Shown: one piece after another, positions 1 to 64,000 of the stretch
Layout: the number at the start of each line of letters is the position of its first letter
How positions within the stretch are numbered: the first letter of the stretch is position 1
Assembly (NCBI GenBank): GCA_964562925.1
Contig: CAZLVF010000004.1
Span: forward strand, 1,955 to 65,954
Source of the DNA: an uncultured Candidatus Bathyarchaeia archaeon
Lineage (GTDB): Archaea > Thermoproteota > Bathyarchaeia > 40CM-2-53-6 > CAVXDP01
Length of the DNA: 64,000 nt
Reading direction: 5' to 3'
Notes under the pieces: generated by a model
What the model saw: only the letters and a program-made list of their open reading frames with translations
Database searches by the model: none
What the model was told of the DNA's origin: nothing
Translations under genes and position numbers: made by a program

Positions 1-37
1 TTGGATCTATACACGTCTCCACGGCGATCCCCACCAA

Positions 38-1306
38 ATGGGTTTCCAGAATGGATACCTCTTGGCTCATGAGATAGAGAGTATGCTTGAAAGGATCAAA
101 CTATACGTTGAAGGCGCATACAAGCGGAACTGGCGGTTCTTTTGTGAAACAGGCATGCAATTATATTGGCCCAAACTCCCTGAGGAGTATAGAACAGAGA
201 TTAAAGGAGTAGTAGCTGGAACTCGAGCACGTCAAGTCAGTAATATTGGTTTGGAGGATATAGTTGCTCTTAACGGTTTCTTCGACACCGTATCGTACCA
301 TTACTGGTTGAGAGCTAAGGAAGGCCAGACCCCTAGCGCTTCCGGCGGAGAGGAACATTGTAGCGCCTTCATAGCTACGGGAGAATCGACAAAGGATGGA
401 AAGATAATCCTCGCTCACAACACTTGGTTCTGGTACCTCTGGGCGGTTGGGTACAATATCATCGTAGACGCGTCTCCCACAAGTGGAAACGAGTTCTTGA
501 TGCAAACCTGCCCGGGAATCATATGTAGCGGAACCGATTGGTACCTAAGCAAATCTGGACTCGTTGTCGCGGAGACGACGATAAGTGGAATGACAACCTT
601 CAACCCGCGCGGGACTCCATACTTTATGCGCGCCAGAAGAGCAATTCAGTACGCTAAGACCGTGGACGAATGGGTGACAACAATGGTCAAAGACAACAAC
701 GGAGGTTACGCTAATGATTGGCTTATCGGAGACATAAAGACAGGAGAAGTAGCATGCCTAGAGCTAGGGACGTTCAATTACGATCTGGATCGAACCTTTG
801 ATGGAGCGTTTATGGGAAGTAACGTGGCAACAAGTGAGAAAGTTCGGGGAGAGACGGCACTCGATTATGGTGAAATGTCTGCGTCGCATACGGCGCGTCG
901 AGAAAGATGGAAGCAGATTATGGAGTCTAGTAGAGGGATATTAGATGTAGGGGTCGCACGGAAGTTCCTAGCAGATCATCACGACACCCATTCGGGCAGT
1001 GAAAGGCCGAATCGAAATACAATCTGTGGACACGTGGAATTGGACAATAGAGGCTACCCTGAATGGGAGCAGAGACCATACTCACCGATGGGTGCTCACG
1101 ACGGGAAAGTTACGAGCGGCGACCTGGCATCTACAGGCGCGTTTTGGGCGCATTGGGGGGCACCCTGCGACACCCCCTTCATCGCAGACTCCTTTCTCAA
1201 TCAACACCCTGAACACAACTGGCAAAAACCTCGTTTGAGAAGTATCGAGCCATATCCATGGACATTGTTTTCAACCTACCCTAAGTGGGCGACCAGCAGG
1301 ATTTGA
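38..1306 (+). CDS. Ntn-hydrolase superfamily protein (peptidase C45 / acyl-CoA:6-APA acyltransferase / phospholipase-B-like). The frame is open to the window start, so the 5' end may be truncated.
   Basis: The GEEHCSAF segment places a putative N-terminal nucleophile Cys about 107 aa in, which is typical after propeptide autoproteolysis. The AHNTWFWY motif also fits. The reading frame is open upstream of position 38. Confidence 0.45.
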   Translation: MGFQNGYLLAHEIESMLERIKLYVEGAYKRNWRFFCETGMQLYWPKLPEEYRTEIKGVVAGTRARQVSNIGLEDIVALNGFFDTVSYHYWLRAKEGQTPSASGGEEHCSAFIATGESTKDGKIILAHNTWFWYLWAVGYNIIVDASPTSGNEFLMQTCPGIICSGTDWYLSKSGLVVAETTISGMTTFNPRGTPYFMRARRAIQYAKTVDEWVTTMVKDNNGGYANDWLIGDIKTGEVACLELGTFNYDLDRTFDGAFMGSNVATSEKVRGETALDYGEMSASHTARRERWKQIMESSRGILDVGVARKFLADHHDTHSGSERPNRNTICGHVELDNRGYPEWEQRPYSPMGAHDGKVTSGDLASTGAFWAHWGAPCDTPFIADSFLNQHPEHNWQKPRLRSIEPYPWTLFSTYPKWATSRI

Positions 1307-1607
1307 AAGTGATTCTGGACAAACTCCCCCAATTCTAGGTACTCAATTGGCGATTTTGCAGCAAACTCTGTCAAGATGGCGTAGTATTCAATAAACACTA
1401 TGAGAAGTAAGAAGATCGTATCTGGCCGAACGACGGCTTGTTAGAGAACCCGTTGAAAACGATGCGCGACTGAGCAAGAATAGGAGACTCGGCTCTAGAT
1501 AGATTGTACAAGAGAGACGGGCTAGAGAGACCAGAGAGAACTTCGTCGATGCCGTTAGCGAGGAATCAAAGTTTCCTTTTTTCTCTCCGTTAGGCCGATA
1601 CTGGGGA

Positions 1608-3224
1608 CTACTCAGGCGGGATCTCCCTGAACGCAAGTGATATGTCTATTCCTTCTGTACGCATTCTGTAGTATTTGAAAGCGAAGTAGACGATGGCAGC
1701 AAAAATCCCGAGCGCAACTAGTGTCGGCACGTTCTGAGTGCCCCCGAGCTCAGGCACGCCCAAGTTTACGGCGATGAACCATCCCATCGAAATAACTCCG
1801 AGTATTCCAGCAACTGTGATTAGTGGAATACCTCCGACTACATATTTCGCAGCTGGCGAAGCCTTGTACACACTTTTTAGCCTATATGGAAATACGGTTG
1901 CTGACAGGCATCCACAGAACCAAAGTGCAGCTTGCCCCGCGACCATGAAAGCCCAGTAGTGCCAGAAGGCGGGGTAGAAGTATGTCATTGTCTGCCACAC
2001 TAAACCACCCGCGGCCAAGACTAGGTATCCCACAAGGGGGATGTGGAACCGTGGGTGCACATATGCCAATTTCCTTGGAAGTACCCCGTCGAACGCCATG
2101 GCGAAGATGTATCTTACCGGAAGCACGTTGTTCATAGAGTTCGAGTAGAGAGCTCCGAAAGAAAATCCAACACCAACTACCACTGAAACCAGAGAAAGAG
2201 CAGATTCTCCCAAAGCCATGCCCGGCAGGTAGGTAGATGTGAAGGCCCAATAAAATGGTAAAGTATCCACAAGTTCATTCCCTTCGTTACCTAGGTAGAA
2301 TATTGCAGTGTGTATCTCGGACGCGAGACTTGTGTATAGAGTAAAATAAACTGAAACGAGTACGGCGGCCACTACCAAGGGAATGAACATCATAAATATG
2401 TTCGACTTCGCGCGTTCAGCGTTCTTTATCTCCCCCACCAAGGGCAACGCAGCCCAAGCAAAGATCGTGATTCCTGAGGCGCCCATTGCACCTACAACCA
2501 TTGTGTCGTATGCGTTGTACGGTTCCCCAAAAGGCAAAATCCCTGTCCAACCAGCGGCCTTCGCCGTGTCGATGAAGTTTTGATAGGCGCCAGCGCCCAT
2601 CATCGCATTGAAGCCCGAAATCAGGGAAGAGCGATCCAAGGAAAGCAACATCGAAATCATTGTAAGGTTTACTATCAGCGCCAATATAGCTACAAATATT
2701 CCAATTTGGCCTGTTCTCTTTATCCCCCACACAATGATCGCGAGAGGACCAATCGTTCCCACGGCGGTTAGTATTTCGAGCCCTATCCCACTACTAGCCC
2801 ACGCCGCGGCTTCGACGAATCCGAAGCCATTCAGAAGTGTTGATACGCCAGTTGTTGCGAAAACCCAGCCGTTGAAGGTCAACCAAGGACAGAAGATTAC
2901 TGCGAACATGAATCCGACTACTATGCCCAAAACGGAGTTGATTGTCCGGCTGACCCACACGTAATCCCCGCTACTCCGAGGCATAGCACTCATCATCAAG
3001 CCATACGCTACTATTGGAGGGATACCCATAACCACCGAGATCAGTATAGCTAAGGGGAGATTCGCGTGTGGGAAGAGCAGCGTAGCCATCGAATAGTAGC
3101 CAGGCAACGAGACCGGTACCGCCATGAACGGCCACACCGCGTTGAAGAAGCCCGTATAACCTTGCGTGAATTCCCTGACAAGTCCACTTGACGGTCTAGC
3201 AAAAGCGAAACTCTTTTCCGTCAA
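1608..3224 (-). CDS. APC-superfamily amino acid/polyamine permease
   Basis: 538 aa with about 12 predicted TM helices. It is a paralog of ORF 41524..43161: the N-terminal SGDY(V/I)W motif and the C-terminal GIDxxLxFREIPxE motif are shared. Confidence 0.7.
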   Translation of the reverse strand: MTEKSFAFARPSSGLVREFTQGYTGFFNAVWPFMAVPVSLPGYYSMATLLFPHANLPLAILISVVMGIPPIVAYGLMMSAMPRSSGDYVWVSRTINSVLGIVVGFMFAVIFCPWLTFNGWVFATTGVSTLLNGFGFVEAAAWASSGIGLEILTAVGTIGPLAIIVWGIKRTGQIGIFVAILALIVNLTMISMLLSLDRSSLISGFNAMMGAGAYQNFIDTAKAAGWTGILPFGEPYNAYDTMVVGAMGASGITIFAWAALPLVGEIKNAERAKSNIFMMFIPLVVAAVLVSVYFTLYTSLASEIHTAIFYLGNEGNELVDTLPFYWAFTSTYLPGMALGESALSLVSVVVGVGFSFGALYSNSMNNVLPVRYIFAMAFDGVLPRKLAYVHPRFHIPLVGYLVLAAGGLVWQTMTYFYPAFWHYWAFMVAGQAALWFCGCLSATVFPYRLKSVYKASPAAKYVVGGIPLITVAGILGVISMGWFIAVNLGVPELGGTQNVPTLVALGIFAAIVYFAFKYYRMRTEGIDISLAFREIPPE

Positions 3225-3305
3225 AACCCTTTCACACGATGTTGGCCTCGGTTAGTATTTAACACTTGGCAAACAATTCTCCCTTAGGGGCGGAACAACA
3301 AAGAC

Positions 3306-4262
3306 ATGAAAAGGATTCTCTACGCAACCGATGTGCACGGATCAGAAAGGTGCTTTATGAAGCTTCTGAATGGCGGAAAACTGTACAAGGCCCATGCCAT
3401 TATTCTGGGCGGCGACATCACAGGAAAAATGATTATTCCAATAGTACAAAGCCAAGATGGGTCATATTACACGCAATTCCTTGGGCAAGATTGGAACATA
3501 GAAACGCAGGAACAGCTAGCTGAACTGGAAAGAAGCATAGTGAATTCGGGCTTCTACCCTTATCGAACTAGTCAAACTGAGTTCGAAGGACTCGTTACCG
3601 ACCGTTCAAGAATGGATGAGTTGTTCAAGCGGCTGATCCTTGAAAGACTGAGATCGTGGCTACGTCTAGCCAAGGAACGTTTGCAGGATACGGACATAAA
3701 ACTCTACGTTACAGGGGGTAATGATGACCATCCCTTTATTCATCCCGTTCTAGAAGAAGATGGTTTTGTAGTGAATCCTGAAGATAGGGTCGTAAACATA
3801 GATGAGTATCATGAGATGATCAGTCTTGGCTACGCCAATATAACCCCTTGGAAATGTCCCAGAGATATTCCTGAGGAGGACCTTACCGACAAGATCGACG
3901 CACTTGCAAATCAAGTCAGAGACATGAGTAACTGCGTCTTCAACTTTCATGTGCCCCCGATCGACTCGGAGATCGACGCCGCCCCCATGCTGGACACCAC
4001 CACATATCCTCCGAAGGTCATCGCGTCCGGCGGCTCTCCAGTGATGATCGGAGCCGGCAGCGGAGCGGTTCGTAGAGCGATCGAAACCTACCAACCTCTG
4101 TTGGGATTGCATGGTCATATCCACGAATCAAGAGGCTTCTTCAAGATCGGGAGAACCTTATGCATTAACCCGGGCAGTGAGTATGGAGAAGGAATACTCC
4201 GGGCGGTCATAGTGAATCTTGAGAAAGACAAAGTGAAAGGGTACCAATTCGTTTCAGGGTAA
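3306..4262 (+). CDS. Calcineurin-like metallophosphoesterase
   Basis: The metallophosphoesterase motifs are all present: DVHG (DxH), GGDITG (GD), GGNDDH (GNH[DE]-like), and GLHGHIHES (GHxH). Confidence 0.7.
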   Translation: MKRILYATDVHGSERCFMKLLNGGKLYKAHAIILGGDITGKMIIPIVQSQDGSYYTQFLGQDWNIETQEQLAELERSIVNSGFYPYRTSQTEFEGLVTDRSRMDELFKRLILERLRSWLRLAKERLQDTDIKLYVTGGNDDHPFIHPVLEEDGFVVNPEDRVVNIDEYHEMISLGYANITPWKCPRDIPEEDLTDKIDALANQVRDMSNCVFNFHVPPIDSEIDAAPMLDTTTYPPKVIASGGSPVMIGAGSGAVRRAIETYQPLLGLHGHIHESRGFFKIGRTLCINPGSEYGEGILRAVIVNLEKDKVKGYQFVSG

Positions 4263-4271
4263 AGAACCAGG

Positions 4272-5054
4272 TTGGAGGAGAGGATGGCCCAGACGACTAG
4301 GGACATGGACCTTGTGCAGAAAGCCAAAGAGATAGTAGATGCGGGCAAACAGGTCGGAGTGCCCATAAGAATTCTAGGCGCCATAGCTACAAGACTGCAT
4401 TGCTCCGTAGACTCTACGTCGGGCTTGAAGAGAGAACTGTCAGATATTGACCTCATGGCCTATGGCAGATTTCGAGAGCAGATAAAACGGCTGCTACTAG
4501 ACCTAGGGTATACCCCGAATGAGAGGTTCATAGCATTATATGGGCATCTGCGATTCATATTCTACGATAAAGACAAGAACACAATAGATGTCTTCTTCGA
4601 CAAGCTCCCAATGTGCCACACTATTGATTTTGCGGGAAGGCTTGAACTTGACTATCCCACAATCACACTATCGGATTTAATGCTGACAAAGTTACAAATT
4701 GTTCAATTCGAAGAGAAGGACTTCAAGGATCTAGTTTGTATATTGAGAGAGCATGAGGTTGGGACAACAGATCAGGAGACAGTAAACGCAAATCGTATTG
4801 CGGACGTGCTAGCCAAAGATTGGGGTTTCTACTACACAGTAACCTCAAATCTGAAAAAGGTTGAAGATGCCCTAGACCAGCCCAATATGACAAGCCACGA
4901 CAAAGAAACCGTGAAGGGCAGAATCGAAGAAATATTAGAATGTATGGAAACGGTCCCTAAGGACCTGAGTTGGCGCATACGTGCCAAAGTCGGAACGAAG
5001 AAGAAGTGGTATACAGAGATCGAGTACCGAGAGAACTACGACCAATCTAGATAG
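4272..5054 (+). CDS. Putative Pol-beta-superfamily nucleotidyltransferase, 10 bp downstream of the phosphoesterase
   Basis: It has a GAIATRLH...SDIDLMAY core (hG[GS]...DhDh) and a third acidic residue in TIDVFFD, followed by a helical C-terminal domain. The call rests on motifs only. Confidence 0.4.
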   Translation: MEERMAQTTRDMDLVQKAKEIVDAGKQVGVPIRILGAIATRLHCSVDSTSGLKRELSDIDLMAYGRFREQIKRLLLDLGYTPNERFIALYGHLRFIFYDKDKNTIDVFFDKLPMCHTIDFAGRLELDYPTITLSDLMLTKLQIVQFEEKDFKDLVCILREHEVGTTDQETVNANRIADVLAKDWGFYYTVTSNLKKVEDALDQPNMTSHDKETVKGRIEEILECMETVPKDLSWRIRAKVGTKKKWYTEIEYRENYDQSR

Positions 5055-5204
5055 ACAACTGGATTGTCAACAACTTTGTACTGCCTCTCTTGACGATTCT
5101 AGAGCCGTGTCCTCCCCTCGAGGTCGAAAGGCTCCTGCGACTTTCAGGTAATCATATGAGTCACAATTTGGCGCAGTGATTCATGAATCTGCTGGTGAAT
5201 ACAG

Positions 5205-6245
5205 ATGTCTGACTGGGAGAAGACGTTGGATGAATATGGCTTGAAGATTGAGCAGAGGTTATCGGGCTTTCTGAAGAATGAGGCTAAGGACGCGGTCGGC
5301 TATCACAGTTTCGTTGGAAGACTCTACTTGGACCTCTATGATTATGTATTCAGAGGTGGGAAAAGGCTGGCTTTGTGTAGTACCCTTCTCACCTATAGAG
5401 GGTTTACTGGCGAGGTCGATGATCGAATCCTAGATGTTTGTGTGGGGATTGAGCTCTACCGCCACGCGATACTAGTACATGACGATCTGGTTGATGATGA
5501 TGAGTTACGGCGTGGAGCCGGAACCATTCACAAGATGTATTCTCAGGAGAAGAATTCACGGTTTGGAAATGGTATGGCGGTCTTTGCGGGAAATATCTTG
5601 TACACCTTGGCCTTGAAAGCGTTTGGCGGTTCAGGCTTGCTTTCGGACAAGATTGTTGAAGTCTTGAAGCTGCTGAATGATGCTTTTCAATCAGTGAATG
5701 AAAGCCAAATTCTAGATCTTCTCTTCGAGTACAAGACGCCAGACGTAGATGAATGGTATGTCATGGCCTCAAAGCGAGCCGCATCGCTCTTCAAAGCCTC
5801 GTTACGCATAGGCGCAGTCTTAGCAGACGCCTCAGACAGAGATGTCAAATTGTTATGTGATGCGGCTGAGCATATAGGCTACTGCTTCGACATCCAAGAC
5901 GATATCATCGATACATTCGCAACAGAAGAGCAGTATGGTAGAAAGCCTGGCGGAGATCTATCCAAACATAAGAAGCCGCTCCACATCGTCTACACGTATA
6001 GAATGGCGAATCAATCACAGCTGCAAACATTTGAGAACGGTATTTGCAAAGATCCTTTAGATCTGGCTGTGATAAGAAGGATAGTATCAGATTGTGGGGC
6101 CCTGGAAGCAGCTAAGAACCATTCGAGAACGCATGCTGACTCAGCTAAGAGATTGATTTCAGAGACAACTATGAGCAAAGACGTCAAGAGCTTCTTTATC
6201 TCGTTCATCGACTACGTGAAAGACAGCCTCAACTGGTACAGGTAG
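5205..6245 (+). CDS. idsA: trans-Polyprenyl (geranylgeranyl) diphosphate synthase
   Basis: Two Asp-rich motifs are present: LVHDDLVDDDELRRG (first) and FDIQDDIID (second). Confidence 0.8.
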   Translation: MSDWEKTLDEYGLKIEQRLSGFLKNEAKDAVGYHSFVGRLYLDLYDYVFRGGKRLALCSTLLTYRGFTGEVDDRILDVCVGIELYRHAILVHDDLVDDDELRRGAGTIHKMYSQEKNSRFGNGMAVFAGNILYTLALKAFGGSGLLSDKIVEVLKLLNDAFQSVNESQILDLLFEYKTPDVDEWYVMASKRAASLFKASLRIGAVLADASDRDVKLLCDAAEHIGYCFDIQDDIIDTFATEEQYGRKPGGDLSKHKKPLHIVYTYRMANQSQLQTFENGICKDPLDLAVIRRIVSDCGALEAAKNHSRTHADSAKRLISETTMSKDVKSFFISFIDYVKDSLNWYR

Positions 6246-6469
6246 ACGCATATTTCTTTGGCTGCCGGTTTGACATTTCAATGGTCAAGGGAGCTTTGAA
6301 CCAAGCCAGAGCCATGCCATCCGATGGCATGAGAGCTAGGTTAATGTGCGGAAGTCCATTACACAACTGTTAGAACCTGTGAAATTTTCAAAATCAAGCA
6401 TGGGCTCGTTGGTACGTGGATCGATCAGAACGAGATTTTTAAGCGAAGGTTGAGCATCTATCGATAGCA

Positions 6470-6874
6470 ATGATTTCAGAAATTGAATTGATCTTTAGAA
6501 TTGTTCTAGCCTTTGTACTTGGCGGGCTTATCGGCTTTGAGAGGGAGAGACTTGACAAGCCTGCTGGACTTAGAACTCACATACTAGTGTCCGTGGGGTC
6601 AGCTCAGTTCACGATCCTATCGTTCTACGCATTTCCAGGCAGCGACCCAGCCCGTATAGCGGCCTATGTAGTTGCGGGTATTGGTTTTATTGGAGCAGGC
6701 ACCATAATTCAAGCTCGAGACAGAGTTATTGGAGTAACCACGGCCGCATCTCTCTGGATAGCATCTTCTGTGGGAATGGCTGTGGGGATAGGCTTCTACT
6801 TGGCCGCTGTGGTGGTCACGGTGATCTCCTATCTAACATTGAAGCTAAGATGGGTAGAAAGGAAGTTAGCATAG
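6470..6874 (+). CDS. MgtC/SapB family membrane protein
   Basis: N-terminal LAFVLGGLIGFERE and GLRTHILV signature; about 4 TM helices. Confidence 0.65.
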   Translation: MISEIELIFRIVLAFVLGGLIGFERERLDKPAGLRTHILVSVGSAQFTILSFYAFPGSDPARIAAYVVAGIGFIGAGTIIQARDRVIGVTTAASLWIASSVGMAVGIGFYLAAVVVTVISYLTLKLRWVERKLA

Positions 6875-7339
6875 AGGTCAACCATACACGATCTCAGTTG
6901 TTCTAGACAACTTTGCTAGTGTAAGGTAGCAGTCTGATCCTACTAGTGATGGACTCCCGAAGCCCCCCTCCTCGACGAGATAACTGATACCAAGAACCCT
7001 CTGTAAACGGGTCGATGCAGATAGAGAGAGGATGCCCACGATGATGAAGCTTCTGCAGCGTCACGTTGACAGCTCTCCGCTGGTATCCGTTTGAAGAAAT
7101 AGAGGGAGCTAAGGGTTAACAGTCAGGCAGGTGTCAGGAGAGGTATCCTACACGGTGAAGATGTCTTTTCTCTACGGTTCTAGGACCACAGCCACGAATA
7201 GCGAGAGGATATTGGAGTTGCGCAGGCTGACGAGTACGGCTGTGAACAGTGGAGCAAGCAATAAATATTCAGTTCCTTACTGAGAGGGCCACGACATGGG
7301 CTGCAGATATCCATTCCAACTCGAAGCGATGATAGGCCT

Positions 7340-7969
7340 TTGATACTGGAACTTATGGCTTCGTACGGCTACCTAGGCGTTCTGCTTCTAGTTTTAGCAA
7401 TAAATCTCTTACCGTTCGCCTCTCCCTCTAACCTCTTTCTCGCAGGGGCGATCGCCTACTTTACCGGAATCGGCCCAGCTACCGTAGCGTTCTTGGTATC
7501 AACTGGCGCAACTTCAGCCAAACTCGTTCACTATTACTTCGCTGCAATCATAGGCAAGCGAGTCAACAGCTCAAGAGGTAAACTCGCCAAGTACGGTGAA
7601 ACGATCGGGCGATGGGGAGCTTTAGGAGCGTTCATAGCAGCCGCAACGCCTCTCCCCGACGACCCGGTCGTCATACCTCTCGGATTAGTCAGGTACAACA
7701 CGCTAAGATTCGTCATTTCCTACTTTCTTGGAAAACTGATGATCACGCTACTCGGCGCCTACATAGTGAAGGCCACCGCGATAACACTTGAGACGATCTT
7801 TGGAAACAGCGCGTCTATAGCGGGCTCGATCATCGTCTCGATCTTGGCTATAACAATTCTACTCAAGATCGACCCCGTCAAGATGCGCGAGTACGTATCA
7901 AAGCTGCGCAGCAAACAAAACAAACAACAGGCGAAGCGCCTCGAGAATATCAGTGAGACGTTGACCTAA
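7340..7969 (+). CDS. DedA/TVP38 (VTT domain) membrane protein
   Basis: Hydrophobic profile and a PLPDDPVVIPLGL-type VTT motif. Confidence 0.5.
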   Translation: MILELMASYGYLGVLLLVLAINLLPFASPSNLFLAGAIAYFTGIGPATVAFLVSTGATSAKLVHYYFAAIIGKRVNSSRGKLAKYGETIGRWGALGAFIAAATPLPDDPVVIPLGLVRYNTLRFVISYFLGKLMITLLGAYIVKATAITLETIFGNSASIAGSIIVSILAITILLKIDPVKMREYVSKLRSKQNKQQAKRLENISETLT

Positions 7970-8115
7970 CCGAGGACACTTAGGATTCTATCTCGTTTCG
8001 TCATCGATCTTGTGGACTTGGCTTCAAACGGAATCATCTGTCTTGGCTGACTAAGGCCTGTTCAACTGTTAAGGTCTAGAAGTAATGCAAATAGGTTGGT
8101 CCATTTGACATACGT

Positions 8116-9099
8116 TTGGTCTGTAGGTTGGAGAATGTAATAGAGACTCTTGATCTAACAAAACGGTTTAAGGATCTCACCGCGGTCGATCATATCAACT
8201 TGAAGATCAGACATCGAGAGATCTTCGGCCTGCTTGGACCCAACGGCGCAGGTAAGACCACAACGATCTCGATGTTATGCACAATTCTAAAACCGACGGA
8301 GGGAACTGCCACTGTCAATGGTTACGACATACTCAATGAACCTCACATGGTCAGGAAATCTATCGGAATAGTATTTCAACAGCCCAGTGTGGACGACATC
8401 CTTACAGGCAGAGAGAACCTTCGCCTTCACGCGATGTGGTACGGCGTCCCGAAAGAGGTGCGTGTCAAGAGAATAGACGAGGTTCTGAAGTTGGTCGGCC
8501 TCGAATCTCGTCAACACAGTCTAGTCAAGACATACTCTGGAGGAATGAGAAGGCGTTTAGAGCTTGCACGGGGGCTTCTCCATCTTCCTGAAGTATTGTT
8601 TCTAGATGAGCCGACATTGGGGCTCGACCCGCAGACACGTGAACATATCTGGGAGTACATAGAGAGCCTCCCTGAGGAACGTGAGATGACGATCGTCCTC
8701 ACAACACACTACATGGAAGAGGCTGACAAGCTCTGTGATAGGATCGCTATAATCGATGAGGGAAAGATCATCGTCATGGACGACCCTGAAAGCCTCAAGG
8801 AAAAGGTCGGTGGAGACCTCGTCTGTCTCAAGACCGCGACCGTTACCGTTGATCGGTTGAAGAAGATAGATAGCGTAAGCAAGGTCGAGGCTAAAAATGG
8901 CTATATCGTCTTAACCGTCAAGAACGCAAGCCAAAACCTCAAAGAGATCCTTGACAGTGCTGGAAAGATTGAGAGCGTCGAGATAAGATCTGCCAGCCTG
9001 AATGACGTCTTCCTAAGTTACACCGGTAAAGAGATCAGAACCGAGACCGGTGAGGGAGGAATCTTTGAGCGAGTGATGCGGGAGAGGTCTTCGAGATGA
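8116..9099 (+). CDS. ABC transporter ATP-binding protein (ABC-2/DrrA-type) with a C-terminal accessory domain
   Basis: Walker A GPNGAGKTT, signature SGGMRRR, Walker B LFLDEPT. Confidence 0.85.
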   Translation: MVCRLENVIETLDLTKRFKDLTAVDHINLKIRHREIFGLLGPNGAGKTTTISMLCTILKPTEGTATVNGYDILNEPHMVRKSIGIVFQQPSVDDILTGRENLRLHAMWYGVPKEVRVKRIDEVLKLVGLESRQHSLVKTYSGGMRRRLELARGLLHLPEVLFLDEPTLGLDPQTREHIWEYIESLPEEREMTIVLTTHYMEEADKLCDRIAIIDEGKIIVMDDPESLKEKVGGDLVCLKTATVTVDRLKKIDSVSKVEAKNGYIVLTVKNASQNLKEILDSAGKIESVEIRSASLNDVFLSYTGKEIRTETGEGGIFERVMRERSSR

Positions 9100-9842
9100 G
9101 CCGAGCCGAGGGGATATATGGGCTCTGGTTAAGAGAATTCAAAGTGTTTACACGAGAGAGGTCGAGAGTCCTAACCTCGATCTTCACCCCGATACTCTGG
9201 ATATTCGTGTTTGGAGGAGGGCTAGGGTCGGTTGTGGATATCGGAGGGGTAAATTACCAAGTATTTATCTACCCAGGTATTCTGGCGATGAGCGTTCTCT
9301 TCACATCGGTCTTCTATGGAGTTTACATCGTCTGGGATAGAAGGATCGACATACTCAAAGAGGTTCTCGTGGCCCCGCTCTCTAGAACATCAATATTTGT
9401 CGGCAAGGTTCTTGGTGGATGCACAGACTCGATGATTCAAGCCTCCGTTATGCTTCTGATAAGCTTCGCAGTGGGGGTAACCCTTTCTACCACAGCATTC
9501 ATCCTGGCTCTTCTGCTCCTCTTCTTGTTGACTCTGAGCCTAGTAAGCACCGGCCTGGTAATAGGCTCACTTATGGAGAGCCCTGAAGGGTTCAACATGG
9601 TTGTCAGCTTTCTTGTCTTTCCCCTCTTCTTCTTCAGTGGCGCCCTCTATCCCTTGGACAATCTTCCAACTTGGCTTTCAGCGATAACTTACATCGACCC
9701 CGTAACATATGGCGTCGATGGACTAAGAACTGTCATCATAGGAGTTTCAAGGTTTCCATTCTACATAGATCTGGCGGTCCTTGTAGTGTTCGCTGTGATC
9801 ATGTTCACTGTGGGAACGAAGGCATTCGAGCATATGAAGTAA
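9096..9842 (+). CDS. ABC-2 family permease
   Basis: Six TM helices. It overlaps the ATPase stop by 4 bp (ATGA), consistent with translational coupling. Confidence 0.75.
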   Translation: MSRAEGIYGLWLREFKVFTRERSRVLTSIFTPILWIFVFGGGLGSVVDIGGVNYQVFIYPGILAMSVLFTSVFYGVYIVWDRRIDILKEVLVAPLSRTSIFVGKVLGGCTDSMIQASVMLLISFAVGVTLSTTAFILALLLLFLLTLSLVSTGLVIGSLMESPEGFNMVVSFLVFPLFFFSGALYPLDNLPTWLSAITYIDPVTYGVDGLRTVIIGVSRFPFYIDLAVLVVFAVIMFTVGTKAFEHMK

Positions 9843-9922
9843 GACTTCAGACCAGACGTGAGTCAGAATGTGAGGTGCGCCTTTTGATATTGAGAAGACA
9901 GAGAGTGTAGGCTCGAGGAAGT

Positions 9923-11608
9923 TCAGCGTGCTTCTTCGCGCAGGGTTATACTCGTGCTCTCAAGAGCCTCTCTCGCTCTTGCTATCCTCTTCCTGAGATC
10001 GACCATAACGGTCTCGTATGTATCTTTCGTGATCTTTCCTGAACGGTATTGAGTTCTGACTTGAGCCTCACTAGCTCTCGCAGCATCTATCTCCGCCTCC
10101 GCCTTATCCATCCTCCTGATCATCTCATCGTACCTTGTAGCTACGGATCTCAACCCATCCTTAACCGAGGCTAGAGACCTGTTCATCTCATCCAACCTGA
10201 GGTCGATGGCTTTCTTCCTGCGTCTAAAATCATGCTTTGAGACTCCTCCTCGCATGAGATCTTCCTCTATCTTTTCAAGCTCAAGTTTCAAGGCCGTCCT
10301 CTCATCATACATTCCAATGAACCTTCGAATCGTCTCAACGGGCGCGGCGACTGTTGGTGTAACTCTCTTTCCCCTAGAAGCTACTAGAAACACGCATATG
10401 ACCAACTCAAGAGCGGCTATCAAAGTGATAGGTTTGAAGGCTGCCCAGAAGCTTAGGTACTTGTACTCCATCTTGAAAGTGAGGTTGTGGAGAGGGGTCA
10501 CTCCCCTAAGGTCGAACGATAAGATCGTCTTTCCATCCTCGACGTACGTAGAGTTTGGATGCTGCGTACTCTGTTGGAGAGTCATCCCCTCCTCCATGAG
10601 TACGCGAACCCTCAGTTTCTCCACCGTCCATGGGTGACTAGTTAAGAAGTCGAAGGTGAAGGCATACAACCCCCACCATTCCTCCTGCTTTACATATCCG
10701 CTAGCGGGCAATCGATAACTCAAGGTGAAAGTGAAATTCTCATCCCCTCTTATCGTGCCATAACGCGGAGAGACAGCGGCCTCGGTCTCGTCTTGGACCT
10801 CGTTCCACAGTGGGCCTCCGAGATCATAGGCCATAACCTTGGACGCGCCTTTCGGCAGCTGTATTGTAAGAGAGGTTATGCTTGCCGCAAGGTTCCTTGT
10901 GGCGTATGTATCTGACACGTAAACGTAGCCGTCGCGGCCAAAGCTGATCTCCCTCTCAACAGACTTGAACCTCACGAACTGGATTGAGACGGACGTAAAG
11001 TTGAATGACATTGAGAGGGCCCTGTTTGGCTCCAGCGGCTTGAAAGTATGAACCAGAGACGGCAGTCCTCCGATGTCCACTTGACTAAAAGTAAAGTTCG
11101 GTGGGAGAAATGTTGCAGAACCTGTGGGTAACAGGATGGTTACTTCGCATACGTCCGCTCCATCTGCGAGGCTAGGCGTATCAGCAAACCTATAGATGAA
11201 TGTGCCTTCCACATATCTTATGATGTTATCAACGACCATTACTGAGCTGAAGTTATATGACTCCTGCGCTCGGACCGGAGTTGGAAACTTGAAGTTCATC
11301 CAATATATCGATGAAGAAGGTTTCACATCTTTCTCGATCGTTACACCTTCTTGATACTGATCTATAGATGAAATGTAGTTTAGGTCCTTGGCGTATTCTA
11401 TGGGGATGCCTACCATGACCTCTGTGACCGGTTCAGTCCCAAGATTGCGGACGGTGACTGTATCGTTAATGGCTGCGACGCCCCACTCGTTGATGAATAT
11501 TCTTCGATTGACCGCTAGACTGTAAGAGCTGGCCGGGCTCGAGGCGACAGATGCCGCTAGGGAAAGCAACAGGATAGCAGAGAGGACTATCACCAGCGGC
11601 CTTCGCAA
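9923..11608 (-). CDS. Surface-exposed membrane protein with signal peptide, one TM helix and a cytoplasmic coiled coil; many N-x-S/T sequons
   Basis: Signal peptide MRRPLVIVLSAILLLSLAASVAS. A TM segment ITLIAALELVICVFLVA lies near residue 400. The C-terminal ~150 aa are heptad-rich with charged residues. Confidence 0.45.
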   Translation of the reverse strand: MRRPLVIVLSAILLLSLAASVASSPASSYSLAVNRRIFINEWGVAAINDTVTVRNLGTEPVTEVMVGIPIEYAKDLNYISSIDQYQEGVTIEKDVKPSSSIYWMNFKFPTPVRAQESYNFSSVMVVDNIIRYVEGTFIYRFADTPSLADGADVCEVTILLPTGSATFLPPNFTFSQVDIGGLPSLVHTFKPLEPNRALSMSFNFTSVSIQFVRFKSVEREISFGRDGYVYVSDTYATRNLAASITSLTIQLPKGASKVMAYDLGGPLWNEVQDETEAAVSPRYGTIRGDENFTFTLSYRLPASGYVKQEEWWGLYAFTFDFLTSHPWTVEKLRVRVLMEEGMTLQQSTQHPNSTYVEDGKTILSFDLRGVTPLHNLTFKMEYKYLSFWAAFKPITLIAALELVICVFLVASRGKRVTPTVAAPVETIRRFIGMYDERTALKLELEKIEEDLMRGGVSKHDFRRRKKAIDLRLDEMNRSLASVKDGLRSVATRYDEMIRRMDKAEAEIDAARASEAQVRTQYRSGKITKDTYETVMVDLRKRIARAREALESTSITLREEAR

Positions 11609-11675
11609 GTTCTGCTCACCCGAGTGAAAGTTTCCCTAGAGTAGAATACGAGGTCTATTTATCTATTCTCCACTT

Positions 11676-12485
11676 TCATAATCTTCGTCTGAGCAGAGAA
11701 CGCCAGTCTCTAGGAGTTGTTTTAAGTTTCTTCGCTGGTACCCCGACGTAGACAGTTCTGTCAGGGACGTTACGCGTTACCACGGCTCCTGATCCAACCA
11801 CCGCCATCCTTCCTACACGAACCCCAGGCATCAGGGTAGAGTTTCCGCCTATCGCAGAGCCTTCTCCCACAGTCGGTCCGATCAGCCTAGGCTTCTTGAG
11901 CATCATATACTTATCATTCAGGAATACACATCTGGGGCCGAGAAAGACTCGATCGGCGACAGCCGATCGTCTACAGATGTAGGCATCTGTTTGAATTGAT
12001 ACGTCCTCTCCGATGCTAGATTCGCCATCTATCACTACCCCTGTTCCAACTAGGGTTCGCTCGCCGATAGCGACGTTCTCTCTCACAACCACGTTATGTC
12101 CGAATTCAACCTTCGAACCTATCCTCGATGGCGAATAGATTACGCACCCTTGTCTGATCGTACAGTCATCTCCCACCACGACGCGTCTTCGGTAGTCTGA
12201 TGCTATACCCTCACCTGTGAGTATTCTTTTCAATCTCTTCCTGTCCAAGTGGCCCAGTGTACAGTTTGAACCGATATAGACGCGGTCGCCAACATCGACG
12301 CTACCACAGAAAGTTACGTTCGACTCTACCCAAACATGATCTCCCAACACCACATTACCCATCAGCCTGGATCCAAATCCTATCCTACATCCCTTCCCTA
12401 TCCTCGCTCGGGAATCGATCTGGACCGTAGGATCTATGTTACATCTGGCTCCGATCCTAGGCTTCTTGGAGACATCTGAACACAA
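11676..12485 (-). CDS. Left-handed beta-helix (hexapeptide-repeat) acyl/acetyltransferase
   Basis: Tandem [LIV]G-x-x-x-x hexapeptide repeats run through the whole protein. Confidence 0.7.
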   Translation of the reverse strand: MCSDVSKKPRIGARCNIDPTVQIDSRARIGKGCRIGFGSRLMGNVVLGDHVWVESNVTFCGSVDVGDRVYIGSNCTLGHLDRKRLKRILTGEGIASDYRRRVVVGDDCTIRQGCVIYSPSRIGSKVEFGHNVVVRENVAIGERTLVGTGVVIDGESSIGEDVSIQTDAYICRRSAVADRVFLGPRCVFLNDKYMMLKKPRLIGPTVGEGSAIGGNSTLMPGVRVGRMAVVGSGAVVTRNVPDRTVYVGVPAKKLKTTPRDWRSLLRRRL

Positions 12486-12582
12486 CGTTCGAAACTCAAC
12501 CCTAGAAAAGGGGTCTTACCACAGTAGAGGAACCCTTGGGACAGTAGTTCTCCTGCTATTTGAAGAGGTTGGGGAATCCATT

Positions 12583-12918
12583 TCATTCGGTCAATGTAAC
12601 GCCACACTTGAAACAGTACTTTGAGTCCACAGGGTTCTTTGCCTTGCAGTTTGGACAGGCCCTCTCGACCACCGGCGCAACCTCTAAGTCTTGAACGGAC
12701 TTGACGAGGACGACGTCTCCTATCCTCTCTATCTTGTCGAATGAGAGAAAGCCCTCCTGTATCTTACCTTTCTCCATTGTATGCTCAACAACCAAGGCCA
12801 CTTTCCCTTCCAATGAGTAGGCGAGATCCTTAACCGTGCCAACCTTCTTCGCCTCAGATTCTATAACCTCTTTCCCCACCAACTCCTCTCGCCGATGATA
12901 TTTCGTCAACCTTCGCAC
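12583..12918 (-). CDS. PRC-barrel domain protein with C-terminal zinc ribbon
   Basis: PRC-barrel-like core plus CPNCKAK...CFKCG. Confidence 0.5.
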   Translation of the reverse strand: MRRLTKYHRREELVGKEVIESEAKKVGTVKDLAYSLEGKVALVVEHTMEKGKIQEGFLSFDKIERIGDVVLVKSVQDLEVAPVVERACPNCKAKNPVDSKYCFKCGVTLTE

Positions 12919-13140
12919 CCTTTACTCAACCACTCTGATAGTCTCATTGAAATAATTAAAAGATGCGCTGGCCCCTTACGATACGTCGCTTTAATTGCTC
13001 CTAGACATGAGACACTCTTCTGATGCGCTCTTGCGGTTTTACAACGCCCTCTGCCCTAGAAAGGAGCCGAATACCGTAATGGATAAAACGTACTGCAAAA
13101 GAAAGATCAGCCAATTTGAACCGAGCCCCAGAGGCTAATC

Positions 13141-14532
13141 TTGTTGGATAAGGCGCATCCATACCTTCCGACCGGCGTAGAAACGATAGAGAAAGATATG
13201 ATGGCAGCCATCGGAATCAACAGCATCGAAGAACTCTTCAAGGACATACCCGACTCGGTCAGGTTGAATAGAAAACTAAAATTGCCAGGCATGATATCTG
13301 AGTTCGAAGTAAGGGAGAAAATCCGTAGGCTTCTAGAAAGAAATGTTTCAGGCCAAGATATGCCGATCTTTCTTGGCGGGGGAGTCTGGCCTCACTACGT
13401 CCCGGTCGTGGTAGACGAGATAGTTAACCGCTCAGAGTTCCTCACAACATACACACCCTACCAAGCCGAGGCCTCGCAGGGCATACTCCAAGCGTTCTTT
13501 GAATATCAAAGCATGATATGCGAGCTGACGGGGATGGATGCTGCCAACTGCTCCCTCTACGATTGGGCAAGTGCCGTTGGAGAAGCTGCCAGAGCGGCTG
13601 TTAGGGTGAATCATAGAAGCGAGATAATCTACCCTCACTACATCCATCCTGAGAGGCTTGGAACGCTAAGAACCTACGCGGAACCGGCAGGTATAGACAC
13701 GGTTGAGGTTGAACAAGACAAGAAGACCGGACAGATTATCCTAGAAGACTTGAAGAAGAAACTGACGGAGAAAACGGCGGCTGTATACATCGAGAACCCT
13801 TCATACCTAGGCTTTTTCGAAGAGGGTGTAGACGAGATCTCAGATCTGACACATAAGAACGAGTCCATACTGATAGTTGGAGTCGACCCGATATCGCTCG
13901 GAATCCTGAAGCCTCCCGGAGAATATGGAGCCGACATAGTTGTCGGCGAGGGACAACCACTGGGAAACGCGATGAACTACGGCGGCCCACTGATCGGGAT
14001 CTACGCATGCAATGGCGATAAGCTGCTTAGACAAATGCCTGGACGAATTGTCGGAATGACAACTACTACTGACGGAAAGCAGAGAGCCTACTGTATGGCC
14101 CTCTCAACCAGAGAGCAACACATTAGACGGGAGAAGGCCACATCAAATATATGCACGAATGAAGCGCTTTTGTCCGTGGCTGCCAGCGTCTACCTCTCAC
14201 TTCTTGGCCCTCATGGCCTCAAAGACCTCTGTACCACGATAGTAACAAAGTCTCATTACGCAATGAAGAGGCTAGGCGAGATACGTGGGATAAAGGCACC
14301 TGCCTTCGAGGCTTCCCATTTCAAAGAGTTTACGGTCAACTTTGACAAGGCGAAGATGAAGGCGAGAGATGTTCATCGAAAACTTCTCAAGGAAGGCGTT
14401 CATGGTGGCAAGATCATTAAGAACGAGTTCCCCGAATTGGGCGAGTCAGCATTATACTGTGTCACGGAAGTTCACTCGAAGAGCGACATCGATAAGTTGA
14501 CAGACGCTCTAAGAAAGATTGTGAGGGGTTAG
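13141..14532 (+). CDS. gcvPA: Glycine dehydrogenase (decarboxylating) subunit 1
   Basis: The N-terminus matches GcvPA (HPYLP...EELFKDIP); the size is typical. The called start codon is TTG. Confidence 0.85.
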   Translation: MLDKAHPYLPTGVETIEKDMMAAIGINSIEELFKDIPDSVRLNRKLKLPGMISEFEVREKIRRLLERNVSGQDMPIFLGGGVWPHYVPVVVDEIVNRSEFLTTYTPYQAEASQGILQAFFEYQSMICELTGMDAANCSLYDWASAVGEAARAAVRVNHRSEIIYPHYIHPERLGTLRTYAEPAGIDTVEVEQDKKTGQIILEDLKKKLTEKTAAVYIENPSYLGFFEEGVDEISDLTHKNESILIVGVDPISLGILKPPGEYGADIVVGEGQPLGNAMNYGGPLIGIYACNGDKLLRQMPGRIVGMTTTTDGKQRAYCMALSTREQHIRREKATSNICTNEALLSVAASVYLSLLGPHGLKDLCTTIVTKSHYAMKRLGEIRGIKAPAFEASHFKEFTVNFDKAKMKARDVHRKLLKEGVHGGKIIKNEFPELGESALYCVTEVHSKSDIDKLTDALRKIVRG

Positions 14533-14534
14533 CC

Positions 14535-16067
14535 ATGTCATTTCAACAAGCAAGATGGAACGAAGAGACGATCTTTGAGAGGTCAGCGACTGGTAAGGTT
14601 GGTTACGTAGCTCCAAAGCCCGATCCAGAAGAGATTGAGGCTATTGGCGACCCTACCCGGCTTGTTCCGAAGAAGCTTCTCAGAGAGAAACCTCCTCTCC
14701 TACCGGAAGTCTCAGAGGTCGAGGTGATGAGACACTACACCCGCCTCTCACAGCAGACGTATGCCGTGACCTTGGGCACGTATCCGCTGGGAAGCTGCAC
14801 CATGAAGTATGACCCGAAGGTCTGCGACGTTGTCGCGGCGACTTCTAAGCTTCAGCTTCTTCATCCATACCAAGATGCGTCCACGGTCCAAGGCATACTC
14901 CAAATACTGTACGAGCTCTCAGAGTTCTTGGCTGAGATAACTGGCACGACCAAGGTCTCGCTTCAACCCTCGGCCGGCGCGCATGGAGAGTTCACCGGGA
15001 CCATGATAATCAGAGCCTACCACAAATACAAGGGCGAGTTGGATAAACGTAGAGACATAATCATCCCAGACTCGGCGCATGGGACGAACCCCGCGAGCAC
15101 GGTCATGGCAGGTTTCAATGTGGTTGAGGTGCCATCCAACCCCGCCGACGGAACCGTAGATGTTGAGGCGCTAAGGTCGACGGTGGGACCTCGAACAGCT
15201 GGACTCATGATCACAAACCCGAACACACTTGGAGTCTTCGAAAAGAATATTGTAGAAATCTCCAAGATCACGCACGAGGCTGGAGGACTACTATACTACG
15301 ACGGAGCCAATATGAACGCTATCCTCGGAAAAAGCAGACCTGGCGACATGGGTTTCGATATAGTACATGTCAACACGCATAAGACGTTGGGCACCCCCCA
15401 TGGGGGAGGGGGGCCTGGCGCAGGTCCGGTAGGAGTCGTCGCAAGCCTTGAGAAGTTCCTGCCTGTGCCCACTGTTGAGTATGATGGAAAAAGATACTAT
15501 CTGGACTATGAGAGGCCCCACAGCATAGGAAAAATAAAGGGTTTCTATGGAAATATCAGTGTTCTTCTCAGAAGCTACGCTTACATACTAGCCTTGGGCA
15601 CGGAAGGCCTTAGGAGAGTGGCTGAGCTCTCGACGTTAAACGCGAACTACATCTGTAGGAGAGTCCTGAAGTCGAAAGGTTACACGTTGCCGTATGGACC
15701 GGAGAACCCGAGAAAGCATGAGTCCGTGATCAGTGCCGAAGAGATGTCGAGGGAAACAGGGGTTAGAGCGCTCAACGTCTCAAAGAGCCTCCTAGACGAT
15801 GGCCTCCATGCACCAACAAACTACTTTCCACTTATTGTGCATGAAGCATTGATGATCGAACCAACCGAGAGCGAGAGCAAGGAAGAACTCGACAAGTTCA
15901 TTGACTCCATGATCCGCATAAGCCAAGAAGCCTACAGCAACCCTGAGAAGGTCTTGAGTGCGCCGCAACACACAACAGTTACTAAGGTCGATGAAGTCAA
16001 AGCGTCGCATCCAAAGACGCTCTGCATAAACTGGAAAACATGCAGGCTCAGGTCGGAGGAGACCTAG
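14535..16067 (+). CDS. gcvPB: Glycine dehydrogenase (decarboxylating) subunit 2
   Basis: PLP-enzyme core with an HVNTHKT-type Lys motif and a Gly-rich HGGGGPGAGP loop. It sits immediately downstream of gcvPA. Confidence 0.85.
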   Translation: MSFQQARWNEETIFERSATGKVGYVAPKPDPEEIEAIGDPTRLVPKKLLREKPPLLPEVSEVEVMRHYTRLSQQTYAVTLGTYPLGSCTMKYDPKVCDVVAATSKLQLLHPYQDASTVQGILQILYELSEFLAEITGTTKVSLQPSAGAHGEFTGTMIIRAYHKYKGELDKRRDIIIPDSAHGTNPASTVMAGFNVVEVPSNPADGTVDVEALRSTVGPRTAGLMITNPNTLGVFEKNIVEISKITHEAGGLLYYDGANMNAILGKSRPGDMGFDIVHVNTHKTLGTPHGGGGPGAGPVGVVASLEKFLPVPTVEYDGKRYYLDYERPHSIGKIKGFYGNISVLLRSYAYILALGTEGLRRVAELSTLNANYICRRVLKSKGYTLPYGPENPRKHESVISAEEMSRETGVRALNVSKSLLDDGLHAPTNYFPLIVHEALMIEPTESESKEELDKFIDSMIRISQEAYSNPEKVLSAPQHTTVTKVDEVKASHPKTLCINWKTCRLRSEET

Positions 16068-16176
16068 ACCGAAGTAACAGTATGATATCGCAGGCAAGTA
16101 AGCGCTTATTCGAGTAGCCTCTGCAAAAGATTGATCAAAGACAAGATCCAGAAATCAAAAGAAAACGTGAACGAGC

Positions 16177-16467
16177 TTGCCGAAAGTTACAGTGAAATAT
16201 TTCGCTTCGCTGAGAGAGATCGCTGGCAAGAGAGAAGAGCAACTTGAGGTCGAGGATGAAACGACTATAGAGAGCCTACTCCAAAGACTTTCAAGGATGT
16301 ACGGGTCGAAGTTCGTGGATTATGTTTTTGATGAGAAGACAGGCGTACCTAGAGATCATCTCCAGTTTCTGATAGATGGGAAAAGCGCGACATCGCTTGA
16401 AGGGTTAAAGACGAGGATCACAGATGGCTGCCAATTCGCTATCATCCCTCCCGTGGGCGGAGGATAA
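16177..16467 (+). CDS. MoaD/ThiS/SAMP-like ubiquitin-fold sulfur-carrier protein ending in Gly-Gly
   Basis: 96 aa with a beta-grasp-like pattern and a C-terminal ...PPVGGG-stop. Confidence 0.65.
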   Translation: MPKVTVKYFASLREIAGKREEQLEVEDETTIESLLQRLSRMYGSKFVDYVFDEKTGVPRDHLQFLIDGKSATSLEGLKTRITDGCQFAIIPPVGGG

Positions 16468-16503
16468 GAATAGAAGACAAGCAGCGAGAGCACCCTGAGC
16501 TAG

Positions 16504-17796
16504 ATGACCAAGACAAGAGCTATTTACGTAGAGAACTACGGTTGCACTTCAAACAAGTATGACTTAGAGATCATGCTAGGGCTGCTAGAACAAGCCGGCC
16601 ATATGGTTGTGGCAGATCCCTCGGAAGCCGACGTCTTTCTCATAAACACATGTGCCGTGAAGAAAGCCAGTCAAGACAGGATGCTACATCGAATCGGTTC
16701 CCTGCGTGGTAAACCTCTGATAGTCTCCGGTTGCCTACCCAAGATAGACCTTAGAGCCATAGAAAGGGCCGCGCCCGACTACTACGCCGTTATGGACCCG
16801 CAGTCCATCGCTGGAATTGCAAACCTAGTTGAACATGCGGATCAAGCGCCGCGAAACCTGAAGCACTTCTCAGATAAGCCGCCTCTAAAGCCAACACTCC
16901 CCAAGATCAGAATGAATCGATTCGTGGAGATCGTTCAGATCGCCGAGGGATGCCTCGGAGATTGTTCATACTGCTGTGCAAGACTGGCAAGGGGGTGCCT
17001 AACCTCATTTCCAAAGAAATTGATCGTGGAACGAGTCGCCGACGCAGTCTCTTTTGGCGCACGGGAGATATGGCTGACGGCTCAAGATACCGGAGCCTAT
17101 GGAATTGATATGGACACAAACCTCACAGACCTCTTAGAAGATCTGATCCAGATACCTGGCGACTTCAAGTTACGGCTTGGGATGATGAACCCAAACTTTG
17201 CAGTAGACATGCTAGAAGACCTCTGCGAAATCCTAGAAAGTCCAAGAGCCTATAAGTTCCTACATGTCCCTGTCCAATCGGGCTCAGATGAAGTACTAAA
17301 GGATATGAGACGAAGGTATCAGGTAGACGAGTTCATACGCCTAGTCGAGAACATCCGTTCAAGAATTCCCAACATTACACTATCCACCGACTTAATCGTC
17401 GGCTACCCAACAGAGACGGATGAAGACTTTGAATTGACCATCGATCTACTAGATGAAACGAAGCCCGACATAACGAACATATCAAGATACACAAGGCGCC
17501 CCCGAACAACGGCAGCCCAACTTGATCCTATCCCCCCAAACATCGTAACAACAAGATGCAAGACTATCTCCATGATCGGCTCAAAGATGAGCCTCGAAAG
17601 CAACCGACGGATGATCCGGCAGATACACCAACTAACCGTCACAGACAAAACCCGACAAGGAAAACCGATCGGAAGAACAGACAACTACAAGAGGACCATA
17701 GTGAACGGAGACAAAGAGCTTGGAAGCGAGGTTGAGATCCAAGTAACATCCGCCCACAAACGCTACCTCGAAGCCGTTCCCACACATCAAGACTAA
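16504..17796 (+). CDS. mtaB: Radical-SAM methylthiotransferase (MiaB/MtaB/CDKAL1 family)
   Basis: N-terminal MTTase domain (YVENYGC..N), a radical SAM CxxxCxxC motif (CLGDCSYC), and a C-terminal TRAM-like region. Confidence 0.75.
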   Translation: MTKTRAIYVENYGCTSNKYDLEIMLGLLEQAGHMVVADPSEADVFLINTCAVKKASQDRMLHRIGSLRGKPLIVSGCLPKIDLRAIERAAPDYYAVMDPQSIAGIANLVEHADQAPRNLKHFSDKPPLKPTLPKIRMNRFVEIVQIAEGCLGDCSYCCARLARGCLTSFPKKLIVERVADAVSFGAREIWLTAQDTGAYGIDMDTNLTDLLEDLIQIPGDFKLRLGMMNPNFAVDMLEDLCEILESPRAYKFLHVPVQSGSDEVLKDMRRRYQVDEFIRLVENIRSRIPNITLSTDLIVGYPTETDEDFELTIDLLDETKPDITNISRYTRRPRTTAAQLDPIPPNIVTTRCKTISMIGSKMSLESNRRMIRQIHQLTVTDKTRQGKPIGRTDNYKRTIVNGDKELGSEVEIQVTSAHKRYLEAVPTHQD

Positions 17797-18073
17797 ACGA
17801 AGCGCAGACACGCTCAACGCTACCATGAAACTTGTCGAAAAGATCTGCCGTGGCTTCCCGAAGTATACACGATGGCGTCTTTGTCAGGAAATTGTAGGCT
17901 GTTCAGTTTATACATTAATCGTTTATGGTATTTCAATTGTATTTCTGTTTAATTACCAAGAGGTATATACACTCAGGCGACTCTATCTGGGTCCCACGTC
18001 GATCGGGACTATTCTGAGGTGTGGAACAATAATCCAGACGTCACGCGCGACCCGTTATGGTTTCGAGAATGTA

Positions 18074-19138
18074 GTGTGTTACGACTTGCTCAGATCAACA
18101 TTCTCGAGAGTTCGTGTTGTCGGCGTTGGAGGAGCTGGGAATAACATAGTCAATAAGCTTATGGAAGCTGGCGTGAGCGGAGCCCAGTGTGTAGCTGTTA
18201 ACACCGATCGCAGACACCTTGAGGCTGTTCGCGCTCATCAGAAGCTTCTGGTTGGTGCAAAGGTTGCTTCGGGCCTTGGTGCCTATGGTGATCCTGAGAT
18301 CGGGAGGAGAGCTGTTGAGGAATCGTTCGAGAGGATCGCCCCTATTTTCTGGGATGTGGACTTGGCTCTGATAGTGGCTGGTATGGGCGGGGGCACTGGA
18401 ACCGGGGCGGCTCCGTTGATAGCCGAGTTGGCTCGACAGAGCGGCACCGTGGTTGCAGGCATTGTGACTATGCCTTTTGAGAGTGCGAAGAGAGAGCGGA
18501 TGCTGGCTCTCCAGGGATTGGAGGCCATGAGCAGAACATGCGACACAACCCTCGTCATCGACAACAATCGACCCATCGAAACGATGCCCGGAATGGTTTC
18601 TCAAGCTGCCCTGCCATTGGCTGATAGTATCTTGGTCAACGTTTTGAAAGGCCTCTCAGAAACCGTTTCAACAAGAAGCCTCGTGAGAACAGAGCTTCGT
18701 GACGTAAAGAGTATTTTGAAGAGAGGTGGCATAGCGTTGGCAGGCCTCGGCGAGTCTGATTCCATATTCAGGGTTGAAGAGGCTGTTAGGAACGCAATCC
18801 AGTCGCCCTTCCTCGACGTAGACGGCAGGACCGCGAGTGGTGCCCTAGTTTACGTCACAGGAGATTCCTCCATGCTAACTTCCGAGGCTGCGCGCGTCGC
18901 AGAGGTCGTTGGTGAGATGTTACCGGTCGAAGCGCCCCTCATATGGGGCGCGCGAGTGGATCCGTCGCTTTGCTCCACCATGCGTGTGACGCTTGTCCTG
19001 ACAGGCTTGGACTACTGGCAGCAATATGTCGGAGGCTATCGAAGGATGCCCCTTGGCATCTACAACATGGAACCGGAAGTTGAGAAAGACCAGAGCCTAG
19101 ACATCGATCTTGATCTAGACCAGATCGAGTCAGAGTAA
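18074..19138 (+). CDS. ftsZ: Cell division GTPase FtsZ. The ORF-track start at 17825 is probably an artefact. The true start is likely a GTG or TTG near 18074–18086.
   Basis: GVGGAGNN, NTD, and the tubulin signature GMGGGTGTGAAP are all present, with an acidic C-terminal tail. The upstream ~250 nt is AT-rich, looks like a promoter, and has no FtsZ homology. Confidence 0.75.
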   Translation: MCYDLLRSTFSRVRVVGVGGAGNNIVNKLMEAGVSGAQCVAVNTDRRHLEAVRAHQKLLVGAKVASGLGAYGDPEIGRRAVEESFERIAPIFWDVDLALIVAGMGGGTGTGAAPLIAELARQSGTVVAGIVTMPFESAKRERMLALQGLEAMSRTCDTTLVIDNNRPIETMPGMVSQAALPLADSILVNVLKGLSETVSTRSLVRTELRDVKSILKRGGIALAGLGESDSIFRVEEAVRNAIQSPFLDVDGRTASGALVYVTGDSSMLTSEAARVAEVVGEMLPVEAPLIWGARVDPSLCSTMRVTLVLTGLDYWQQYVGGYRRMPLGIYNMEPEVEKDQSLDIDLDLDQIESE

Positions 19139-19335
19139 GGTCGCATGCTGATCGCAATCTCTCCCGCCGGCTAAGCTGGCCAGCCTCTGATAGCGAAATA
19201 CGGAAATTGGCAGCTCGCTCTCCGCTTGGAAAGCCTATTCCAAGAACTGACCGAAAGAGTTTATTACATCCAGTCAGCGTCTAAAGTCGCAAGACTTCAA
19301 ATCTTGCGTGTCAAAACTGACTGGAGCCTAGAGAC

Positions 19336-19797
19336 TTGGGATTGGTCAACTGGGCTAGGCGTAAGAGCCCCTGGCTCGTCCATTTCAATACAGGGGGATG
19401 CAACGCCTGTGATATTGAGGTATTAGCCGCTCTGATGCCTCGTTACGATCTGGAACGGTTTGGTGCCATACTAAAGGGGAGCCCGAGGCACGCGGACGTT
19501 CTAGTTGTCACGGGACCGGTGAATATGCAGAACAGGGATAGAATAATCAGGATATACGAACAGATGCCTTCCCCAAAGTTTGTCGTCTCGGTCGGTAACT
19601 GCTGTAATAGCTCAGGAGTCTACAGAGGCGCCTACAACGTGTACCCTGGTCTAGATTCTGTAATCCCGGTCGACGCCTATGTCTATGGCTGCCCGCCGAA
19701 ACCTGAGGCGATAATCCACGGCGTCGCGGCACTGCTATCAAAGATAAAAGAAGCAGGGCAACCCCCTAAGGAAACGACTCAGGAGGTGACCGCGTAG
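19336..19797 (+). CDS. [NiFe] hydrogenase small subunit, group-4 / NuoB-like
   Basis: The proximal-cluster ligand pattern is GGCNACD ... GNCC ... GCPP. Confidence 0.7.
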   Translation: MGLVNWARRKSPWLVHFNTGGCNACDIEVLAALMPRYDLERFGAILKGSPRHADVLVVTGPVNMQNRDRIIRIYEQMPSPKFVVSVGNCCNSSGVYRGAYNVYPGLDSVIPVDAYVYGCPPKPEAIIHGVAALLSKIKEAGQPPKETTQEVTA

Positions 19798-19798
19798 G

Positions 19799-20980
19799 AT
19801 GTCGTCAAGTTTTAGCATTATCGTTGGACCTCAGCACCCTGCACTAAAAGAACCGGAGAGCTTCAAGTTTACGGTTGACGGAGAGAATGTGGTGAAGGCC
19901 GAGGTTCGTATAGGATACGCGCACAAAGGCATCGAGAAGCTGGCTGAAACCAAGAACTACATTCAGAACATACCACTGATGGAGCGGATCTGCGGGATAT
20001 GCAATGTCGCTCACACAATCTGTTACTGCCAGAATGTCGAGTATCTTTATGAAAAGGAGATTCCACGGCGTGCAGAATACATCAGGGTCGTCATAGAAGA
20101 ACTTAACAGGATACACAGTCACCTCCTCTGGATAGGTGTCCTTGGACACGAGGTTGGCTTCGACACTCTCTTTATGTATCTTTGGAGAGACCGTGAAGTC
20201 GTCATGGATCTTATAGAGCTCCTGACGGGGAACAGAGTCTCGACCGCACTGATGACGATTGGAGGGGTCAGGCGAGACATCACCTCTGAGATAGCCCAGA
20301 AACTGAGGAAAGGAATGGATATTCTCGAGGAAAGAACAAGATACTACAAGAAGGTTGTGACAGATGAACGCTCATTACTGCAAAGAGCGGTGGGTGTGGG
20401 TAGGCTTACACCTGCCGAGGCGATAAAACATTCAGCCGTTGGACCGACTCTTAGAGCGTCAGGAATAAGATCTGACGTTAGAAGCGATGATCCGTACGCG
20501 GCTCATGATGAGATTCCATTCAACGTCATCACTCATGGTTCCTGCGACATGTTCGGAAGGGTCGTCGTCAGAGTCGACGAGACGATTGAAGCCATAAACC
20601 AGGTACGATACTGCCTCGACCAAATGCCCGACGGCCCGATCAGAACTCGGTTACCCAACACGCCGCCCAGAGGAGAATCGGTCAGCCGAGTGGAAGCTCC
20701 AAGGGGCGAAGATATCCACTACGTGAAGTCCAATGGCACGGACAAACCGGAAAGGTACAAGGTTCGGGCGCCCACCCTAGGAAATCTCTCAGCGCTTGTA
20801 GAGATGTTGACTTCAAAGGAGGACTACCAGGTGCACATCGCAGATATACCTGTCGTTCTGGCCGGCATAGACCCGTGCATGTGCTGCATGGATCGAACCG
20901 CTCGGTTTGTCGAACCTTCGAGAGAGAAAGAGTGGATCTGGACCTGGGAACAGCTCAAGAAGTACACTGAGAGGATGTGA
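19799..20980 (+). CDS. [NiFe] hydrogenase large subunit, group-4 / NuoD-like, with both Ni-binding motifs
   Basis: The N-terminal L1 motif RICGICNVAH and the C-terminal L2 motif DPCMCCMDR are both intact. This is unlike complex I NuoD, which lacks these cysteines. Confidence 0.75.
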   Translation: MSSSFSIIVGPQHPALKEPESFKFTVDGENVVKAEVRIGYAHKGIEKLAETKNYIQNIPLMERICGICNVAHTICYCQNVEYLYEKEIPRRAEYIRVVIEELNRIHSHLLWIGVLGHEVGFDTLFMYLWRDREVVMDLIELLTGNRVSTALMTIGGVRRDITSEIAQKLRKGMDILEERTRYYKKVVTDERSLLQRAVGVGRLTPAEAIKHSAVGPTLRASGIRSDVRSDDPYAAHDEIPFNVITHGSCDMFGRVVVRVDETIEAINQVRYCLDQMPDGPIRTRLPNTPPRGESVSRVEAPRGEDIHYVKSNGTDKPERYKVRAPTLGNLSALVEMLTSKEDYQVHIADIPVVLAGIDPCMCCMDRTARFVEPSREKEWIWTWEQLKKYTERM

Positions 20981-21333
20981 AACCCATGTCCATGACTCCA
21001 GAGGTGTACAGGAACCTATTCAAGAAGAGAGCGACAATCCTCTATCCATTCAAGGAGAGAGAACTCGTCCCAGTTCCGAAAGGGCTTAGAGGTAAACTGG
21101 CCTTCAATCTTGAAAGATGCATAGGATGCAGCATGTGCTTCCGCTCATGCCCCTCAGAAACGGTTGAGATGATCGATGACGAGACAAAGAAACGCCCAAA
21201 GAGACCGATCTTCTACCTTGACCGATGCACATTTTGCGCACAATGCGAAGAGGTCTGCCCAACCCGCGCTATAGAGATGACCTTGAACTTCGAGCTTGCA
21301 GGCTTTGATAGAAAGCAGACCCTGCTTAAGTGA
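20977..21333 (+). CDS. 2x[4Fe-4S] ferredoxin subunit (NuoI/EchF-like)
   Basis: Two clusters: CIGCSMCFRSCP and CTFCAQCEEVCP. It overlaps the large subunit by 4 bp. Confidence 0.75.
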   Translation: MKPMSMTPEVYRNLFKKRATILYPFKERELVPVPKGLRGKLAFNLERCIGCSMCFRSCPSETVEMIDDETKKRPKRPIFYLDRCTFCAQCEEVCPTRAIEMTLNFELAGFDRKQTLLK

Positions 21334-21372
21334 GGAAACGAGAGCAGAAAGAGCTCCGAACCAACGTACAGA

Positions 21373-22467
21373 CTAATCGGGAACAGTCACGGAGGAATGG
21401 GATATATACTTGGCCTCTCTCCCCTTCTTCCTAGACGAGATTTCCCTGACCAGAGATAGTCCATCCCCTGCAATAGGCTTTGCTTCTATAATGTTTTTCT
21501 CAACAGCGCTCCTAACCAGCCTCTCACCTTTCTCTGTCCGGACTAGTACCACGCACCAACCATCCGGAGCGCCGTCCGCACCTACCGATATGTCGGCCAG
21601 TTCTGATGTGAAGTCATCGCATTTACTGCACGCTTCAAGCAGGCATGGTTCGATCTCTTTGGTGGGGCTCTCGAGCACCACTCTTTCTCCTTGATAGACT
21701 CTGAGGCGGCCGTCCCTAGCCTGCAAACTCATCTTTGTGGTCGCCTGCAAATCAATATTCTTCCGAGCCTTCAAGTAGTCAATTACAAGTTTGTTGTGAT
21801 GATAACTGTTGTTGCAGAACAATCCGATCGCTAGTTCCACCCATTCTCCCAACTTACGAGGACCGAACGTTGAGGTGGAGACTCTCCTCAGCGCCTGAAT
21901 CTGGCAAGGCAAACCTACGAAGGCGAGTTTGGAATCTGGGTAGCCGAGCGCCGCGTCTTTCACCTTCGACAGCGAAGCGCTTGCACTACATTTTGTTCCA
22001 GCAGCAGCAAGCAGTTGTTCAAGACGCTTCATCTCTATCGGCACAGGTCTCCAAGGTTTCTCATCTGTTCTAGTGGTTCCGACAGCGTAGTCCACAAGGC
22101 CTGTGTCGATCGCGTGAGCTAGAAGTGATGTAACGACTCCGCCGTTCTGCGCAACCTTCAAGACCGCTTCGTCCTTTGACCGGGCGACGTGGGATTCCCG
22201 AATGATTCCGAGGTCCGTCTCCTCTTTCGATCTTGCACGCTTGAACATCCATGTCTCGATCCCGTCTCTCGGAAGCTCGACGCGTGGGCATGAATAGTAA
22301 CAGAGTTGACAGAGGACGCAGATGCCTTTGATGGTGGGTTTCTCATCTTCAGTTGGAAACAGAACGTTAACGGGACAGGCGGCTATGCAGGCTCCGCAGA
22401 ACATGCAGAGGTTACTCTGCACGACCTCCTTGACCAGAGTCCCGAATATCTTTAGTGGCTGGGACAA
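21373..22467 (-). CDS. Coenzyme F420 hydrogenase/dehydrogenase beta-subunit family protein (FpoF/FrhB-like) with an N-terminal 2x[4Fe-4S] domain
   Basis: The N-terminus has CMFCGACIAACP and CVLCQLCYYSCP. A FrhB-like body follows, with C-terminal Cys (CSKCDD). Confidence 0.6.
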   Translation of the reverse strand: MSQPLKIFGTLVKEVVQSNLCMFCGACIAACPVNVLFPTEDEKPTIKGICVLCQLCYYSCPRVELPRDGIETWMFKRARSKEETDLGIIRESHVARSKDEAVLKVAQNGGVVTSLLAHAIDTGLVDYAVGTTRTDEKPWRPVPIEMKRLEQLLAAAGTKCSASASLSKVKDAALGYPDSKLAFVGLPCQIQALRRVSTSTFGPRKLGEWVELAIGLFCNNSYHHNKLVIDYLKARKNIDLQATTKMSLQARDGRLRVYQGERVVLESPTKEIEPCLLEACSKCDDFTSELADISVGADGAPDGWCVVLVRTEKGERLVRSAVEKNIIEAKPIAGDGLSLVREISSRKKGREAKYISHSSVTVPD

Positions 22468-22564
22468 TTCATGTCATTCTCCGATCATTACGTGTAGCGT
22501 TCGCTTTTCTCCGTACGTGTTAGATTAAAACCTTTACGATATCTATTCGATCGCTATTCTGCTT

Positions 22565-24496
22565 CTACCTGAAGTATGGAATCACGTCTTTCGATATCAA
22601 GTAGATGGCATCCGCTTTGTTGGGGCCGATCGGTGACCCTACCACTATCTGCGTTACACCGGTCCTCAATATCTCGTCTATCTTGTTCACGATGTCGCTC
22701 GGCCTCCCACATATCGCGAACGAGTCAAGCATCTGGTCTGTTACGGCTTTGAAGGCGTCCCCGAACTTGCCTTTCTCCAAGAAGGCTAGGATTTGTGATG
22801 CGTTCTCCGCAGGGATATCATGCCTCTTTAGAACCTCGGCTGGGCTTCCAGCAACTATGAAAGCGACAACCTCCTTGGCTTTTTCTCTGGCTTTGATCTT
22901 GTCGTAATCAACGGATACGCTCGCGTAGGCTACAACGTCTATCTTGGACTTGTCCCTTCCACTCGCCTGAAGACCCTTGCTTATCTGCTCGGCGGCGAAC
23001 TTGAAGTCACGTGGGTGCGCCGCGTTTATCAATACGCCATCAGCTATCGTCCCGGCAAGTTCAAGAAGCTTGGGCCCTTGCGCGCCGATATAAACCGGTG
23101 GTGACCTTTTCGGCTTGTAGTTCAACCTCGCCCCTTTCAACGAGAAGACCTTCCCGTCGAACTTCACGGTCTCCCCACGCCAAAGCCGTTTTATGATCTC
23201 GACGCATTCCCTCATGGCCGCGAGAGGCTTCCCAGAGGCTATACCCAGAGATCTCAGGGTTGTCACGTCACCTGGGCCTAGGCCTAGTATCGCTCGGTTT
23301 TCTGAAAGTTCATCTAGTGTCGCAACGGCGGAGGCGGTCCATGCGGGGTTTATGTGAAACGGGTTTGTCACGCCAGTTCCTATTGTGATCGTCTTTGTAT
23401 TAAGCGCGATAGATGTGAGGAGTATGTAGATGTTCCGGTTGTTGTAGTGGTCTGTAACCCATACGTTGTCGAAGCCTCCATTCTCAGCTGCCTTTACCCA
23501 GTTGACTATCTTGTCAACAGCTTTGTCTGGAACGAACTCTATTCCAAACTTGGGTTTGGCTACTCCCTCTGGAAGACGTGCTCCCTTCTCTAAGAAAAGC
23601 GACTTCGAAATCTCGTAGGCTACGGCATGGTCGAACACGCCTTTCGTTAGGTCGATGGCACGCCTAAAAAGCTCGGCCTCGATCGTATTCTTAGATGCTC
23701 CTATAGCCAGGGCGCCTATCCCACGAACGCCAGGCGTGAACTCGATGCCATCGTCTGTCGGCTTTAGGCCCTCGACCCCTGTTGGCGGAACAGCATTCAC
23801 GTCTCCAACGACCTTGCATTTTGAACCGTAGCTTTTCAGTGTGTCCAATGATAGAAGCTGGACGCCAGCTGTCCCCGCCACGATGATAATATCAGAATCT
23901 TGAATCGCTTTCCCTATCTCGTCCTGTGTCTGACCTCTAGCACCTTGAACCAGAGTTGTCTTCAGTTCCTGGTTTATCTTATCGACTAATGCCCTGGCCT
24001 TCTCGAGGCTTCTCGAGGTTGCTGTTACAGGGATGCTTTCCGACGCAAGCAGGTAGGTTGCTATCTTTCCTACCGGCCCAGTGGCAGCCAGAACCGTTGC
24101 CTTCGCACCCTTCAAGCTTGGATTATGCTTGCGGTAGAGAGCGAGAACCCTTGCCACAACAGCTGAGCCAGTGGTTGATGCTCCCCTCGGATCGACTATG
24201 ATTCCCAACTCGAAAGGTGGGAACATCGCTTTTCTGGCTTCGCTGAGTATCTGGTCTGCTTTCTCGACATCATATCCACCGATGAAGATCTTTGTTTTCT
24301 TGGCGCCTTCCGATCCACGTGGAAACATCGCGTCTTGAACAATCTTTCTGGTATCGCTTGACTCCACATTACTATAGTAGACTATCTGAGCCTCTGGATA
24401 CAGATAGGAAGCCGTCAATAGATCAAAGGCACTCGCATGTTTATCGGTATCTAGGAAGATTATGGTATTTCTTAGAGAACCTGCCATCACAAACAC
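22565..24496 (-). CDS. Fusion protein: N-terminal MtdA-like NAD(P)-dependent methylene-H4MPT/H4F dehydrogenase + C-terminal Mer (F420-dependent 5,10-methylene-H4MPT reductase, LLM family)
   Basis: The N-terminal ~300 aa match MtdA in recalled segments (FLDTD..SAFD, IFIGGYDVEKADQ, VVARVLALYRK, ATVLAATGPVG). The C-terminal ~330 aa match Mer (KFGIEFVP...TDHYNNRNIY...GTGVTNPF...SPIGPNKAD). Confidence 0.7.
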   Translation of the reverse strand: MFVMAGSLRNTIIFLDTDKHASAFDLLTASYLYPEAQIVYYSNVESSDTRKIVQDAMFPRGSEGAKKTKIFIGGYDVEKADQILSEARKAMFPPFELGIIVDPRGASTTGSAVVARVLALYRKHNPSLKGAKATVLAATGPVGKIATYLLASESIPVTATSRSLEKARALVDKINQELKTTLVQGARGQTQDEIGKAIQDSDIIIVAGTAGVQLLSLDTLKSYGSKCKVVGDVNAVPPTGVEGLKPTDDGIEFTPGVRGIGALAIGASKNTIEAELFRRAIDLTKGVFDHAVAYEISKSLFLEKGARLPEGVAKPKFGIEFVPDKAVDKIVNWVKAAENGGFDNVWVTDHYNNRNIYILLTSIALNTKTITIGTGVTNPFHINPAWTASAVATLDELSENRAILGLGPGDVTTLRSLGIASGKPLAAMRECVEIIKRLWRGETVKFDGKVFSLKGARLNYKPKRSPPVYIGAQGPKLLELAGTIADGVLINAAHPRDFKFAAEQISKGLQASGRDKSKIDVVAYASVSVDYDKIKAREKAKEVVAFIVAGSPAEVLKRHDIPAENASQILAFLEKGKFGDAFKAVTDQMLDSFAICGRPSDIVNKIDEILRTGVTQIVVGSPIGPNKADAIYLISKDVIPYFR

Positions 24497-24662
24497 CTTG
24501 AGATATCGCTACGTGATCAGTACTCATTCAAGAAAAAGGTTTCGACAGGGCAGTGACATGCGATAAACTGATCATACGTAACCGGAATACAGCTGCGCTT
24601 TCTGCTTCAAGCTTCGTTAGCCACAAAACATTTTTGTGGTCTACTAGAGATCTAGTGATAGC

Positions 24663-25316
24663 TCAAGAGTGAGACCGCCTAAGGTGTTTGTCGAATATGT
24701 CGAGCTTCAATTTTCTTGCTCTATTGATGAAGCTTATTGGCCTCCCATAGGCCCACGTTCTGCCATTTCTGATGGCATTAACCACATCGTCTATAGATCG
24801 CGACTCGGCGTCGATAACTGTGTAGCCGTCTCCAATCGTCTCAGGCAGGTGTGAATCGCTCCCACCAATCACAGGCAGACTAGCGTGCCTTGCAAACCTT
24901 TCCGCCAACCATTTGGACAGTGAGAAGAACGGTGCAGACGCATTCACCGTCTCTACGGCATCCGCACTCTTCAGCAGCCTTAGCGGCGTGAGGCTTGACC
25001 TAACAAAATCGTATGGATGCGGTAAGACTGCCAACCCATCTTGACCGTGTATCTTCTCCACAGTCTCTTCAGCAGACAACCCTCTCTTCACAGGATCCTT
25101 CACATCCAATGCAAGTAGATGGCCGTGCCTTGTACTGATTTCTACTCCAGGAATAACTATGATCTCCTCGGACCGCATCCTTGAAAGCACATTGTGGTCG
25201 GTTACAGCCACGCCGTCAAGGCCCCTGCTCATGACAATCCAAGGGAGATCTTGAGGAACCGTGTAGCTGTCGCCTGAGCACGTTGTGTGCACGTGTAAGT
25301 CCAACTTCAGAAGCAT
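24663..25316 (-). CDS. PHP-domain phosphoesterase
   Basis: N-terminal LDLHVHTTCSGDS metal-binding motif. Confidence 0.6.
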   Translation of the reverse strand: MLLKLDLHVHTTCSGDSYTVPQDLPWIVMSRGLDGVAVTDHNVLSRMRSEEIIVIPGVEISTRHGHLLALDVKDPVKRGLSAEETVEKIHGQDGLAVLPHPYDFVRSSLTPLRLLKSADAVETVNASAPFFSLSKWLAERFARHASLPVIGGSDSHLPETIGDGYTVIDAESRSIDDVVNAIRNGRTWAYGRPISFINRARKLKLDIFDKHLRRSHS

Positions 25317-25386
25317 CCAAGCTCCCCGTTTTCCAGTGTCTTCCGACGTTTACGAGCTCAATGTAAGAGAAAGATTATCGGTTTGC

Positions 25387-27054
25387 TTAGCGTAGCCTTT
25401 TCTGTATCTCGTCCGAGTCGACTTTCTTGAATATCGGCTCTGGTTTACCAATCTTATGTCCTGGATGAAGCAAGTGGATGCCTATCTTGTCCCAGACGCC
25501 AACAGCAGCTCTTTCCTCCAATCCCAGCTGGCTGAGAATCTTTCTCGAAGTATTCGGTATGAACGGCTCCAAGAGAAAAGCGAGCGCGTGAACTAGCTGA
25601 ACCGCAACATATAGAGTTGTATCCGCCCTCTTCTTGTGGGTCTTTATCAGATGCCACGGCTCACGCAAGCTCATGTATTGATTTCCATTTCTTGCCATCT
25701 CGACGATTAGGAGCAAAGCCTCTCGGAGAAGAAGTTTCTCGAAAAGCTCTCCCACGCGAGTCGGAGCCTGCTTGATTTCATCCATTAAGCGACTATCGGC
25801 ATCATCAAAACTATCCGGTTCTGGAACCTCACCATCGTACCTCGCGGCCAGAAACGTCAATGTACGATTGATGAAGTTCCCGATGGCATCGTTAAGCCCA
25901 GAGTTGACGAGACTTCCGAATTCGGGCCAAGTAAAATTCGCATCCTTGGATTCAGGTCTCATCGCCATCAGGACGAACCTCCAGTAATCGGGGTCTGCTA
26001 TCTCCAAAGCCTCGTCGACCCATATCCCGATTCTTCTACTCTTAGAGAATTTCTGGGACTCGAAGAGAATGAACTCTGTGGAAGAAACCTGCCAGGGAAG
26101 AACGTAATCGTCACTCGTCGCCATGAGCAACGCTGGAAAGATTATTGTGTGGAACGGAATGTTGTCTTTCCCTATGAAATGGACATTCCTCGTTGAACTG
26201 TCAAACCAGAAACTCTTCCAGTCGAGAGGTCTTCCGGCCTTCTCAGCCCATTCCACCACAGCCGAGACATATCCCAGTACCGCTTCTATCCAAACGTACA
26301 CCGTCTTATCCTCTGCACCCGGGAAAGGAGCGGGTATACCCCATTTGTTGTCTCGTGTGAGGGCTCTAGGTTTCAAACCTTCTTGAATCCATCTCATTGA
26401 AAAATTCCGAGCGTTACTCGGGAACTCTGTGCATGCATCCAGATATGCTTTGATCCGACTTTCCAGTTTTGGAAGATCAAAGAGCCAATGTTTAGAAGAC
26501 CTAGTCTCAGGCTCTGTCCCACATAGAACGCACCTTGCATTCTTCAACTCAAGGGGTTCCAGAACCCTGCCGCAACTTTCGCACTGGTCTCCTTTCGCGT
26601 TGTCGTAGCTGCAATAGGGACATTGGCCCTCCACAAACCTGTCTGGAAGAAAACGCTCACATTTCTTACAGTATGGCATGCTCGTTGTTTGTTGAAAGAT
26701 GTACCCATTCTCATAGATCTTCTTACAAATATCTTGGACAATCCTGATGTGAACGGGGTTTTCCGTTCTTGTATAGTTGGTTAGGTCAACTTCGTACTTC
26801 TCTAACAATTGGCATATGATCATGTGATACTTGTCTGTTAACTGCTTGGGAGCCACTCCAGCTCTTATGGCCTCAACCTCTACGGGGGTACCATGTTCAT
26901 CAGAGCCGCTTACTGAGACAAACTCGTCACCTTTGAGTTTTAGATATCTTGAGAAAACGTCAGCGGAGAGGAGCTGGATGAATGTTCCAAGATGAGGGAC
27001 AGTATTTACATAAGGCCAAGCGGAACATACGATCCACTTTCGCTTCGTCAGCAA
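25387..27054 (-). CDS. metG: Methionyl-tRNA synthetase (short form)
   Basis: Class I aaRS with KFSKS (the KMSKS position), an FLPDRFVEGQCPYC...CESCG zinc-knuckle connective peptide, and YVWIEAVLGY. The HIGH position reads PHLGT. Confidence 0.7.
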   Translation of the reverse strand: MLTKRKWIVCSAWPYVNTVPHLGTFIQLLSADVFSRYLKLKGDEFVSVSGSDEHGTPVEVEAIRAGVAPKQLTDKYHMIICQLLEKYEVDLTNYTRTENPVHIRIVQDICKKIYENGYIFQQTTSMPYCKKCERFLPDRFVEGQCPYCSYDNAKGDQCESCGRVLEPLELKNARCVLCGTEPETRSSKHWLFDLPKLESRIKAYLDACTEFPSNARNFSMRWIQEGLKPRALTRDNKWGIPAPFPGAEDKTVYVWIEAVLGYVSAVVEWAEKAGRPLDWKSFWFDSSTRNVHFIGKDNIPFHTIIFPALLMATSDDYVLPWQVSSTEFILFESQKFSKSRRIGIWVDEALEIADPDYWRFVLMAMRPESKDANFTWPEFGSLVNSGLNDAIGNFINRTLTFLAARYDGEVPEPDSFDDADSRLMDEIKQAPTRVGELFEKLLLREALLLIVEMARNGNQYMSLREPWHLIKTHKKRADTTLYVAVQLVHALAFLLEPFIPNTSRKILSQLGLEERAAVGVWDKIGIHLLHPGHKIGKPEPIFKKVDSDEIQKRLR

Positions 27055-27263
27055 ACATCAACCACTCTAAACGTGGCAGTGAGACTGATAGACTGGTGGC
27101 GTGTTCAAAAAGTTTCTGCAAATCTCTTGGAATACGCAGTAAGAAAGAGAATAGATTTCCAAAGGAACCAAACATGTTTAAGGTAGGTTTTGGACTGTCG
27201 TGGGTGTGAAGAACGCTTTTAACCAAGGCCGAGAGTTCATAGAGGAGAGTTGCAATCGACACT

Positions 27264-27674
27264 ATGAGCGAAGAGTACATCCGCCTGCTGGACCAAGCGC
27301 TCGAAAAGGTACCGCGGAAGATCTCGTCAGGTGAAAGATTCGAGATTCCCGCACCGGCCATGCGAACTACAGGCGGGCGGACGACCATATACAATTTCGG
27401 CGAGATCTGCCTTCGCCTCAACCGAGACGATCATCACGTTCTAAAGTTTCTTTCAAAGGAAATGGCTACCGCCGGAACCCTGAGCGGAGGCCGAGCAGTG
27501 TTCCAAGGCCGATTCAAAGAGTTATCTATTCGCCGACTCTTGGACATATACAGTCACAAGTACGTGATATGTCCAATCTGCGGCAGGCCGGATACGAAGG
27601 TTCAGAAGGAGGAACGTTTCCTATTCCTCGTCTGCGAGGCATGCGGCGCCAAGTCTTCCATCCTGCCGATGTAG
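27264..27674 (+). CDS. eif2b: Translation initiation factor 2 beta subunit
   Basis: Core motifs plus a C-terminal CPICG...CEACG zinc ribbon. Confidence 0.8.
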   Translation: MSEEYIRLLDQALEKVPRKISSGERFEIPAPAMRTTGGRTTIYNFGEICLRLNRDDHHVLKFLSKEMATAGTLSGGRAVFQGRFKELSIRRLLDIYSHKYVICPICGRPDTKVQKEERFLFLVCEACGAKSSILPM

Positions 27675-27689
27675 CTCGGAGGTAGGCAC

Positions 27690-27989
27690 GTGAAGAGCGT
27701 ATACCTCAAGGTATTTCGAGACAGAAAATGTGCCCTAGTCGCAGCATGCGACAGCGACCTCATAGGCAAGACATTTCGTGAAGGAAAACTGAAACTTGAA
27801 GTTGCTAGAGATTTCTATGCAGGTAAGCTTACCAGTCTGGATGAAACCCTCAGGCTCCTTGATAGCGCAGACATGGCAAATCTTGTAGGTCCATGTGTTG
27901 TAGACGCGGCTGTCAAGAAAGGTCTTGTAAATCCTGATGCCATCATCTCGGTGGATGGAGTTCCTCACGTACAGTTCATGAAACTGTAA
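27690..27989 (+). CDS. DUF424-like small conserved archaeal protein
   Basis: About 100 aa, positioned between aIF2beta and aIF1A. Confidence 0.4.
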   Translation: MKSVYLKVFRDRKCALVAACDSDLIGKTFREGKLKLEVARDFYAGKLTSLDETLRLLDSADMANLVGPCVVDAAVKKGLVNPDAIISVDGVPHVQFMKL

Positions 27990-28105
27990 GACACACCTAT
28001 CTTTCTAGACCTTATGGCATACGCAGATACTGCCAGAAAAACGTCAACTATTCTTAAAAGGATACTCTGTCGTATATTGCTGAAGTTTCGGATCGAGATC
28101 TATCA

Positions 28106-28414
28106 ATGGGAAAGAAGAAGGTTCTCAGTGAGGAATCGCTGAGAGAAATGGTAATGCCGGCTGAAGGACAATTATTCGGCGTCGTCTTTCAGATGCTGGG
28201 TTACGACAGACTATTGGTCAAATGTACCGACGGCCACGAAAGAGTCTGTCGAATAAGAGGGAAGATGAAGAGACGCGTCTGGATTAAGGTCGGTGACATC
28301 GTACTCGTTGCGCCTTGGGACTTCCAGTTCGAGAGCAGAGGAGATATTCTATGGAGATATACAGAGGGCCAGTCTATCATGCTCAAGAAACAAGGCTACC
28401 TGAATATCGCCTGA
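28106..28414 (+). CDS. eif1a: Translation initiation factor 1A
   Basis: S1/OB fold; GQLFGVV..MLG...VKC.DG..R.C.IRGKM...W...GDIVLV pattern. Confidence 0.8.
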   Translation: MGKKKVLSEESLREMVMPAEGQLFGVVFQMLGYDRLLVKCTDGHERVCRIRGKMKRRVWIKVGDIVLVAPWDFQFESRGDILWRYTEGQSIMLKKQGYLNIA

Positions 28415-28426
28415 GGAGAATAAGAG

Positions 28427-29224
28427 GTGGCGGTTCCCACAGAGAAGGAAGAGAGAAGGGTTAGACTAAGAGAGAGGCGCTACGTCGTTGAGCGTTTGAT
28501 GAGAGAAAAAAGAAGCGAAGAGATGGAAGTTCTTGAAGAAGTCTTTGACAAACCGACCTTAATGATCATTTATCGCATGCTCAATACAAGAAAGATATCG
28601 AAAGTCTGTGGGGTCGTCCGATCCGGAAAAGAGTCACGCATCTACTGGGCAAAGGACTATAAGAACAGAGATCTCGCACTTAAGGTATATCTCACAACCT
28701 CAGCCGAGTTCAGGAAGGGGATGTTGACCTACATAGAGGGCGACCCAAGATTCTTCAGGTTCAAGCGGGACACCCGTTCAATGGTTTACCTCTGGGCCCA
28801 AAAGGAGTTCAAGAACCTTCAATCAGCCTTCTCAGCTGCGGTGAGGGTGCCTAGACCCTGGAACCTTGATGGAAACGTTCTCGCAATGGAGTTTATTGGC
28901 GACGGAGGAGAGCCTGCGCCGCTACTGAAAGAGGCGAGACTCACCGATCCTGGAAGGATCTATAGACGAGTCTTGGGATTCGTGAACAAGCTCTACAGAA
29001 AGGCTAGATTGGTTCACAGCGACCTGAGCGAGTATAACATAATGGTGTGGAAAAAGGAGCCTGTTCTTTTCGACCTCTCACAGTCTGTGCCCTTGGAACA
29101 CCCTATGGCTGAACTATTCTTGAAGAGAGACCTCGTTAACATCAACATCTACTTCGCGGGCCATGGTGTCAATGTCATACCATTAGGAGAAGTATACGAA
29201 CGGGTGGTGGGCAAAACTGGCTGA
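28427..29224 (+). CDS. rio1: RIO-type serine/threonine protein kinase
   Basis: RIO domain with the catalytic motif LVHSDLSEYNIMV. It also sits in the conserved neighbourhood with eIF1A and the KH protein. Confidence 0.8.
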   Translation: MAVPTEKEERRVRLRERRYVVERLMREKRSEEMEVLEEVFDKPTLMIIYRMLNTRKISKVCGVVRSGKESRIYWAKDYKNRDLALKVYLTTSAEFRKGMLTYIEGDPRFFRFKRDTRSMVYLWAQKEFKNLQSAFSAAVRVPRPWNLDGNVLAMEFIGDGGEPAPLLKEARLTDPGRIYRRVLGFVNKLYRKARLVHSDLSEYNIMVWKKEPVLFDLSQSVPLEHPMAELFLKRDLVNINIYFAGHGVNVIPLGEVYERVVGKTG

Positions 29225-29234
29225 AGTCAGTACG

Positions 29235-29798
29235 GTGATATCAAAGGATAGGATCGGGGTACTGATCGGCGAAGGTGGCGTTGTAAAGGATAGGATAGAA
29301 CGTTGTCTAAACGTTACTCTGAATGTGGATGGAGAAAGTGGGGTCGTAGCGATCAAAGCGAGAGACCCCATGGGAAACCCGTTAGCCGTTCTCAAGGCGA
29401 AGGATGTTGTAACGGCTGTTGCGAGAGGATTTCCACCTAACAAAGCCTTCCGACTGTTTGATGAGGATATTATGCTCGATATTCTGAATCTGAGAGAACT
29501 ATTTGGAAAGAGTGAGAGCGACATCCAAAGGGTTAAAGGTAGGATAATCGGAAGGGACGGAAAGTCTAGAAGGATCATCGAGGAGATTACCCAGGCGGAC
29601 CTCTCGATCCACGGACATACAGTTGGAATTATCGGTAACTTTGACGCGGCCTCGTTGGCTAGAGAAGCCATGGAGATGCTGATCAAAGGAAGACAACATG
29701 CCACTGTTTATCAGCACATGAAGAATAGAAGACGAGAGATAAAGAAGAAAGAGAAAATTGAACTCTGGGAAAAACCGGCGGAGAGTCCGAGGAGATAG
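29235..29798 (+). CDS. KH-domain RNA-binding protein (Dim2/Pno1-like)
   Basis: Two KH-like modules (IGVLIGEGG..., IGRIIGRDG). Confidence 0.65.
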   Translation: MISKDRIGVLIGEGGVVKDRIERCLNVTLNVDGESGVVAIKARDPMGNPLAVLKAKDVVTAVARGFPPNKAFRLFDEDIMLDILNLRELFGKSESDIQRVKGRIIGRDGKSRRIIEEITQADLSIHGHTVGIIGNFDAASLAREAMEMLIKGRQHATVYQHMKNRRREIKKKEKIELWEKPAESPRR

Positions 29799-29835
29799 AA
29801 TCCTTGCTCATCCCAGCCCGCAGGTCTGAAGTGAG

Positions 29836-31401
29836 ATGACCGAGGTCTTTCAAGAAATAAGCCCTGCAGACTTCTTCTACCGTAACAGAGACATAGCAGG
29901 CTTCACTAATCCCTCCAGAGCGATCTACACGACCATGAGAGAACTTGTCGAAAACTCTTTAGATGCATGTGAGATCGGCGCGATCCCACCTGATATTTAC
30001 GTTAGGATATCGTACGCCGTAGAACCTGTTGAGGGATCCGGAGTCTACACAGTCAGAGTGGAAGATAACGGACCGGGGTTGCCAGAGAACGTGATACCCT
30101 CAGCCTTCGGTCAGATCCTTTTTGGCTCCAAGTACAGGCTTAGACAAACGAGGGGAACGTTTGGACTTGGAGGCAAGATGGCTATCCTATACGGTCAGAT
30201 CACGACACACTCTGAAGTGAAGGTATTCTCGAGCGTCAAGAGAAACAAGATCTATGAGTATCATTTGATGATGGATATCCAAAGAAATAGACCTGTGGTT
30301 CTGAAAAGGAAAGCCCACAGGAACAAGAACAAGTGGCATGGTACAATACTCGAGTTTTCAACTGAGGGAGACTATACACGCGCGATGTCGAAGATCCTAG
30401 ACTACTTGAAGCAAACAGCTATCGTTGCGCCCTACGCGAACCTAACATTTGTAGACCCTCGAGGAAGGCTGTATAGATACGAAAGAGCGACGACAGTCAT
30501 GAGCAAGCCTCCGCTTGAGACCGCGTCTCATCCACACGGAGTCGATGTTGAGACGCTCAAGAGGCTTATCGAACAGACAAAATCAAAGAATATGGCAGAC
30601 TTTATGAAGAGAAACTTCCAGAGGGTAGGAAACACTATCGCGAGAAGGTTTCTTGAATACGCGGGGATAAATCCGAAGAAGACGCCAAAGAAGCTCTCCC
30701 CGGATGAAGTGGTCAGACTGGTTAATGCGATGAAAAACTTCGATGGTTTTCTGCCACCAGATGCGAATTGCCTGTCGCCTCTCGGCGAAGCCCTCTTGAA
30801 GACCGGAATCGAAAAGGAATTCAACCCAGAATTTGTTGAGGTCCACCAGCGTAAACCGGCAGCTTACTCGGGGTTCCCTTTCATAATCGAGGTAGGCCTA
30901 GCGTCTGGAGGAGACATACCCCACACGGGAAAACCCATACTCTACAGGTTCGCGAACAAGATACCCTTGCTCTTCGATGAGGCAAGCGATGTCTCATACA
31001 AGGTCGTTAACAGCCTCGTGGACTGGAGACATTACAAGATCTACCCGGAGACGCCTCTAGCGGCTTTTGTGCATTTATGCAGCACGAAGATCCCATACAA
31101 GACTGTTGGAAAGGAGTTTATCGCTGACAGGCCTGAAGTCGAACGTGAGATATTGAACGCGATCAGGGAGACCGCGCGGAGACTCTCCATATTCCTCTCG
31201 AAGAAGGCATCGTACGAGAGAGAGAAGAAGCGGTTAGATGTCTTCTCAAAGTATCTCCCCAAGATCGCATCGTTCTCAACGAGACTAGCTCACAAACAGA
31301 AAGAGCCTGATGTGAAACCTCTACTCAAGAGCGTGTTGACATATGAAAGAGAAGAAGAGGAAGGGCGTAGTAAGACAGAAGAAACAAAAGGTTCTGACTA
31401 G
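29836..31401 (+). CDS. top6B: DNA topoisomerase VI subunit B
   Basis: GHKL ATPase motifs (ELVENSLDA, EDNGPG, GLGGK). Size and position directly upstream of top6A fit. Confidence 0.85.
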   Translation: MTEVFQEISPADFFYRNRDIAGFTNPSRAIYTTMRELVENSLDACEIGAIPPDIYVRISYAVEPVEGSGVYTVRVEDNGPGLPENVIPSAFGQILFGSKYRLRQTRGTFGLGGKMAILYGQITTHSEVKVFSSVKRNKIYEYHLMMDIQRNRPVVLKRKAHRNKNKWHGTILEFSTEGDYTRAMSKILDYLKQTAIVAPYANLTFVDPRGRLYRYERATTVMSKPPLETASHPHGVDVETLKRLIEQTKSKNMADFMKRNFQRVGNTIARRFLEYAGINPKKTPKKLSPDEVVRLVNAMKNFDGFLPPDANCLSPLGEALLKTGIEKEFNPEFVEVHQRKPAAYSGFPFIIEVGLASGGDIPHTGKPILYRFANKIPLLFDEASDVSYKVVNSLVDWRHYKIYPETPLAAFVHLCSTKIPYKTVGKEFIADRPEVEREILNAIRETARRLSIFLSKKASYEREKKRLDVFSKYLPKIASFSTRLAHKQKEPDVKPLLKSVLTYEREEEEGRSKTEETKGSD

Positions 31402-32440
31402 CCTGGCAGAGTTTGGAACCCGGGTCTACGATCAGCTGGCCAGACGACAGTTTCCATGGATAAAGATGCCTAGTAGATCTACAAACAACATACTCTACGA
31501 CGAGAGGTCAAGGCAATATATCTTAGGGACAAGGGCGGTCAAGAGAAGTTCTAGGAATATACGTCACCTTCGACCGTTGACGCAACTCGTCTGGACAGCT
31601 TCATTCGCGGATGAACTAACCCATCAAAAAAAGACAAGCACCCTCAGAGACGTCTTCTACTCCGCACAAGCATACGAGATGAACTTTGTGGATCAACCTG
31701 AAAGCGATAACATTATCACTGACCTAGAAACGGTGATCGGATCGCCTAGGGAAGACTTCAACGTATTCCCAGAAGAGAGAAGCGCGATCTTCGGAAACCT
31801 AACTATTCAATATACGATTCCAGGATACGAGGGAAAGAGACTTAACCTGGCAAGCCACCCAGACGGAATGATGATCGGCCCAGCCCTAACAAACGCTGAG
31901 TTCGTGGACTGTAAGGCTGACAAGATAATAGCGATAGAGAAAGGCGCGCTCTTCACCCGATTTGTTGAGGAGAGAGTTCACGATCGATTTAAGGCTCTCT
32001 TGATCCAGACAGCTGGCCAAGCGCCTCGGGCGACAAGAGCCTTCATAAGAAGACTGAATCAAGAGCTTAAGCTCCCGGTCACAATCTTTACAGATGGGGA
32101 TCCTTGGGGTATGCATATAGCCATGGTCATCATAAGTGGATCCGCAAATGCAGCCCACCTTCGAGAATTGAACACGCCGGATGCTAAATGGGCAGGGGTC
32201 TGGGCGACAGACATAGTGGACTACAAGCTTCCAAGCGACAAACTAAGCGAGCTGGACATGAAAAGACTGTATGAACTGCAGAAAGATCCGAGGTATAATG
32301 CAAAGTTGTGGAAACGTGAAATCGAGACATTCATGAAGATAAGGAAGAAGGCGGAACAGGAAGCGTTCAGCAGATACGGTTTGACCTACATAGTTGACGA
32401 GTACCTTCCGGCCAAGTTGGAGGCGGTCGAAGATATCTAG
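31343..32440 (+). CDS. top6A: DNA topoisomerase VI subunit A (Spo11-like). The true start may lie downstream of the 59-nt overlap with top6B.
   Basis: Winged-helix + Toprim architecture, about 365 aa, immediately after top6B. Confidence 0.8.
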   Translation: MKEKKRKGVVRQKKQKVLTSLAEFGTRVYDQLARRQFPWIKMPSRSTNNILYDERSRQYILGTRAVKRSSRNIRHLRPLTQLVWTASFADELTHQKKTSTLRDVFYSAQAYEMNFVDQPESDNIITDLETVIGSPREDFNVFPEERSAIFGNLTIQYTIPGYEGKRLNLASHPDGMMIGPALTNAEFVDCKADKIIAIEKGALFTRFVEERVHDRFKALLIQTAGQAPRATRAFIRRLNQELKLPVTIFTDGDPWGMHIAMVIISGSANAAHLRELNTPDAKWAGVWATDIVDYKLPSDKLSELDMKRLYELQKDPRYNAKLWKREIETFMKIRKKAEQEAFSRYGLTYIVDEYLPAKLEAVEDI

Positions 32441-32471
32441 CCGCCTGTGACGGAAGGACCGCGAGGGAAAG

Positions 32472-33434
32472 TTAACCTGCCTGTTTGGCTCCACACATGA
32501 AGCAGTAAGCCGCAGTCGACTCAATCTCAACATTGCAGCTCACGCAGCGTTTCGTCAGATTGCCTTTGACCATGACCGTATGCATGAGACCCTGCGGCTG
32601 TGTATACCAGACAAAATCTGAGAGATTCGACTTGTAGGCTTTGCATCCAAAACAGTACCATCTCTCATAATCGAGGTTGAAAAATAGCGGTCTCCCGCAT
32701 GCGGAGCATGATAATTGAGGTACCATGGTACTAGGCTTTGAGGTCAGCCACTTGCTGAACGGAGAATAGAGCTCCGCCTTGTTGACGAAATGTCTGAGAG
32801 TAACAGTCATAGAGATCAACAAGAGAGTTATAAGGGATAGGTTCCACGGCGCTGGAGCCGCAAAGATTACGAAGTCGTATATTCCATGAAGAACCATCGC
32901 TAGGACAAGACCTTCCAAGGTTAGATCCACTTCCCTCGATGGCGTAAACTTCGCTACCCCAAGATAGTAGCCCATTATCCCACCTAACAGCGCATGTCCC
33001 GGAACCGACGTAACAGCTCTGAGGAGGATTGTTCCCAATCCCCTGGTTAACGCGTAGAGAACATTCTCGACTGTAGCGAACCCAAGCGAAGCCACAGCCG
33101 TATATACTATCCCGTCCATAACTTCATTGAACGCGTTCGACCTATACGCTGCCAGCTTGACGGAGAGCAACTTAACACCTTCCTCTGTTAGACCGACAAC
33201 AAGCAACGTGTGTAGAAACAGAATTGGAATGTAATCTGATTGAGGGATTATGAACCCGCCGAGAACCTCAAGCGGAAAGGCCAAGATTGGAGATAGTAGT
33301 CCGTAGGCAAAGGTCTTTGCAACCAGTCTCTTCGGCTCCCTCTCGTATCTGTCTCGGGTGTAGAAGAACCATATGAGAAATAGGCTCGGAGCAGACGCTA
33401 GGACAAGAACTTCTAGTATGTAACCTGACTCCAT
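32472..33434 (-). CDS. PrsW-family intramembrane metalloprotease with two C-terminal zinc ribbons
   Basis: The EEGVK motif sits in a TM helix, FATVEN and HxxxD (LHGIYD) are present, and the C-terminus has CSACG...CFGCK and CVSCN...CFMCG. Confidence 0.55.
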   Translation of the reverse strand: MESGYILEVLVLASAPSLFLIWFFYTRDRYEREPKRLVAKTFAYGLLSPILAFPLEVLGGFIIPQSDYIPILFLHTLLVVGLTEEGVKLLSVKLAAYRSNAFNEVMDGIVYTAVASLGFATVENVLYALTRGLGTILLRAVTSVPGHALLGGIMGYYLGVAKFTPSREVDLTLEGLVLAMVLHGIYDFVIFAAPAPWNLSLITLLLISMTVTLRHFVNKAELYSPFSKWLTSKPSTMVPQLSCSACGRPLFFNLDYERWYCFGCKAYKSNLSDFVWYTQPQGLMHTVMVKGNLTKRCVSCNVEIESTAAYCFMCGAKQAG

Positions 33435-33482
33435 CGAGATCTCCTGCAGAGACAGGTATCGATAGAAGCGAGAATCTATGGC

Positions 33483-35312
33483 CTAGTCTCCAGTTGTTGA
33501 GGCATAATAGTATTCCCCGACTTGCCTCTGGATTCGATCAACTTTGCTTTCGGGCTTATTGACTCTAGGTCGGCCCGTCTCGACGTCTCTCCGAAAGGTG
33601 ACGTTCATGTTTGAGAGGAATATGTTCATGCCTTCTCTTAGTGATGTTGGCGCATGGGCCTGGCCCTTGACGGCAGGTTCGCCGTCAAATATCATGAGCC
33701 TGTCCGAAATGAAATCCTGTGCAACTATGTCATGCTCAACAACAAAGGCGAAGGCCTTCCTGCTTTCAACACTTCTCCTAATCGCCTTTGCAACGGCAAG
33801 TCTCTCCTCAACATCTAAGTATGCACTAGGCTCATCGAGCAGGTAGATAGATGCTTCTTTGGCTAGGCAAGCGGCGATGGCGACCCTCTGAAGCTCACCA
33901 CCACTGAGGTCTCTTACATCTCTCTCTATGTATTCTGTTAAGCCCAGAGGCTTGATCAACTCGTTCTGGAAGATCTCCGTCTCGTACCTTTCGTCAGCCA
34001 CATCCTTCAAGAGCCTTTGAACCGACCCCTCGAATTGAGCCGATATGTACTGGGGTTTGTAGCCAACGGTGAATCCTTGCCATTGCAGCACCTCACCACC
34101 TTCAGGTTTCTCGATCCCGGCTAGGAGCTTTACGAAAGTGGTCTTGCCTATGCCGTTCGGCCCCAGTATACCTACAACCTCACCTTTCCTCACTTCACCA
34201 GGTTCAACCGAGAGGCTGAAGGCGCCTAGGGTCAACCTCATTGATCCCCAGCCAAGCTTCCAATCTTCTGTAGGTGAGGCTTCATGCGGAGGTCGAAGGT
34301 GAAACCTTATCGGTTCGGTTCTAAACCTCATATTCTCATCCGGTATGAAGCCATCTAGATAGAGGTTGATCCCAAGCCGGACACCGTGAACGTGCGACAC
34401 TATGCCGTAGACACTGGGGTTACCGTATAGCAGACAAACTTGGTCTGAGAGGTAGTCAAGCATCGCTAGATCATGTTCGGCCAGAAAGACCATCTTGTTA
34501 TCTTCAACTAGTGTTCTTACGGCTCTTGAGGCTCGCATCCGCTGGTCGACATCCAAGTGGCTTGACGGCTCGTCAAATATGTATGCATCAGCGTCTCGAG
34601 AGACAGCTACTGCAAGGGCAACCCTCTGAAGCTCTCCTCCGCTTAATACCCCAACCTTTCTATCTAACAGGTTTCGAAGTTGAAGTTGATCAAGTAACCA
34701 TTCAAGCCTTCCGCGTTCGTCAGCCTTCCTAAGTATCTCGCCTACCTTCCTATTCGCCTTGGTCGGTATACGATCAACGTACTGAGGTTTGTGAACCACC
34801 TTGAGTTTCTTTTCGCTGAGTCTGCGGAAATACTCTTGCAGAGTCGATCCTCTATAATACTTCACAATCTCTTCCCAGCTTGGTGGAGAGTCGTAGTTGC
34901 CGAGATTGGGTCTGAGGTCGCCGGATAGGATCCGTAGGGCCGTAGTCTTTCCGATCCCGTTCCGTCCAATCAATCCTGTTATCGTTCCTGTTTGAGGCAC
35001 AGGCAGACGATAGAGCTTGAACATGTTCGAGCCGTATCTATGGCTGCATTCGCCTTCAAGCTCTTCAGGAAGGTTAATGACTGAGAGAGCTTCGAAAGGG
35101 CATTTCTTGACGCAGATCCCACATCCGGAGCAGAGAGACTCGACGATAACAGGCCTCTCTTGGCCTTTCTCAAATCTTATGGCTTCTACGCGGTTTCGGA
35201 CTTCTGGACAGAACCTTATGCATGCCCTTCCACAATCATCCGGTTTACATCTCTCCCTGTCCAGCACCGCCAGTCTAACCATATCTGCCCATCCAAAACT
35301 TATGCAACACAA
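33483..35312 (-). CDS. abcE1: ABCE1 / RNase L inhibitor ribosome-recycling ATPase. The likely start is the internal Met MVRLAVLD.
   Basis: N-terminal 2x[4Fe-4S] domain (CKPDDCGRAC...CP; CSGCGICVKKCP) followed by two ABC domains. Confidence 0.9.
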   Translation of the reverse strand: MCCISFGWADMVRLAVLDRERCKPDDCGRACIRFCPEVRNRVEAIRFEKGQERPVIVESLCSGCGICVKKCPFEALSVINLPEELEGECSHRYGSNMFKLYRLPVPQTGTITGLIGRNGIGKTTALRILSGDLRPNLGNYDSPPSWEEIVKYYRGSTLQEYFRRLSEKKLKVVHKPQYVDRIPTKANRKVGEILRKADERGRLEWLLDQLQLRNLLDRKVGVLSGGELQRVALAVAVSRDADAYIFDEPSSHLDVDQRMRASRAVRTLVEDNKMVFLAEHDLAMLDYLSDQVCLLYGNPSVYGIVSHVHGVRLGINLYLDGFIPDENMRFRTEPIRFHLRPPHEASPTEDWKLGWGSMRLTLGAFSLSVEPGEVRKGEVVGILGPNGIGKTTFVKLLAGIEKPEGGEVLQWQGFTVGYKPQYISAQFEGSVQRLLKDVADERYETEIFQNELIKPLGLTEYIERDVRDLSGGELQRVAIAACLAKEASIYLLDEPSAYLDVEERLAVAKAIRRSVESRKAFAFVVEHDIVAQDFISDRLMIFDGEPAVKGQAHAPTSLREGMNIFLSNMNVTFRRDVETGRPRVNKPESKVDRIQRQVGEYYYASTTGD

Positions 35313-35668
35313 AGGTTGAAGTTTCTGAAACGAGAATGTTAGAAAAGAAAGGTTCTGGGCGAGTTACCACTCTTCTTCCTCTGCGCCCTCTTCCTCACTC
35401 CACTCTTCCTCTTCGCCCCAGTCCTCTTCTTCTCCCCAGCCTTGCTCTTCCACCTTTGGAATCCCCCAGAAAGGTTTGGTTATGTGTTCGCAAAGCCTGA
35501 ACCTTTTAAAGTTTTTGCCAAGATAAGTCACTTGAAGGACGAGCTTGCTTTGACGGAAAAAGCACGAACAACGAATATCGCACTGATGGAATTGTTGAAA
35601 GAAATTTTGTCAAGGAACCTGATGCGCACCTGCCCAAGAAACCTTGATCCAATAGGGGATTATGCTGG

Positions 35669-36277
35669 ATGCTTCTTCTGAAGGCCGACGAGCAAGCAAT
35701 TCTAAAGGCGGCTAGCATCGTTGCCGCAGGGGGGCTAATCGTATACCCGACTGATACGGTGTACGGCCTCGGTTGTGATCCATTCAATGAAAGTTCGGTC
35801 AGGAGGGTTATCGATGCCAAGGAGAGAAAGAAAGATCCTCTTCCTGTATTGGGATCTTCGATTGAGAACCTTCTGCGGATAGCATCATTCAATCAAAAGT
35901 CAAATGTTCTTGCTTCCAAGTTCTGGCCTGGTCCGCTAACGTTGATACTTCAAAAGAAGCCTGTACTTCCAGATCTTGTTACATTCGGACATTCAACAGT
36001 GGGGGTTAGAGTACCTAATTGTGTTGTAGCGCTTAGGTTGATCCAGTTGTCTGGAGGCTTACTGATTGGTACAAGCGCAAACCTGACCGGCAGAAGGCCT
36101 TGCACCAAAGCTCGAGAGGCTGCAGATCAGATTGGAGAGAAGGTTGATCTGATCTTGGATGGGGGAGAGACACTTCTTAAGAGGGAGTCAACGGTTGCTA
36201 GACTTGTCGGCGGTGCACTTGAAATTCTTAGGCGTGGAGCGATCTCTGAAAGCGAGATTAGATCAGCTCTTGCATGA
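35669..36277 (+). CDS. sua5: L-threonylcarbamoyladenylate synthase (Sua5/YrdC/TsaC)
   Basis: YPTDTVYGLG motif and size. Confidence 0.8.
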   Translation: MLLLKADEQAILKAASIVAAGGLIVYPTDTVYGLGCDPFNESSVRRVIDAKERKKDPLPVLGSSIENLLRIASFNQKSNVLASKFWPGPLTLILQKKPVLPDLVTFGHSTVGVRVPNCVVALRLIQLSGGLLIGTSANLTGRRPCTKAREAADQIGEKVDLILDGGETLLKRESTVARLVGGALEILRRGAISESEIRSALA

Positions 36278-36351
36278 TCCAGTTGGATACAAGACCGATT
36301 AGAATATAGACCTTAAACAGAGATGCATTCTCAAAGGTTGCGAGTGAGTGC

Positions 36352-36885
36352 TTGGATTTGTTAGAGGACTTTAACCTCCTGATCTCGACATCCCGTAGAA
36401 ACGAGAGGAATGCATGCAGCGAAGTATGGTACCTGCTCGGAGAGATTGGTGATAGAAACTCCGAGGCGAAGACGACGGGAATAATAGGATTGACCGTAGC
36501 GAAGACGACGCTTGATCCCAAGATGGTTGTAAGAAGACTGAGAGAGATCCTTCGACAGAGGCCTTGGGAGGTAAAGTACGTTTTGAAGGTGGTTCCGATT
36601 GAGAGGCTCGTCCCAGCAACCATAGGGGATGTTGAGAAGGCGGCTCTAGAGCTTTCAAAGAGGATAGGTGAAAATGATAGGTTCCGCGTGACCGTTGAGA
36701 AACGGCGGTCGAACCTCTCTTCACATGAGATAATAGAGGCTGTGGCGAATAAGATAGATAAGAAGGTTGACCTAGAAAACCCGGATAAGATAGTTTTGGT
36801 TGAGGTTGTGGGTCAAACAGTAGGTCTGTCCCTTCTGGAACCTGGCGACATTCTCTCGGTTGAGAAGGAGAGGAGGACCCTCTAG
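36352..36885 (+). CDS. THUMP-domain RNA-binding protein
   Basis: THUMP-like pattern (FRVTVEKRRS..), about 177 aa. Confidence 0.5.
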   Translation: MDLLEDFNLLISTSRRNERNACSEVWYLLGEIGDRNSEAKTTGIIGLTVAKTTLDPKMVVRRLREILRQRPWEVKYVLKVVPIERLVPATIGDVEKAALELSKRIGENDRFRVTVEKRRSNLSSHEIIEAVANKIDKKVDLENPDKIVLVEVVGQTVGLSLLEPGDILSVEKERRTL

Positions 36886-37077
36886 AATCTTCAAGAGCCT
36901 GAGGAAAAATCGCCAACCTAGCGGGTCTGTCTAGAAACCTACCAACTGGACGTCTAACGCTTAGAGGTTTCTTTACCAGTTGTCTGCAAGATTAGGAATT
37001 CCGCAATGTTGAGTCTTATTCTCTTTGTCTTCCTTGAATTGTGGTGAGGGGACCCTGGGGGGTAGGAGGGAGGGGGG

Positions 37078-37692
37078 TCAAACCCTTGTAGGAAGCAAGG
37101 CTACCCTTTCTATGATGAGTCTTTGAATTGCCTCGCCTCTTGGAGTCTTCTTGCCGCTCATCGCTTGAATCTCTTTCTCGGAGATCTTGAATGTTGAGAT
37201 GAGGTTCTCGATCTTCTCCTGGCTCCAGTGATCTAGAAGAGCGTTATCGCTTCTTGTGTTTGTAAGTGATGGAAGCTTGTCGCTGAAGCTTCTAATCGAC
37301 TCTTCGCTTCCTCCTACGGCTATGACTGCCACGTTCCTTGTGTTACGGTTTACTCCTACCATACGGATCGCCTCTGAGATCTGCTTTTGAGCGGAAGTGT
37401 AGAGGAGAAACTCCACCGCAAGCGTTCTGGAGATGTTGGTTCCTCTTTTGAAGGTATGCAGCGCATTCAGCATTGCAAAGTGGAGATGTCTTCTCCCAGC
37501 GATCCTGTCCAGATCAACTATCTGCACATCAATATCAGTCGAAGCTTTCCTCAGGTTTTCGATAAGGTTGTCAGCGTCAACCGGTTCATCAACATGGAAT
37601 GGAAAGACCAGAAAGTACTGATCATAGTCCTCGAACTTCGTGACCTCGGCCAAATGTTTCTGCATCCTCCACAGATCAAGCCTACACGACAA
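37078..37692 (-). CDS. Hypothetical protein. It might be KEOPS Cgi121-like, given the t6A gene context, but this is unverified.
   Basis: No diagnostic motif was recognised. The only support is the context next to sua5 and THUMP. Confidence 0.25.
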   Translation of the reverse strand: MSCRLDLWRMQKHLAEVTKFEDYDQYFLVFPFHVDEPVDADNLIENLRKASTDIDVQIVDLDRIAGRRHLHFAMLNALHTFKRGTNISRTLAVEFLLYTSAQKQISEAIRMVGVNRNTRNVAVIAVGGSEESIRSFSDKLPSLTNTRSDNALLDHWSQEKIENLISTFKISEKEIQAMSGKKTPRGEAIQRLIIERVALLPTRV

Positions 37693-37770
37693 GCTTGGAT
37701 TTTTCGAGAGTGAATCTCATACAAAGCTTAATAGAAAACCGACAATGAAAACTGTTCGGAAGCGTCGAAG

Positions 37771-38355
37771 GTGGAGTTCTTAGTTCCAAGCTGGGAAGAC
37801 ATTTATGGGATGTGTATCCAACTTGCTGATCAGATAAAGGAGAGCGGGTACGTACCTGACATGATCGTAGCTGTTGCCCGGGGGGGCTGGGTACCTGGCA
37901 GGATAATCTCAGACCTCCTCAGCAACTCGAACGTTGCAAGCCTGAAAGTCGAGTTCTACAAGGACGTTGCAGAGACAGATAGAAAACCAATAATTTCCCA
38001 GCGCGTGTCCGCCCCGATAAGACGGAAGAAGGTTCTCGTCGTCGATGACGTAGCCGACACAGGTGAGAGCCTAAAAGCTGTAAGAGACTACCTGAAGAAG
38101 CTGGGACCAGCCGAGATCAGGATCGCAACCCTACATTACAAGTCCAAGAGCATATTCAAGCCCGACTATTTCATCGGCGAGACGGACGCTTGGATTGTAT
38201 ACCCACACGAGAGACATGAATTCGTAAGAAACATGGTCAGGAAACTGAGGAGAGACGGTATGTCACTCGAAGAGGTAAAGAAAGAGATGAGAAGGATTGG
38301 ACTGCAGGCGCGGATTGCCGACAAGTTCGTTGAAGAGACTTGGAATACGGTTTGA
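37771..38355 (+). CDS. Purine phosphoribosyltransferase (type I PRTase)
   Basis: PRPP-binding motif VLVVDDVADTGESL. Confidence 0.7.
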   Translation: MEFLVPSWEDIYGMCIQLADQIKESGYVPDMIVAVARGGWVPGRIISDLLSNSNVASLKVEFYKDVAETDRKPIISQRVSAPIRRKKVLVVDDVADTGESLKAVRDYLKKLGPAEIRIATLHYKSKSIFKPDYFIGETDAWIVYPHERHEFVRNMVRKLRRDGMSLEEVKKEMRRIGLQARIADKFVEETWNTV

Positions 38356-38442
38356 TAACATAGATCGCAGCTCATAGTCAGATCCGATCGCTTGACGGTT
38401 GACCAAGAAATGGCGCGAAACCGTGTTTTCAAACATGATGAG

Positions 38443-38754
38443 TCAAGTCTTCCGCGTTTCAGCTAACCGCCTCTCTACTTCCTCTCTATTATCCCAGTTT
38501 GGATCGAGGTGCGACTGATCGAGGTGCGGCCATTTCGCGGGCGTCACCCAACGCCTTCCACAGAATGGACACTCATGCCAATTCGTTAATCCCTGCGTAC
38601 AATCACAAGAAGAAACCGCTTGGCACGTAGGGCAGGTATGAAGCGCTGAAGCTACAGAACGCTCATAGGCAATCTTCAGCTCTCGAATCCTAGTTCGAAT
38701 CTTCTGGCGTAACGAAGGTCGCATAAACCAACCCTTACGATCCTGATGGCTCAA
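38443..38754 (-). CDS. Small zinc-ribbon protein
   Basis: CPTCQ...CDC...CPFCG. Confidence 0.35.
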   Translation of the reverse strand: MSHQDRKGWFMRPSLRQKIRTRIRELKIAYERSVASALHTCPTCQAVSSCDCTQGLTNWHECPFCGRRWVTPAKWPHLDQSHLDPNWDNREEVERRLAETRKT

Positions 38755-38857
38755 TTTGAGATAACGCTATAAGATAAAACATTCTCGGTCGGCATATCGA
38801 AAGTTCAATGGTCAAAGAGCTTAATTAAGAATAGTCCATGATTCTGGTACTGCAGCG

Positions 38858-39607
38858 TTGGTAGATCTCAAAAGATTCGTCCAGTCGATTTCTCCGACGA
38901 GACGCGCCTATCTGGAGGACTCATACTCGCAGGCGCTTAATGCCAATGTTCTAAGATTTGCTGAGGAAAAGAACAATGCATACATAGCAGTTGACCAGAC
39001 GATCTTTCATCCAAGATCTGGAGGACAACCATCGGATCGAGGAGCACTAAGAGGATCCTCATTTCGCGTTGACGTTAAGAGAGCGATGCTCTTCAATGAA
39101 GTCATCGTCCACTACGGCAAGGTCGAGGGAAAGCCTGACGCTGGTGCCGTTGTATGCGAGATCGACTGGCCGAACCGATTGCTTCTGATGAGAAGGCATA
39201 CCGCAGCTCACCTACTGGACTATTGCCTCGCAACCCTTCGCAGATTCAATGTCGAGACAACCGACTCGTGGCTTGGTGATCAACCCTACGTTGGATACGC
39301 AGGACCTATCGCCTCTAACCTCGACGTGAAGCAAGTTGAAGAACTTGCGAATAGCTTCATCCGACAAGGCAGGAACGTTAGGGTTGTGGTAGTGAATAGG
39401 ACTGAAGCCGAGCGTCTGATCGTAAATGCACCTAACATCTCAAGGCTTCCCCAGACCGAAGAATTGAGGGTGGTAACAATTGAAGGCCAGCTTCCGATTC
39501 CTTGCGGAGGCACGCACGTGCGAAATCTCAGGGAAATCGAAGTCGTAGAGGTTCGAAGAATAGAACCGACCGAGTCTGGGTTCAGACTATACTTCGAAGT
39601 AAAGTGA
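38858..39607 (+). CDS. alaX: Alanyl-tRNA editing protein AlaX-M (Ser/Gly-tRNA(Ala) deacylase)
   Basis: HTAAHLL (HxxxH) and CGGTHV zinc motifs; about 250 aa. Confidence 0.75.
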   Translation: MVDLKRFVQSISPTRRAYLEDSYSQALNANVLRFAEEKNNAYIAVDQTIFHPRSGGQPSDRGALRGSSFRVDVKRAMLFNEVIVHYGKVEGKPDAGAVVCEIDWPNRLLLMRRHTAAHLLDYCLATLRRFNVETTDSWLGDQPYVGYAGPIASNLDVKQVEELANSFIRQGRNVRVVVVNRTEAERLIVNAPNISRLPQTEELRVVTIEGQLPIPCGGTHVRNLREIEVVEVRRIEPTESGFRLYFEVK

Positions 39608-39783
39608 TCAAGATATAGTAGAACAGTAAGCCTCGGTTTTTGCAGAGTAGACCACAGCTTATGATGAGAAGATGCCCACCAATTCTTCACGATTGAGAAC
39701 AGCCTGGTCCACGCAGGGAAGAAACCGCCAGGCCAGATAGAGTAGGAAATTCTCATTTTTCCCTTGCTTCGGATCAACCCGCT

Positions 39784-40935
39784 TCACTCGCTTACTCTTG
39801 AGCCAAGAACGAATATGAGACCGGCTACGAGCGCGACAGAAAATATTGAGACCTTGTACGTGCCGGTGGCATCAATCAGGAACCCGAAGACAACAGGCAT
39901 CATCAATGGCCCAATGTTACCGAGTGAGGAGATGAGACCAACAACGCTTCCCACGGAGCCCGAGAGACGCTCGCGCTTCGCCGGCACCGCAAGACTGATT
40001 GTGAGCACACCAATACTCGTGAACCCTGAGAGGAAGATACATAAAAGTAAGAGGGGGAAAGGGACATAGTTTATCCCTATGATTGATATTGCCGCAACTA
40101 TCCCCATCAAGGCTAGAACCGTCTTCCCATTCTGAAACTTGTCTAAGGCTAGACCCATGATAGGTCCAGCAAGAAAGAACCCTAAAGGGAGAAAAGATGC
40201 AATCGCCTTGTCAAGTTCCTTCATCTCCAAGACCTTGGGCATCCAAGTAGCGAGGGTATCATAACTTCCCATCGATGCTATCATCAAGAAAAGCAGAACC
40301 CAGACGTACCTGTCCTTTAGAACCCTTGCGAAGTTCTCGAGCTTGAGCCCAGAGGTGCTTTTCAGACTGCTTCTGGCAAACCCCCACCAGAACGCGCTTA
40401 CAATAGCAGCTACAAAGCTATAGACGAGGAGAACATCCCTCCAAGTCATCATCTCGAGCAAAAGCGGCGTGAGTCCGAGCGCTGCAGCGTTGCCAAGAGC
40501 GAAACCTGAAACATAGACGCCTGTCGAAAGGCCAAGTCTCTTAGGCGACCACTCCTTCACCAAAAGCGGTAGACATGGCAGGACGACGGCTAGCCCTAAC
40601 CCTAGAAAGAACTGGCTTAGGAGCAGCGTGATGTAGCTGGGCGAGAGCGCCCTCAGCAGGGCAGAAGCTGCAGAGATGGGCAACGCTATCTTGAGAGCAT
40701 TTAGATAGCCCGTTCTATCGGCTATAAAACCCCAAGCTATCCTGAAGGTGATGAGACTTATCATTGTGGCTGAGAAGAGAAAGGCGAAGCTGGCGTGAGA
40801 CAAACCCATCTCCTCCATGATCACCGTGACCATCGGCGCTGTAGCGAATAGCTGTAGGTGCAGAAGAAAGGCGATTATGAAGGAGAAAGAGAGCATCCTC
40901 CAACCATATTCACTCGTGTACATAGCCATACGCAC
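39784..40935 (-). CDS. MFS transporter
   Basis: 12-TM profile with an MFS-like loop. Confidence 0.65.
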   Translation of the reverse strand: MRMAMYTSEYGWRMLSFSFIIAFLLHLQLFATAPMVTVIMEEMGLSHASFAFLFSATMISLITFRIAWGFIADRTGYLNALKIALPISAASALLRALSPSYITLLLSQFFLGLGLAVVLPCLPLLVKEWSPKRLGLSTGVYVSGFALGNAAALGLTPLLLEMMTWRDVLLVYSFVAAIVSAFWWGFARSSLKSTSGLKLENFARVLKDRYVWVLLFLMIASMGSYDTLATWMPKVLEMKELDKAIASFLPLGFFLAGPIMGLALDKFQNGKTVLALMGIVAAISIIGINYVPFPLLLLCIFLSGFTSIGVLTISLAVPAKRERLSGSVGSVVGLISSLGNIGPLMMPVVFGFLIDATGTYKVSIFSVALVAGLIFVLGSRVSE

Positions 40936-41523
40936 TTCAACCTTCAGAGAGGCTTTAACCGATAGATCGATGCTGACGAGACATCATCCATCATACTGCC
41001 TGACTAGCTTGAAGGACATTTCGCAGCACCAATTGGCAACCGGTCAGAGACTCCAAGGTGTTGCATCGGTATCATAACTGCATACCCGCGGACCAAGTCG
41101 ACCGCCTTCTCGTTCAGACTGGACGTAACTGTTAGGCCTAACCGCGACCATGATGTTAACCCGTCACACCACAAGAGTCTTTCCTGTGACAGGTTTCGAA
41201 GAACCTACTTCTATAGTCAAGAAATCTCATCAAGACCGTCATTCTTGCGAAGATATAAGACGAGAATGCAAGTCACCAGTGTTGCGATTGACACAGACGT
41301 ATATCTAGCTGATCTTTTGAGTTTTCTACAGCAATACTCTTTTCTTTCCTCGTGTCGAAATCTTCAGCGGCAAGCCCGCGCTCCATGGAATGACTTGACA
41401 TACTTGGCCTGCGGTCAGATACCATAGAGCAGCGAATGACGCTTTTGGACAAGATAGCACGGAAAAGTCGCTCCGAAAGTCATATATGGTTACCAAGGAA
41501 TAACCCCCCTATCCAGAGGAAAG

Positions 41524-43161
41524 TTGACTGAGGAAAAGACGCTATTTCTTCGTAGGGCTTCAGGACTCGCGCGAGCATGGAACATTTTTGACGGGTTCAT
41601 CTATTGTATCTATGGAGCTAGCATATTTGGCGCGGCTTCGCTGGCCTACGCACTCTCGTTCCCATGGCCGGACGGGAATATTCCGCTAGCGATAGTTCTA
41701 ACCTGTCTGGGCGTGTATCCATGCGCAATAGTATACGCAATGAATTCGTCCACTATGCCTAGAGTTGGAGGAGACTATATCTGGCAAAGCAGAGTCTTCG
41801 GTGGGTTCTGGGGATACACGCTCTGCTTAGTCGGAATAGGATTTTGGACATGGTTCTTCGTGGCTAGCAACGTCTTGCCGGGAACAGTCGGGTCAGTCTC
41901 ACCCACGTTCTTCGCGCTCGGCATAATGTCCGGAAATCAGGGGATGATAGATTTCGCGAGCTGGCTAACAACCACTGACGGTCTATGGTGGGCATACGTT
42001 GCATTTTGCGTCTGGGCTTTTCTGATAATGGTCGCCGGAATGAAGTGGTACGGTAGAGTTCAACGCTGGTTATTCTACATAGGCTGCCTAGTAGTCGTCA
42101 TATGGGTTGCAATGCTTGCTATTACCACCCATCAAGACTATGTGAATAACTTCAACTGGTTTATGTCCACATACTTCAATTGGGGAGGTGCAAACCCATA
42201 TCAGTACGTGATCGACCAAGCGGTCTCCGCAGGATATAGTCCTGTACCGTTCGATCAGACGAAGTTCATGCCTAGCTGGCAACTCATCCCTGTTATGAGT
42301 TACGTTTTTCCATGGATTATGTGGGCTGGACCTATGGCGGGAGAGATTAGTGGAATCACAGATCTAAAGAAGTCTTTGTGGATGTACGTTGGATCCAACA
42401 CGTTCGGTATGATCGTTTGCGCAGGTACCATGTACGCTACCATTATGATCGTTGGCAACGAGTTCCTCTTCTCAGCGAGCTACATGTGGTTCGCTATGGG
42501 TGGCGCATCGGCTATACCGATGTCTCCGTTCCTCGGCTTTCTCTATCTTACGATGACCCGCAACCCGTTCTTTTGGATAATGACGGTTATAGGTATGAAC
42601 GCATGGTACTGGATATGGCCGACCAACGGCTGGGTCAATACTGTCAGAATGTACTTTGCAATGTCATTTGACAGAGCCCTTCCAGGATGGTTCGGTGCTG
42701 TTGATAAAAGACTTAGAAGCCCATTGAATGCCATTATCTTTTCAACCATCGGAACTGTTGTGATGGGTTGGGTGTATATCTACACGCCATTCTGGAAGTT
42801 CACGCTTGACGCCCTCGTCGGCGCTGGCGCGGTACTAGCTGCTTCGACACTAGCAGGAACTGTTATGCCGTACCGAAAGAGGACAAAGGCATTATGGGAA
42901 GCTTCTCCCGCATCCAAGTACAAGGTTGGCAACGTTCCGGTGATCACTATTGCAGGCATTCTTGGGACAGTGTTCTACTGGATACCGACATTCTTTATGT
43001 GGATCACCGACAGCAGGTATGGTGTTAATGACCCTCTCTCAGCGGTCGTCGTAATAAGCTCGTTCGTGGTGGGGGGAATACTCTACTACGCAATGAAGCT
43101 GTACAGAAAGAGCAGGGGCATTGACCTGAATCTACTGTTTCGCGAAATACCGTACGAATAG
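41524..43161 (+). CDS. APC-superfamily amino acid/polyamine permease (paralog of 1608..3224)
   Basis: 12 TM helices; shares N- and C-terminal motifs with the first permease. Confidence 0.7.
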   Translation: MTEEKTLFLRRASGLARAWNIFDGFIYCIYGASIFGAASLAYALSFPWPDGNIPLAIVLTCLGVYPCAIVYAMNSSTMPRVGGDYIWQSRVFGGFWGYTLCLVGIGFWTWFFVASNVLPGTVGSVSPTFFALGIMSGNQGMIDFASWLTTTDGLWWAYVAFCVWAFLIMVAGMKWYGRVQRWLFYIGCLVVVIWVAMLAITTHQDYVNNFNWFMSTYFNWGGANPYQYVIDQAVSAGYSPVPFDQTKFMPSWQLIPVMSYVFPWIMWAGPMAGEISGITDLKKSLWMYVGSNTFGMIVCAGTMYATIMIVGNEFLFSASYMWFAMGGASAIPMSPFLGFLYLTMTRNPFFWIMTVIGMNAWYWIWPTNGWVNTVRMYFAMSFDRALPGWFGAVDKRLRSPLNAIIFSTIGTVVMGWVYIYTPFWKFTLDALVGAGAVLAASTLAGTVMPYRKRTKALWEASPASKYKVGNVPVITIAGILGTVFYWIPTFFMWITDSRYGVNDPLSAVVVISSFVVGGILYYAMKLYRKSRGIDLNLLFREIPYE

Positions 43162-43349
43162 AACCCCACCTTTTGTTCTATTATTGGCGCAGACTCTTTG
43201 TCTGTATACGTAGTAGGCCGGAACGCCGATTACGGCGAGTGGAATCAACGTTACTGTGAGAACCACTAGTCCGACAACAACGTGAATAATAGATCGTTGA
43301 GAGTTAAGTGAGAATGATGCTCTTCGGCAATGTCTCAAGAAACGGGTGG

Positions 43350-44364
43350 TTACCCTATGTGATAGTAGAGTTCTCTAGGCCTGAGCTCTTCGAATTCATC
43401 TGTTTGTTGGGCTATGTATCTCCTTACGTCTATGCAGAGATGACATTTTGAAACATAGCCTTGAAGGCGCTCCTTATAGTCAAACTTTGTAACGGCGAAT
43501 TCAAGAAGTCTACTCAAATCGGTTACAAGAGCTTCCAGAATTGGCCGCTCATTCAGATCTATTCCTCGGCACAGCGAGCCTAGCTCTCTGCCGTCCCCTA
43601 AGGAAATGCCAGCGCAATATCCACGCATGTAATTGCAGTAGTTGTCTATGTGTACGTGCCAGCCTCTTGTCAATTCCTCTTCACAAGATTTGCCGAAAAA
43701 TTGCTTTGCTGGATATTTCTTGTACAGGTAGGCAAGGCTCTCTACGGCCCTTCCCATGGGAAGTAGCTCTGTATAGGCTAATCCACTTGGCTCTTTTCGT
43801 AGATACTGTTCGAAAGGCAAAGTGCCGTTGATCTTTAGTTTTCTGAATTGGCGATAGAAAGTCTCTTGGTATACGATTGCGTTCGCGCCGAAAACTTCTC
43901 TACTTATCTTGACGGCTCTTTCTGTCCGTTCGAACGGAATTTGGCCTAATATGAACGGGTTTACACTGATAAGCACGCCATCCAACCGAGTCTCTCAGCT
44001 CCACAAGTTTCCGCCTAGTGATCTTATCATCTGTGCACCAGAAAGAATTGGTCTCGACAAAAGTGGAGGAGATTCTAAGCTCGTCCGCCATTCGAGTAAG
44101 CTTGAGTAAAAGGTCGAAGTTAAGAAATGGCTCGCCACCAGTGAAGTGAAGACCCCAGTTCACGCCGACTCTATTTGGTCCGAAAGGGCTTTCCTGAATT
44201 CTACCCGATAATTCAGTCAGAATTCTCCCCGCATCTTTTTCAGAAATCCAGTCATTCTTCCAACTAGGAGATGAAGCGTACATGCAGTGCTCGCATTCGC
44301 TAGTACACTTGTACGAGAAGAGTATGCCTCCGGAAAAGGGCTTCTCTATGCAAAGATTTTCCAT
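43350..44364 (-). pseudogene. Radical SAM protein split into two overlapping ORFs (43900..44364 N-terminal part and 43350..43985 C-terminal part) by an apparent frameshift
   Basis: The N-terminal piece carries CTSECEHC (CxxxCxxC) and GLHFTGGEPFL. The core continues in another frame. The overlap region is 43903–43994. Confidence 0.5.
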
Positions 44365-45112
44365 GCCTGGAATTCTGATCTCAGGAGACTTCTTAAGCTT
44401 AAGGGATGAAATAGCACCGACAGAATTTCAGCGCTGGTTACGTCCTAAGACTCGGTTCGATATTTTGGCGCTATGTCCGAACTTTGCAGTTAGGTCGCGC
44501 AGAAGTAAAGAAGCGGTTAAACGTGTCTCCCCATTACACACATTGAAAACATTAGGGTTCATCAAATATAGCCAGCCTTCAATGTTCTTCTCGATCTCTC
44601 CAGATCTCGAGAGGGTTACTGAACTTGAATTCCGTCAAGTAAAGAAATAAGTAACTGACGGAAGCGTTGTTTGTCCGGATCTGAGGTCAAGGAGATTCAG
44701 ATGCCCTCGCTTAAGATCCTATCCAGACAAGAGATTAACGAGGTCCATCATGCCTCATAGATGCAACATGCTTTGAGCCATTTGACCGAGGAACTATGCC
44801 TATCCAAGGTCAGCGACAGATCCACTAGAAGAACCTAGGCGAGTTTGTCAGCAAAGCTAAGAGAGACATTGCACTAAGTTGAAGACGTCTTTCGTATAGC
44901 GCTCTCTTTTGATTTTGTCATAGCAAACAGAGCGGATCCTAAACAGGCCTTTATAAGCGGGCATGCCGAGTCATCCAAGATAGTAGAATACACCGTACGC
45001 TTAGAGAGAACCTTACAAATCTAGGGGCGCTTGTAGGGGACGTGAGAGAGCGGCCCACGGATCTAGAACTCAAAGGTTTCGGTACTTCTCGTACGCCTCA
45101 GGTGCGCATGCC

Positions 45113-45373
45113 TTGAGTGTGAACGAAATCGTTCAAGAAGAGAATCCTTCACTTCCAAAGATAGTCATCTTGGGGAATCTTTGTAAGGGATGCGGGATAT
45201 GTATCGAGTTCTGCCCTTTCAAGATTTTAAAGACGGGAAGCCGCATGACGAGGAAGGGTATCTTTCCTCCTGAGGTTATCAATCAGAGCAAATGCACAGC
45301 TTGCCGAATCTGCCAGCACTTTTGCCCCGACTTTGCAATATTCATCGTCGGGAGGTCTCAGATTTCGCCTTAG
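45113..45373 (+). CDS. 2-oxoacid:ferredoxin oxidoreductase delta subunit (2x[4Fe-4S])
   Basis: CKGCGICIEFCP and CTACRICQHFCP. Confidence 0.75.
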   Translation: MSVNEIVQEENPSLPKIVILGNLCKGCGICIEFCPFKILKTGSRMTRKGIFPPEVINQSKCTACRICQHFCPDFAIFIVGRSQISP

Positions 45374-45393
45374 CAAAACCCGGAAGATACTTT

Positions 45394-46509
45394 ATGCAGG
45401 GAAATGAGGCGTGCGCCCTAGGTGCTGTCGCGGCAGGTTGCCGATTCTTCGCGTTCTACCCCATCACTCCAGCAGGCGAGATTGCCGAGAAGATGTCTCA
45501 TCTTCTCCCAAAGGTCCGAGGCGTCTACATTCAGATGGAGGACGAGATCGCATCCATCGGGAGTGTGATCGGCGCATCGTGGACTGGTTTGAAAGCTATG
45601 ACCGCCACCTCTGGTCCTGGCTTCAGCCTCATGCAGGAGAACATCGGATACGCGGTGATGACCGAGACGCCTTGCGTGATTGTGGATGTGCAGCGGGCAG
45701 GCCCTAGCACCGGAATCGTCTCTGCTCCGATGCAAGGAGATGTAGCTCAAGCCAGACACGGCAGTCACGGCGAGTATGAGATTATCGCTCTTGCACCATC
45801 GTCTGCTCAAGAGATGTTCGACTTAACGATTCGAGCATTCAACCTCTCTGAGCAGTTCCGAACGCCGGTGATCGTGCTCGCCGACGAGACGGTTGGCCAC
45901 ATGCGTGAGGAGGTCATCATTCCCGAGAAAAGGTCGCTCACGATCGTCAATAGAAAGGTTCCATCGAGTAGTGAAGAGGCGTCACGAAGCTTCCTGAGCC
46001 CTTCGGTCGCTCCAATGCCAGCGTTGGGAACGGGCTTCTCAGTTCACGTTACCGGATCCGCACATGACGAATATGGAAAACGAGTATCTGGCTCACCTGA
46101 CGCGATCGACAGGATAGTCAGAACAATCAGTGAAAAGATACAAGTGCACACGGAAAAGATCTCGAACTTTGAGATGGTGATGTTGGACGACGCAGACATA
46201 GCACTCGTCGCGTACGGAAGCTGTTCTAGAACAGCAGAGTTCGTTGTGAAGCGGGCGCATGAGAAAGGAGTGCACCTCGGTCTGCTCAGACTGATCGAGC
46301 TATGGCCCTTCCCTAGAAAGGGTGTGCAGGAAGCGCTGAAGCATGTCGAGAAGATCGTTGTGTTAGAGAATAACCTTGGCCAAGTACTCCCCGAGATTGA
46401 GAGAGCAATGGCAGGCCATGCAGAGATAACGTTTCTCCCTCCCGAAACGATCGGAACCCTGCACAGACCCGACTATGTTTTAGAGCATGTGATGAAGGTC
46501 GCCATGTAG
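45394..46509 (+). CDS. 2-oxoacid:ferredoxin oxidoreductase alpha subunit. The ORF-track start at 45292 overlaps delta. The ATG at 45394 is the likelier start.
   Basis: MQGNEACALGAVAAGCRFFAFYPITP matches the Por/Kor/Vor alpha N-terminus. Confidence 0.75.
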   Translation: MQGNEACALGAVAAGCRFFAFYPITPAGEIAEKMSHLLPKVRGVYIQMEDEIASIGSVIGASWTGLKAMTATSGPGFSLMQENIGYAVMTETPCVIVDVQRAGPSTGIVSAPMQGDVAQARHGSHGEYEIIALAPSSAQEMFDLTIRAFNLSEQFRTPVIVLADETVGHMREEVIIPEKRSLTIVNRKVPSSSEEASRSFLSPSVAPMPALGTGFSVHVTGSAHDEYGKRVSGSPDAIDRIVRTISEKIQVHTEKISNFEMVMLDDADIALVAYGSCSRTAEFVVKRAHEKGVHLGLLRLIELWPFPRKGVQEALKHVEKIVVLENNLGQVLPEIERAMAGHAEITFLPPETIGTLHRPDYVLEHVMKVAM

Positions 46510-46511
46510 TC

Positions 46512-47348
46512 TTGCCAACTCATCAGTCGCACCCATTGGCCAAGTACCTGCGTCCCGGCGCCCAGCCGCACTTGCATTGCTCAGGCTGTGGCAACGGAAT
46601 CATTGCACAATGCTTTCTTAGAGCCGTCGACGAAGCCGAGATCCCGACGAGAAAGATTGTTTGCGTCGCGGGAATTGGATGCAGCGGTTGGATTCCCAGC
46701 CCCTTGTTCAACATGGATACGCTTCATGTGACTCATGGCAGACCGATCGCTTTCGCTACCGGCGTTAAGCTCAGCAACCCAAGTTTAGAGGTTGTAGTCT
46801 TTACGGGCAACGGAGACTGCTCCGCAATCGGAGGTAATCACCTCATACATGCTGCTCGTAGAAACATCGGGATCAAAGTGATCTGCGTCAACAACATGAT
46901 CTATGGCATGACAGGTGGAGAGGTAGCTCCCACGACACCCCGAGGGATCAAAACAACGACTACTCCCTTTGGCAACTTGGAGAGGCCATTCGACCTTTCG
47001 AGACTGGTCGCGGCGGCTGGAGGAACCTACGTTGTAAGATGGACCACGTACCATGTCGCCGGACTAGTTGCCTCGATGAAGAAGGCTTTGAAGAGGAGAG
47101 GCTTCGCTTTTGTTGAGGTCATATCACAGTGCCCCATCCACTACGGGCGTAGGGCAGGGTTCTCAAATCCGGTCGACATGATGAGGTGGTTTCAGAAGCA
47201 ATCTGTCACAATTGAGCGGGCAAGTGAAATGAGCGAACAAGAGCTTTCCGGAAAATTTGTTGTGGGAGAGTTCGTAAACATCGAGGCGCCGGAGCTGACC
47301 GGGCTATACGCAGAGCTATTTGAGGCAACCAATCGTGAGTCGAACTGA
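46512..47348 (+). CDS. 2-oxoacid:ferredoxin oxidoreductase beta subunit (TPP-binding)
   Basis: HCSGCGNG...GIGCSGW motifs. Confidence 0.75.
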   Translation: MPTHQSHPLAKYLRPGAQPHLHCSGCGNGIIAQCFLRAVDEAEIPTRKIVCVAGIGCSGWIPSPLFNMDTLHVTHGRPIAFATGVKLSNPSLEVVVFTGNGDCSAIGGNHLIHAARRNIGIKVICVNNMIYGMTGGEVAPTTPRGIKTTTTPFGNLERPFDLSRLVAAAGGTYVVRWTTYHVAGLVASMKKALKRRGFAFVEVISQCPIHYGRRAGFSNPVDMMRWFQKQSVTIERASEMSEQELSGKFVVGEFVNIEAPELTGLYAELFEATNRESN

Positions 47349-47904
47349 AGTCAGGCTCGCAGGGTTCGGCGGCCAAGGCTTGATCCTAGCCGGAATCCTA
47401 CTAGGCCACGCTGCAGCTGCTCATGAAGGGAAGAAGGCTGTTCAGACCCAGTCCTATGGATCAGAGACTAGAGGGGGAGCAGCTCGCTCAGAGGTCGTAA
47501 TCTCAAATGAGAGGATAGACTATCCCAAGGTGATTTCGGCTGACATCACAATTACAATGTCGCAAGAAGCGTTTGACATGTACGCAAGTGATATACGGCC
47601 CGGACGCAAGCTGTTCATTGATGCCGACTTGGTCTCCAGCGTGCCAGCCGACCTTGAAAGCGTGCTTTGTCGAATTCCGGCGACAAAGATAGCGGCGGAG
47701 GAGCTGAAGAAGACGCTGGTTGCCAACATGGTCATGCTTGGGGCGGTGGTCGCAGTAACCAAGGTAGTTGAACTTGCCAGCTTGGAGAAGAGTATCAGGG
47801 AACTGGCTCCCAAAGGATCGATCGACCTGAACATACGAGCCTTGGAGCGAGGGTTCGAGTGGGCAAATGCGCATCTTAGAAGCGAAATGGGTCGAGGTGG
47901 ATGA
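47320..47904 (+). CDS. 2-oxoacid:ferredoxin oxidoreductase gamma subunit
   Basis: LAGFGGQG motif; about 190 aa. Confidence 0.7.
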   Translation: MRQPIVSRTEVRLAGFGGQGLILAGILLGHAAAAHEGKKAVQTQSYGSETRGGAARSEVVISNERIDYPKVISADITITMSQEAFDMYASDIRPGRKLFIDADLVSSVPADLESVLCRIPATKIAAEELKKTLVANMVMLGAVVAVTKVVELASLEKSIRELAPKGSIDLNIRALERGFEWANAHLRSEMGRGG

Positions 47905-48361
47905 TAGCGCCTGCGTCCTCAGCGGCGATCGGTCTTATAGTCCGCTTCGGCGGCTTACGGTGTAGAACTTCGTAAGTTAGTTTCTGCTAGAGTCAAAGGC
48001 CAGACCGCTATAGCGTTTCCTAGATGAAATCGGGTCGCTAGTTCACGACTCAAGGGTGTAGATATCATTCGACTTGTCTTTTTTGACTGAGCTCTCAACA
48101 AGAGAGCTCGACAGGATTGCGAGTGAAATACTGCTTTAATAGTCCGTTTACGTATCTTTCAAGATAGATGATGTGGACTGACCTGCATGGAAGAGCTCCT
48201 CAGCTCAGATGTCATGATGTACCTCCACTGAATCTTCGTCCTTGTTTCGCGTCAAGACACCGCTAAGATGCGCTTGGTTTTGTATTTCTGAAGTTTACCT
48301 GCCAAAGGTTATCGAGAGGATATTGCCAGATTTCTGAATATTTGAGCATGAATCTCTGCAG

Positions 48362-49114
48362 ATGTCGTGTTTAGATTTGACGTGTTTTTCACGAATTCAT
48401 TTATATCCAGCGCCTTCTGATAAACGGACTTCAAGAGGGGATCCCATGCCGAGTTCGCGGCTACTCTCTCTCGTTATGATATGGATAGCGCTTCCGGAAT
48501 GGCTTTCCCACCTTCTACACAGAGAAAGACCCCCTCAACAAGACCTAGCCAAACCAGACAGGAACAGAAAGGCGAGTAACCCGATCGCAGACGTCGATAT
48601 GGCAATGGAGGAGTTGAGACTATACTCCTTTGAGAGAGAGATTCTCAGCGCGGCGTTGACCGCAATCTATGAAGCTGAAGTCAAGGGCATTCTGAAAGTT
48701 GAGGAGAGGGATAGACTCTCTGAACGATACAAGAGAGACCTTCAGATTCTGGATGAAAGAATTGAAGAGAGGCGTAGAGTGACCGATTTCGTGAATCTAC
48801 AGAAAGAGAAGAGGGAGCTGCAAGAAGAGTTCTCTCAAAAGATTTCTGAGGTTGACAGAAAGATTGAGGAGTTGAGATCTCTCATCGGATCACTACCTCA
48901 ACCGGAACCTTACATATCTAGTAGACAACTGAACTCATCAGAAAAGGTGACGCATTCCTCCGAACAGTACAAAGAAACCGAGGATACTTCACCAGGACAG
49001 AAGCTTGTGACATCGAATAGAATGCGAACAAGAACAGATGAGAAGATCGAGACCATAAGAGAAGAGGTTCTTAAAGCCATAGAGAGACTGGAGCAGATAG
49101 AGTCGGAGGGCTGA
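48362..49114 (+). CDS. Coiled-coil protein of unknown function. The true start is possibly the internal Met near 48599.
   Basis: Charged heptad-rich segment (EERDRLSERYKRDLQILDERIEERRR...). Confidence 0.35.
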   Translation: MSCLDLTCFSRIHLYPAPSDKRTSRGDPMPSSRLLSLVMIWIALPEWLSHLLHRERPPQQDLAKPDRNRKASNPIADVDMAMEELRLYSFEREILSAALTAIYEAEVKGILKVEERDRLSERYKRDLQILDERIEERRRVTDFVNLQKEKRELQEEFSQKISEVDRKIEELRSLIGSLPQPEPYISSRQLNSSEKVTHSSEQYKETEDTSPGQKLVTSNRMRTRTDEKIETIREEVLKAIERLEQIESEG

Positions 49115-49118
49115 GACG

Positions 49119-49817
49119 ATGAGCTGGGTTGAGAGAGCGAGACAAGCCTCAGCTGTAGCTTCACTCAACCTTGTTGAGAACGACAGCGTCGTCGGGCTCG
49201 GAAGCGGACGGACGGTTTCATTCGTTATCAAAGAACTTGGAAAGAAAGTGAAGAGAGAAGATCTGAACATCAAAGTAGTCCCGACCTCGATCCAGACTGA
49301 GATCCTCTCTGCAAAGAATGGACTGAACCTGACCAACCTACTTGAACATCCTGAGCTTGACCTAGCGATAGACGGCGCGGACCAGGTTGAGGTACGCACA
49401 TTAGATTTGTTAAAAGGAGCTGGGGGAGCCCTCGCAAGAGAGAAAGTTGTGGCCTTCGCGGCGAAGAAGTTTGTGATAGTCGTGGACGAGAAAAAAGTTG
49501 CGAAACACGGCCTCAACGGTAAGGTTCCAGTTGAGGTACTCCCGTTTGGCGTCGGATTCGTCATGAGAGAGATAGCCCGAATTGGTGGTAGACCGACGCT
49601 GAGAGAGAGCAGAGGGAAACTTGGACCGGTCGTAACGGATAATGGCAACTATATCATCGACATAGACTTCGGAAGGATATACTATCCAAAAAAGCTGGAT
49701 AGAAGCCTCAGGACGATACCCGGCATAACTGAGACCGGCCTGTTTCTGGGACTAGCAGACATAGTGTACATTGGCCGAAGAGATCGTAGGGTTCAGACCC
49801 TCAGAGGGAAGAGGTAG
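49119..49817 (+). CDS. rpiA: Ribose-5-phosphate isomerase A
   Basis: VVGLGSGRT, DGADQV and KGAGGAL motifs. Confidence 0.85.
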   Translation: MSWVERARQASAVASLNLVENDSVVGLGSGRTVSFVIKELGKKVKREDLNIKVVPTSIQTEILSAKNGLNLTNLLEHPELDLAIDGADQVEVRTLDLLKGAGGALAREKVVAFAAKKFVIVVDEKKVAKHGLNGKVPVEVLPFGVGFVMREIARIGGRPTLRESRGKLGPVVTDNGNYIIDIDFGRIYYPKKLDRSLRTIPGITETGLFLGLADIVYIGRRDRRVQTLRGKR

Positions 49818-50121
49818 AAGGCGTCTCTCGATCTAGGTGCCGAGGACGGGAGACCCGGCACAGACCTTTGTGCTGTCGAACCCGTGGCCTCTGGATCTCT
49901 CCAGAGCGGCTCTATTCCTTATGAGTCCAGCGCTAAAGCCTAGCCCTTGAGGGGCATCTAACCACAGCTGAGCCACCTCGGCATCGACCGCAGTTTTCAC
50001 CTGTTACCGACACTTAAAGATTTGTCGACATAGCTGAACCATTCCATTCATCCAACTTTACGAAGGCATTCTGGTAGCTGAGAAAGGTTTTATCATATAA
50101 CAAGAGAAGAAGAAGCTAGAG

Positions 50122-51360
50122 ATGATTCTAATGGCCCTTAGATTTCTGACGCTTGATGACTTTGACTTGGAAGGAAAAACTGTCTTTCTAAGGGTTGATG
50201 TAAACTCTCCAATAGACCCATCAAGTAACGCGATTCTTGACGATTCAAGAATCAAGGCTACCAAAGAGACGCTGAGCTCTTTGAAGAACTCGAAGGTTGT
50301 GTTGGGATCGCACCAGAGCAGACCGGGCAAAGAGGACTTTACCACACTTGAGGAGCATACAAATCTCCTACGGAGATACTGTTCACAAGACGTAGCTTTT
50401 GTTGAGGACGTTATGGGACCCACGGCCAGAAAGGCCATAAGAGAGTTGAGACGAGGTCAAGTCCTGGTATTAGACAACTTGAGAACCTGTTCTGAAGAGG
50501 TCCTTGACGGCCCATCTGAGAAACTTGCGAAAACCTTGATGATCCAAAGGCTGGCGCCGCTATGCAACCTCTACGTCAACGACGCGTTCGCTGCAGCTCA
50601 TAGATCCCAAGCATCCCTCGTGGGCTTCGCATACGTTCTCCCCTCAGCCGCCGGAAGGCTCATGGAGAAAGAACTCAGGGCGTTGAACCTGGTCCTCTGG
50701 GAGCCAAAACGCCCATGCACCTATGTCCTCGGCGGAGCAAAGGTAGAGGACAAGCTTCCCGTCGTAGAGAACATTGTCAAAGCTGGGAAATCCGATACCG
50801 TCCTGCTCGGAGGCCTCATGGCAAAAATCTTCCTTAGAGCTATGGGATTTGACCTAAGCAGAGGAGACGAGGAGGAACTTGCAGGACTCATACAATACGT
50901 TCAGAGAGCTAAAGTCATCTTGGACAAGTATCAAAACAAGATTACAGTTCCGGTCGACCTTGCAACCCTCAAAGATAATAAGAGGGTTGAAGCCCCAGTG
51001 AAAGAACTCCACCACGATAAGCCTTCGCTTGATATCGGCAGTGATACAGTCAGAGAGTATGCTAACACGATCAAACAGTCCAAGACCGTGGTGGCGAACG
51101 GCCCCATGGGGATCTTCGAGAAAGAGGGGTTCGATTTTGGAACTAAGACAGTTCTTGAAGCGATAGCCTCATGCAAAGGTACAACCGTTATCGGAGGCGG
51201 ACACTTGGCTGGGTTGGCGAGCATGCTAGGAATAGAAGACAGTTTCTCGCATGTAAGCACAGCGGGCGGCGCGATGCTCTCGATGCTTGCCGGCGAAAGC
51301 CTTCCGGGAGTTGAAGCTCTAGTCCAGGCTGCTGAAAGATACAGGCGGCAGAGTGCATAA
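50122..51360 (+). CDS. pgk: Phosphoglycerate kinase
   Basis: N-terminal LTLDDFDLEGKTVFLRVDVNSP; size is typical. Confidence 0.85.
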   Translation: MILMALRFLTLDDFDLEGKTVFLRVDVNSPIDPSSNAILDDSRIKATKETLSSLKNSKVVLGSHQSRPGKEDFTTLEEHTNLLRRYCSQDVAFVEDVMGPTARKAIRELRRGQVLVLDNLRTCSEEVLDGPSEKLAKTLMIQRLAPLCNLYVNDAFAAAHRSQASLVGFAYVLPSAAGRLMEKELRALNLVLWEPKRPCTYVLGGAKVEDKLPVVENIVKAGKSDTVLLGGLMAKIFLRAMGFDLSRGDEEELAGLIQYVQRAKVILDKYQNKITVPVDLATLKDNKRVEAPVKELHHDKPSLDIGSDTVREYANTIKQSKTVVANGPMGIFEKEGFDFGTKTVLEAIASCKGTTVIGGGHLAGLASMLGIEDSFSHVSTAGGAMLSMLAGESLPGVEALVQAAERYRRQSA

Positions 51361-51400
51361 CCAAGCGTCCACTGTAAGAAGTAGAGACTCTATTTTAGAA

Positions 51401-51489
51401 TGGAGCCCCGGCCGGGGATCGAACCCGGGACCTGCGGCTTGCTTTGGTTTTGATACAAGGCCGCCGCTCCACCACTGAGCCACCGGGGC
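51401..51489 (-). tRNA. tRNA-Thr(UGU) candidate with a 14-nt intron at the canonical 37/38 position and an encoded CCA
   Basis: Reverse complement: GCCCCGG-UG-GCUC-AGUGGUG-GAGC-G-GCGGC-CUUGUA[intron UCAAAACCAAAGCA]A-GCCGC-AGGUC-CCGGG-UUCGAUC-CCCGG-CCGGGGC-U-CCA. All stems are Watson–Crick. Confidence 0.8.
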
Positions 51490-51620
51490 GTCTCTTGCTG
51501 GGTCGGGTTCAGTAGGATTGGTAATACGCCTATTAAGTCTGCCCAAAGCAAACGCTACAAGACTTCTCAACGAGCAAAGTTAAGCGATGTATTGACGGGT
51601 CTTTGATCTTACAGGTTTTA

Positions 51621-51784
51621 GTGGGGCTGGGGAGATTTGTTCAATCCGTTGTGGATTTGAACTCCCGATCTCGTGGGGTCTCGAAGGATAGTTTCCCAAG
51701 CCACGTAGCCTAGACCAGATTTGCCTGATGTTCTGGTTGGATTTGGCTGTAATCCAACCTCCATCATCTAGCCGACAGCCCCAC
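51621..51784 (-). ncRNA. Candidate structured ncRNA of ~164 nt, bounded by a perfect 9-nt terminal inverted repeat. Strand and identity are uncertain.
   Basis: 5' GTGGGGCTG pairs with 3' CAGCCCCAC. Internal hairpins include GGAGATTTGTTCAATCC/GGATTTGAACTCC and GGTTGGATT-7nt-AATCCAACC. The region is non-coding, adjacent to the tRNA. A TATA-like motif (TTTAAG on the minus strand) lies ~25 nt beyond 51784. Confidence 0.3.
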
Positions 51785-52040
51785 AAGGCCGCCAGTACCT
51801 CTTAAACGAACCTTTAAGCCTTCTCTGTTTAGCGGCAACAATATTTCACTCGCGACGAATTGGTTCAAGGCGAGGAAATATTGACTTCCTGATTGCTGCG
51901 AGCGACTCATTTCTTGGGTAGAACAAGTGGCTCAGTCTAATGCGAAAGGCTCTAAACTAAACCCATATCATGCAGCCCAAGTTTACCTTCTCACATCTCG
52001 ATACAAGACTTAATGCCTAGTGGAGCGTACTTGAATCCTG

Positions 52041-52481
52041 TTGGTTCGTCACATGGCCATAATCTCAATTTCAATCGAAAAGAAGCTTGATGATCATCGA
52101 GGAGTGGTCTTCGGGATAGAACTCTGTAGAAACAGTAGGTTTGGCTTCGCAATAGTTGACGTTGTCATACAGACGATAAACAGAAACGAGCCAAGAGGGG
52201 TACACTATCATACAAGAAGTTCAGGCAAAATCGAGATATTTGTTCATGTGTGTGGTACTGCTGAATTGGTTTGGCATGAAAAGTCAACGCCCAATGCGCA
52301 ATGTCGACAGACCATGAAGCCTCTGACAGTAGCAGGACAGGTTTACCTAGTGGAGCCAGAAACTTGCCACAAAGTCATAGGCCGAAGCGATGATCCTTTC
52401 TTAATGCTATCTCTCAATAACGTAGCTTACAACAAAGAACATGATTTTCGATGCGAACATGATCTGGCGAAAGACCCCTAA
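52041..52481 (+). CDS. Cupin-domain protein
   Basis: GVHYH...E...H pattern. Confidence 0.35.
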   Translation: MVRHMAIISISIEKKLDDHRGVVFGIELCRNSRFGFAIVDVVIQTINRNEPRGVHYHTRSSGKIEIFVHVCGTAELVWHEKSTPNAQCRQTMKPLTVAGQVYLVEPETCHKVIGRSDDPFLMLSLNNVAYNKEHDFRCEHDLAKDP

Positions 52482-52583
52482 GTTCTTTGCACGTCACAAA
52501 GACTTGACAGAACCGATTTGATCAATGCTTTTAAGTTTCGCTAACTGGCATCCTGACCGAAGCTCTACTAGAGCGCGGATGAA

Positions 52584-53087
52584 ATGAAGTTAGACTCTAG
52601 AGTTATGGCTTTCGTGGCCACTATGAGCGGGCTGGCGAACGTACTTGGACTGTTTGTAGCTCATACCGGGGTAGTTAATATCCACTTTTCACAGATCCCA
52701 GTGATCCTTGCTGGCCTCGGGGTCGGGCCACTTTCCGGAGCCTTCGTTGGATTCTTCGGTTTCGTAATAGCTGCTTTCAGACTTCCGAGAGCGAACCCCT
52801 ACATTATGGGTGGAAACGCAATCCTAGGCTTTTTCTCAGGATTATTCTATTCGAAGATTCGTGGAATGAAGACTAGGCCTATAGTTCCTCAGCTGATAGC
52901 GGTTTTGGCTGCTTATCTTGTGCAGGCTCCGTACATATTTGTCACAGATGTCTACCTGATGGCGATGCCGGTTCCTATAGTACTGGCAATCATGGCTGTG
53001 CTCTTTCTTGAAGACATAATAAGCGCCTTCATCTGTCACGCGATACTCTATAGAATCGACATCCGAAAGGCTCTCGTTCCGCCATAA
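52584..53087 (+). CDS. Small polytopic membrane protein, possibly an ECF-transporter S component
   Basis: 5–6 TM helices; about 167 aa. Confidence 0.3.
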   Translation: MKLDSRVMAFVATMSGLANVLGLFVAHTGVVNIHFSQIPVILAGLGVGPLSGAFVGFFGFVIAAFRLPRANPYIMGGNAILGFFSGLFYSKIRGMKTRPIVPQLIAVLAAYLVQAPYIFVTDVYLMAMPVPIVLAIMAVLFLEDIISAFICHAILYRIDIRKALVPP

Positions 53088-53115
53088 GAACGCGATCCGC
53101 GATGTTTCGCGTATG

Positions 53116-53592
53116 TCAACCTGAGACTTTACATATCTTCAGCTTCTCGAAAGCCTCTTCAGGAGTTTGTGCATCGCGAACTAGGCTCTCGAATTGGCAT
53201 GTTGAGGTTCGATCTCTATTCAATATCTTTGGCACCGTCACTCCAAATTCAAACGGAATCTTGAACTTTTCCAGCGTCGCCAGAGCGTCTTGGCTAGCTG
53301 TGGAAGCGTAGACACGCTTGATACCCGAGTAGATGAGCAACATAGCTACTGCCTTTCCTAGAATTTTGTCCGCTGCGGAGGCTCCTTTGAAGCGGGATCG
53401 CTCTTTGTCGATAGCGGTCACGAGCACGAATATCCCCGGAGTCTTACTCTGGAATAATGTCTCTCGATCTTTCACTATTGAAAGTGCGAAACCCCGTTCC
53501 TTGACGTCTCTCTTAGCGATATCAATGTCAGAGACCTTTCGAAAATTCAATTCATCAGAGGCTGCCTGCCTAGTTTTCCTGCTAGACTCCAA
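53116..53592 (-). CDS. Hypothetical protein
   Basis: ORF only; no motif recognised. Confidence 0.3.
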   Translation of the reverse strand: MESSRKTRQAASDELNFRKVSDIDIAKRDVKERGFALSIVKDRETLFQSKTPGIFVLVTAIDKERSRFKGASAADKILGKAVAMLLIYSGIKRVYASTASQDALATLEKFKIPFEFGVTVPKILNRDRTSTCQFESLVRDAQTPEEAFEKLKICKVSG

Positions 53593-53696
53593 AAAGAAGT
53601 TCTCCTTCTCTCCAGTAACCGTGCTCCACCAGACTACGGGACTCTTGGCCTGCGAGAGCTATGAAAGTGTTACGAAACTCTTGCCAAGACATGCGT

Positions 53697-54818
53697 CTAT
53701 AGGACCCGTTTGAACACCATTGTAGCTATGCCAACCATGACTACCGTGAAGACCGCTAAGAAGAGAAAGTCTTCTACAACTGCTGAGAAACTTGCTCCCT
53801 TGTACATGAGTAGACGAAGGGCGTGTACAGCGTAGGCTTCTGGATTGACAACCGTGATCTCCTGCATCCACTCCGGAAACCCTTCGATAGGATAGATCGC
53901 GCCGCTTGTGAAGTAGAGCACCAGATTGATTGGAAACGAAGTGAACTGGTACACCTCTGGCGCCGGAGCCCTTACAGCGAAGGCGGTCATCATGGAGATC
54001 AATCCGAGACTCGTTAGAAAGATTGTGATTAGCATAAGAAGAAAACCTGTAGCGTCGGTCATCGGACGAACTCCAGCCACCAGGATGGCGAGAAACAGCA
54101 TAGTAAGCGATGAGAACATTGCCTTGATGACACCTGCTAGGAGAACTCCTATGATTATCTCATATTGTCGGAGCGGAGTTACAAGGTATCCTTCGATTAC
54201 GCCTCGTTGCTTGTCGAATAGGATGGATACGCCTCCACCGATAATAGAGGCTATGAAGACGGCTTGAATAACAGACCCGGGCGCCATGAACTCGATGTAT
54301 TCGACCTTACGATAGAAGCTGGCTACGTCAAGAATGAGGTTTGGATCACGGACTCCTGTTAGGCAGACTCGGTTCGAGAGCTGTTGAGCTGTAATCTGGA
54401 AGAAGCTTGAGACCGTTGAAGCACTTAGGGGATCAGTGTTGTCTAAGTAGAGAGTGACAAAAGCTTGGTTCTCCTTGCGCAAATGGCTGTCGAACCCGCC
54501 GGGGATGTAGATTATGGCTTTCACTCTCCCCTGTTGCAGAAGGAGTTGTGCAAAATCCAAGTCTGGAACGTCTATCAGACGAACGGTCTCTCCCGTCGCC
54601 ACGGTCTCTAGAAAAGCCGTAGAGTAGCTGCCTTGGCTGTCTCTTACGACCGCTACTGGCACATCAGTTATTTCTCCACCAAAAGCGTTCCCTAACAAGA
54701 CTAGCATCAAGAAAGGCGCCAGGAGAGCCGACATCATAACGAATGGTTGCTTCACAAACTTGCGGATGTCTCTCTCACAAACCCATAATGCGCCTTTCAT
54801 CGCCGCAACGCCTCCCAA
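53697..54818 (-). CDS. ABC-2 family permease with a large N-terminal extracytoplasmic domain
   Basis: One N-terminal TM, a ~150-aa loop, then 5 TM helices. Confidence 0.7.
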   Translation of the reverse strand: MGGVAAMKGALWVCERDIRKFVKQPFVMMSALLAPFLMLVLLGNAFGGEITDVPVAVVRDSQGSYSTAFLETVATGETVRLIDVPDLDFAQLLLQQGRVKAIIYIPGGFDSHLRKENQAFVTLYLDNTDPLSASTVSSFFQITAQQLSNRVCLTGVRDPNLILDVASFYRKVEYIEFMAPGSVIQAVFIASIIGGGVSILFDKQRGVIEGYLVTPLRQYEIIIGVLLAGVIKAMFSSLTMLFLAILVAGVRPMTDATGFLLMLITIFLTSLGLISMMTAFAVRAPAPEVYQFTSFPINLVLYFTSGAIYPIEGFPEWMQEITVVNPEAYAVHALRLLMYKGASFSAVVEDFLFLAVFTVVMVGIATMVFKRVL

Positions 54819-55828
54819 GCGCTTATGAACCTCTTGCGATGAATCATCGTGTCTTCACGTATGCTCCTTCCAGTAAAGTGCAGGAATACGTCGTCCAGAG
54901 TTGGTTCACGGAATGTGACCGTACGAATCCTGCCGCCATTTGCATCTACGAGTTCAACGATCTTGGGTACCGCTTCAGCGCCGCTCTTTACAAGAATCGT
55001 GAGATTGTTGTCTCGTTTCTTAAGATGGAGAATAAGAGTAGAATTCTTCAAAGCTTCGAACGCCCTTTCGGGCAGGCTTGAGAATTCCGCTTCAACGACA
55101 TCTCCTCCCATCACTTCTCTTTTCAAGTCCATAGAAGTGCCTAACGCGACCAGCCTACCATAGTCTATGATGGCAACCCTGTCGCATAGAACTTCTGCTT
55201 CGTCCAAGTAATGTGTAGTGATTACTATTGTGATCTTGTCTTCTTTGTGGATTTTCTTTAAGTACTCCCAAATCGCGTTGCGGGCCTGAGGATCGAGCCC
55301 AGTGGTCGGCTCGTCTAGAAATAGAATCTTAGGTCGATGAATGAGTGATCTGACAAGTTGGAGCCGCCTCTTCATTCCTCCTGAATAACTTCCGACCGCG
55401 AAATCAGCTCTATCCACCAACCCGGCAACTTCGAGCAGTTCTCTGATCCTTTCGTTTCTGACCTCAGCCTGAACTCCATAATACTTTGCATAGAGTTCCA
55501 TGTTCTCGTAAGCGGTTAACTCCACATCCAAGGTCATGGCCTGTGTAACTACGCCTATGCTTTTACGTACCATGGTTGGGTTTCGAAGCACGTCGTAACC
55601 TGCGACTTTGGCATCGCCCTCTGTAGGTTCAAGGACCGTTGTGAGCATACGGATCAAGGTCGTTTTGCCTGAACCGTTCGGGCCAAGTAACCCGAAGATC
55701 TCGTCAGAAGTGACCTCTAGATTCATTCGGTTGACAGCGACCAGATCACCGAAACGTCTGGTAAGGTCAAAGGTTTCTACAGCCAAATCCAAGAAGAGCC
55801 AGCCACCCCAGTTTGCCAATTGCTGCAA
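54797..55828 (-). CDS. ABC transporter ATP-binding protein (ABC-2 type), paralog of 8116..9099
   Basis: Walker A GPNGSGKTT, signature SGGMKRR, Walker B LFLDEPT. Confidence 0.85.
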   Translation of the reverse strand: MQQLANWGGWLFLDLAVETFDLTRRFGDLVAVNRMNLEVTSDEIFGLLGPNGSGKTTLIRMLTTVLEPTEGDAKVAGYDVLRNPTMVRKSIGVVTQAMTLDVELTAYENMELYAKYYGVQAEVRNERIRELLEVAGLVDRADFAVGSYSGGMKRRLQLVRSLIHRPKILFLDEPTTGLDPQARNAIWEYLKKIHKEDKITIVITTHYLDEAEVLCDRVAIIDYGRLVALGTSMDLKREVMGGDVVEAEFSSLPERAFEALKNSTLILHLKKRDNNLTILVKSGAEAVPKIVELVDANGGRIRTVTFREPTLDDVFLHFTGRSIREDTMIHRKRFISAWEALRR

Positions 55829-55911
55829 GATAAGTAAGATGTAGTCGAAAGAAATCCTTTATATCCCGTGCACCCCATCCGTGGACGTTCCAACTTGACA
55901 GGTAGTCGAAG

Positions 55912-57174
55912 ATGAAGATACGAAGCCGAGTTCTCATCCTCCTAGTGTGTTCATTCATGCTTCTTGGTTCACTATGTTCATCGTTTCCTCCTGTAGATGC
56001 CATAGGCGTGGCAAATGTGATCGTGACCAAGGTCTATTGGGGAACTAACGAACTAGTTCCTGAAAATGTTCGCCCAGGAGATACGAACGCTCAGCTCTCG
56101 GTTGTCTTATCCAATGTCGGTGATGATACAGCGCGCAGCGTAACGGCCACATTGTTGCTGAAACCACCACTAAAGTATGTGTACTTCCAAGACGGAAAAG
56201 AGTATACTGACACATCTGTCACAAAGGCTGCAGGAGATATCAAAGCTGTTTCACAGGGCGGTTTGCCCTTCACAGTGGTCTTCACCCTTAGCGTTGACGC
56301 GGACGCGGAAGAAGGCGTCTACCACTATGATCTTCAACTATCCTACAAATCCGCTAGAGAGCTTCGCGAAGTCAACCTGACCCACCCCATAGACGTTCCT
56401 ATTTGGTGGGGAGATCTTCTCGTTCAGGAAATCACTACTCAACCAGCCAAGATATTCCCTGGAAACAAGCAAGTGAAAGTGATAGTCAGTATTGCCAATT
56501 CAGGAACAGGCATAGCAAGCAACGTTAGGCTCTGGCTAGAATTGGAGCCGCCTTTCAAAGCTTCATCAAGCGGTTCTGACGCAATCTTTCTGGGGAAACT
56601 TTCATCAGGAGAGACTTACCCAGCCGAGTTCATAATAGATGTTCTGGAGAGCGCAGCCTTCGGCAGATATTCGGTGAGCCTGACCGAGGAAAGAGGCAAG
56701 AAACACGTTCCGATCGGGGAAGTGCCACTCTACGTGAATGAAAAGGTGAAATTTGAAATAGTCAACATCGAACCAAGCGAGGCCAAAGTCGGCGAGACAG
56801 GGCTCTTAATCCAAGTAGCTTTGAAGAACAAGGGCTCGATAAAAGCGGATTCTGTTAGAGTACAGCTTCAGGTCGGTAACTTCTTTTCAGGCACTCTAAC
56901 CGACTTCCTTGGAACCATGCTTGCAGGCGATGTGAAAGTTGCTTACTTTACAGTTGATATTGATGCCAAAGCGCAGCCGAAGGAGTACGTCTTTGACCTC
57001 AGGATTGATTGGACTCAGGAAGACAACTCTCTAGACGACACTTTGACGATCTCCATAGATGTTCAGCCTCCGGCCGTTCCAGTGGCGCCTATAGCGCTAG
57101 TCATAATTGCGGCGATCGCTGTCCCAGGCTACCTGTTCTACAAAAGGCGCAAGATGAGAAAGACTCCGAAATGA
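55912..57174 (+). CDS. Secreted CARDB-repeat surface protein with a C-terminal TM anchor
   Basis: Signal peptide, at least three CARDB-like beta-sandwich repeats, and a C-terminal TM + basic tail (IALVIIAAIAVPGYLFYKRRKMRK). Confidence 0.55.
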   Translation: MKIRSRVLILLVCSFMLLGSLCSSFPPVDAIGVANVIVTKVYWGTNELVPENVRPGDTNAQLSVVLSNVGDDTARSVTATLLLKPPLKYVYFQDGKEYTDTSVTKAAGDIKAVSQGGLPFTVVFTLSVDADAEEGVYHYDLQLSYKSARELREVNLTHPIDVPIWWGDLLVQEITTQPAKIFPGNKQVKVIVSIANSGTGIASNVRLWLELEPPFKASSSGSDAIFLGKLSSGETYPAEFIIDVLESAAFGRYSVSLTEERGKKHVPIGEVPLYVNEKVKFEIVNIEPSEAKVGETGLLIQVALKNKGSIKADSVRVQLQVGNFFSGTLTDFLGTMLAGDVKVAYFTVDIDAKAQPKEYVFDLRIDWTQEDNSLDDTLTISIDVQPPAVPVAPIALVIIAAIAVPGYLFYKRRKMRKTPK

Positions 57175-57210
57175 GCCCTTGCACCACAGTTGAACATGGT
57201 GCGTGGATAG

Positions 57211-60200
57211 TTGGCTCAACGATGGGCTATCGCAATCCTTTTTCTAGTGCTGGCGTCAGGCGGAACCGTTGCAGTCCAAGCGCACACAACGATTGGAAAC
57301 TTGACGGGTTCACAGCCACTATTCAGAACTAACGACCATCAGTCAAACCCGACGAACACGTTCGGCCAGGCACACGTCCTAGGACCGGTAGGCTACGTTT
57401 GGCCTGGCAGCGGATTGAACATGTACACCGACGTTCATACGCATCCGCCAGGTTACCAATCGCCTTTCATAACCTTTGAGCAGCCGCTGCAGGCTGGTGC
57501 GAATTCCTACGCTCCGGAAGGGGCGATCTTGACATCAACATCTGATCATGAGAGCATCGGGGACTTGATCTTTGCTATCAACTTCTCTCAACCGAGACGG
57601 TTCATCACGGAGAGTAACCCCAACCCAGACTTCAACTATAGTACAATCGCCATATACATCCCAGCGCCTGTATTCGACAAGACCGGTGCTCTAATACAGG
57701 ATGGGTTTGAGCCAGCCGGTGGCATAGACTGGGGTGCTGGAGAGAATACAAATATCGTAACGACGATCACAGACAATTACGGAAATATCTTTGCCACAAG
57801 AGCGGATGAAGATGATCCGTTTCAGCCTGGTTCATGGATCGTCTTTATAGCTCCAACGACTGGGATAAATTTTGTCGCTGCTAGAAACTGGTCTGAGTGG
57901 TATTACGTTCGAATCAACCAAATGAAGGCACCTTTCGTCGCGGGCAGATACTTCTTTAAAATGTTCCTTGACGACCACTACCCCGTTCGGAGCTCTACAC
58001 CCTCAGACTATGTCAACAGTACGATGCCCATGGAGAATTGGCCGATTCTACTCGTGAAAGGCGAGGTTGATCCTGGAATGATCTCGGGGACCGTAAGACA
58101 TGGCGACGTAGCAACTCGCGCGCTTTACGGCCAATCAATCAACCTTCCAGGCAAGGTCAGAGCCGTCGGATTTGCCACAGATCCTTTGACTGGAGAGTTA
58201 ACTGGACGTGCAGTTGAAGCGCGCGGTTACTTTAATGGATCTGCACAGGGCCATTATGAGATAGAAGGCGTCGCTCCAGGCGTTTATGATATTTTCGCTT
58301 CTGCAGCAGGTTTCCCTGAACAGAAGGTCGCTGAGAACGTAAGGATATTTCGCGGACAGTCTCTGGTGTTTGACGCCTACTTGAAGGCTGGTCTGGAGCT
58401 TCGTGGGGAAGTCTTCTCCAAAGACAAATTTGGCCTTACCAACTGGTCGGGCACGCGTCCCGTCAGCGTCGTCATTTATGACAGCGACACCTATGGCTCT
58501 GATAGCATCGTCACCTATTCCCCTATCAACTTGACACAGGCCCCATACGCCAGTTACGTCCACGGCAATGTCAGATACGCTTCTACTACCGGATATACCC
58601 GGTTGACAGGTGAACCGGGAGTTGTTGCCGGTAACGACGCACCGAAGAAGGTATCCTTTCCATGGGAGGGACCGTTGGCTTTGCCGGCCATCTCATGGGC
58701 GGAAGCAACAGCATCGAACGATCCTGATGGCACAGTGAAGGATGATTTCGGTCTATTCAACGGCGTTGGCCCGGCTCAATACTGGTGGGTTGATCAGAAC
58801 GGCTACTACACAAATAGTGAATCTAACAGTTTCCGTTTCCAGTTTGGGATTAGAGGTTTCTACGGAGTTCCCACTGAGATGTCAGGAATGGTTCCTCAGG
58901 TTTTTGCCACCTGGACAGACAGTCTAACGCCAGGGAGATACTACATACGGGTCTTCGTAAACGGTTACGTTCAAACTGCAAATGATGGAGCCCGATTCAT
59001 GGACTACGACTTCATCGTGCCAAATGAGGAATTGTCGCGAGACATTTCAGTCCCTATCGATCTCTGGAGATCCTCAACGATCAATGTGACAGTTCATTTT
59101 CACGATTTGCCTAGCACGATCGAAGACGTGCCTATGAGGGGCCCTGATCCACGCAGGTTTCTGTTAGCTGAGGCTTTCGCCAGTGATGGTACCCTTGCGG
59201 CTTTCAATTTCACCCAGATCCCAGTGAAGGACAGATATGAAAACCTCGTCAGCGAATGGAACATAACTCTGAACGGTCTTGGCATGGCAGGCCCGATGAC
59301 TGTGGACGCCGCGCTGCCAGATAGCATGTCGCGAATGAACGTCAAGTATTCTCTTGCAAGATATCGCGGACTCTATGATTACGGTCTCCCAACAGATACC
59401 TATACAATCAGGGTTTTCATGCGTGGATATATCCAAGCCATACCTCCGGCAACCAGCTTTGAAGAATTGGACCAACCTTTGACAGTGACAGTCTCGATTG
59501 GTACTGGAGTGGCGGATGTGAGCACTCACATGTACCGTGGCGGCGGAATCAATGTTACAGTTTTCTCCACCGATTGGCAAAGACCACATGTTGATAAAGA
59601 GTGGATTTGGAATGACGCCTCAGTGAGCGCTCTGGTCTACGACGTTGCCTCGGCCAACTTTATTGATGCAATCTACTTCTGGAACGCTAAGATTGAACAG
59701 TGGAGTCTACCCAAGCAGGATTCAGATTTCAATTCTATACCTTGGCCAACTTGGAAGACAGATTTTGGGTCTGGAGCAAGCTACCTTCTTACTAACGGGT
59801 CAACTCTGGTTGATAGATTCGGGCCTGACGTTCCGAACCCTCTCTCGGACGATCAAACTCAAGACATGGCTTCGGCACTATTTTATCAGGAGAATTTTCA
59901 CATAGGATTCCTGTATGGGTCATTCTCCTATAGAGATTCATCCTACCGTTCGACGTTAGCCGTTTACCCCGGCGTCTACGCTGTGAACGTAGGAACGTAT
60001 GGGTACGTTCAGGAGAACCTTGCACGCTTCGGCACCGACTTGGGTAATGTTCAGGTTCCCGTTGGATGGATAGGATCCATAGCCGACACAAGCGTCAAGC
60101 TAATGATTGGAGTAAACTTCTCGATCACAATGCTCTTCAAGACTGAGGGAATCTTCTCAAAGACCCCGTACAATACTTCGATAAGAATCAGCGTATTCGA

Positions 60201-61047
60201 TGAGGGCGACACGCTAGTCGCGGCCGCAACTGTGTCATCCAACGCGGGATCTTTGACTTCGAACGCAGGTTTGTTCGCTGATGGCAAACAGGTACTGCAA
60301 GATGCTATCCCTGATGGAACTTGGAAATTAGAGTGCGCAGGGCTTGCCGGTCTGATAGGCTATGTGGAGCCAAGCATAGGAAGCGCCGGAGTTCAGGCCG
60401 CTACTCTCTTTTCTCCCAACTACGGTGTTTGGGGTCGCTCTACGTATGCGGGCTCCTACACGGGCCAATGGCTTGTCATGGTGGACTTTGTAAACCGGTA
60501 TTTGCCGGACAGATTCTACCCTCCCGTTCCAGCTCTACTGCAAGGCGAGTACGCCTTCTTCTTGCCGTACAATCACTTGGGACCCTATCGGCAGCAGGCG
60601 TACACAAGTATACCGAACGTCGTGCTTGGCGGTGAAGCCTCTATAGTTTTCGAATTAGATCTCAGAAGTTATGTTCAAGGCACGGTACATGGTCTAGACT
60701 GGAATGATGCTACAAGGACGATCAGTTGGGTGTCGATCGAGTTCAAGACCGACCAAACAACGTACCACTGGTACAGTTGGGATGGATGGTTTGATGGTTA
60801 TCTCGATCCTGGCGAATACTTGACAACTGTGACGGAATGGACCAACCGGAACGAGGGCCACGAATTCTACGAGTTTCGCATAGACGCGGGCACAGGCCAA
60901 ATTAACAGGGCATTTACGATTACATTGGGTTTAACCGGAATACCTATCCCAGAATTCTCAGTATCTCCCATGATTGCAGCTAGTCTTGCGGCAGCGATGA
61001 TTTGGATAAAGTGTAAGTGCAATCCTAGTTGTAGACCCGAATTCTAG
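57211..61047 (+). CDS. Large (1278 aa) secreted glycoprotein, candidate S-layer/surface protein with a C-terminal TM anchor
   Basis: Signal peptide MAQRWAIAILFLVLASGGTVAVQA. The composition is Thr/Ser/Gly/Asn/Tyr-rich with many N-x-S/T sequons. A C-terminal hydrophobic helix is followed by KCKCNPSCRPEF. Confidence 0.55.
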   Translation: MAQRWAIAILFLVLASGGTVAVQAHTTIGNLTGSQPLFRTNDHQSNPTNTFGQAHVLGPVGYVWPGSGLNMYTDVHTHPPGYQSPFITFEQPLQAGANSYAPEGAILTSTSDHESIGDLIFAINFSQPRRFITESNPNPDFNYSTIAIYIPAPVFDKTGALIQDGFEPAGGIDWGAGENTNIVTTITDNYGNIFATRADEDDPFQPGSWIVFIAPTTGINFVAARNWSEWYYVRINQMKAPFVAGRYFFKMFLDDHYPVRSSTPSDYVNSTMPMENWPILLVKGEVDPGMISGTVRHGDVATRALYGQSINLPGKVRAVGFATDPLTGELTGRAVEARGYFNGSAQGHYEIEGVAPGVYDIFASAAGFPEQKVAENVRIFRGQSLVFDAYLKAGLELRGEVFSKDKFGLTNWSGTRPVSVVIYDSDTYGSDSIVTYSPINLTQAPYASYVHGNVRYASTTGYTRLTGEPGVVAGNDAPKKVSFPWEGPLALPAISWAEATASNDPDGTVKDDFGLFNGVGPAQYWWVDQNGYYTNSESNSFRFQFGIRGFYGVPTEMSGMVPQVFATWTDSLTPGRYYIRVFVNGYVQTANDGARFMDYDFIVPNEELSRDISVPIDLWRSSTINVTVHFHDLPSTIEDVPMRGPDPRRFLLAEAFASDGTLAAFNFTQIPVKDRYENLVSEWNITLNGLGMAGPMTVDAALPDSMSRMNVKYSLARYRGLYDYGLPTDTYTIRVFMRGYIQAIPPATSFEELDQPLTVTVSIGTGVADVSTHMYRGGGINVTVFSTDWQRPHVDKEWIWNDASVSALVYDVASANFIDAIYFWNAKIEQWSLPKQDSDFNSIPWPTWKTDFGSGASYLLTNGSTLVDRFGPDVPNPLSDDQTQDMASALFYQENFHIGFLYGSFSYRDSSYRSTLAVYPGVYAVNVGTYGYVQENLARFGTDLGNVQVPVGWIGSIADTSVKLMIGVNFSITMLFKTEGIFSKTPYNTSIRISVFDEGDTLVAAATVSSNAGSLTSNAGLFADGKQVLQDAIPDGTWKLECAGLAGLIGYVEPSIGSAGVQAATLFSPNYGVWGRSTYAGSYTGQWLVMVDFVNRYLPDRFYPPVPALLQGEYAFFLPYNHLGPYRQQAYTSIPNVVLGGEASIVFELDLRSYVQGTVHGLDWNDATRTISWVSIEFKTDQTTYHWYSWDGWFDGYLDPGEYLTTVTEWTNRNEGHEFYEFRIDAGTGQINRAFTITLGLTGIPIPEFSVSPMIAASLAAAMIWIKCKCNPSCRPEF

Positions 61048-61049
61048 CC

Positions 61050-62186
61050 CTACATTCTTCGCTTGGCTAGTACCGTTGCGATTGGAAGCAGAATTAAACT
61101 GCTAAGTAGGAGTATCCCTATGTTGGGAGCTATTGCGTCGATACCAACGCCGAGATAGATAATGCGTCTGAGCGCTTCGTTGCCCCAGGTCCAAGGCAGC
61201 GACCATGATATCGCACGTCCTCCTGGAGCGAGTAGTATCGGTGACGAGACTGCGCCTGAGAGTTGAAAAAGCGGAAAGGTCAATGCAATCTCCAAGATCG
61301 TCAATGTGGCTGAGCTTCGAATCCTTGATGAGAAGACCAGTCCAACGGATAGTGTGAAGATCGCTATTAGGCTGGTAATTAGATAGATCAGGACAAGGCT
61401 ACCTCTAATGACCAATCCTGAGAGCACGAAGATGACAAGCATGAGTGTAGTTCGAATAGCGTTTAGTAATACCGTTGAAGCCATCTTTCCCAAGTAGACG
61501 GATAGAATATTCACAGGTGTGAGGACTAGACGTGGGAAAGTGCCTCGTTCACGTTCTCTGCTTATGGCGTTTACTATGTCATCGAAGGCCCCGAGTATTG
61601 TGATCATACCCAGAAACCCGGGCAGAATAGGATCACCGCTTGGAGGCCGACCGGAAACGGATCTAAGGATCAACTCAACCGACGCGGCTTTGATACCTGA
61701 CAGAGCCCCAGAATAACCGGTTTCAGAAGCCTCACCCAGCATCGCCTGTATGCTACTACTCAAGGCGGCCTGAACCAAGGAAGGCACCATTATCTTGGAA
61801 TTGTCTGTTTGCAGAATAACGAATGTCCGTTGATTATTGAGAAGCGCATCACCGAACCCTCTTGGGATAACAACACCTCCAACGGCAGCGCCTGATTCAA
61901 CAGCATGGAGAACCTGCTCTTCGGTCTGGACAAATTGAGCCACATGAATCAGGGGAGAGATTGTTAGCTTGTCCAAGAGGATCTTTGATACAGGTGAACT
62001 GTCTAGATCAGCTATCACCACAGGTAGATCGTAGCTAGTCGCTCCGAAAGCCGCACTTATTACGATGAATATTGAAATCAAGAGAACCGGAAACATTATG
62101 GTCAAAGCTAGTGAGACCGGATCGCGCGAGAGCTGCTTCAACTCCTTAGCTGCAACAGCCGCTGAGTCTCGAATCAATGCTTTCAT
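61050..62186 (-). CDS. ABC-2 family permease with a large extracytoplasmic loop. The start is trimmed to MKALIRDS, giving a 4-bp overlap with the upstream gene.
   Basis: One N-terminal TM, a ~170-aa loop, then 5 TM helices. The ORF-track start at 62342 overlaps the next gene by 160 nt and is unlikely. Confidence 0.65.
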   Translation of the reverse strand: MKALIRDSAAVAAKELKQLSRDPVSLALTIMFPVLLISIFIVISAAFGATSYDLPVVIADLDSSPVSKILLDKLTISPLIHVAQFVQTEEQVLHAVESGAAVGGVVIPRGFGDALLNNQRTFVILQTDNSKIMVPSLVQAALSSSIQAMLGEASETGYSGALSGIKAASVELILRSVSGRPPSGDPILPGFLGMITILGAFDDIVNAISRERERGTFPRLVLTPVNILSVYLGKMASTVLLNAIRTTLMLVIFVLSGLVIRGSLVLIYLITSLIAIFTLSVGLVFSSRIRSSATLTILEIALTFPLFQLSGAVSSPILLAPGGRAISWSLPWTWGNEALRRIIYLGVGIDAIAPNIGILLLSSLILLPIATVLAKRRM

Positions 62187-63331
62187 GCCACAAGCCTCTC
62201 CCGCGACGACTTGAGAAGAAAATAAGCAACACCGTAGAAGATCACAATAGCAACTACGACAAATATCAGTTGGAAGGTCATCGTAGAGAGAGGTTGCCCA
62301 ACTAGCATCGCCCGCTTCAAAATCTCGATCCCGTATGCCCAAGGTAGCGAATAGGAAATTGCCCGTGAGATACCTGTCAATAGCTCTCTATCTATCATGA
62401 ACCCACTGAATGCAAACAAGAAAAGCACAAAGAGGAATTCTATGATGACAATAGCCCTGACGCCAAAACCGAATGCGGAGATCATGAATGCAAAACCCAT
62501 AGTCAGAACAGCCATAAGTAGCGAAACTGCTAGAATCGTAATGACATCTGTATTCGGTCTCGCTCGGTATAGATACGAAGAGAGACCCAAAACAGTGAAG
62601 GTGCGGATCACGTTTAGACCGAGGTCATACAACGTTTTACCTGTAATTATGGCTCCTAGACTTACGGGACTTACGAGTAAACGAGCGTACGTTCCATCTT
62701 CCGATTCCTTGGAGATTCCTCCAGCTATCTCATAGAACGTTGCGAAGACTATCACTAAACCGAGAACAATTGTTAAGCCAACCACAAAACTCGAGAACAC
62801 AGCTCCCTTGGTCACGATCTCGACTAGAGACGACCCCCCCTCACCGATCGGTTGCACTTCTAGCTCTGGATTGAAGTCGCGCAGATTCTCAAGCAGGCTT
62901 CCTTGGATCTCACCGTCTAGGCCAAGCACGCTGTCGTCTACGTAGACTACTAATTGGCCCACTTGATTGTTCAGCAGCCTTTCCTGAAAACCCTTAGGCA
63001 CAACTATGACAGCGTAGATCTTTCCTGTTCCCAGAGTTGCGATCGCATTCTCCTCTCTGTATCCCTGAATCAGAATATCAAAGTCTCCGGAGCTCGCAAG
63101 TACCCCGTAGACGCGAGCCGAAGCAACCGTTAAATCATTGTCAACAAAGGCCATGGGGATCTTGGCTGTTGGTGAGAATGCTGTTCCAGCCCCACTTCCT
63201 GCTCCAAGGGTCGTGGTGAAGAAGAACGGCAGAATCACCAGCGAAAGTAGCATTGCGGTACGATTGTGCCTTAACACACGAAACTCTTTGACAGTCACCG
63301 TCAAGACGTCACGTAGAAACCTCCTTAGCAT
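62183..63331 (-). CDS. ABC-2 family permease with a large extracytoplasmic loop
   Basis: Same architecture as the neighbouring permease; it is a paralog. Confidence 0.65.
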   Translation of the reverse strand: MLRRFLRDVLTVTVKEFRVLRHNRTAMLLSLVILPFFFTTTLGAGSGAGTAFSPTAKIPMAFVDNDLTVASARVYGVLASSGDFDILIQGYREENAIATLGTGKIYAVIVVPKGFQERLLNNQVGQLVVYVDDSVLGLDGEIQGSLLENLRDFNPELEVQPIGEGGSSLVEIVTKGAVFSSFVVGLTIVLGLVIVFATFYEIAGGISKESEDGTYARLLVSPVSLGAIITGKTLYDLGLNVIRTFTVLGLSSYLYRARPNTDVITILAVSLLMAVLTMGFAFMISAFGFGVRAIVIIEFLFVLFLFAFSGFMIDRELLTGISRAISYSLPWAYGIEILKRAMLVGQPLSTMTFQLIFVVVAIVIFYGVAYFLLKSSRERLVA

Positions 63332-63345
63332 TAGGGACAGAACCT

Positions 63346-64000
63346 TTACTCTACTACGTCTCTGCCAGCGTTTTCGTTCAAGTTGTTCCTTCTCGACGCC
63401 TTCTCAAGAAAACGATCTATCTCTTCTTCGCCTCCCGTTAACTTGATGAAAGCTTCCTCAAGTGTAGGATCCTTTGTGTTGATGGCTCTGATCTTGACGC
63501 CTTCGGACATAAGGATCTGCGTAATTTTCTCCGTAAACTCCTCATCTCTCTCGCAGCTGATGCGGAGTATAGGCGCTTCATATCTGATGTTGCAGACTTC
63601 AGCGATGTTTCGAAGCTTTTCAATCTGTTGAGATGAGATGTTTGGAGCTTCAATCTCCACAACAGAAAGTTCACTGACTTTGCGTTTGAGATCGCTTGGA
63701 GACCCTATCTGGATCATCCTACCTCCGTGTATGATCCCTACACGGTCACAGATCTTCTCCGGTTCAGACATGTAGTGAGTTGTCCAGACTATTGTGACGC
63801 CCTTGTTGCAGAGTTCGCGTGCAAAATCTCTGAGGGCGGTTGCGGATTGAGGATCTAGACCACTGGTCACTTCATCCAAGAAGAGAATTCTGGGCCTGTG
63901 AAGTAGCGCCGCAGATATTAGAGCTTTCTTGGTCCATCCTGACGAGAGGGTTCCTACCTGCCGCTTCGCTTTCTCTCTGAAATCAAATAGATCCAGTAGT
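63346..64000 (-). CDS. ABC transporter ATP-binding protein, C-terminal part. The gene continues past the window end.
   Basis: The frame stays open through 64000, reading ...AALLHRPRILFLDEVTSGLD (Walker B / D-loop). Confidence 0.8.
   Translation of the reverse strand, partial: LLDLFDFREKAKRQVGTLSSGWTKKALISAALLHRPRILFLDEVTSGLDPQSATALRDFARELCNKGVTIVWTTHYMSEPEKICDRVGIIHGGRMIQIGSPSDLKRKVSELSVVEIEAPNISSQQIEKLRNIAEVCNIRYEAPILRISCERDEEFTEKITQILMSEGVKIRAINTKDPTLEEAFIKLTGGEEEIDRFLEKASRRNNLNENAGRDVVE

What the first reader, a model, noticed from the sequence alone, without database searches (positions are those of the whole stretch)
19336..22467. A three-subunit group-4-type [NiFe] hydrogenase module with no membrane subunits, facing an FpoF/FrhB-like F420 subunit
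The large subunit (19799..20980) keeps both Ni-binding cysteine pairs, RICGICNVAH and DPCMCCMDR. That argues for a real hydrogenase rather than a complex-I/Fpo NuoD-type subunit. It is flanked only by a NuoB-like small subunit and a NuoI-like 2x[4Fe-4S] protein. No NuoH/L/M/N-type antiporter or membrane-anchor genes lie nearby: upstream is ftsZ, downstream is the convergent FpoF-like gene. Group-4 hydrogenases are membrane complexes by definition. So this is either a soluble, stripped-down Q-module-like hydrogenase or a module whose membrane partners are encoded elsewhere. The convergent neighbour has the FpoF architecture (2x[4Fe-4S] + FrhB domain), which is the F420H2-input subunit of Fpo/Fqo. 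Together this suggests an unusual F420- or ferredoxin-linked soluble hydrogenase assembled from complex-I-like parts.
Basis: partly seen in the sequence, partly recalled or inferred. Interest (0 to 1): 0.7.

Follow-up and report, generated by a model that had tools for sequence, protein, structure and literature searches.

The report
Half of a split membrane hydrogenase
The three genes encode the metal-bearing subunits of a known kind of membrane-bound, complex-I-like hydrogen enzyme of Bathyarchaeia; the eight missing subunit genes lie elsewhere in the genome, so this is probably not a new soluble enzyme.

Summary
Window 19336-21333 (+) encodes a NuoB-like small subunit, a NuoD-like large subunit that keeps both [NiFe] cysteine pairs, and a NuoI-like 2x[4Fe-4S] protein. 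An FrhB/FpoF-like gene converges 39 bp downstream. No Nuo-type membrane, hyp or hycI gene lies anywhere in the 64 kb.

The "soluble, stripped-down hydrogenase" reading does not hold. Relatives at 53-67% identity sit in colinear A-B-C-D-H-I-J-K-L-M-N clusters, the Fpo-like "Hfo" group-4g hydrogenase of Loh et al. 2021. A scan with the NuoH-like subunit found many loci of the form HypE-A-C-H-J-J'-K-L-M-N(-HycI) that lack B, D and I. These are the exact complement of the window's B-D-I, which lacks C. In two sister MAGs (large subunit 89% and 93% identical, same synteny) both halves occur on different contigs.

The module is therefore the cofactor-bearing half of a split 11-subunit membrane-bound hydrogenase. 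One point remains of interest. The FrhB-like gene follows the last Hfo gene in every B-D-I locus that has downstream sequence, and also in the L031-type full clusters and in two of three 8-gene clusters. Its closest solved relatives are plug-in F420 reductase subunits. An F420 link is plausible but untested.

The parts
19252..19266 (+). Possible archaeal promoter: a purine-rich BRE-like stretch followed by TTTATTA (19260-19266), about 70 nt upstream of the B start codon
   Evidence: Read directly from the sequence. This is inference only; there are no transcript data.
19323..19326 (+). GGAG ribosome-binding site, 9 nt upstream of the TTG start of the small subunit
   Evidence: Sequence. The N-terminus MGLVNWARRKSPW is conserved in relatives.
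19336..19797 (+). HfoB: NuoB-like [NiFe]-hydrogenase small subunit, 153 aa, one [4Fe-4S] cluster. It has a hydrophilic C-terminal tail of about 14 aa that is specific to B-D-I-type loci.
   Evidence: It is 80-82% identical to the B subunits of complete 11-gene clusters (L029, L031).
19799..20980 (+). HfoD: group-4 [NiFe]-hydrogenase large subunit, 393 aa. L1 CGICNVAH is at nt 19988-20011 and the L2-like DPCMCCMDR at nt 20870-20896. A 27-aa C-terminal extension (nt 20897-20977) aligns with the part of HycE beyond its DR motif.
20986..21333 (+). HfoI: NuoI-like 2x[4Fe-4S] ferredoxin-type subunit, 115 aa from the conserved ATG. The mechanical ORF starts at a GTG at 20977, overlapping the D stop codon.
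21373..22467 (-). FrhB/FpoF-like F420 oxidoreductase module, 364 aa: an N-terminal 2x[4Fe-4S] domain followed by an FrhB domain (FAD plus [4Fe-4S]). It converges on HfoI with a 39-bp gap and lies downstream of Mtd-Mer on its own strand.
   Evidence: Best solved relatives are 8RIU_B and 8RJA_E. Its position next to the Hfo peripheral-arm genes is conserved.
22565..24496 (-). Context gene: a fusion of an MtdA-like methylene-H4MPT dehydrogenase (Mpt_N plus an NAD(P)-binding domain) with the F420-dependent methylene-H4MPT reductase Mer. It lies 97 bp upstream of the FrhB-like gene on the same strand.
   Evidence: The Mer equivalog TIGR03555 scores 444.5 bits against a cutoff of 348.7.

Best explanation
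The three genes encode subunits B, D and I of an 11-subunit, membrane-bound, Fpo/complex-I-like [NiFe]-hydrogenase of the Hfo type (HydDB subgroup 4g according to Loh et al. 2021) in a Bathyarchaeia archaeon. B, D and I are exactly the cofactor-bearing subunits.

The gene set is split into two loci. The other eight genes are A, C, H, J, J', K and the three antiporter-like genes L, M and N. They form a second locus flanked by the maturation genes hypE and hycI.

Inferred mechanism:
- Reduced ferredoxin from 2-oxoacid:ferredoxin oxidoreductases delivers electrons to the two [4Fe-4S] clusters of I.
- Electrons pass to the [4Fe-4S] cluster of B and then to the [NiFe] site of D, where protons are reduced to H2. 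The reverse direction, driven by the membrane potential, is also possible.
- The reaction is coupled through H/A/J/K and L/M/N to ion translocation.
- After nickel insertion the large subunit is probably matured by HycI-type removal of its 27-residue C-terminal extension.

The convergent FrhB-like flavoprotein is a plug-in F420 reductase or oxidase. It most likely exchanges electrons with the same FeS chain or with the same ferredoxin pool, which would tie the F420 pool used by the adjacent Mer to this hydrogenase.

What is shown: gene content, cofactor ligands, homology, the split, and co-occurrence of both halves in sister MAGs.
What is inferred: the physical complex, the electron donor, the direction of the reaction, and any docking of the FrhB-like protein.
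For: 1. Identity of the subunits. Both cysteine pairs of D align with MbhL and HycE. The L1 regex is matched. D scores higher against MbhL and HycE (263 bits each) than against Nqo4 (213 bits).

2. Relation to complete clusters. Relatives at 53-67% large-subunit identity lie in colinear A-B-C-D-H-I-J-K-L-M-N clusters. This is the organisation published as Hfo (PMC7886697). A neighbour-joining tree nests the B-D-I clade among them.

3. The complement exists. A scan with the NuoH-like protein of L031 returned 80 loci. At least 15 of them are A-C-H-J-J'-K-L-M-N with no B, D or I. The window has B, D and I and no C, so 3 + 8 genes give the 11 subunits with no gap and no overlap.

4. Both halves occur in the same genomes. 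P0128 (H subunit) is on CAZJUU010000049.1, and L007 is on CAZJUU010000011.1 (large subunit 89% identical, same synteny from GcvP to MetRS). P0122 is on CAZXJU-type contig CAYXJU010000061.1, and L024 is on CAYXJU010000033.1 (93% identical).

5. The arm belongs to a [NiFe] enzyme. HypE lies directly upstream of A in the orphan-arm loci (TIGR02124, 382.6 bits against a cutoff of 251.6). A HycI homologue converges downstream in L047 and L060.

6. The proteins have not adapted to a soluble state. No hydrophobic-to-polar shift separates the B, D and I proteins of split loci from those of complete clusters. B is 80-82% identical to the B subunits of complete clusters.

7. Ferredoxin as partner. In the sister clade, a four-subunit 2-oxoacid:ferredoxin oxidoreductase operon lies directly upstream of B-C-D-I on the same strand. 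The window also carries such an enzyme at 45292-47904.
Against: - The second locus was found in two sister species, not in the window's own genome, which I could not retrieve.
- MAG bins can combine contigs from different organisms.
- No biochemical data exist for any Hfo or group-4g enzyme.
- The strict L2 regex is not met, because Cys replaces [AGST] between the two ligand cysteines. Relatives in complete clusters share this.
- The trees are neighbour-joining only.
- A pool of free B-D-I, with or without the FrhB-like protein, acting in the cytoplasm cannot be excluded.
Confidence: 0.8

Rival explanations
1. This is a truly soluble three-subunit group-4-derived hydrogenase. It works alone or with the FrhB-like protein as a cytoplasmic F420- or ferredoxin-linked enzyme, an analogue of Frh built from complex-I-like parts.
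For: - No membrane genes occur within 64 kb.
- The B-D-I arrangement is conserved in at least seven species-level loci.
- The FrhB-like gene is always next to B-D-I and never next to the membrane-arm locus.
- The FrhB-like protein resembles plug-in F420 reductases that dock on FeS subunits of soluble enzymes.
Against: - A complementary membrane-arm locus that also carries the missing NuoC-like subunit exists, and it co-occurs with B-D-I in two sister MAGs.
- hypE and hycI flank that arm although it has no catalytic subunit.
- The surfaces of B, D and I show no adaptation to loss of partners.
- Subunit C, which is present in the solved MBH structure and in every complete or four-gene (B-C-D-I) cluster examined here, would be missing.
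Confidence: 0.08
2. The split Hfo explanation holds, but the FrhB-like protein is not a subunit of it. It acts on its own as a soluble ferredoxin:F420 oxidoreductase (as proposed for FqoF and FpoF), or with HdrA-MvhD, to make or use F420H2 for the Mtd-Mer enzyme with which it is probably co-transcribed.
For: - It is on the opposite strand from B-D-I and on the same strand as Mtd-Mer, 97 bp downstream of it.
- In L031-type clusters HdrC-HdrB-HdrA-MvhD lies upstream of the same operon.
- An FrhB-Hdr partnership has been proposed for Bathyarchaeia and Korarchaeia.
- Most complete Hfo clusters have no FrhB-like neighbour: 36 of the 51 loci with enough downstream sequence.
Against: - Adjacency to the last Hfo gene, with a 7-64 bp gap (1147 bp in L011), persists in three different cluster types and in neighbourhoods that are otherwise unrelated (L027 compared with the window).
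- After the split it stayed with the electron-transfer half.
- Mtd-Mer is its neighbour only in the window's own subclade.
Confidence: 0.45
3. The complex is a non-hydrogenase Fpo/Nuo-like respiratory complex, and the large subunit reduces a quinone, phenazine or other acceptor.
For: The highest NCBIfam scores are to NuoD and FpoD models (336 and 307 bits), and annotation pipelines often name it NuoD.
Against: - All those scores are below the curated cutoffs.
- All four Ni-ligand cysteines and the HycE-like C-terminal extension are conserved across the clade.
- HypE and HycI flank the arm, and Ni uptake genes with NikR lie next to sister clusters.
- Loh et al. found no methanophenazine biosynthesis genes in Bathy-6.
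Confidence: 0.03

Closest known systems
Hfo, the Fpo-like 11-subunit [NiFe]-hydrogenase of Bathyarchaeia (Loh, Herve and Brune 2021, PMC7886697; HydDB subgroup 4g; genomic prediction only)
   Same: - Same phylum-level host.
- Same 11 subunit types.
- The large subunit has L1 and L2 cysteines yet is closer to NuoD/FpoD than other hydrogenases are.
- Complete colinear clusters occur in relatives at 53-67% identity.
   Different: - The genes are split into B-D-I and (HypE)-A-C-H-J-J'-K-L-M-N-(HycI), whereas Hfo was described as a single Fpo-ordered cluster.
- An FpoF/FrhB-like gene lies next to the peripheral-arm genes, whereas Hfo was described as lacking FpoF and FpoO.
Membrane-bound hydrogenase MBH of Pyrococcus furiosus (6CFW, group 4d) and E. 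coli formate hydrogenlyase Hyd-3 (7Z0S, group 4a)
   Same: - The catalytic core of large subunit, small subunit and 2x[4Fe-4S] subunit is the same.
- Both cysteine pairs align.
- It has a HycE-like C-terminal extension.
- Ferredoxin- or FeS-fed proton reduction coupled to a membrane arm is the expected mechanism.
   Different: - The membrane arm has the complex-I/Fpo composition (A, H, J, K, L, M, N) rather than the Mrp-type module of MBH or the HycC/D arm of FHL.
- Identity is only about 40%.
F420H2 dehydrogenase Fpo/Fqo with its FpoF/FqoF input subunit
   Same: - The 11 core subunit types are the same.
- The neighbour has the FpoF architecture of a 2x[4Fe-4S] domain plus an FrhB domain.
   Different: - FpoD lacks the Ni-binding cysteines.
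- The window proteins score far below the FpoD and FpoF cutoffs (307 against 600 bits, and 133.5 against 475 bits).
- No methanophenazine is expected in this host.
Plug-in F420 reductase subunits of the CODH (zeta, 8RIU_B) and formylmethanofuran dehydrogenase (FwdI, 8RJA_E) of Ca. Ethanoperedens thermophilum (Lemaire et al. 2024, PMC11493965)
   Same: - They are the best solved relatives of the FrhB-like protein (E 5e-56 and 3.5e-45, aligned over nearly the full length).
- They have the same ferredoxin-domain plus F420-reductase-domain layout, which in those enzymes wires an FeS chain to F420.
   Different: - The host enzymes are different.
- Docking on a hydrogenase of this type has never been shown.
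Frh, the group-3a F420-reducing [NiFe]-hydrogenase (FrhABG)
   Same: If the FrhB-like protein docks, the overall chemistry would be the same: H2 exchanging electrons with F420 through a [NiFe] site, an FeS chain and FAD.
   Different: - The large and small subunits are group 4, not group 3a (FrhA model 60.5 bits against a cutoff of 392.5).
- The enzyme is membrane-bound.
- FrhB lacks the N-terminal ferredoxin domain.

Membership tests
Group 4 [NiFe]-hydrogenase (catalytic core) | L1 motif C[GS][ILV]C[AGNS]xxH in the large subunit | tested here: met
   CGICNVAH at residues 65-72. It aligns with the L1 of MbhL and HycE.
Group 4 [NiFe]-hydrogenase (catalytic core) | L2 motif [DE][PL]Cx[AGST]Cx[DE][RL] with the two C-terminal Ni-ligand cysteines | tested here: inconclusive
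   DPCMCCMDR has both ligand cysteines aligned with MbhL and HycE. The strict regex fails because Cys replaces [AGST]. Large subunits of complete clusters L017, L018 and L032 have the same CC.
Group 4 [NiFe]-hydrogenase (catalytic core) | Small subunit with four cysteines for the proximal [4Fe-4S] cluster, and a 2x[4Fe-4S] subunit | tested here: met
   B has C22, C25, C89/90 and C119. I has two CxxCxxCxxxCP motifs.
Group 4 [NiFe]-hydrogenase (catalytic core) | Association with NuoH-like and antiporter-like membrane subunits | tested here: met
   These genes are not in the window. They are on a second contig in two sister MAGs. For the window's own genome this is an inference.
Group 4 [NiFe]-hydrogenase (catalytic core) | Dedicated maturation: Hyp proteins and endopeptidase cleavage of a C-terminal extension | tested here: met
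   A 27-aa extension follows DPCMCCMDR and aligns with the corresponding C-terminal tail of HycE. HypE and HycI flank the arm locus or complete clusters in relatives. Cleavage itself is not testable here.
Hfo (Fpo-like 11-subunit hydrogenase, subgroup 4g) | The eleven subunits A, B, C, D, H, I, J, K, L, M, N | tested here: met
   B, D and I are in the window. A, C, H, J, J', K, L, M and N are in the complementary locus of sister MAGs.
Hfo (Fpo-like 11-subunit hydrogenase, subgroup 4g) | A single gene cluster in Fpo/Nuo order | tested here: not met
   The gene set is split into two loci. Relatives at 53-67% identity have the single cluster.
Hfo (Fpo-like 11-subunit hydrogenase, subgroup 4g) | HydDB assignment of the large subunit to subgroup 4g | not testable with these tools
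   HydDB is not available here. The assignment rests on homology to clusters of the published organisation.
Fpo/Fqo F420H2 dehydrogenase | FpoD without Ni ligands, and an FpoF equivalog | tested here: not met
   The Ni-ligand cysteines are present. FpoD model NF040602 scores 307 bits against a cutoff of 600. FpoF model NF040616 scores 133.5 bits against a cutoff of 475.
Frh (group 3a F420-reducing hydrogenase) | FrhA-type and FrhG-type hydrogenase subunits, and an FrhB equivalog | tested here: not met
   frhA TIGR03295 scores 60.5 bits against 392.5. FrhG scores 33.9 against 245.5. frhB TIGR03289 scores 187.7 against 331.5.
Plug-in F420 reductase modules (CODH zeta / FwdI type) | An N-terminal 2x[4Fe-4S] ferredoxin domain fused to an FrhB-type FAD/[4Fe-4S] domain | tested here: met
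   Two CxxCxxCxxxCP motifs occupy residues 21-60, followed by the FrhB N and C domains. The alignment with 8RIU_B covers nearly the full length. The architecture is described.
Plug-in F420 reductase modules (CODH zeta / FwdI type) | Physical docking on the FeS subunit of the partner enzyme | not testable with these tools
   Only conserved neighbourhood is available.

The most novel reading that the evidence does not exclude
The FrhB/FpoF-like protein is a real twelfth subunit that docks by its ferredoxin domain on subunit I. The complex would then be a membrane-bound, ion-coupled F420:H2 oxidoreductase, in effect an Fpo whose acceptor is the proton. It would supply or drain the F420H2 used by Mer, answering the open question of where Bathyarchaeia obtain F420H2 for the Wood-Ljungdahl pathway. 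A further possibility is that the separately encoded B-D-I(+F) unit also works detached from the arm as a cytoplasmic Frh analogue.
Probability: 0.25. Interest if true: 0.7.

Novelty: new member of a known kind. Interest (0 to 1): 0.35.

Why it matters
The result removes a tempting false lead. A group-4 hydrogenase "without membrane subunits" is here an effect of gene organisation, so operon-based annotation of Bathyarchaeia will miscall or miss this enzyme. One survey states that fpoBDHL were always present in the clusters it examined (PMC8407382).

The split is informative in itself. It separates the three cofactor-bearing subunits from the eight cofactor-free ones, which travel with hypE and hycI.

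The recurrent FrhB-like neighbour gives a concrete, testable candidate for the missing F420H2 source for Mer in bathyarchaeal acetogenesis. Loh et al. (2021) flagged that source as unclear.

Tried and rejected
1. Window artefact. I labelled every ORF of at least 80 aa by TM count, ran Pfam on the large and membrane ORFs, and ran tblastn with A, C, H, J, K, L, M, N, HypE, HycI and Hdr queries. None is present.

2. Surface adaptation to a soluble state. I looked for positions that are hydrophobic in complete-cluster proteins and polar in split or membrane-less ones. I found 1 in D (Y/P to P) and none in B or I. There is no signal, which in hindsight fits the split-operon answer.

3. Literature. 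Searches for a described soluble or membrane-less group-4 enzyme, or for NuoBCDI-only hydrogenases, found none.

4. A third same-MAG pairing. P0124 and P0138 turned out to lie in other assemblies (JBFOMZ01, JAWCKJ01, JAWCQS01). They give more orphan-arm examples but no new pairing.

5. The sister B-C-D-I loci downstream of a 2-oxoacid:ferredoxin oxidoreductase. I could not decide whether they have a membrane arm. No A-H-J... locus lacking C appeared among the 80 best H loci, but look-ups were exhausted.

6. Not attempted. HydDB and multimer modelling are unavailable. A sigma-70 promoter scan does not apply to archaea.


Full report
**1. Observation**

The ORF list shows a tight plus-strand gene triplet.
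- B: 19336-19797, TTG start, 153 aa.
- D: 19799-20980, 393 aa, one base after the B stop.
- I: 20977-21333. Its conserved ATG is at 20986, which is the start used by gene callers on identical metagenome contigs and is conserved in the alignment.

Pfam and NCBIfam assign B to NuoB/Oxidored_q6, D to Complex1_49kDa plus NiFeSe_Hases, and I to NuoI-like 2x[4Fe-4S] proteins. RICGICNVAH (residues 63-72) and DPCMCCMDR (residues 358-366) are present. In phmmer alignments they fall on the Ni-ligand cysteines of MbhL (6CFW_L, 3.2e-77) and HycE (7Z0S_E, 4e-77). D scores higher against these two than against Nqo4 (263 against 213 bits). Like HycE, D continues beyond the DR of L2, here by 27 residues.

A 364-aa FrhB-like protein with an N-terminal 2x[4Fe-4S] domain converges 39 bp downstream, at 21373-22467 on the minus strand. 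On its own strand it follows, after 97 bp, a fusion of an MtdA-like dehydrogenase with Mer.

No Nuo-type membrane subunit, NuoC, HypE, HycI or Hdr gene lies anywhere in the 64 kb.

**2. Organism and conservation**

The nearest named homologues of D come from Bathyarchaeia MAGs. The identical D protein occurs on 12 metagenome contigs from JGI, ENA and Logan, and the six shown have the same layout. GTDB MAGs at 85-93% D identity (L007, L008, L009, L024) share the synteny GcvP-ThiS-MiaB-FtsZ-B-D-I / FrhB-like-MtdMer-PHP-MetRS.

**3. A series of related clusters**

I labelled ORFs in 32 loci by blastp and TM count, and used the precomputed Pfam tables. The loci fall into five types.
- Complete A-B-C-D-H-I-J-K-L-M-N clusters at 53-67% D identity: L017-L020, L025, L029, L031, L032. 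This is the organisation published as Hfo, an Fpo-like 11-subunit hydrogenase whose D subunit HydDB places in subgroup 4g (PMC7886697).
- A-B-C-D-H-I-J-K without adjacent antiporter-like genes: L014-L016.
- A four-subunit 2-oxoacid:ferredoxin oxidoreductase operon followed directly by B-C-D-I, with CbiMQO and NikR downstream: L012, L013, L028, L030.
- B-D-I alone, in unrelated neighbourhoods: L010, L011, L027.
- The window type.

In a neighbour-joining tree of D, the B-D-I and B-C-D-I loci form one clade nested among complete clusters. At this stage the soluble reading looked attractive.

**4. The test that decided it**

If the membrane genes had merely moved, clusters with a membrane arm but no B, D or I should exist. 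I scanned the metagenome collection with the NuoH-like protein of L031 and labelled the 80 returned loci.

Most are complete clusters. At least 15 are not: L043, L044, L046, L047, L052-L055, L059-L062, L096, L104 and L110. These read A-C-H-J-J'-K-L-M-N with no B, D or I, although several kb of flank are available. This is the exact complement of the window's B-D-I, which uniquely lacks C.

The gene directly upstream of A is HypE (TIGR02124, 382.6 bits against a cutoff of 251.6). A HycI homologue converges downstream in L047 and L060. The arm is therefore linked to [NiFe] maturation although it carries no catalytic subunit.

The H proteins of these loci form a tight group, P0121-P0130, at 82-99% identity. 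Two of them tie the halves together.
- P0128 lies on CAZJUU010000049.1 (GCA_964549295.1). That is the same MAG as L007, on CAZJUU010000011.1.
- P0122 lies on CAYXJU010000061.1 (GCA_964464765.1). That is the same MAG as L024, on CAYXJU010000033.1.

Both halves therefore co-occur in two sister genomes. In a neighbour-joining tree of H, the orphan-arm loci form two groups close to the L031-type clusters. This parallels the two B-D-I subclades.

Two further results fit continued contact with C and H. There is no hydrophobic-to-polar shift in B, D or I of split loci. B is 80-82% identical to the B subunits of complete clusters.

**5. Most likely function**

The window encodes the three cofactor-bearing subunits of a split Hfo-type, membrane-bound hydrogenase.

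Ferredoxin is the most likely redox partner. A 2-oxoacid:ferredoxin oxidoreductase is fused in operon with the sister B-C-D-I genes, and another lies in the window at 45292-47904. Direction and ion stoichiometry are unknown, because no group-4g enzyme has been characterised. These steps are inferred from established knowledge of MBH, FHL and complex I.

**6. The FrhB-like neighbour**

It follows the last Hfo gene in three settings.
- Every B-D-I locus with downstream sequence: a 31-64 bp gap, or 1147 bp in L011, convergent.
- Two of the three 8-gene clusters: a 29-31 bp gap, convergent.
- The L031-type complete clusters: a 7 bp gap, co-directional, in the FpoF position.

It is never next to the orphan arm. 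Other synteny around it is not conserved (L027 compared with the window).

Its best solved relatives are the zeta subunit of CODH (8RIU_B) and FwdI (8RJA_E) of Ca. Ethanoperedens. In both, a ferredoxin domain plus an F420-reductase domain is plugged onto an FeS chain, making the enzyme F420-reducing.

Loh et al. state that the source of F420H2 for Mer in Bathyarchaeia is unclear and that only FrhB, not FrhA or FrhG, is encoded. A link between hydrogenase, FrhB-like protein, F420 and Mer is therefore a reasonable hypothesis.

There are reasons for caution.
- Most complete clusters lack this neighbour.
- In L031, Hdr-MvhD genes lie in the same operon, and an Hdr-FrhB partnership has been proposed.
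- From my own knowledge of the standard potentials (not a tool result), the F420/H2 couple offers little free energy for a three-antiporter arm.

I rate docking on Hfo at about 0.25-0.3.

**7. Comparison and novelty**

The enzyme is a member of the Hfo/group-4g kind. It differs in gene organisation, being split in two loci with maturation genes beside the arm, and in having an FpoF-like neighbour that the original description reported as absent.

I found no paper describing the B-D-I / A-C-H... split. One survey states that fpoBDHL were always present in the clusters examined. A closed Bathy-6 genome lists dispersed Fpo/ECH gene sets without comment.

The finding as proposed, a membrane-less group-4 hydrogenase, is not supported. 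What remains is a modest organisational variant and a testable F420 hypothesis.

**8. Limits**

- The second locus was shown in sister species, not in the window's own genome.
- MAG binning can err.
- The trees are neighbour-joining only.
- HydDB and multimer modelling were unavailable.

Noticed in passing
L012 5928-11534; L013 5415-11015; L028 5896-11533; L030 3940-9540: In a sister clade (D 69-72% identical), rubrerythrin and a four-subunit 2-oxoacid:ferredoxin oxidoreductase (gamma-delta-alpha-beta) lie directly upstream of B-C-D-I on the same strand. In L013, L028 and L030, CbiM/Q/O-type nickel or cobalt transporter genes and NikR lie downstream. Because C is kept here, the orphan A-C-H... 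arm is not its complement, and no A-H-J... locus lacking C was seen among 80 H loci. This may be a truly membrane-less 2-oxoacid-to-H2 module, or an alternative head for a shared arm.
   Followed up: partly
window 22565-24496 (-): A single 643-aa protein fuses an MtdA-like NAD(P)-type methylene-H4MPT dehydrogenase (Mpt_N) to the F420-dependent Mer. These are two consecutive steps of the H4MPT methyl branch. The fusion is conserved in L007 and L008 at 82% identity.
   Followed up: partly
L014 1173-5534; L015 8716-13321; L016 7156-11840: Hot-spring MAGs labelled Nitrososphaerales carry A-B-C-D-H-I-J-K clusters with no antiporter-like L, M or N genes within the available flanks. In L014 and L015 the FrhB-like gene converges right after the cluster. 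Their D has an N-terminal extension of about 15 aa.
   Followed up: no
L031 1037-16783 (also L033, L038, L042): HdrC-HdrB-HdrA (1092 aa)-MvhD lie directly upstream of a complete A..N cluster on the same strand. The FrhB-like gene starts 7 bp after N. This looks like a possible Hdr-Hfo-F420 supercluster, reminiscent of the Hdr-bearing group-4 complexes reported for Asgard archaea.
   Followed up: no
L043 138-1187; L047 5901-6974 and 14895-15461; L060 5999-7054 and 13421-13930; L113 1993-3042: The orphan membrane-arm loci are flanked by hypE upstream and, in L047 and L060, by a convergent hycI-like peptidase gene downstream. The maturation genes travel with the cofactor-free half of the split gene set.
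   Followed up: yes
window 20870-20896: The L2 motif reads DPCMCCMDR. An extra cysteine sits between the two ligand cysteines, where [AGST] is canonical. All B-D-I and B-C-D-I loci share DPCMCCMDR. The complete clusters L017, L018 and L032 have DPC[IL]CCT.
   Followed up: partly
window 19799-20980, residue 43: The otherwise invariant HRG (GYxHRGxEK) is HKG in all 11 B-D-I and B-C-D-I large subunits and HRG in all 11 complete or 8-gene clusters compared. It is one of only 10 positions with disjoint residue sets.
   Followed up: no
window 17825-19138 (+): The FtsZ ORF is 437 aa, with an N-terminal stretch of about 90 aa that includes a hydrophobic segment. The mechanically called FtsZ ORFs of relatives are 368-406 aa (L008 only 274 aa). 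The true start may lie further downstream.
   Followed up: no
window 45149-47904 (+): A 2-oxoacid:ferredoxin oxidoreductase (alpha 45292-46509, beta 46512-47348, gamma 47320-47904), with a weak ferredoxin-like match just upstream (45149-45340). It is a likely source of reduced ferredoxin in this organism.
   Followed up: partly
window 13141-16067 (+): The two subunits of the glycine-cleavage P protein (GcvPA and GcvPB), followed by a ThiS-like protein and a MiaB-like radical-SAM enzyme. This block is syntenic in all close relatives.
   Followed up: no

Follow-up and report, generated by a model that had tools for sequence, protein, structure and literature searches.

Bathyarchaeia are among the commonest archaea of anoxic sediments, and the H4MPT-based methyl branch of their Wood-Ljungdahl pathway has been inferred from genomes alone. 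In the window (the whole 64-kb stretch of DNA that was analysed), one open reading frame (ORF) combines a region resembling the methylene-H4MPT dehydrogenase MtdA with a region resembling the F420-dependent methylene-H4MPT reductase Mer. Is this a genuine enzyme with two activities of the H4MPT C1 pathway, and which cofactors and partner proteins would it use? On the evidence below, we consider it probable that the gene product is a genuine enzyme of this pathway with two activities, that it is maintained by selection, and that it works with the cofactors and the F420 partner proposed here.

Two enzyme domains in one reading frame

The initial annotation described a single polypeptide with an N-terminal MtdA-like part and a C-terminal Mer. 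No break exists in the minus-strand ORF, and both domains are contained in a single reading frame (Table 1). The database protein P0001, which is 100% identical, has a length of 640 aa, and an orthologue from a close relative (L003) begins at the equivalent of the ATG at position 24487 (residue 4); because of these two observations, the true start is probably this ATG, which gives a protein of 640 aa. The whole-chain AlphaFold2 model has a mean pLDDT of 90.8 and a pTM of 0.86. The proposed arrangement was borne out by HMM searches, PDB sequence matches, fold comparison and comparative tests: Mpt_N is found in the N-terminal half, while Bac_luciferase and the Mer equivalogs are found in the C-terminal half. 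The domain and PDB matches of both halves are far beyond the level expected by chance. The fusion is a new domain architecture made of two component enzymes that are both already known.

Table 1. Positions of the fusion gene, its parts and its neighbours in the window
Feature	Position	Strand	Remarks
MtdA-Mer fusion ORF	22565..24496	-	643 aa, GTG start at 24496; ORF call
Stop codon of the fusion	22565-22567	-	
MtdA-type NAD(P)-dependent methylene-H4MPT dehydrogenase domain (predicted)	23579..24463	-	Residues 12-306; Mpt_N, then Rossmann
Inter-domain linker LEKGARLPEGVAKP	23552..23596	-	Residues ~301-315; variable, ~12 residues
F420-dependent methylene-H4MPT reductase (Mer) domain (predicted)	22574..23551	-	Residues 316-641
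FrhB/FpoF-like F420-binding iron-sulfur flavoprotein (putative)	21373..22467	-	97 bp downstream of the fusion
Membrane-less group-4 [NiFe]-hydrogenase-like module, three genes	19336..21333	+	Convergent with the FrhB-like gene
NuoB-like small subunit	19336-19797	+	Pfam
NuoD-like large subunit	19799-20980	+	Pfam; four Ni-Fe cysteines kept
NuoI-like subunit, 2x[4Fe-4S]	20977-21333	+	Pfam

In the C-terminal half, Bac_luciferase is matched at residues 326-616 with 240.6 bits (Pfam). Residues 316-641 pass two Mer equivalogs of NCBIfam, NF002619 (456.8 bits; cut-off 276) and TIGR03555 (444.5 bits; cut-off 348.7), and span model positions 1-325 of 325. Using phmmer against PDB, the same residues match the complete Mer 8QPL (2-328) with an E-value of 8e-110. 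The predicted model of this half, with pLDDT mostly >90, has a (beta/alpha)8 luciferase-like fold which superposes on solved Mer; in Foldseek, the comparison with 8QPM gives a target-normalised TM of 0.95, an rmsd of 1.7 A and 55% identity. The roles of Glu6, Asp96, Phe233, position 178 and Gly61-Val62 in Mer of Methanocaldococcus jannaschii (jMer) are taken from a study with mutagenesis data (PMC11094777). E320, D410, N491 and F546 of the fusion correspond to jMer E6, D96, position 178 and F233 and are all identical, and V322 and V543 match jMer V8 and V230. G375-V376 corresponds to the cis-peptide pair G61-V62 of jMer, an identity of residues that is seen in sequence alone. All of the residues probed by mutagenesis in M. 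jannaschii Mer are kept in this half.

In the N-terminal half, the Pfam domain Mpt_N (PF09176) is matched at residues 37-103 with 71.6 bits (gathering score 27), covering model positions 14-80 of 81. Residues 12-306 match MtdA structures at near full length (1LU9, 6-285 of 287; 6TLK, 6-293 of 303), with E-values of about 1e-40 by phmmer against PDB, and 6TGE is matched at the same level, also near full length. The predicted model superposes on 6TLK with a TM of 0.92 and an rmsd of 2.3 A at about 32% identity (Foldseek). The MtdA motifs DTD, GGxD, D-x-x-G-x-x-TT and D-x-NA-x-PP-x-G are kept, together with a GxGxxG-type Rossmann glycine motif, ATGPVG (residues 138-143), which aligns with GTGPVG of MtdA. 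An unrelated Rossmann domain, which would have spoken against the initial annotation, is ruled out by the MtdA-specific Mpt_N and the end-to-end alignment with MtdA. THF_DHG_CYH_C reaches 16 bits, under its gathering score of 27, and a cyclohydrolase domain is absent (Pfam). After Rossmann strand beta-2, Ser161-Arg162 stands opposite Gly-Arg of MtdA and no acidic residue is present, which fits a preference for NADP as in the NADP-specific MtdA.

An NCBIfam profile search aimed at telling MtdA from MtdB matched no MtdA or MtdB model in the N-terminal half, so the only grounds for its assignment are Pfam, homology to PDB entries (32% identity) and context. With regard to context, the nearest standalone MtdA homologue (59% identical) is located within a FwdABD-Mch-[MtdA]-Ftr-Mch cluster, together with MtrH and a corrinoid protein. 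A related MtdA-like gene elsewhere adjoins NfnAB-like genes, which supply NADPH. For other MtdA-like genes of Bathyarchaeia, identity to the N-terminal half is no more than 36-39%, and none of them adjoins mer.

At the junction, Pro315 directly precedes the Mer N-terminus KFGIEF. Both the stop codon of MtdA and the start codon of Mer are missing, and no in-frame ATG, GTG or TTG is found at the Mer N-terminus in the fusion sequence. The linker is the least conserved stretch in the alignment of six fusion proteins (pN 0.16-0.29, vs 0.05-0.11 in the domains); it contains one 1-aa indel, and the frame is always kept. The pLDDT of the AlphaFold2 model falls to about 65 at the linker and is >90 to both sides.

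Recurrence, selection and rarity

The in-frame fusion recurs in six protein clusters (79-85% identical) drawn from JGI, NCBI and ENA and in three GTDB Bathyarchaeia species genomes, and the existence of a single polypeptide is thereby confirmed in independent assemblies. Synteny around the fusion is conserved in three close relatives (L001-L003). Synonymous sites are saturated (pS ~0.7), while pN is 0.05-0.11 in both halves. The dN/dS ratio is 0.04-0.05 for the MtdA half and 0.015-0.07 for the Mer half, and strong purifying selection acts on each of them.

The fusion was called unusual in the initial annotation, and it is indeed rare. When 1.84 billion representative proteins were searched by phmmer, the two halves occurred together in one cluster only (50% identity). 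No fusion was found in other lineages: long proteins with Mer (P0084, P0086 and P0066) and long proteins with MtdA (P0099, P0144, P0176 and others) have extensions that lack annotation, and in neither case is the extension the other half. The N-domain of about 250 aa in the "X-MtdA" proteins has no match in Pfam and none in PDB. In the searchable, freely available full-text literature, there is no mention of an Mtd-Mer fusion, and none is present in the portion of an archaeal fusion/fission survey and its supplements that was accessible. The fusion is limited to one narrow Bathyarchaeia group.

Among the 77 non-fusion loci, none has an mtdA-like gene and mer within 10 kb to either side of each other. 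An origin from a neighbouring mtdA-like/mer pair was considered and rejected, with no such pair at any of these loci. Since the two genes are not neighbours outside the clade, there is no sign of a wider selective trend to couple them.

Gene neighbourhood, proposed reaction and alternatives

The FrhB/FpoF-like gene lies downstream of the fusion in the same orientation, as the initial annotation had it, and this position is kept in L001-L003. Its product contains the Pfam domains FrhB_FdhB_N, FrhB_FdhB_C and Fer4, and the N-terminal 2x[4Fe-4S] ferredoxin domain has two CxxCxxCxxxCP motifs; FpoF shares both the FrhB_FdhB_N/C domains and the N-terminal 2x[4Fe-4S] domain. The scores are under the equivalog cut-offs for FrhB (TIGR03289; 187.7 vs 331.5) as well as FpoF (NF040616, 133.5 vs 475; NF006808, 134 vs 444), which places the protein in the broader FrhB_FdhB Pfam family and in neither named equivalog. 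Methanohalophilus, ANME-2 and Methanoliparum also have an FpoF-like gene, which immediately follows their standalone mer on its downstream side.

The NuoD-like subunit of the neighbouring hydrogenase-like module contains the cysteine motifs CGICNVAH (65-72) and DPCMCCMDR (358-366). The trio and the convergent FrhB-like gene recur at one locus (L083) whose neighbourhood is otherwise unrelated, and remoter homologues of the trio are found in complete 11-subunit Hfo/Fpo-like operons. Compared with FpoF/FrhB systems, the Fpo membrane complex and FrhAG are absent nearby, and the membrane-less NuoB/D/I-like [NiFe] module is present. It is possible that this module provides electrons for F420 reduction.

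The genes gcvPA and gcvPB (13141-16067) are 6.5 kb from the fusion. Their location agrees with the distance of about 6 kb given in the initial annotation, but the functional link drawn there is weak: the genes in between encode a MiaB-like radical SAM enzyme, FtsZ and the hydrogenase module, none of them C1-related, and the synteny is seen only in close relatives. Fwd, Ftr, Mch, cof and H4MPT-biosynthesis genes, which were named there as companions to look for, are all absent from the 64-kb window, as is Cdh.

From these comparisons we infer the activities, the preference for NADP, the use of H4MPT over H4F, the direction and the F420-recycling partner. The MtdA domain would use NAD(P)(H), probably NADP(H), to interconvert methenyl-H4MPT+ and methylene-H4MPT, and the Mer domain would interconvert methylene-H4MPT and methyl-H4MPT with F420(H2). 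The net reaction would be methenyl-H4MPT+ + NADPH + F420H2 <-> methyl-H4MPT + NADP+ + F420. With two active sites on a tether of about 12 residues, the labile methylene-H4MPT would be formed and used by one protein, and substrate channelling is a reasonable inference. According to textbook potentials, either direction consists of one uphill and one downhill step (methylene-H4MPT oxidation with NADP, about -13 kJ/mol; Mer reduction, about -6 kJ/mol). In a fused protein, the favourable step could thus draw the unfavourable one along, and less formaldehyde would be lost. The FpoF/FrhB-like flavoprotein is a candidate for the F420-recycling partner of the Mer domain; most likely it would re-reduce or re-oxidise F420, with electrons from clusters of the ferredoxin type, which may belong to the adjacent [NiFe] module.

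The best surviving alternative, possible though on the whole unlikely, is a functional but selectively neutral fusion, in which a stop codon was lost by accident without any gain from channelling, and the FrhB-like and hydrogenase genes stayed nearby by descent only. The restriction to a narrow clade (at least 79% identity), the conservation of synteny in those close relatives only, and the short, weakly conserved linker would agree with this. However, the fusion has persisted through saturation of synonymous sites, and the pTM of the predicted model suggests, as weak evidence, a defined arrangement of the domains and not beads on a string. Moreover, the mer/fpoF-like pair recurs, as an independent pairing, in distant lineages (Methanosarcinales, ANME-2 and Methanoliparum), and the FrhB-like/hydrogenase-trio pair is also present in the different neighbourhood of L083, so these associations are more than inherited synteny.

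An extension of the proposed bifunctional enzyme, which we regard as doubtful, would make the fusion the catalytic end of a hitherto unrecognised soluble module of Bathyarchaeia, with a membrane-less [NiFe] hydrogenase, the FpoF-like protein and a higher-order channelling particle. The NuoB/NuoD/NuoI hydrogenase, a shed "head" of an Hfo/Fpo-like complex, would dock the FpoF-like protein and reduce F420 from H2 or ferredoxin; F420H2 would pass straight to the Mer half, and NADPH would be used by the MtdA half. A trimer-former and a dimer-former in one chain might build a larger particle that channels methylene-H4MPT. If true, this would answer where non-methanogenic Bathyarchaeia obtain F420H2 for Mer, a question raised before (PMC7886697).

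In an improbable reading, the N-terminal domain has the MtdA fold but does not serve as a methylene-H4MPT dehydrogenase; it would act on methylene-H4F, in the manner of FolD and in connection with glycine cleavage, or on something else, so that the two halves share no intermediate. This reading draws on the 32% identity to characterised MtdA, the lack of a curated equivalog match, the conserved synteny with gcvPA/PB 6.5 kb away, and the fact that MtdA of Methylorubrum extorquens accepts both H4MPT and H4F (PMC9012536). Against it stand the Mpt_N match over the gathering score, the end-to-end alignment with MtdA including the cleft motifs, and the nearest standalone homologue, which is surrounded by H4MPT-pathway genes (Fwd, Mch and Ftr). 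In addition, the domain is covalently tied to a half that passes the equivalog tests for Mer, a user of methylene-H4MPT, and the genes separating the fusion from gcvP have no role in C1 metabolism.

Still less credible is a fusion in which one half is catalytically silent and serves the other half only as a scaffold or regulator, e.g. by sensing a pterin or a nucleotide. MtdA is a homotrimer. Canonical Mer is a homodimer (PMC11094777). With a trimer-type MtdA and a dimer-type Mer in one chain, one interface might have been lost, and the two parents may be hard to reconcile, which could disable one half. But the mutagenesis-tested residues of Mer are all kept, the nucleotide-binding and cleft motifs of MtdA are invariant in six of six fusion proteins, dN/dS is equally low in the two halves, and both folds are predicted to be complete with pLDDT >90.

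Finally, a frameshift from sequencing or assembly, which would likewise have spoken against the initial annotation, or a chimera of two adjacent genes would be compatible with an architecture seen in one 50%-identity cluster and on contigs mostly from metagenome assemblies, but it can be dismissed with near certainty: the identical in-frame junction is present in the window, in all six clusters and in the three species genomes, the frame is kept despite a difference of about 70% at synonymous sites and even over the 1-codon indel in the linker, the Mer N-terminus has no start codon, and standalone mtdA-like and mer genes are never adjacent in the sampled relatives, which leaves no gene pair that an artefact could have fused.

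Relation to known systems and implications

The N-terminal half shares Mpt_N and the Rossmann fold with MtdA of M. extorquens AM1 (1LU9/1LUA, 6TGE, 6TLK), as well as the Arg after strand beta-2. That MtdA is bacterial and standalone, whereas the N-terminal half of the fusion is archaeal and its C-terminus runs straight into Mer. The C-terminal half is 54-55% identical to Mer of methanogens (jMer, 8QPL/8QPM; Methanosarcina barkeri, 1Z69). Canonical Mer is a standalone protein of about 330 aa from methanogens, while Mer in the fusion has no initiator Met, follows an MtdA domain of 310 aa and belongs to a non-methanogenic Bathyarchaeia lineage.

Successive C1 steps on pterins are also carried by one polypeptide in FolD and the eukaryotic C1-tetrahydrofolate synthase (MTHFD1), for which channelling has been proposed. 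These enzymes combine a dehydrogenase with a cyclohydrolase, with or without a synthetase, and use H4F as the carrier, and the reductase half of the fusion has no homology there. We know of no member of the FolD/MTHFD1 type that couples a dehydrogenase with a methylene reductase. Judged from its domains, the fusion is not one of the FolD/MTHFD enzymes but their analogue in principle.

A parallel from the same class of organisms is Bathy-6, which according to Loh et al. 2021 (PMC7886697) uses a bacterial-type Mtd alongside Mer and also encodes an orphan FrhB. As in the window, Mtd of the NAD(P) type, Mer of the F420 type and an orphan FrhB homologue are combined there in an archaeal Wood-Ljungdahl methyl branch, but Mtd and Mer are separate proteins in Bathy-6 (PMC7886697) and fused here. 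The H4MPT/F420-based C1 metabolism to which the initial annotation pointed was known in Bathyarchaeia before, and the source of F420H2 for Bathy-6 Mer was stated to be unclear (Loh et al. 2021, PMC7886697). Relative to the known C1 metabolism of Bathyarchaeia, only the fusion is new.

For now, the importance of the fusion is limited by its narrow distribution. Nevertheless, it is strong "Rosetta-stone" evidence that archaeal homologues of the bacterial-type MtdA are methylene-H4MPT dehydrogenases which partner Mer, where they would stand in for the F420-dependent Mtd of methanogens. It implies that, in this lineage, one of the two reductions runs on NADP(H) and the other on F420(H2). As one easily expressed protein, the fusion would allow cofactor specificity, direction and the channelling of methylene-H4MPT to be measured, and it may be a useful part in synthetic C1-assimilation pathways. 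Together with the FpoF-like gene and the [NiFe] module, it offers a testable candidate for what supplies the Mer of Bathyarchaeia with F420H2.

Domain identity and predicted chemistry of the fusion

The coordinates of the fusion, its neighbours and other features observed in the window are collected in the table. Since a database protein 100% identical to the fusion (P0001) has 640 aa and the orthologue in the Bathyarchaeia MAG locus L003 begins at an equivalent ATG, translation most likely starts at 24487, at an ATG with an AAGGTG motif before it.

Features of the window
Feature	Position	Strand	Remarks
Ribophorin_I-matching protein	9923-11608	-	561 aa; Pfam 59 bits (gathering score 25); the domain belongs to a eukaryotic oligosaccharyltransferase subunit, a match unusual for a Bathyarchaeia-like genome
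Membrane-less group-4 [NiFe]-hydrogenase-like trio	19336-21333	+	NuoB-, NuoD- and NuoI-like (Pfam); convergent with the FrhB-like gene
FrhB/FpoF-like gene	21373-22467	-	97 bp downstream of the fusion
MtdA-Mer fusion ORF	22565-24496	-	single uninterrupted frame, GTG start, 643 aa
2-oxoacid:ferredoxin oxidoreductase	45292-47904	+	three subunits; POR_N/PFOR_II, TPP_enzyme_C and POR gamma domains
ABC-2 transporter genes	53697-55828, 61050-63879		flank the next pair
CARDB-domain protein, then ORF	55912-61047	+	420 aa and 1278 aa; no Pfam match at E<=1e-5 for the 1278-aa ORF

The initial annotation, made from the sequence alone, had read this ORF as MtdA and Mer in one polypeptide, and profile and sequence searches found both enzymes, at residues 12-306 and 316-641. 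In the N-terminal half, Pfam Mpt_N, the N-terminal domain specific to MtdA, matches residues 37-103 (71.6 bits; gathering score 27), and residues 12-306 align with nearly all of Methylorubrum extorquens MtdA (phmmer against PDB, E ~1e-40; 1LU9 residues 6-285 of 287, 6TGE, 6TLK). The C-terminal half is Mer from end to end. It matches Bac_luciferase (residues 326-616, 240.6 bits), exceeds both NCBIfam equivalog cut-offs at residues 316-641 (NF002619, 456.8 vs 276; TIGR03555, 444.5 vs 348.7) and aligns with residues 2-328 of 8QPL, the Mer of M. jannaschii (jMer; E 8e-110), as well as with 1Z69, 1F07 and 1EZW. An AlphaFold2 model built from 39 aligned sequences (mean pLDDT 90.8, pTM 0.86) is low only in the linker (~65); by Foldseek, its Mer half superposes on jMer (TM 0.95, 1.7 A) and its MtdA half on 6TLK (TM 0.92, 2.3 A), and no PDB chain spans both halves.

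Most likely, the fusion would act twice in succession on H4MPT-bound C1 units, with two electrons transferred each time: its MtdA half would interconvert methenyl-H4MPT+ and methylene-H4MPT with NADP(H), and the Mer half methylene- and methyl-H4MPT with F420(H2). According to Thauer's reviews, the redox potentials are about -390 mV for methenyl/methylene, -320 mV for methylene/methyl, -360 mV for F420 and -320 mV for NADP. From these values, methylene-H4MPT oxidation by NADP yields about -13 kJ/mol and its reduction by F420H2 about -6 kJ/mol, so that either flux direction would combine one uphill and one downhill step, and standard conditions would slightly favour methyl-H4MPT oxidation (about -7 kJ/mol for the pair). 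A high cellular NADPH/NADP ratio could reverse the flux, and therefore the physiological direction, reductive acetyl-CoA synthesis or methyl-group oxidation, is not settled by sequence. Tethered sites would keep a small local methylene-H4MPT pool, in which the favourable step could pull the other and spontaneous formaldehyde loss would be limited. A functional fusion that gains nothing kinetically has an appreciable, though lesser, probability. MtdA is a homotrimer. jMer is a homodimer (PMC11094777), and a chain with both types of interface could form a hexamer or larger assembly.

Gene neighbourhood and pathway context

The initial annotation proved right in each detail it observed, the FrhB/FpoF-like neighbour among them, and its interpretation of the fusion was sound. 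The product of this neighbour is laid out like FpoF, with two CxxCxxCxxxCP motifs ahead of the FrhB_FdhB_N and FrhB_FdhB_C domains, and scores below the FrhB and FpoF equivalog cut-offs (NCBIfam). A homologue (66-67% identity) also follows the fusion in the three Bathyarchaeia MAG loci that carry it (L001-L003). Standalone mer, too, has an FpoF-like gene directly 3' of it in Methanohalophilus, in ANME-2, in Methanoliparum and in one Halobacteria MAG, with a spacing from mer to the FpoF/FrhB-like gene of about 25-180 bp (loci L014, L025, L028, L031, L032, L033 and L072), so the pairing of mer with an FpoF-like gene recurs, and the fusion locus has it as well. In one MAG (L001/L082, 4759-5984), the FrhB-like gene occupies two frames, with query residues 1-62 at 4759-4944 and 45-358 at 5046-5984, which suggests a frameshift, insertion or assembly error separating the ferredoxin domain.

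In the hydrogenase-like trio, the 393-aa NuoD-like subunit keeps all four [NiFe] cysteines (CGICNVAH, DPCMCCMDR), the NuoB-like member is the small subunit and the NuoI-like member carries 2x[4Fe-4S]; NuoC, NuoH and antiporter subunits are missing from the module. A copy with 79% identity occurs in an unrelated neighbourhood (L083, 7548-10687), with a convergent FrhB-like gene (49% identical) and CofE nearby, and homologues with 59-66% identity belong to complete 11-subunit Hfo/Fpo-like operons (L084, L085). These arrangements suggest a soluble hydrogenase 'head' that, together with the FrhB-like protein, would supply Mer with reduced F420; the trio could have its origin in a complex-I-like head and function as a soluble F420-reducing hydrogenase.

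Within the 64-kb window, no Fwd, Ftr, Mch, CODH/ACS, F420-biosynthesis or H4MPT-biosynthesis gene was found. Among standalone homologues of the N-terminal half, the closest is P0007 (59% identical), whose gene lies in a textbook H4MPT cluster of FwdD, FwdB, FwdA-like, Mch, MtdA-like, Ftr and again Mch, next to MtrH and a corrinoid protein. An N-terminal half that uses H4F or some other substrate is improbable, given its Mpt_N domain, the Fwd/Mch/Ftr genes around this homologue and its fusion to Mer itself. A more distant MtdA-like gene (L086) is followed by NfnA/NfnB-like genes, which serve NADPH production. The proximity of gcvPA/PB, 6.5 kb away, to which the initial annotation drew attention, is weak support, since unrelated genes lie in between and the synteny is limited to close relatives. 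The 2-oxoacid:ferredoxin oxidoreductase of the window is likely a source of reduced ferredoxin in this organism.

Conservation of active sites and maintenance of the fusion

Gehl et al. 2024 (PMC11094777) identified the key residues of jMer: Glu6 donates the proton (E6Q retains 0.4% of kcat), the pterin/F420 site is lined by Asp96, Phe233 and 'Gln178', and a non-prolyl cis-peptide, Gly61-Val62, serves as backstop for F420. By alignment, all of these key residues are identical in the fusion (E320, D410, F546, N491, G375-V376), and the hydrophobic-pocket residues V322 and V543 are retained. Position 178 of 8QPL chain A is Asn (GVLINAS; HMMER alignment) as opposed to the 'Gln178' published as active-site position C, and N491 is the same Asn. 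The MtdA half keeps DTD (residues 16-18), GGxD, DPRGASTTGSA (DSNGSNTTAAA in MtdA), the dinucleotide motif ATGPVG (GTGPVG) and DVNAVPPTG (DYNAQPPLG), and these blocks are invariant across six fusions. After Rossmann strand beta-2 it has Ser-Arg, compared with Gly-Arg in NADP-specific MtdA, and no acidic residue, so it likely prefers NADP(H).

Six full-length fusion clusters (639-653 aa, 79-100% identical) with data from JGI, NCBI and ENA were found by a word-indexed search of 5.8 billion proteins, and when one genome per GTDB species was scanned, three different Bathyarchaeia MAGs (L001-L003) proved to carry the fusion in frame, so that the window almost certainly belongs to this class. The window and these loci share the gene order MetRS, PHP, fusion, FrhB-like, convergent NuoI/NuoD/NuoB-like, FtsZ, MiaB-like and GcvPB/PA. 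Within the six-fusion alignment, the junction LEKGxRLxEGxxKP varies most and contains a one-residue indel, with the frame kept in every sequence; Pro315 ahead of KFGIEF is invariant, and in the window the Mer N-terminus has no in-frame start codon.

Between the window and L001-L003 (Nei-Gojobori), synonymous sites are saturated (pS 0.63-0.75), while non-synonymous sites have diverged by only 0.05-0.11 in each half; dN/dS is 0.04-0.05 for the MtdA half and 0.015-0.07 for the Mer half, and the linker evolves 2-4 times faster than the halves. At the level of codon evolution, neither half is decaying. A catalytically dead half is very improbable in view of the conserved catalytic residues and of purifying selection that is equal on both halves. 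An assembly or sequencing artefact, such as the frameshifted join of two genes that the initial annotation had considered, is excluded with near certainty by the same frame in six clusters and three MAGs, the saturated synonymous sites and the low non-synonymous divergence.

Rarity and significance

The fusion had been called unusual, and a phmmer search with the full protein against all 1.84 billion 50%-identity representatives agrees: exactly one representative, that of the fusion's own cluster, contains both halves (P0003, 1182 bits), and the next match (362 bits) is Mer only. Any other MtdA-Mer fusion would be expected near the sum of the two domain scores and hence among the matches. Long proteins matching one half carry unannotated extensions, not the other half. 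Among 80 loci from other species, no MtdA-like gene lies within 10 kb of mer except in L001-L003, and therefore the fusion does not derive from a widely conserved gene pair. The architecture is undescribed in the openly searchable part of the full-text literature, including an archaeal fusion/fission survey with its supplements (PMC11237513), and in public data the fusion, where named, is simply called Mer. The novelty is thus the apparently undescribed domain architecture; both component enzymes are well known.

Several other composite proteins were observed. A recurrent family of 550-580 aa (P0040, P0045-P0049, P0099, P0144, P0161, P0174, P0176, P0177) places a conserved ~250-aa N-domain ahead of a full MtdA-like enzyme; this domain has invariant residues, e.g. 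E-x-G-M-R-S, matched nothing in Pfam or PDB and may exceed the fusion in novelty. The gene preceding NfnA/NfnB-like genes in L086 (7001-8683) has this layout. Four Mer-type proteins with N-terminal extensions of 200-760 aa and no convincing Pfam domains in them (P0084, 1079 aa; P0086, 886 aa; P0066, 543 aa; P0032, 539 aa) may represent further Mer fusions or result from wrongly called starts, and P0052 (358 aa), with precomputed Pfam matches to Bac_luciferase and F420_ligase (CofE), may be either an incomplete protein or a further composite linked to F420.

For Bathy-6 Bathyarchaeia, an Mtd akin to the bacterial NAD(P)-type enzyme, used with Mer, and an orphan FrhB were reported, and the F420H2 source for Mer was called unclear (Loh et al. 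2021, PMC7886697). Given these findings, the chemistry implied here is already known for Bathyarchaeia, and the fusion itself is new. In principle, it is common for enzymes of successive pathway steps to be fused; this fusion is real, clade-restricted and selectively maintained, and joins the NADP-type and F420-type steps of the archaeal C1 pathway. As a Rosetta stone, it gives evidence for the role that MtdA homologues play in archaea, and, taken with the genes around it, it opens the supply of F420H2 in Bathyarchaeia to experimental testing.
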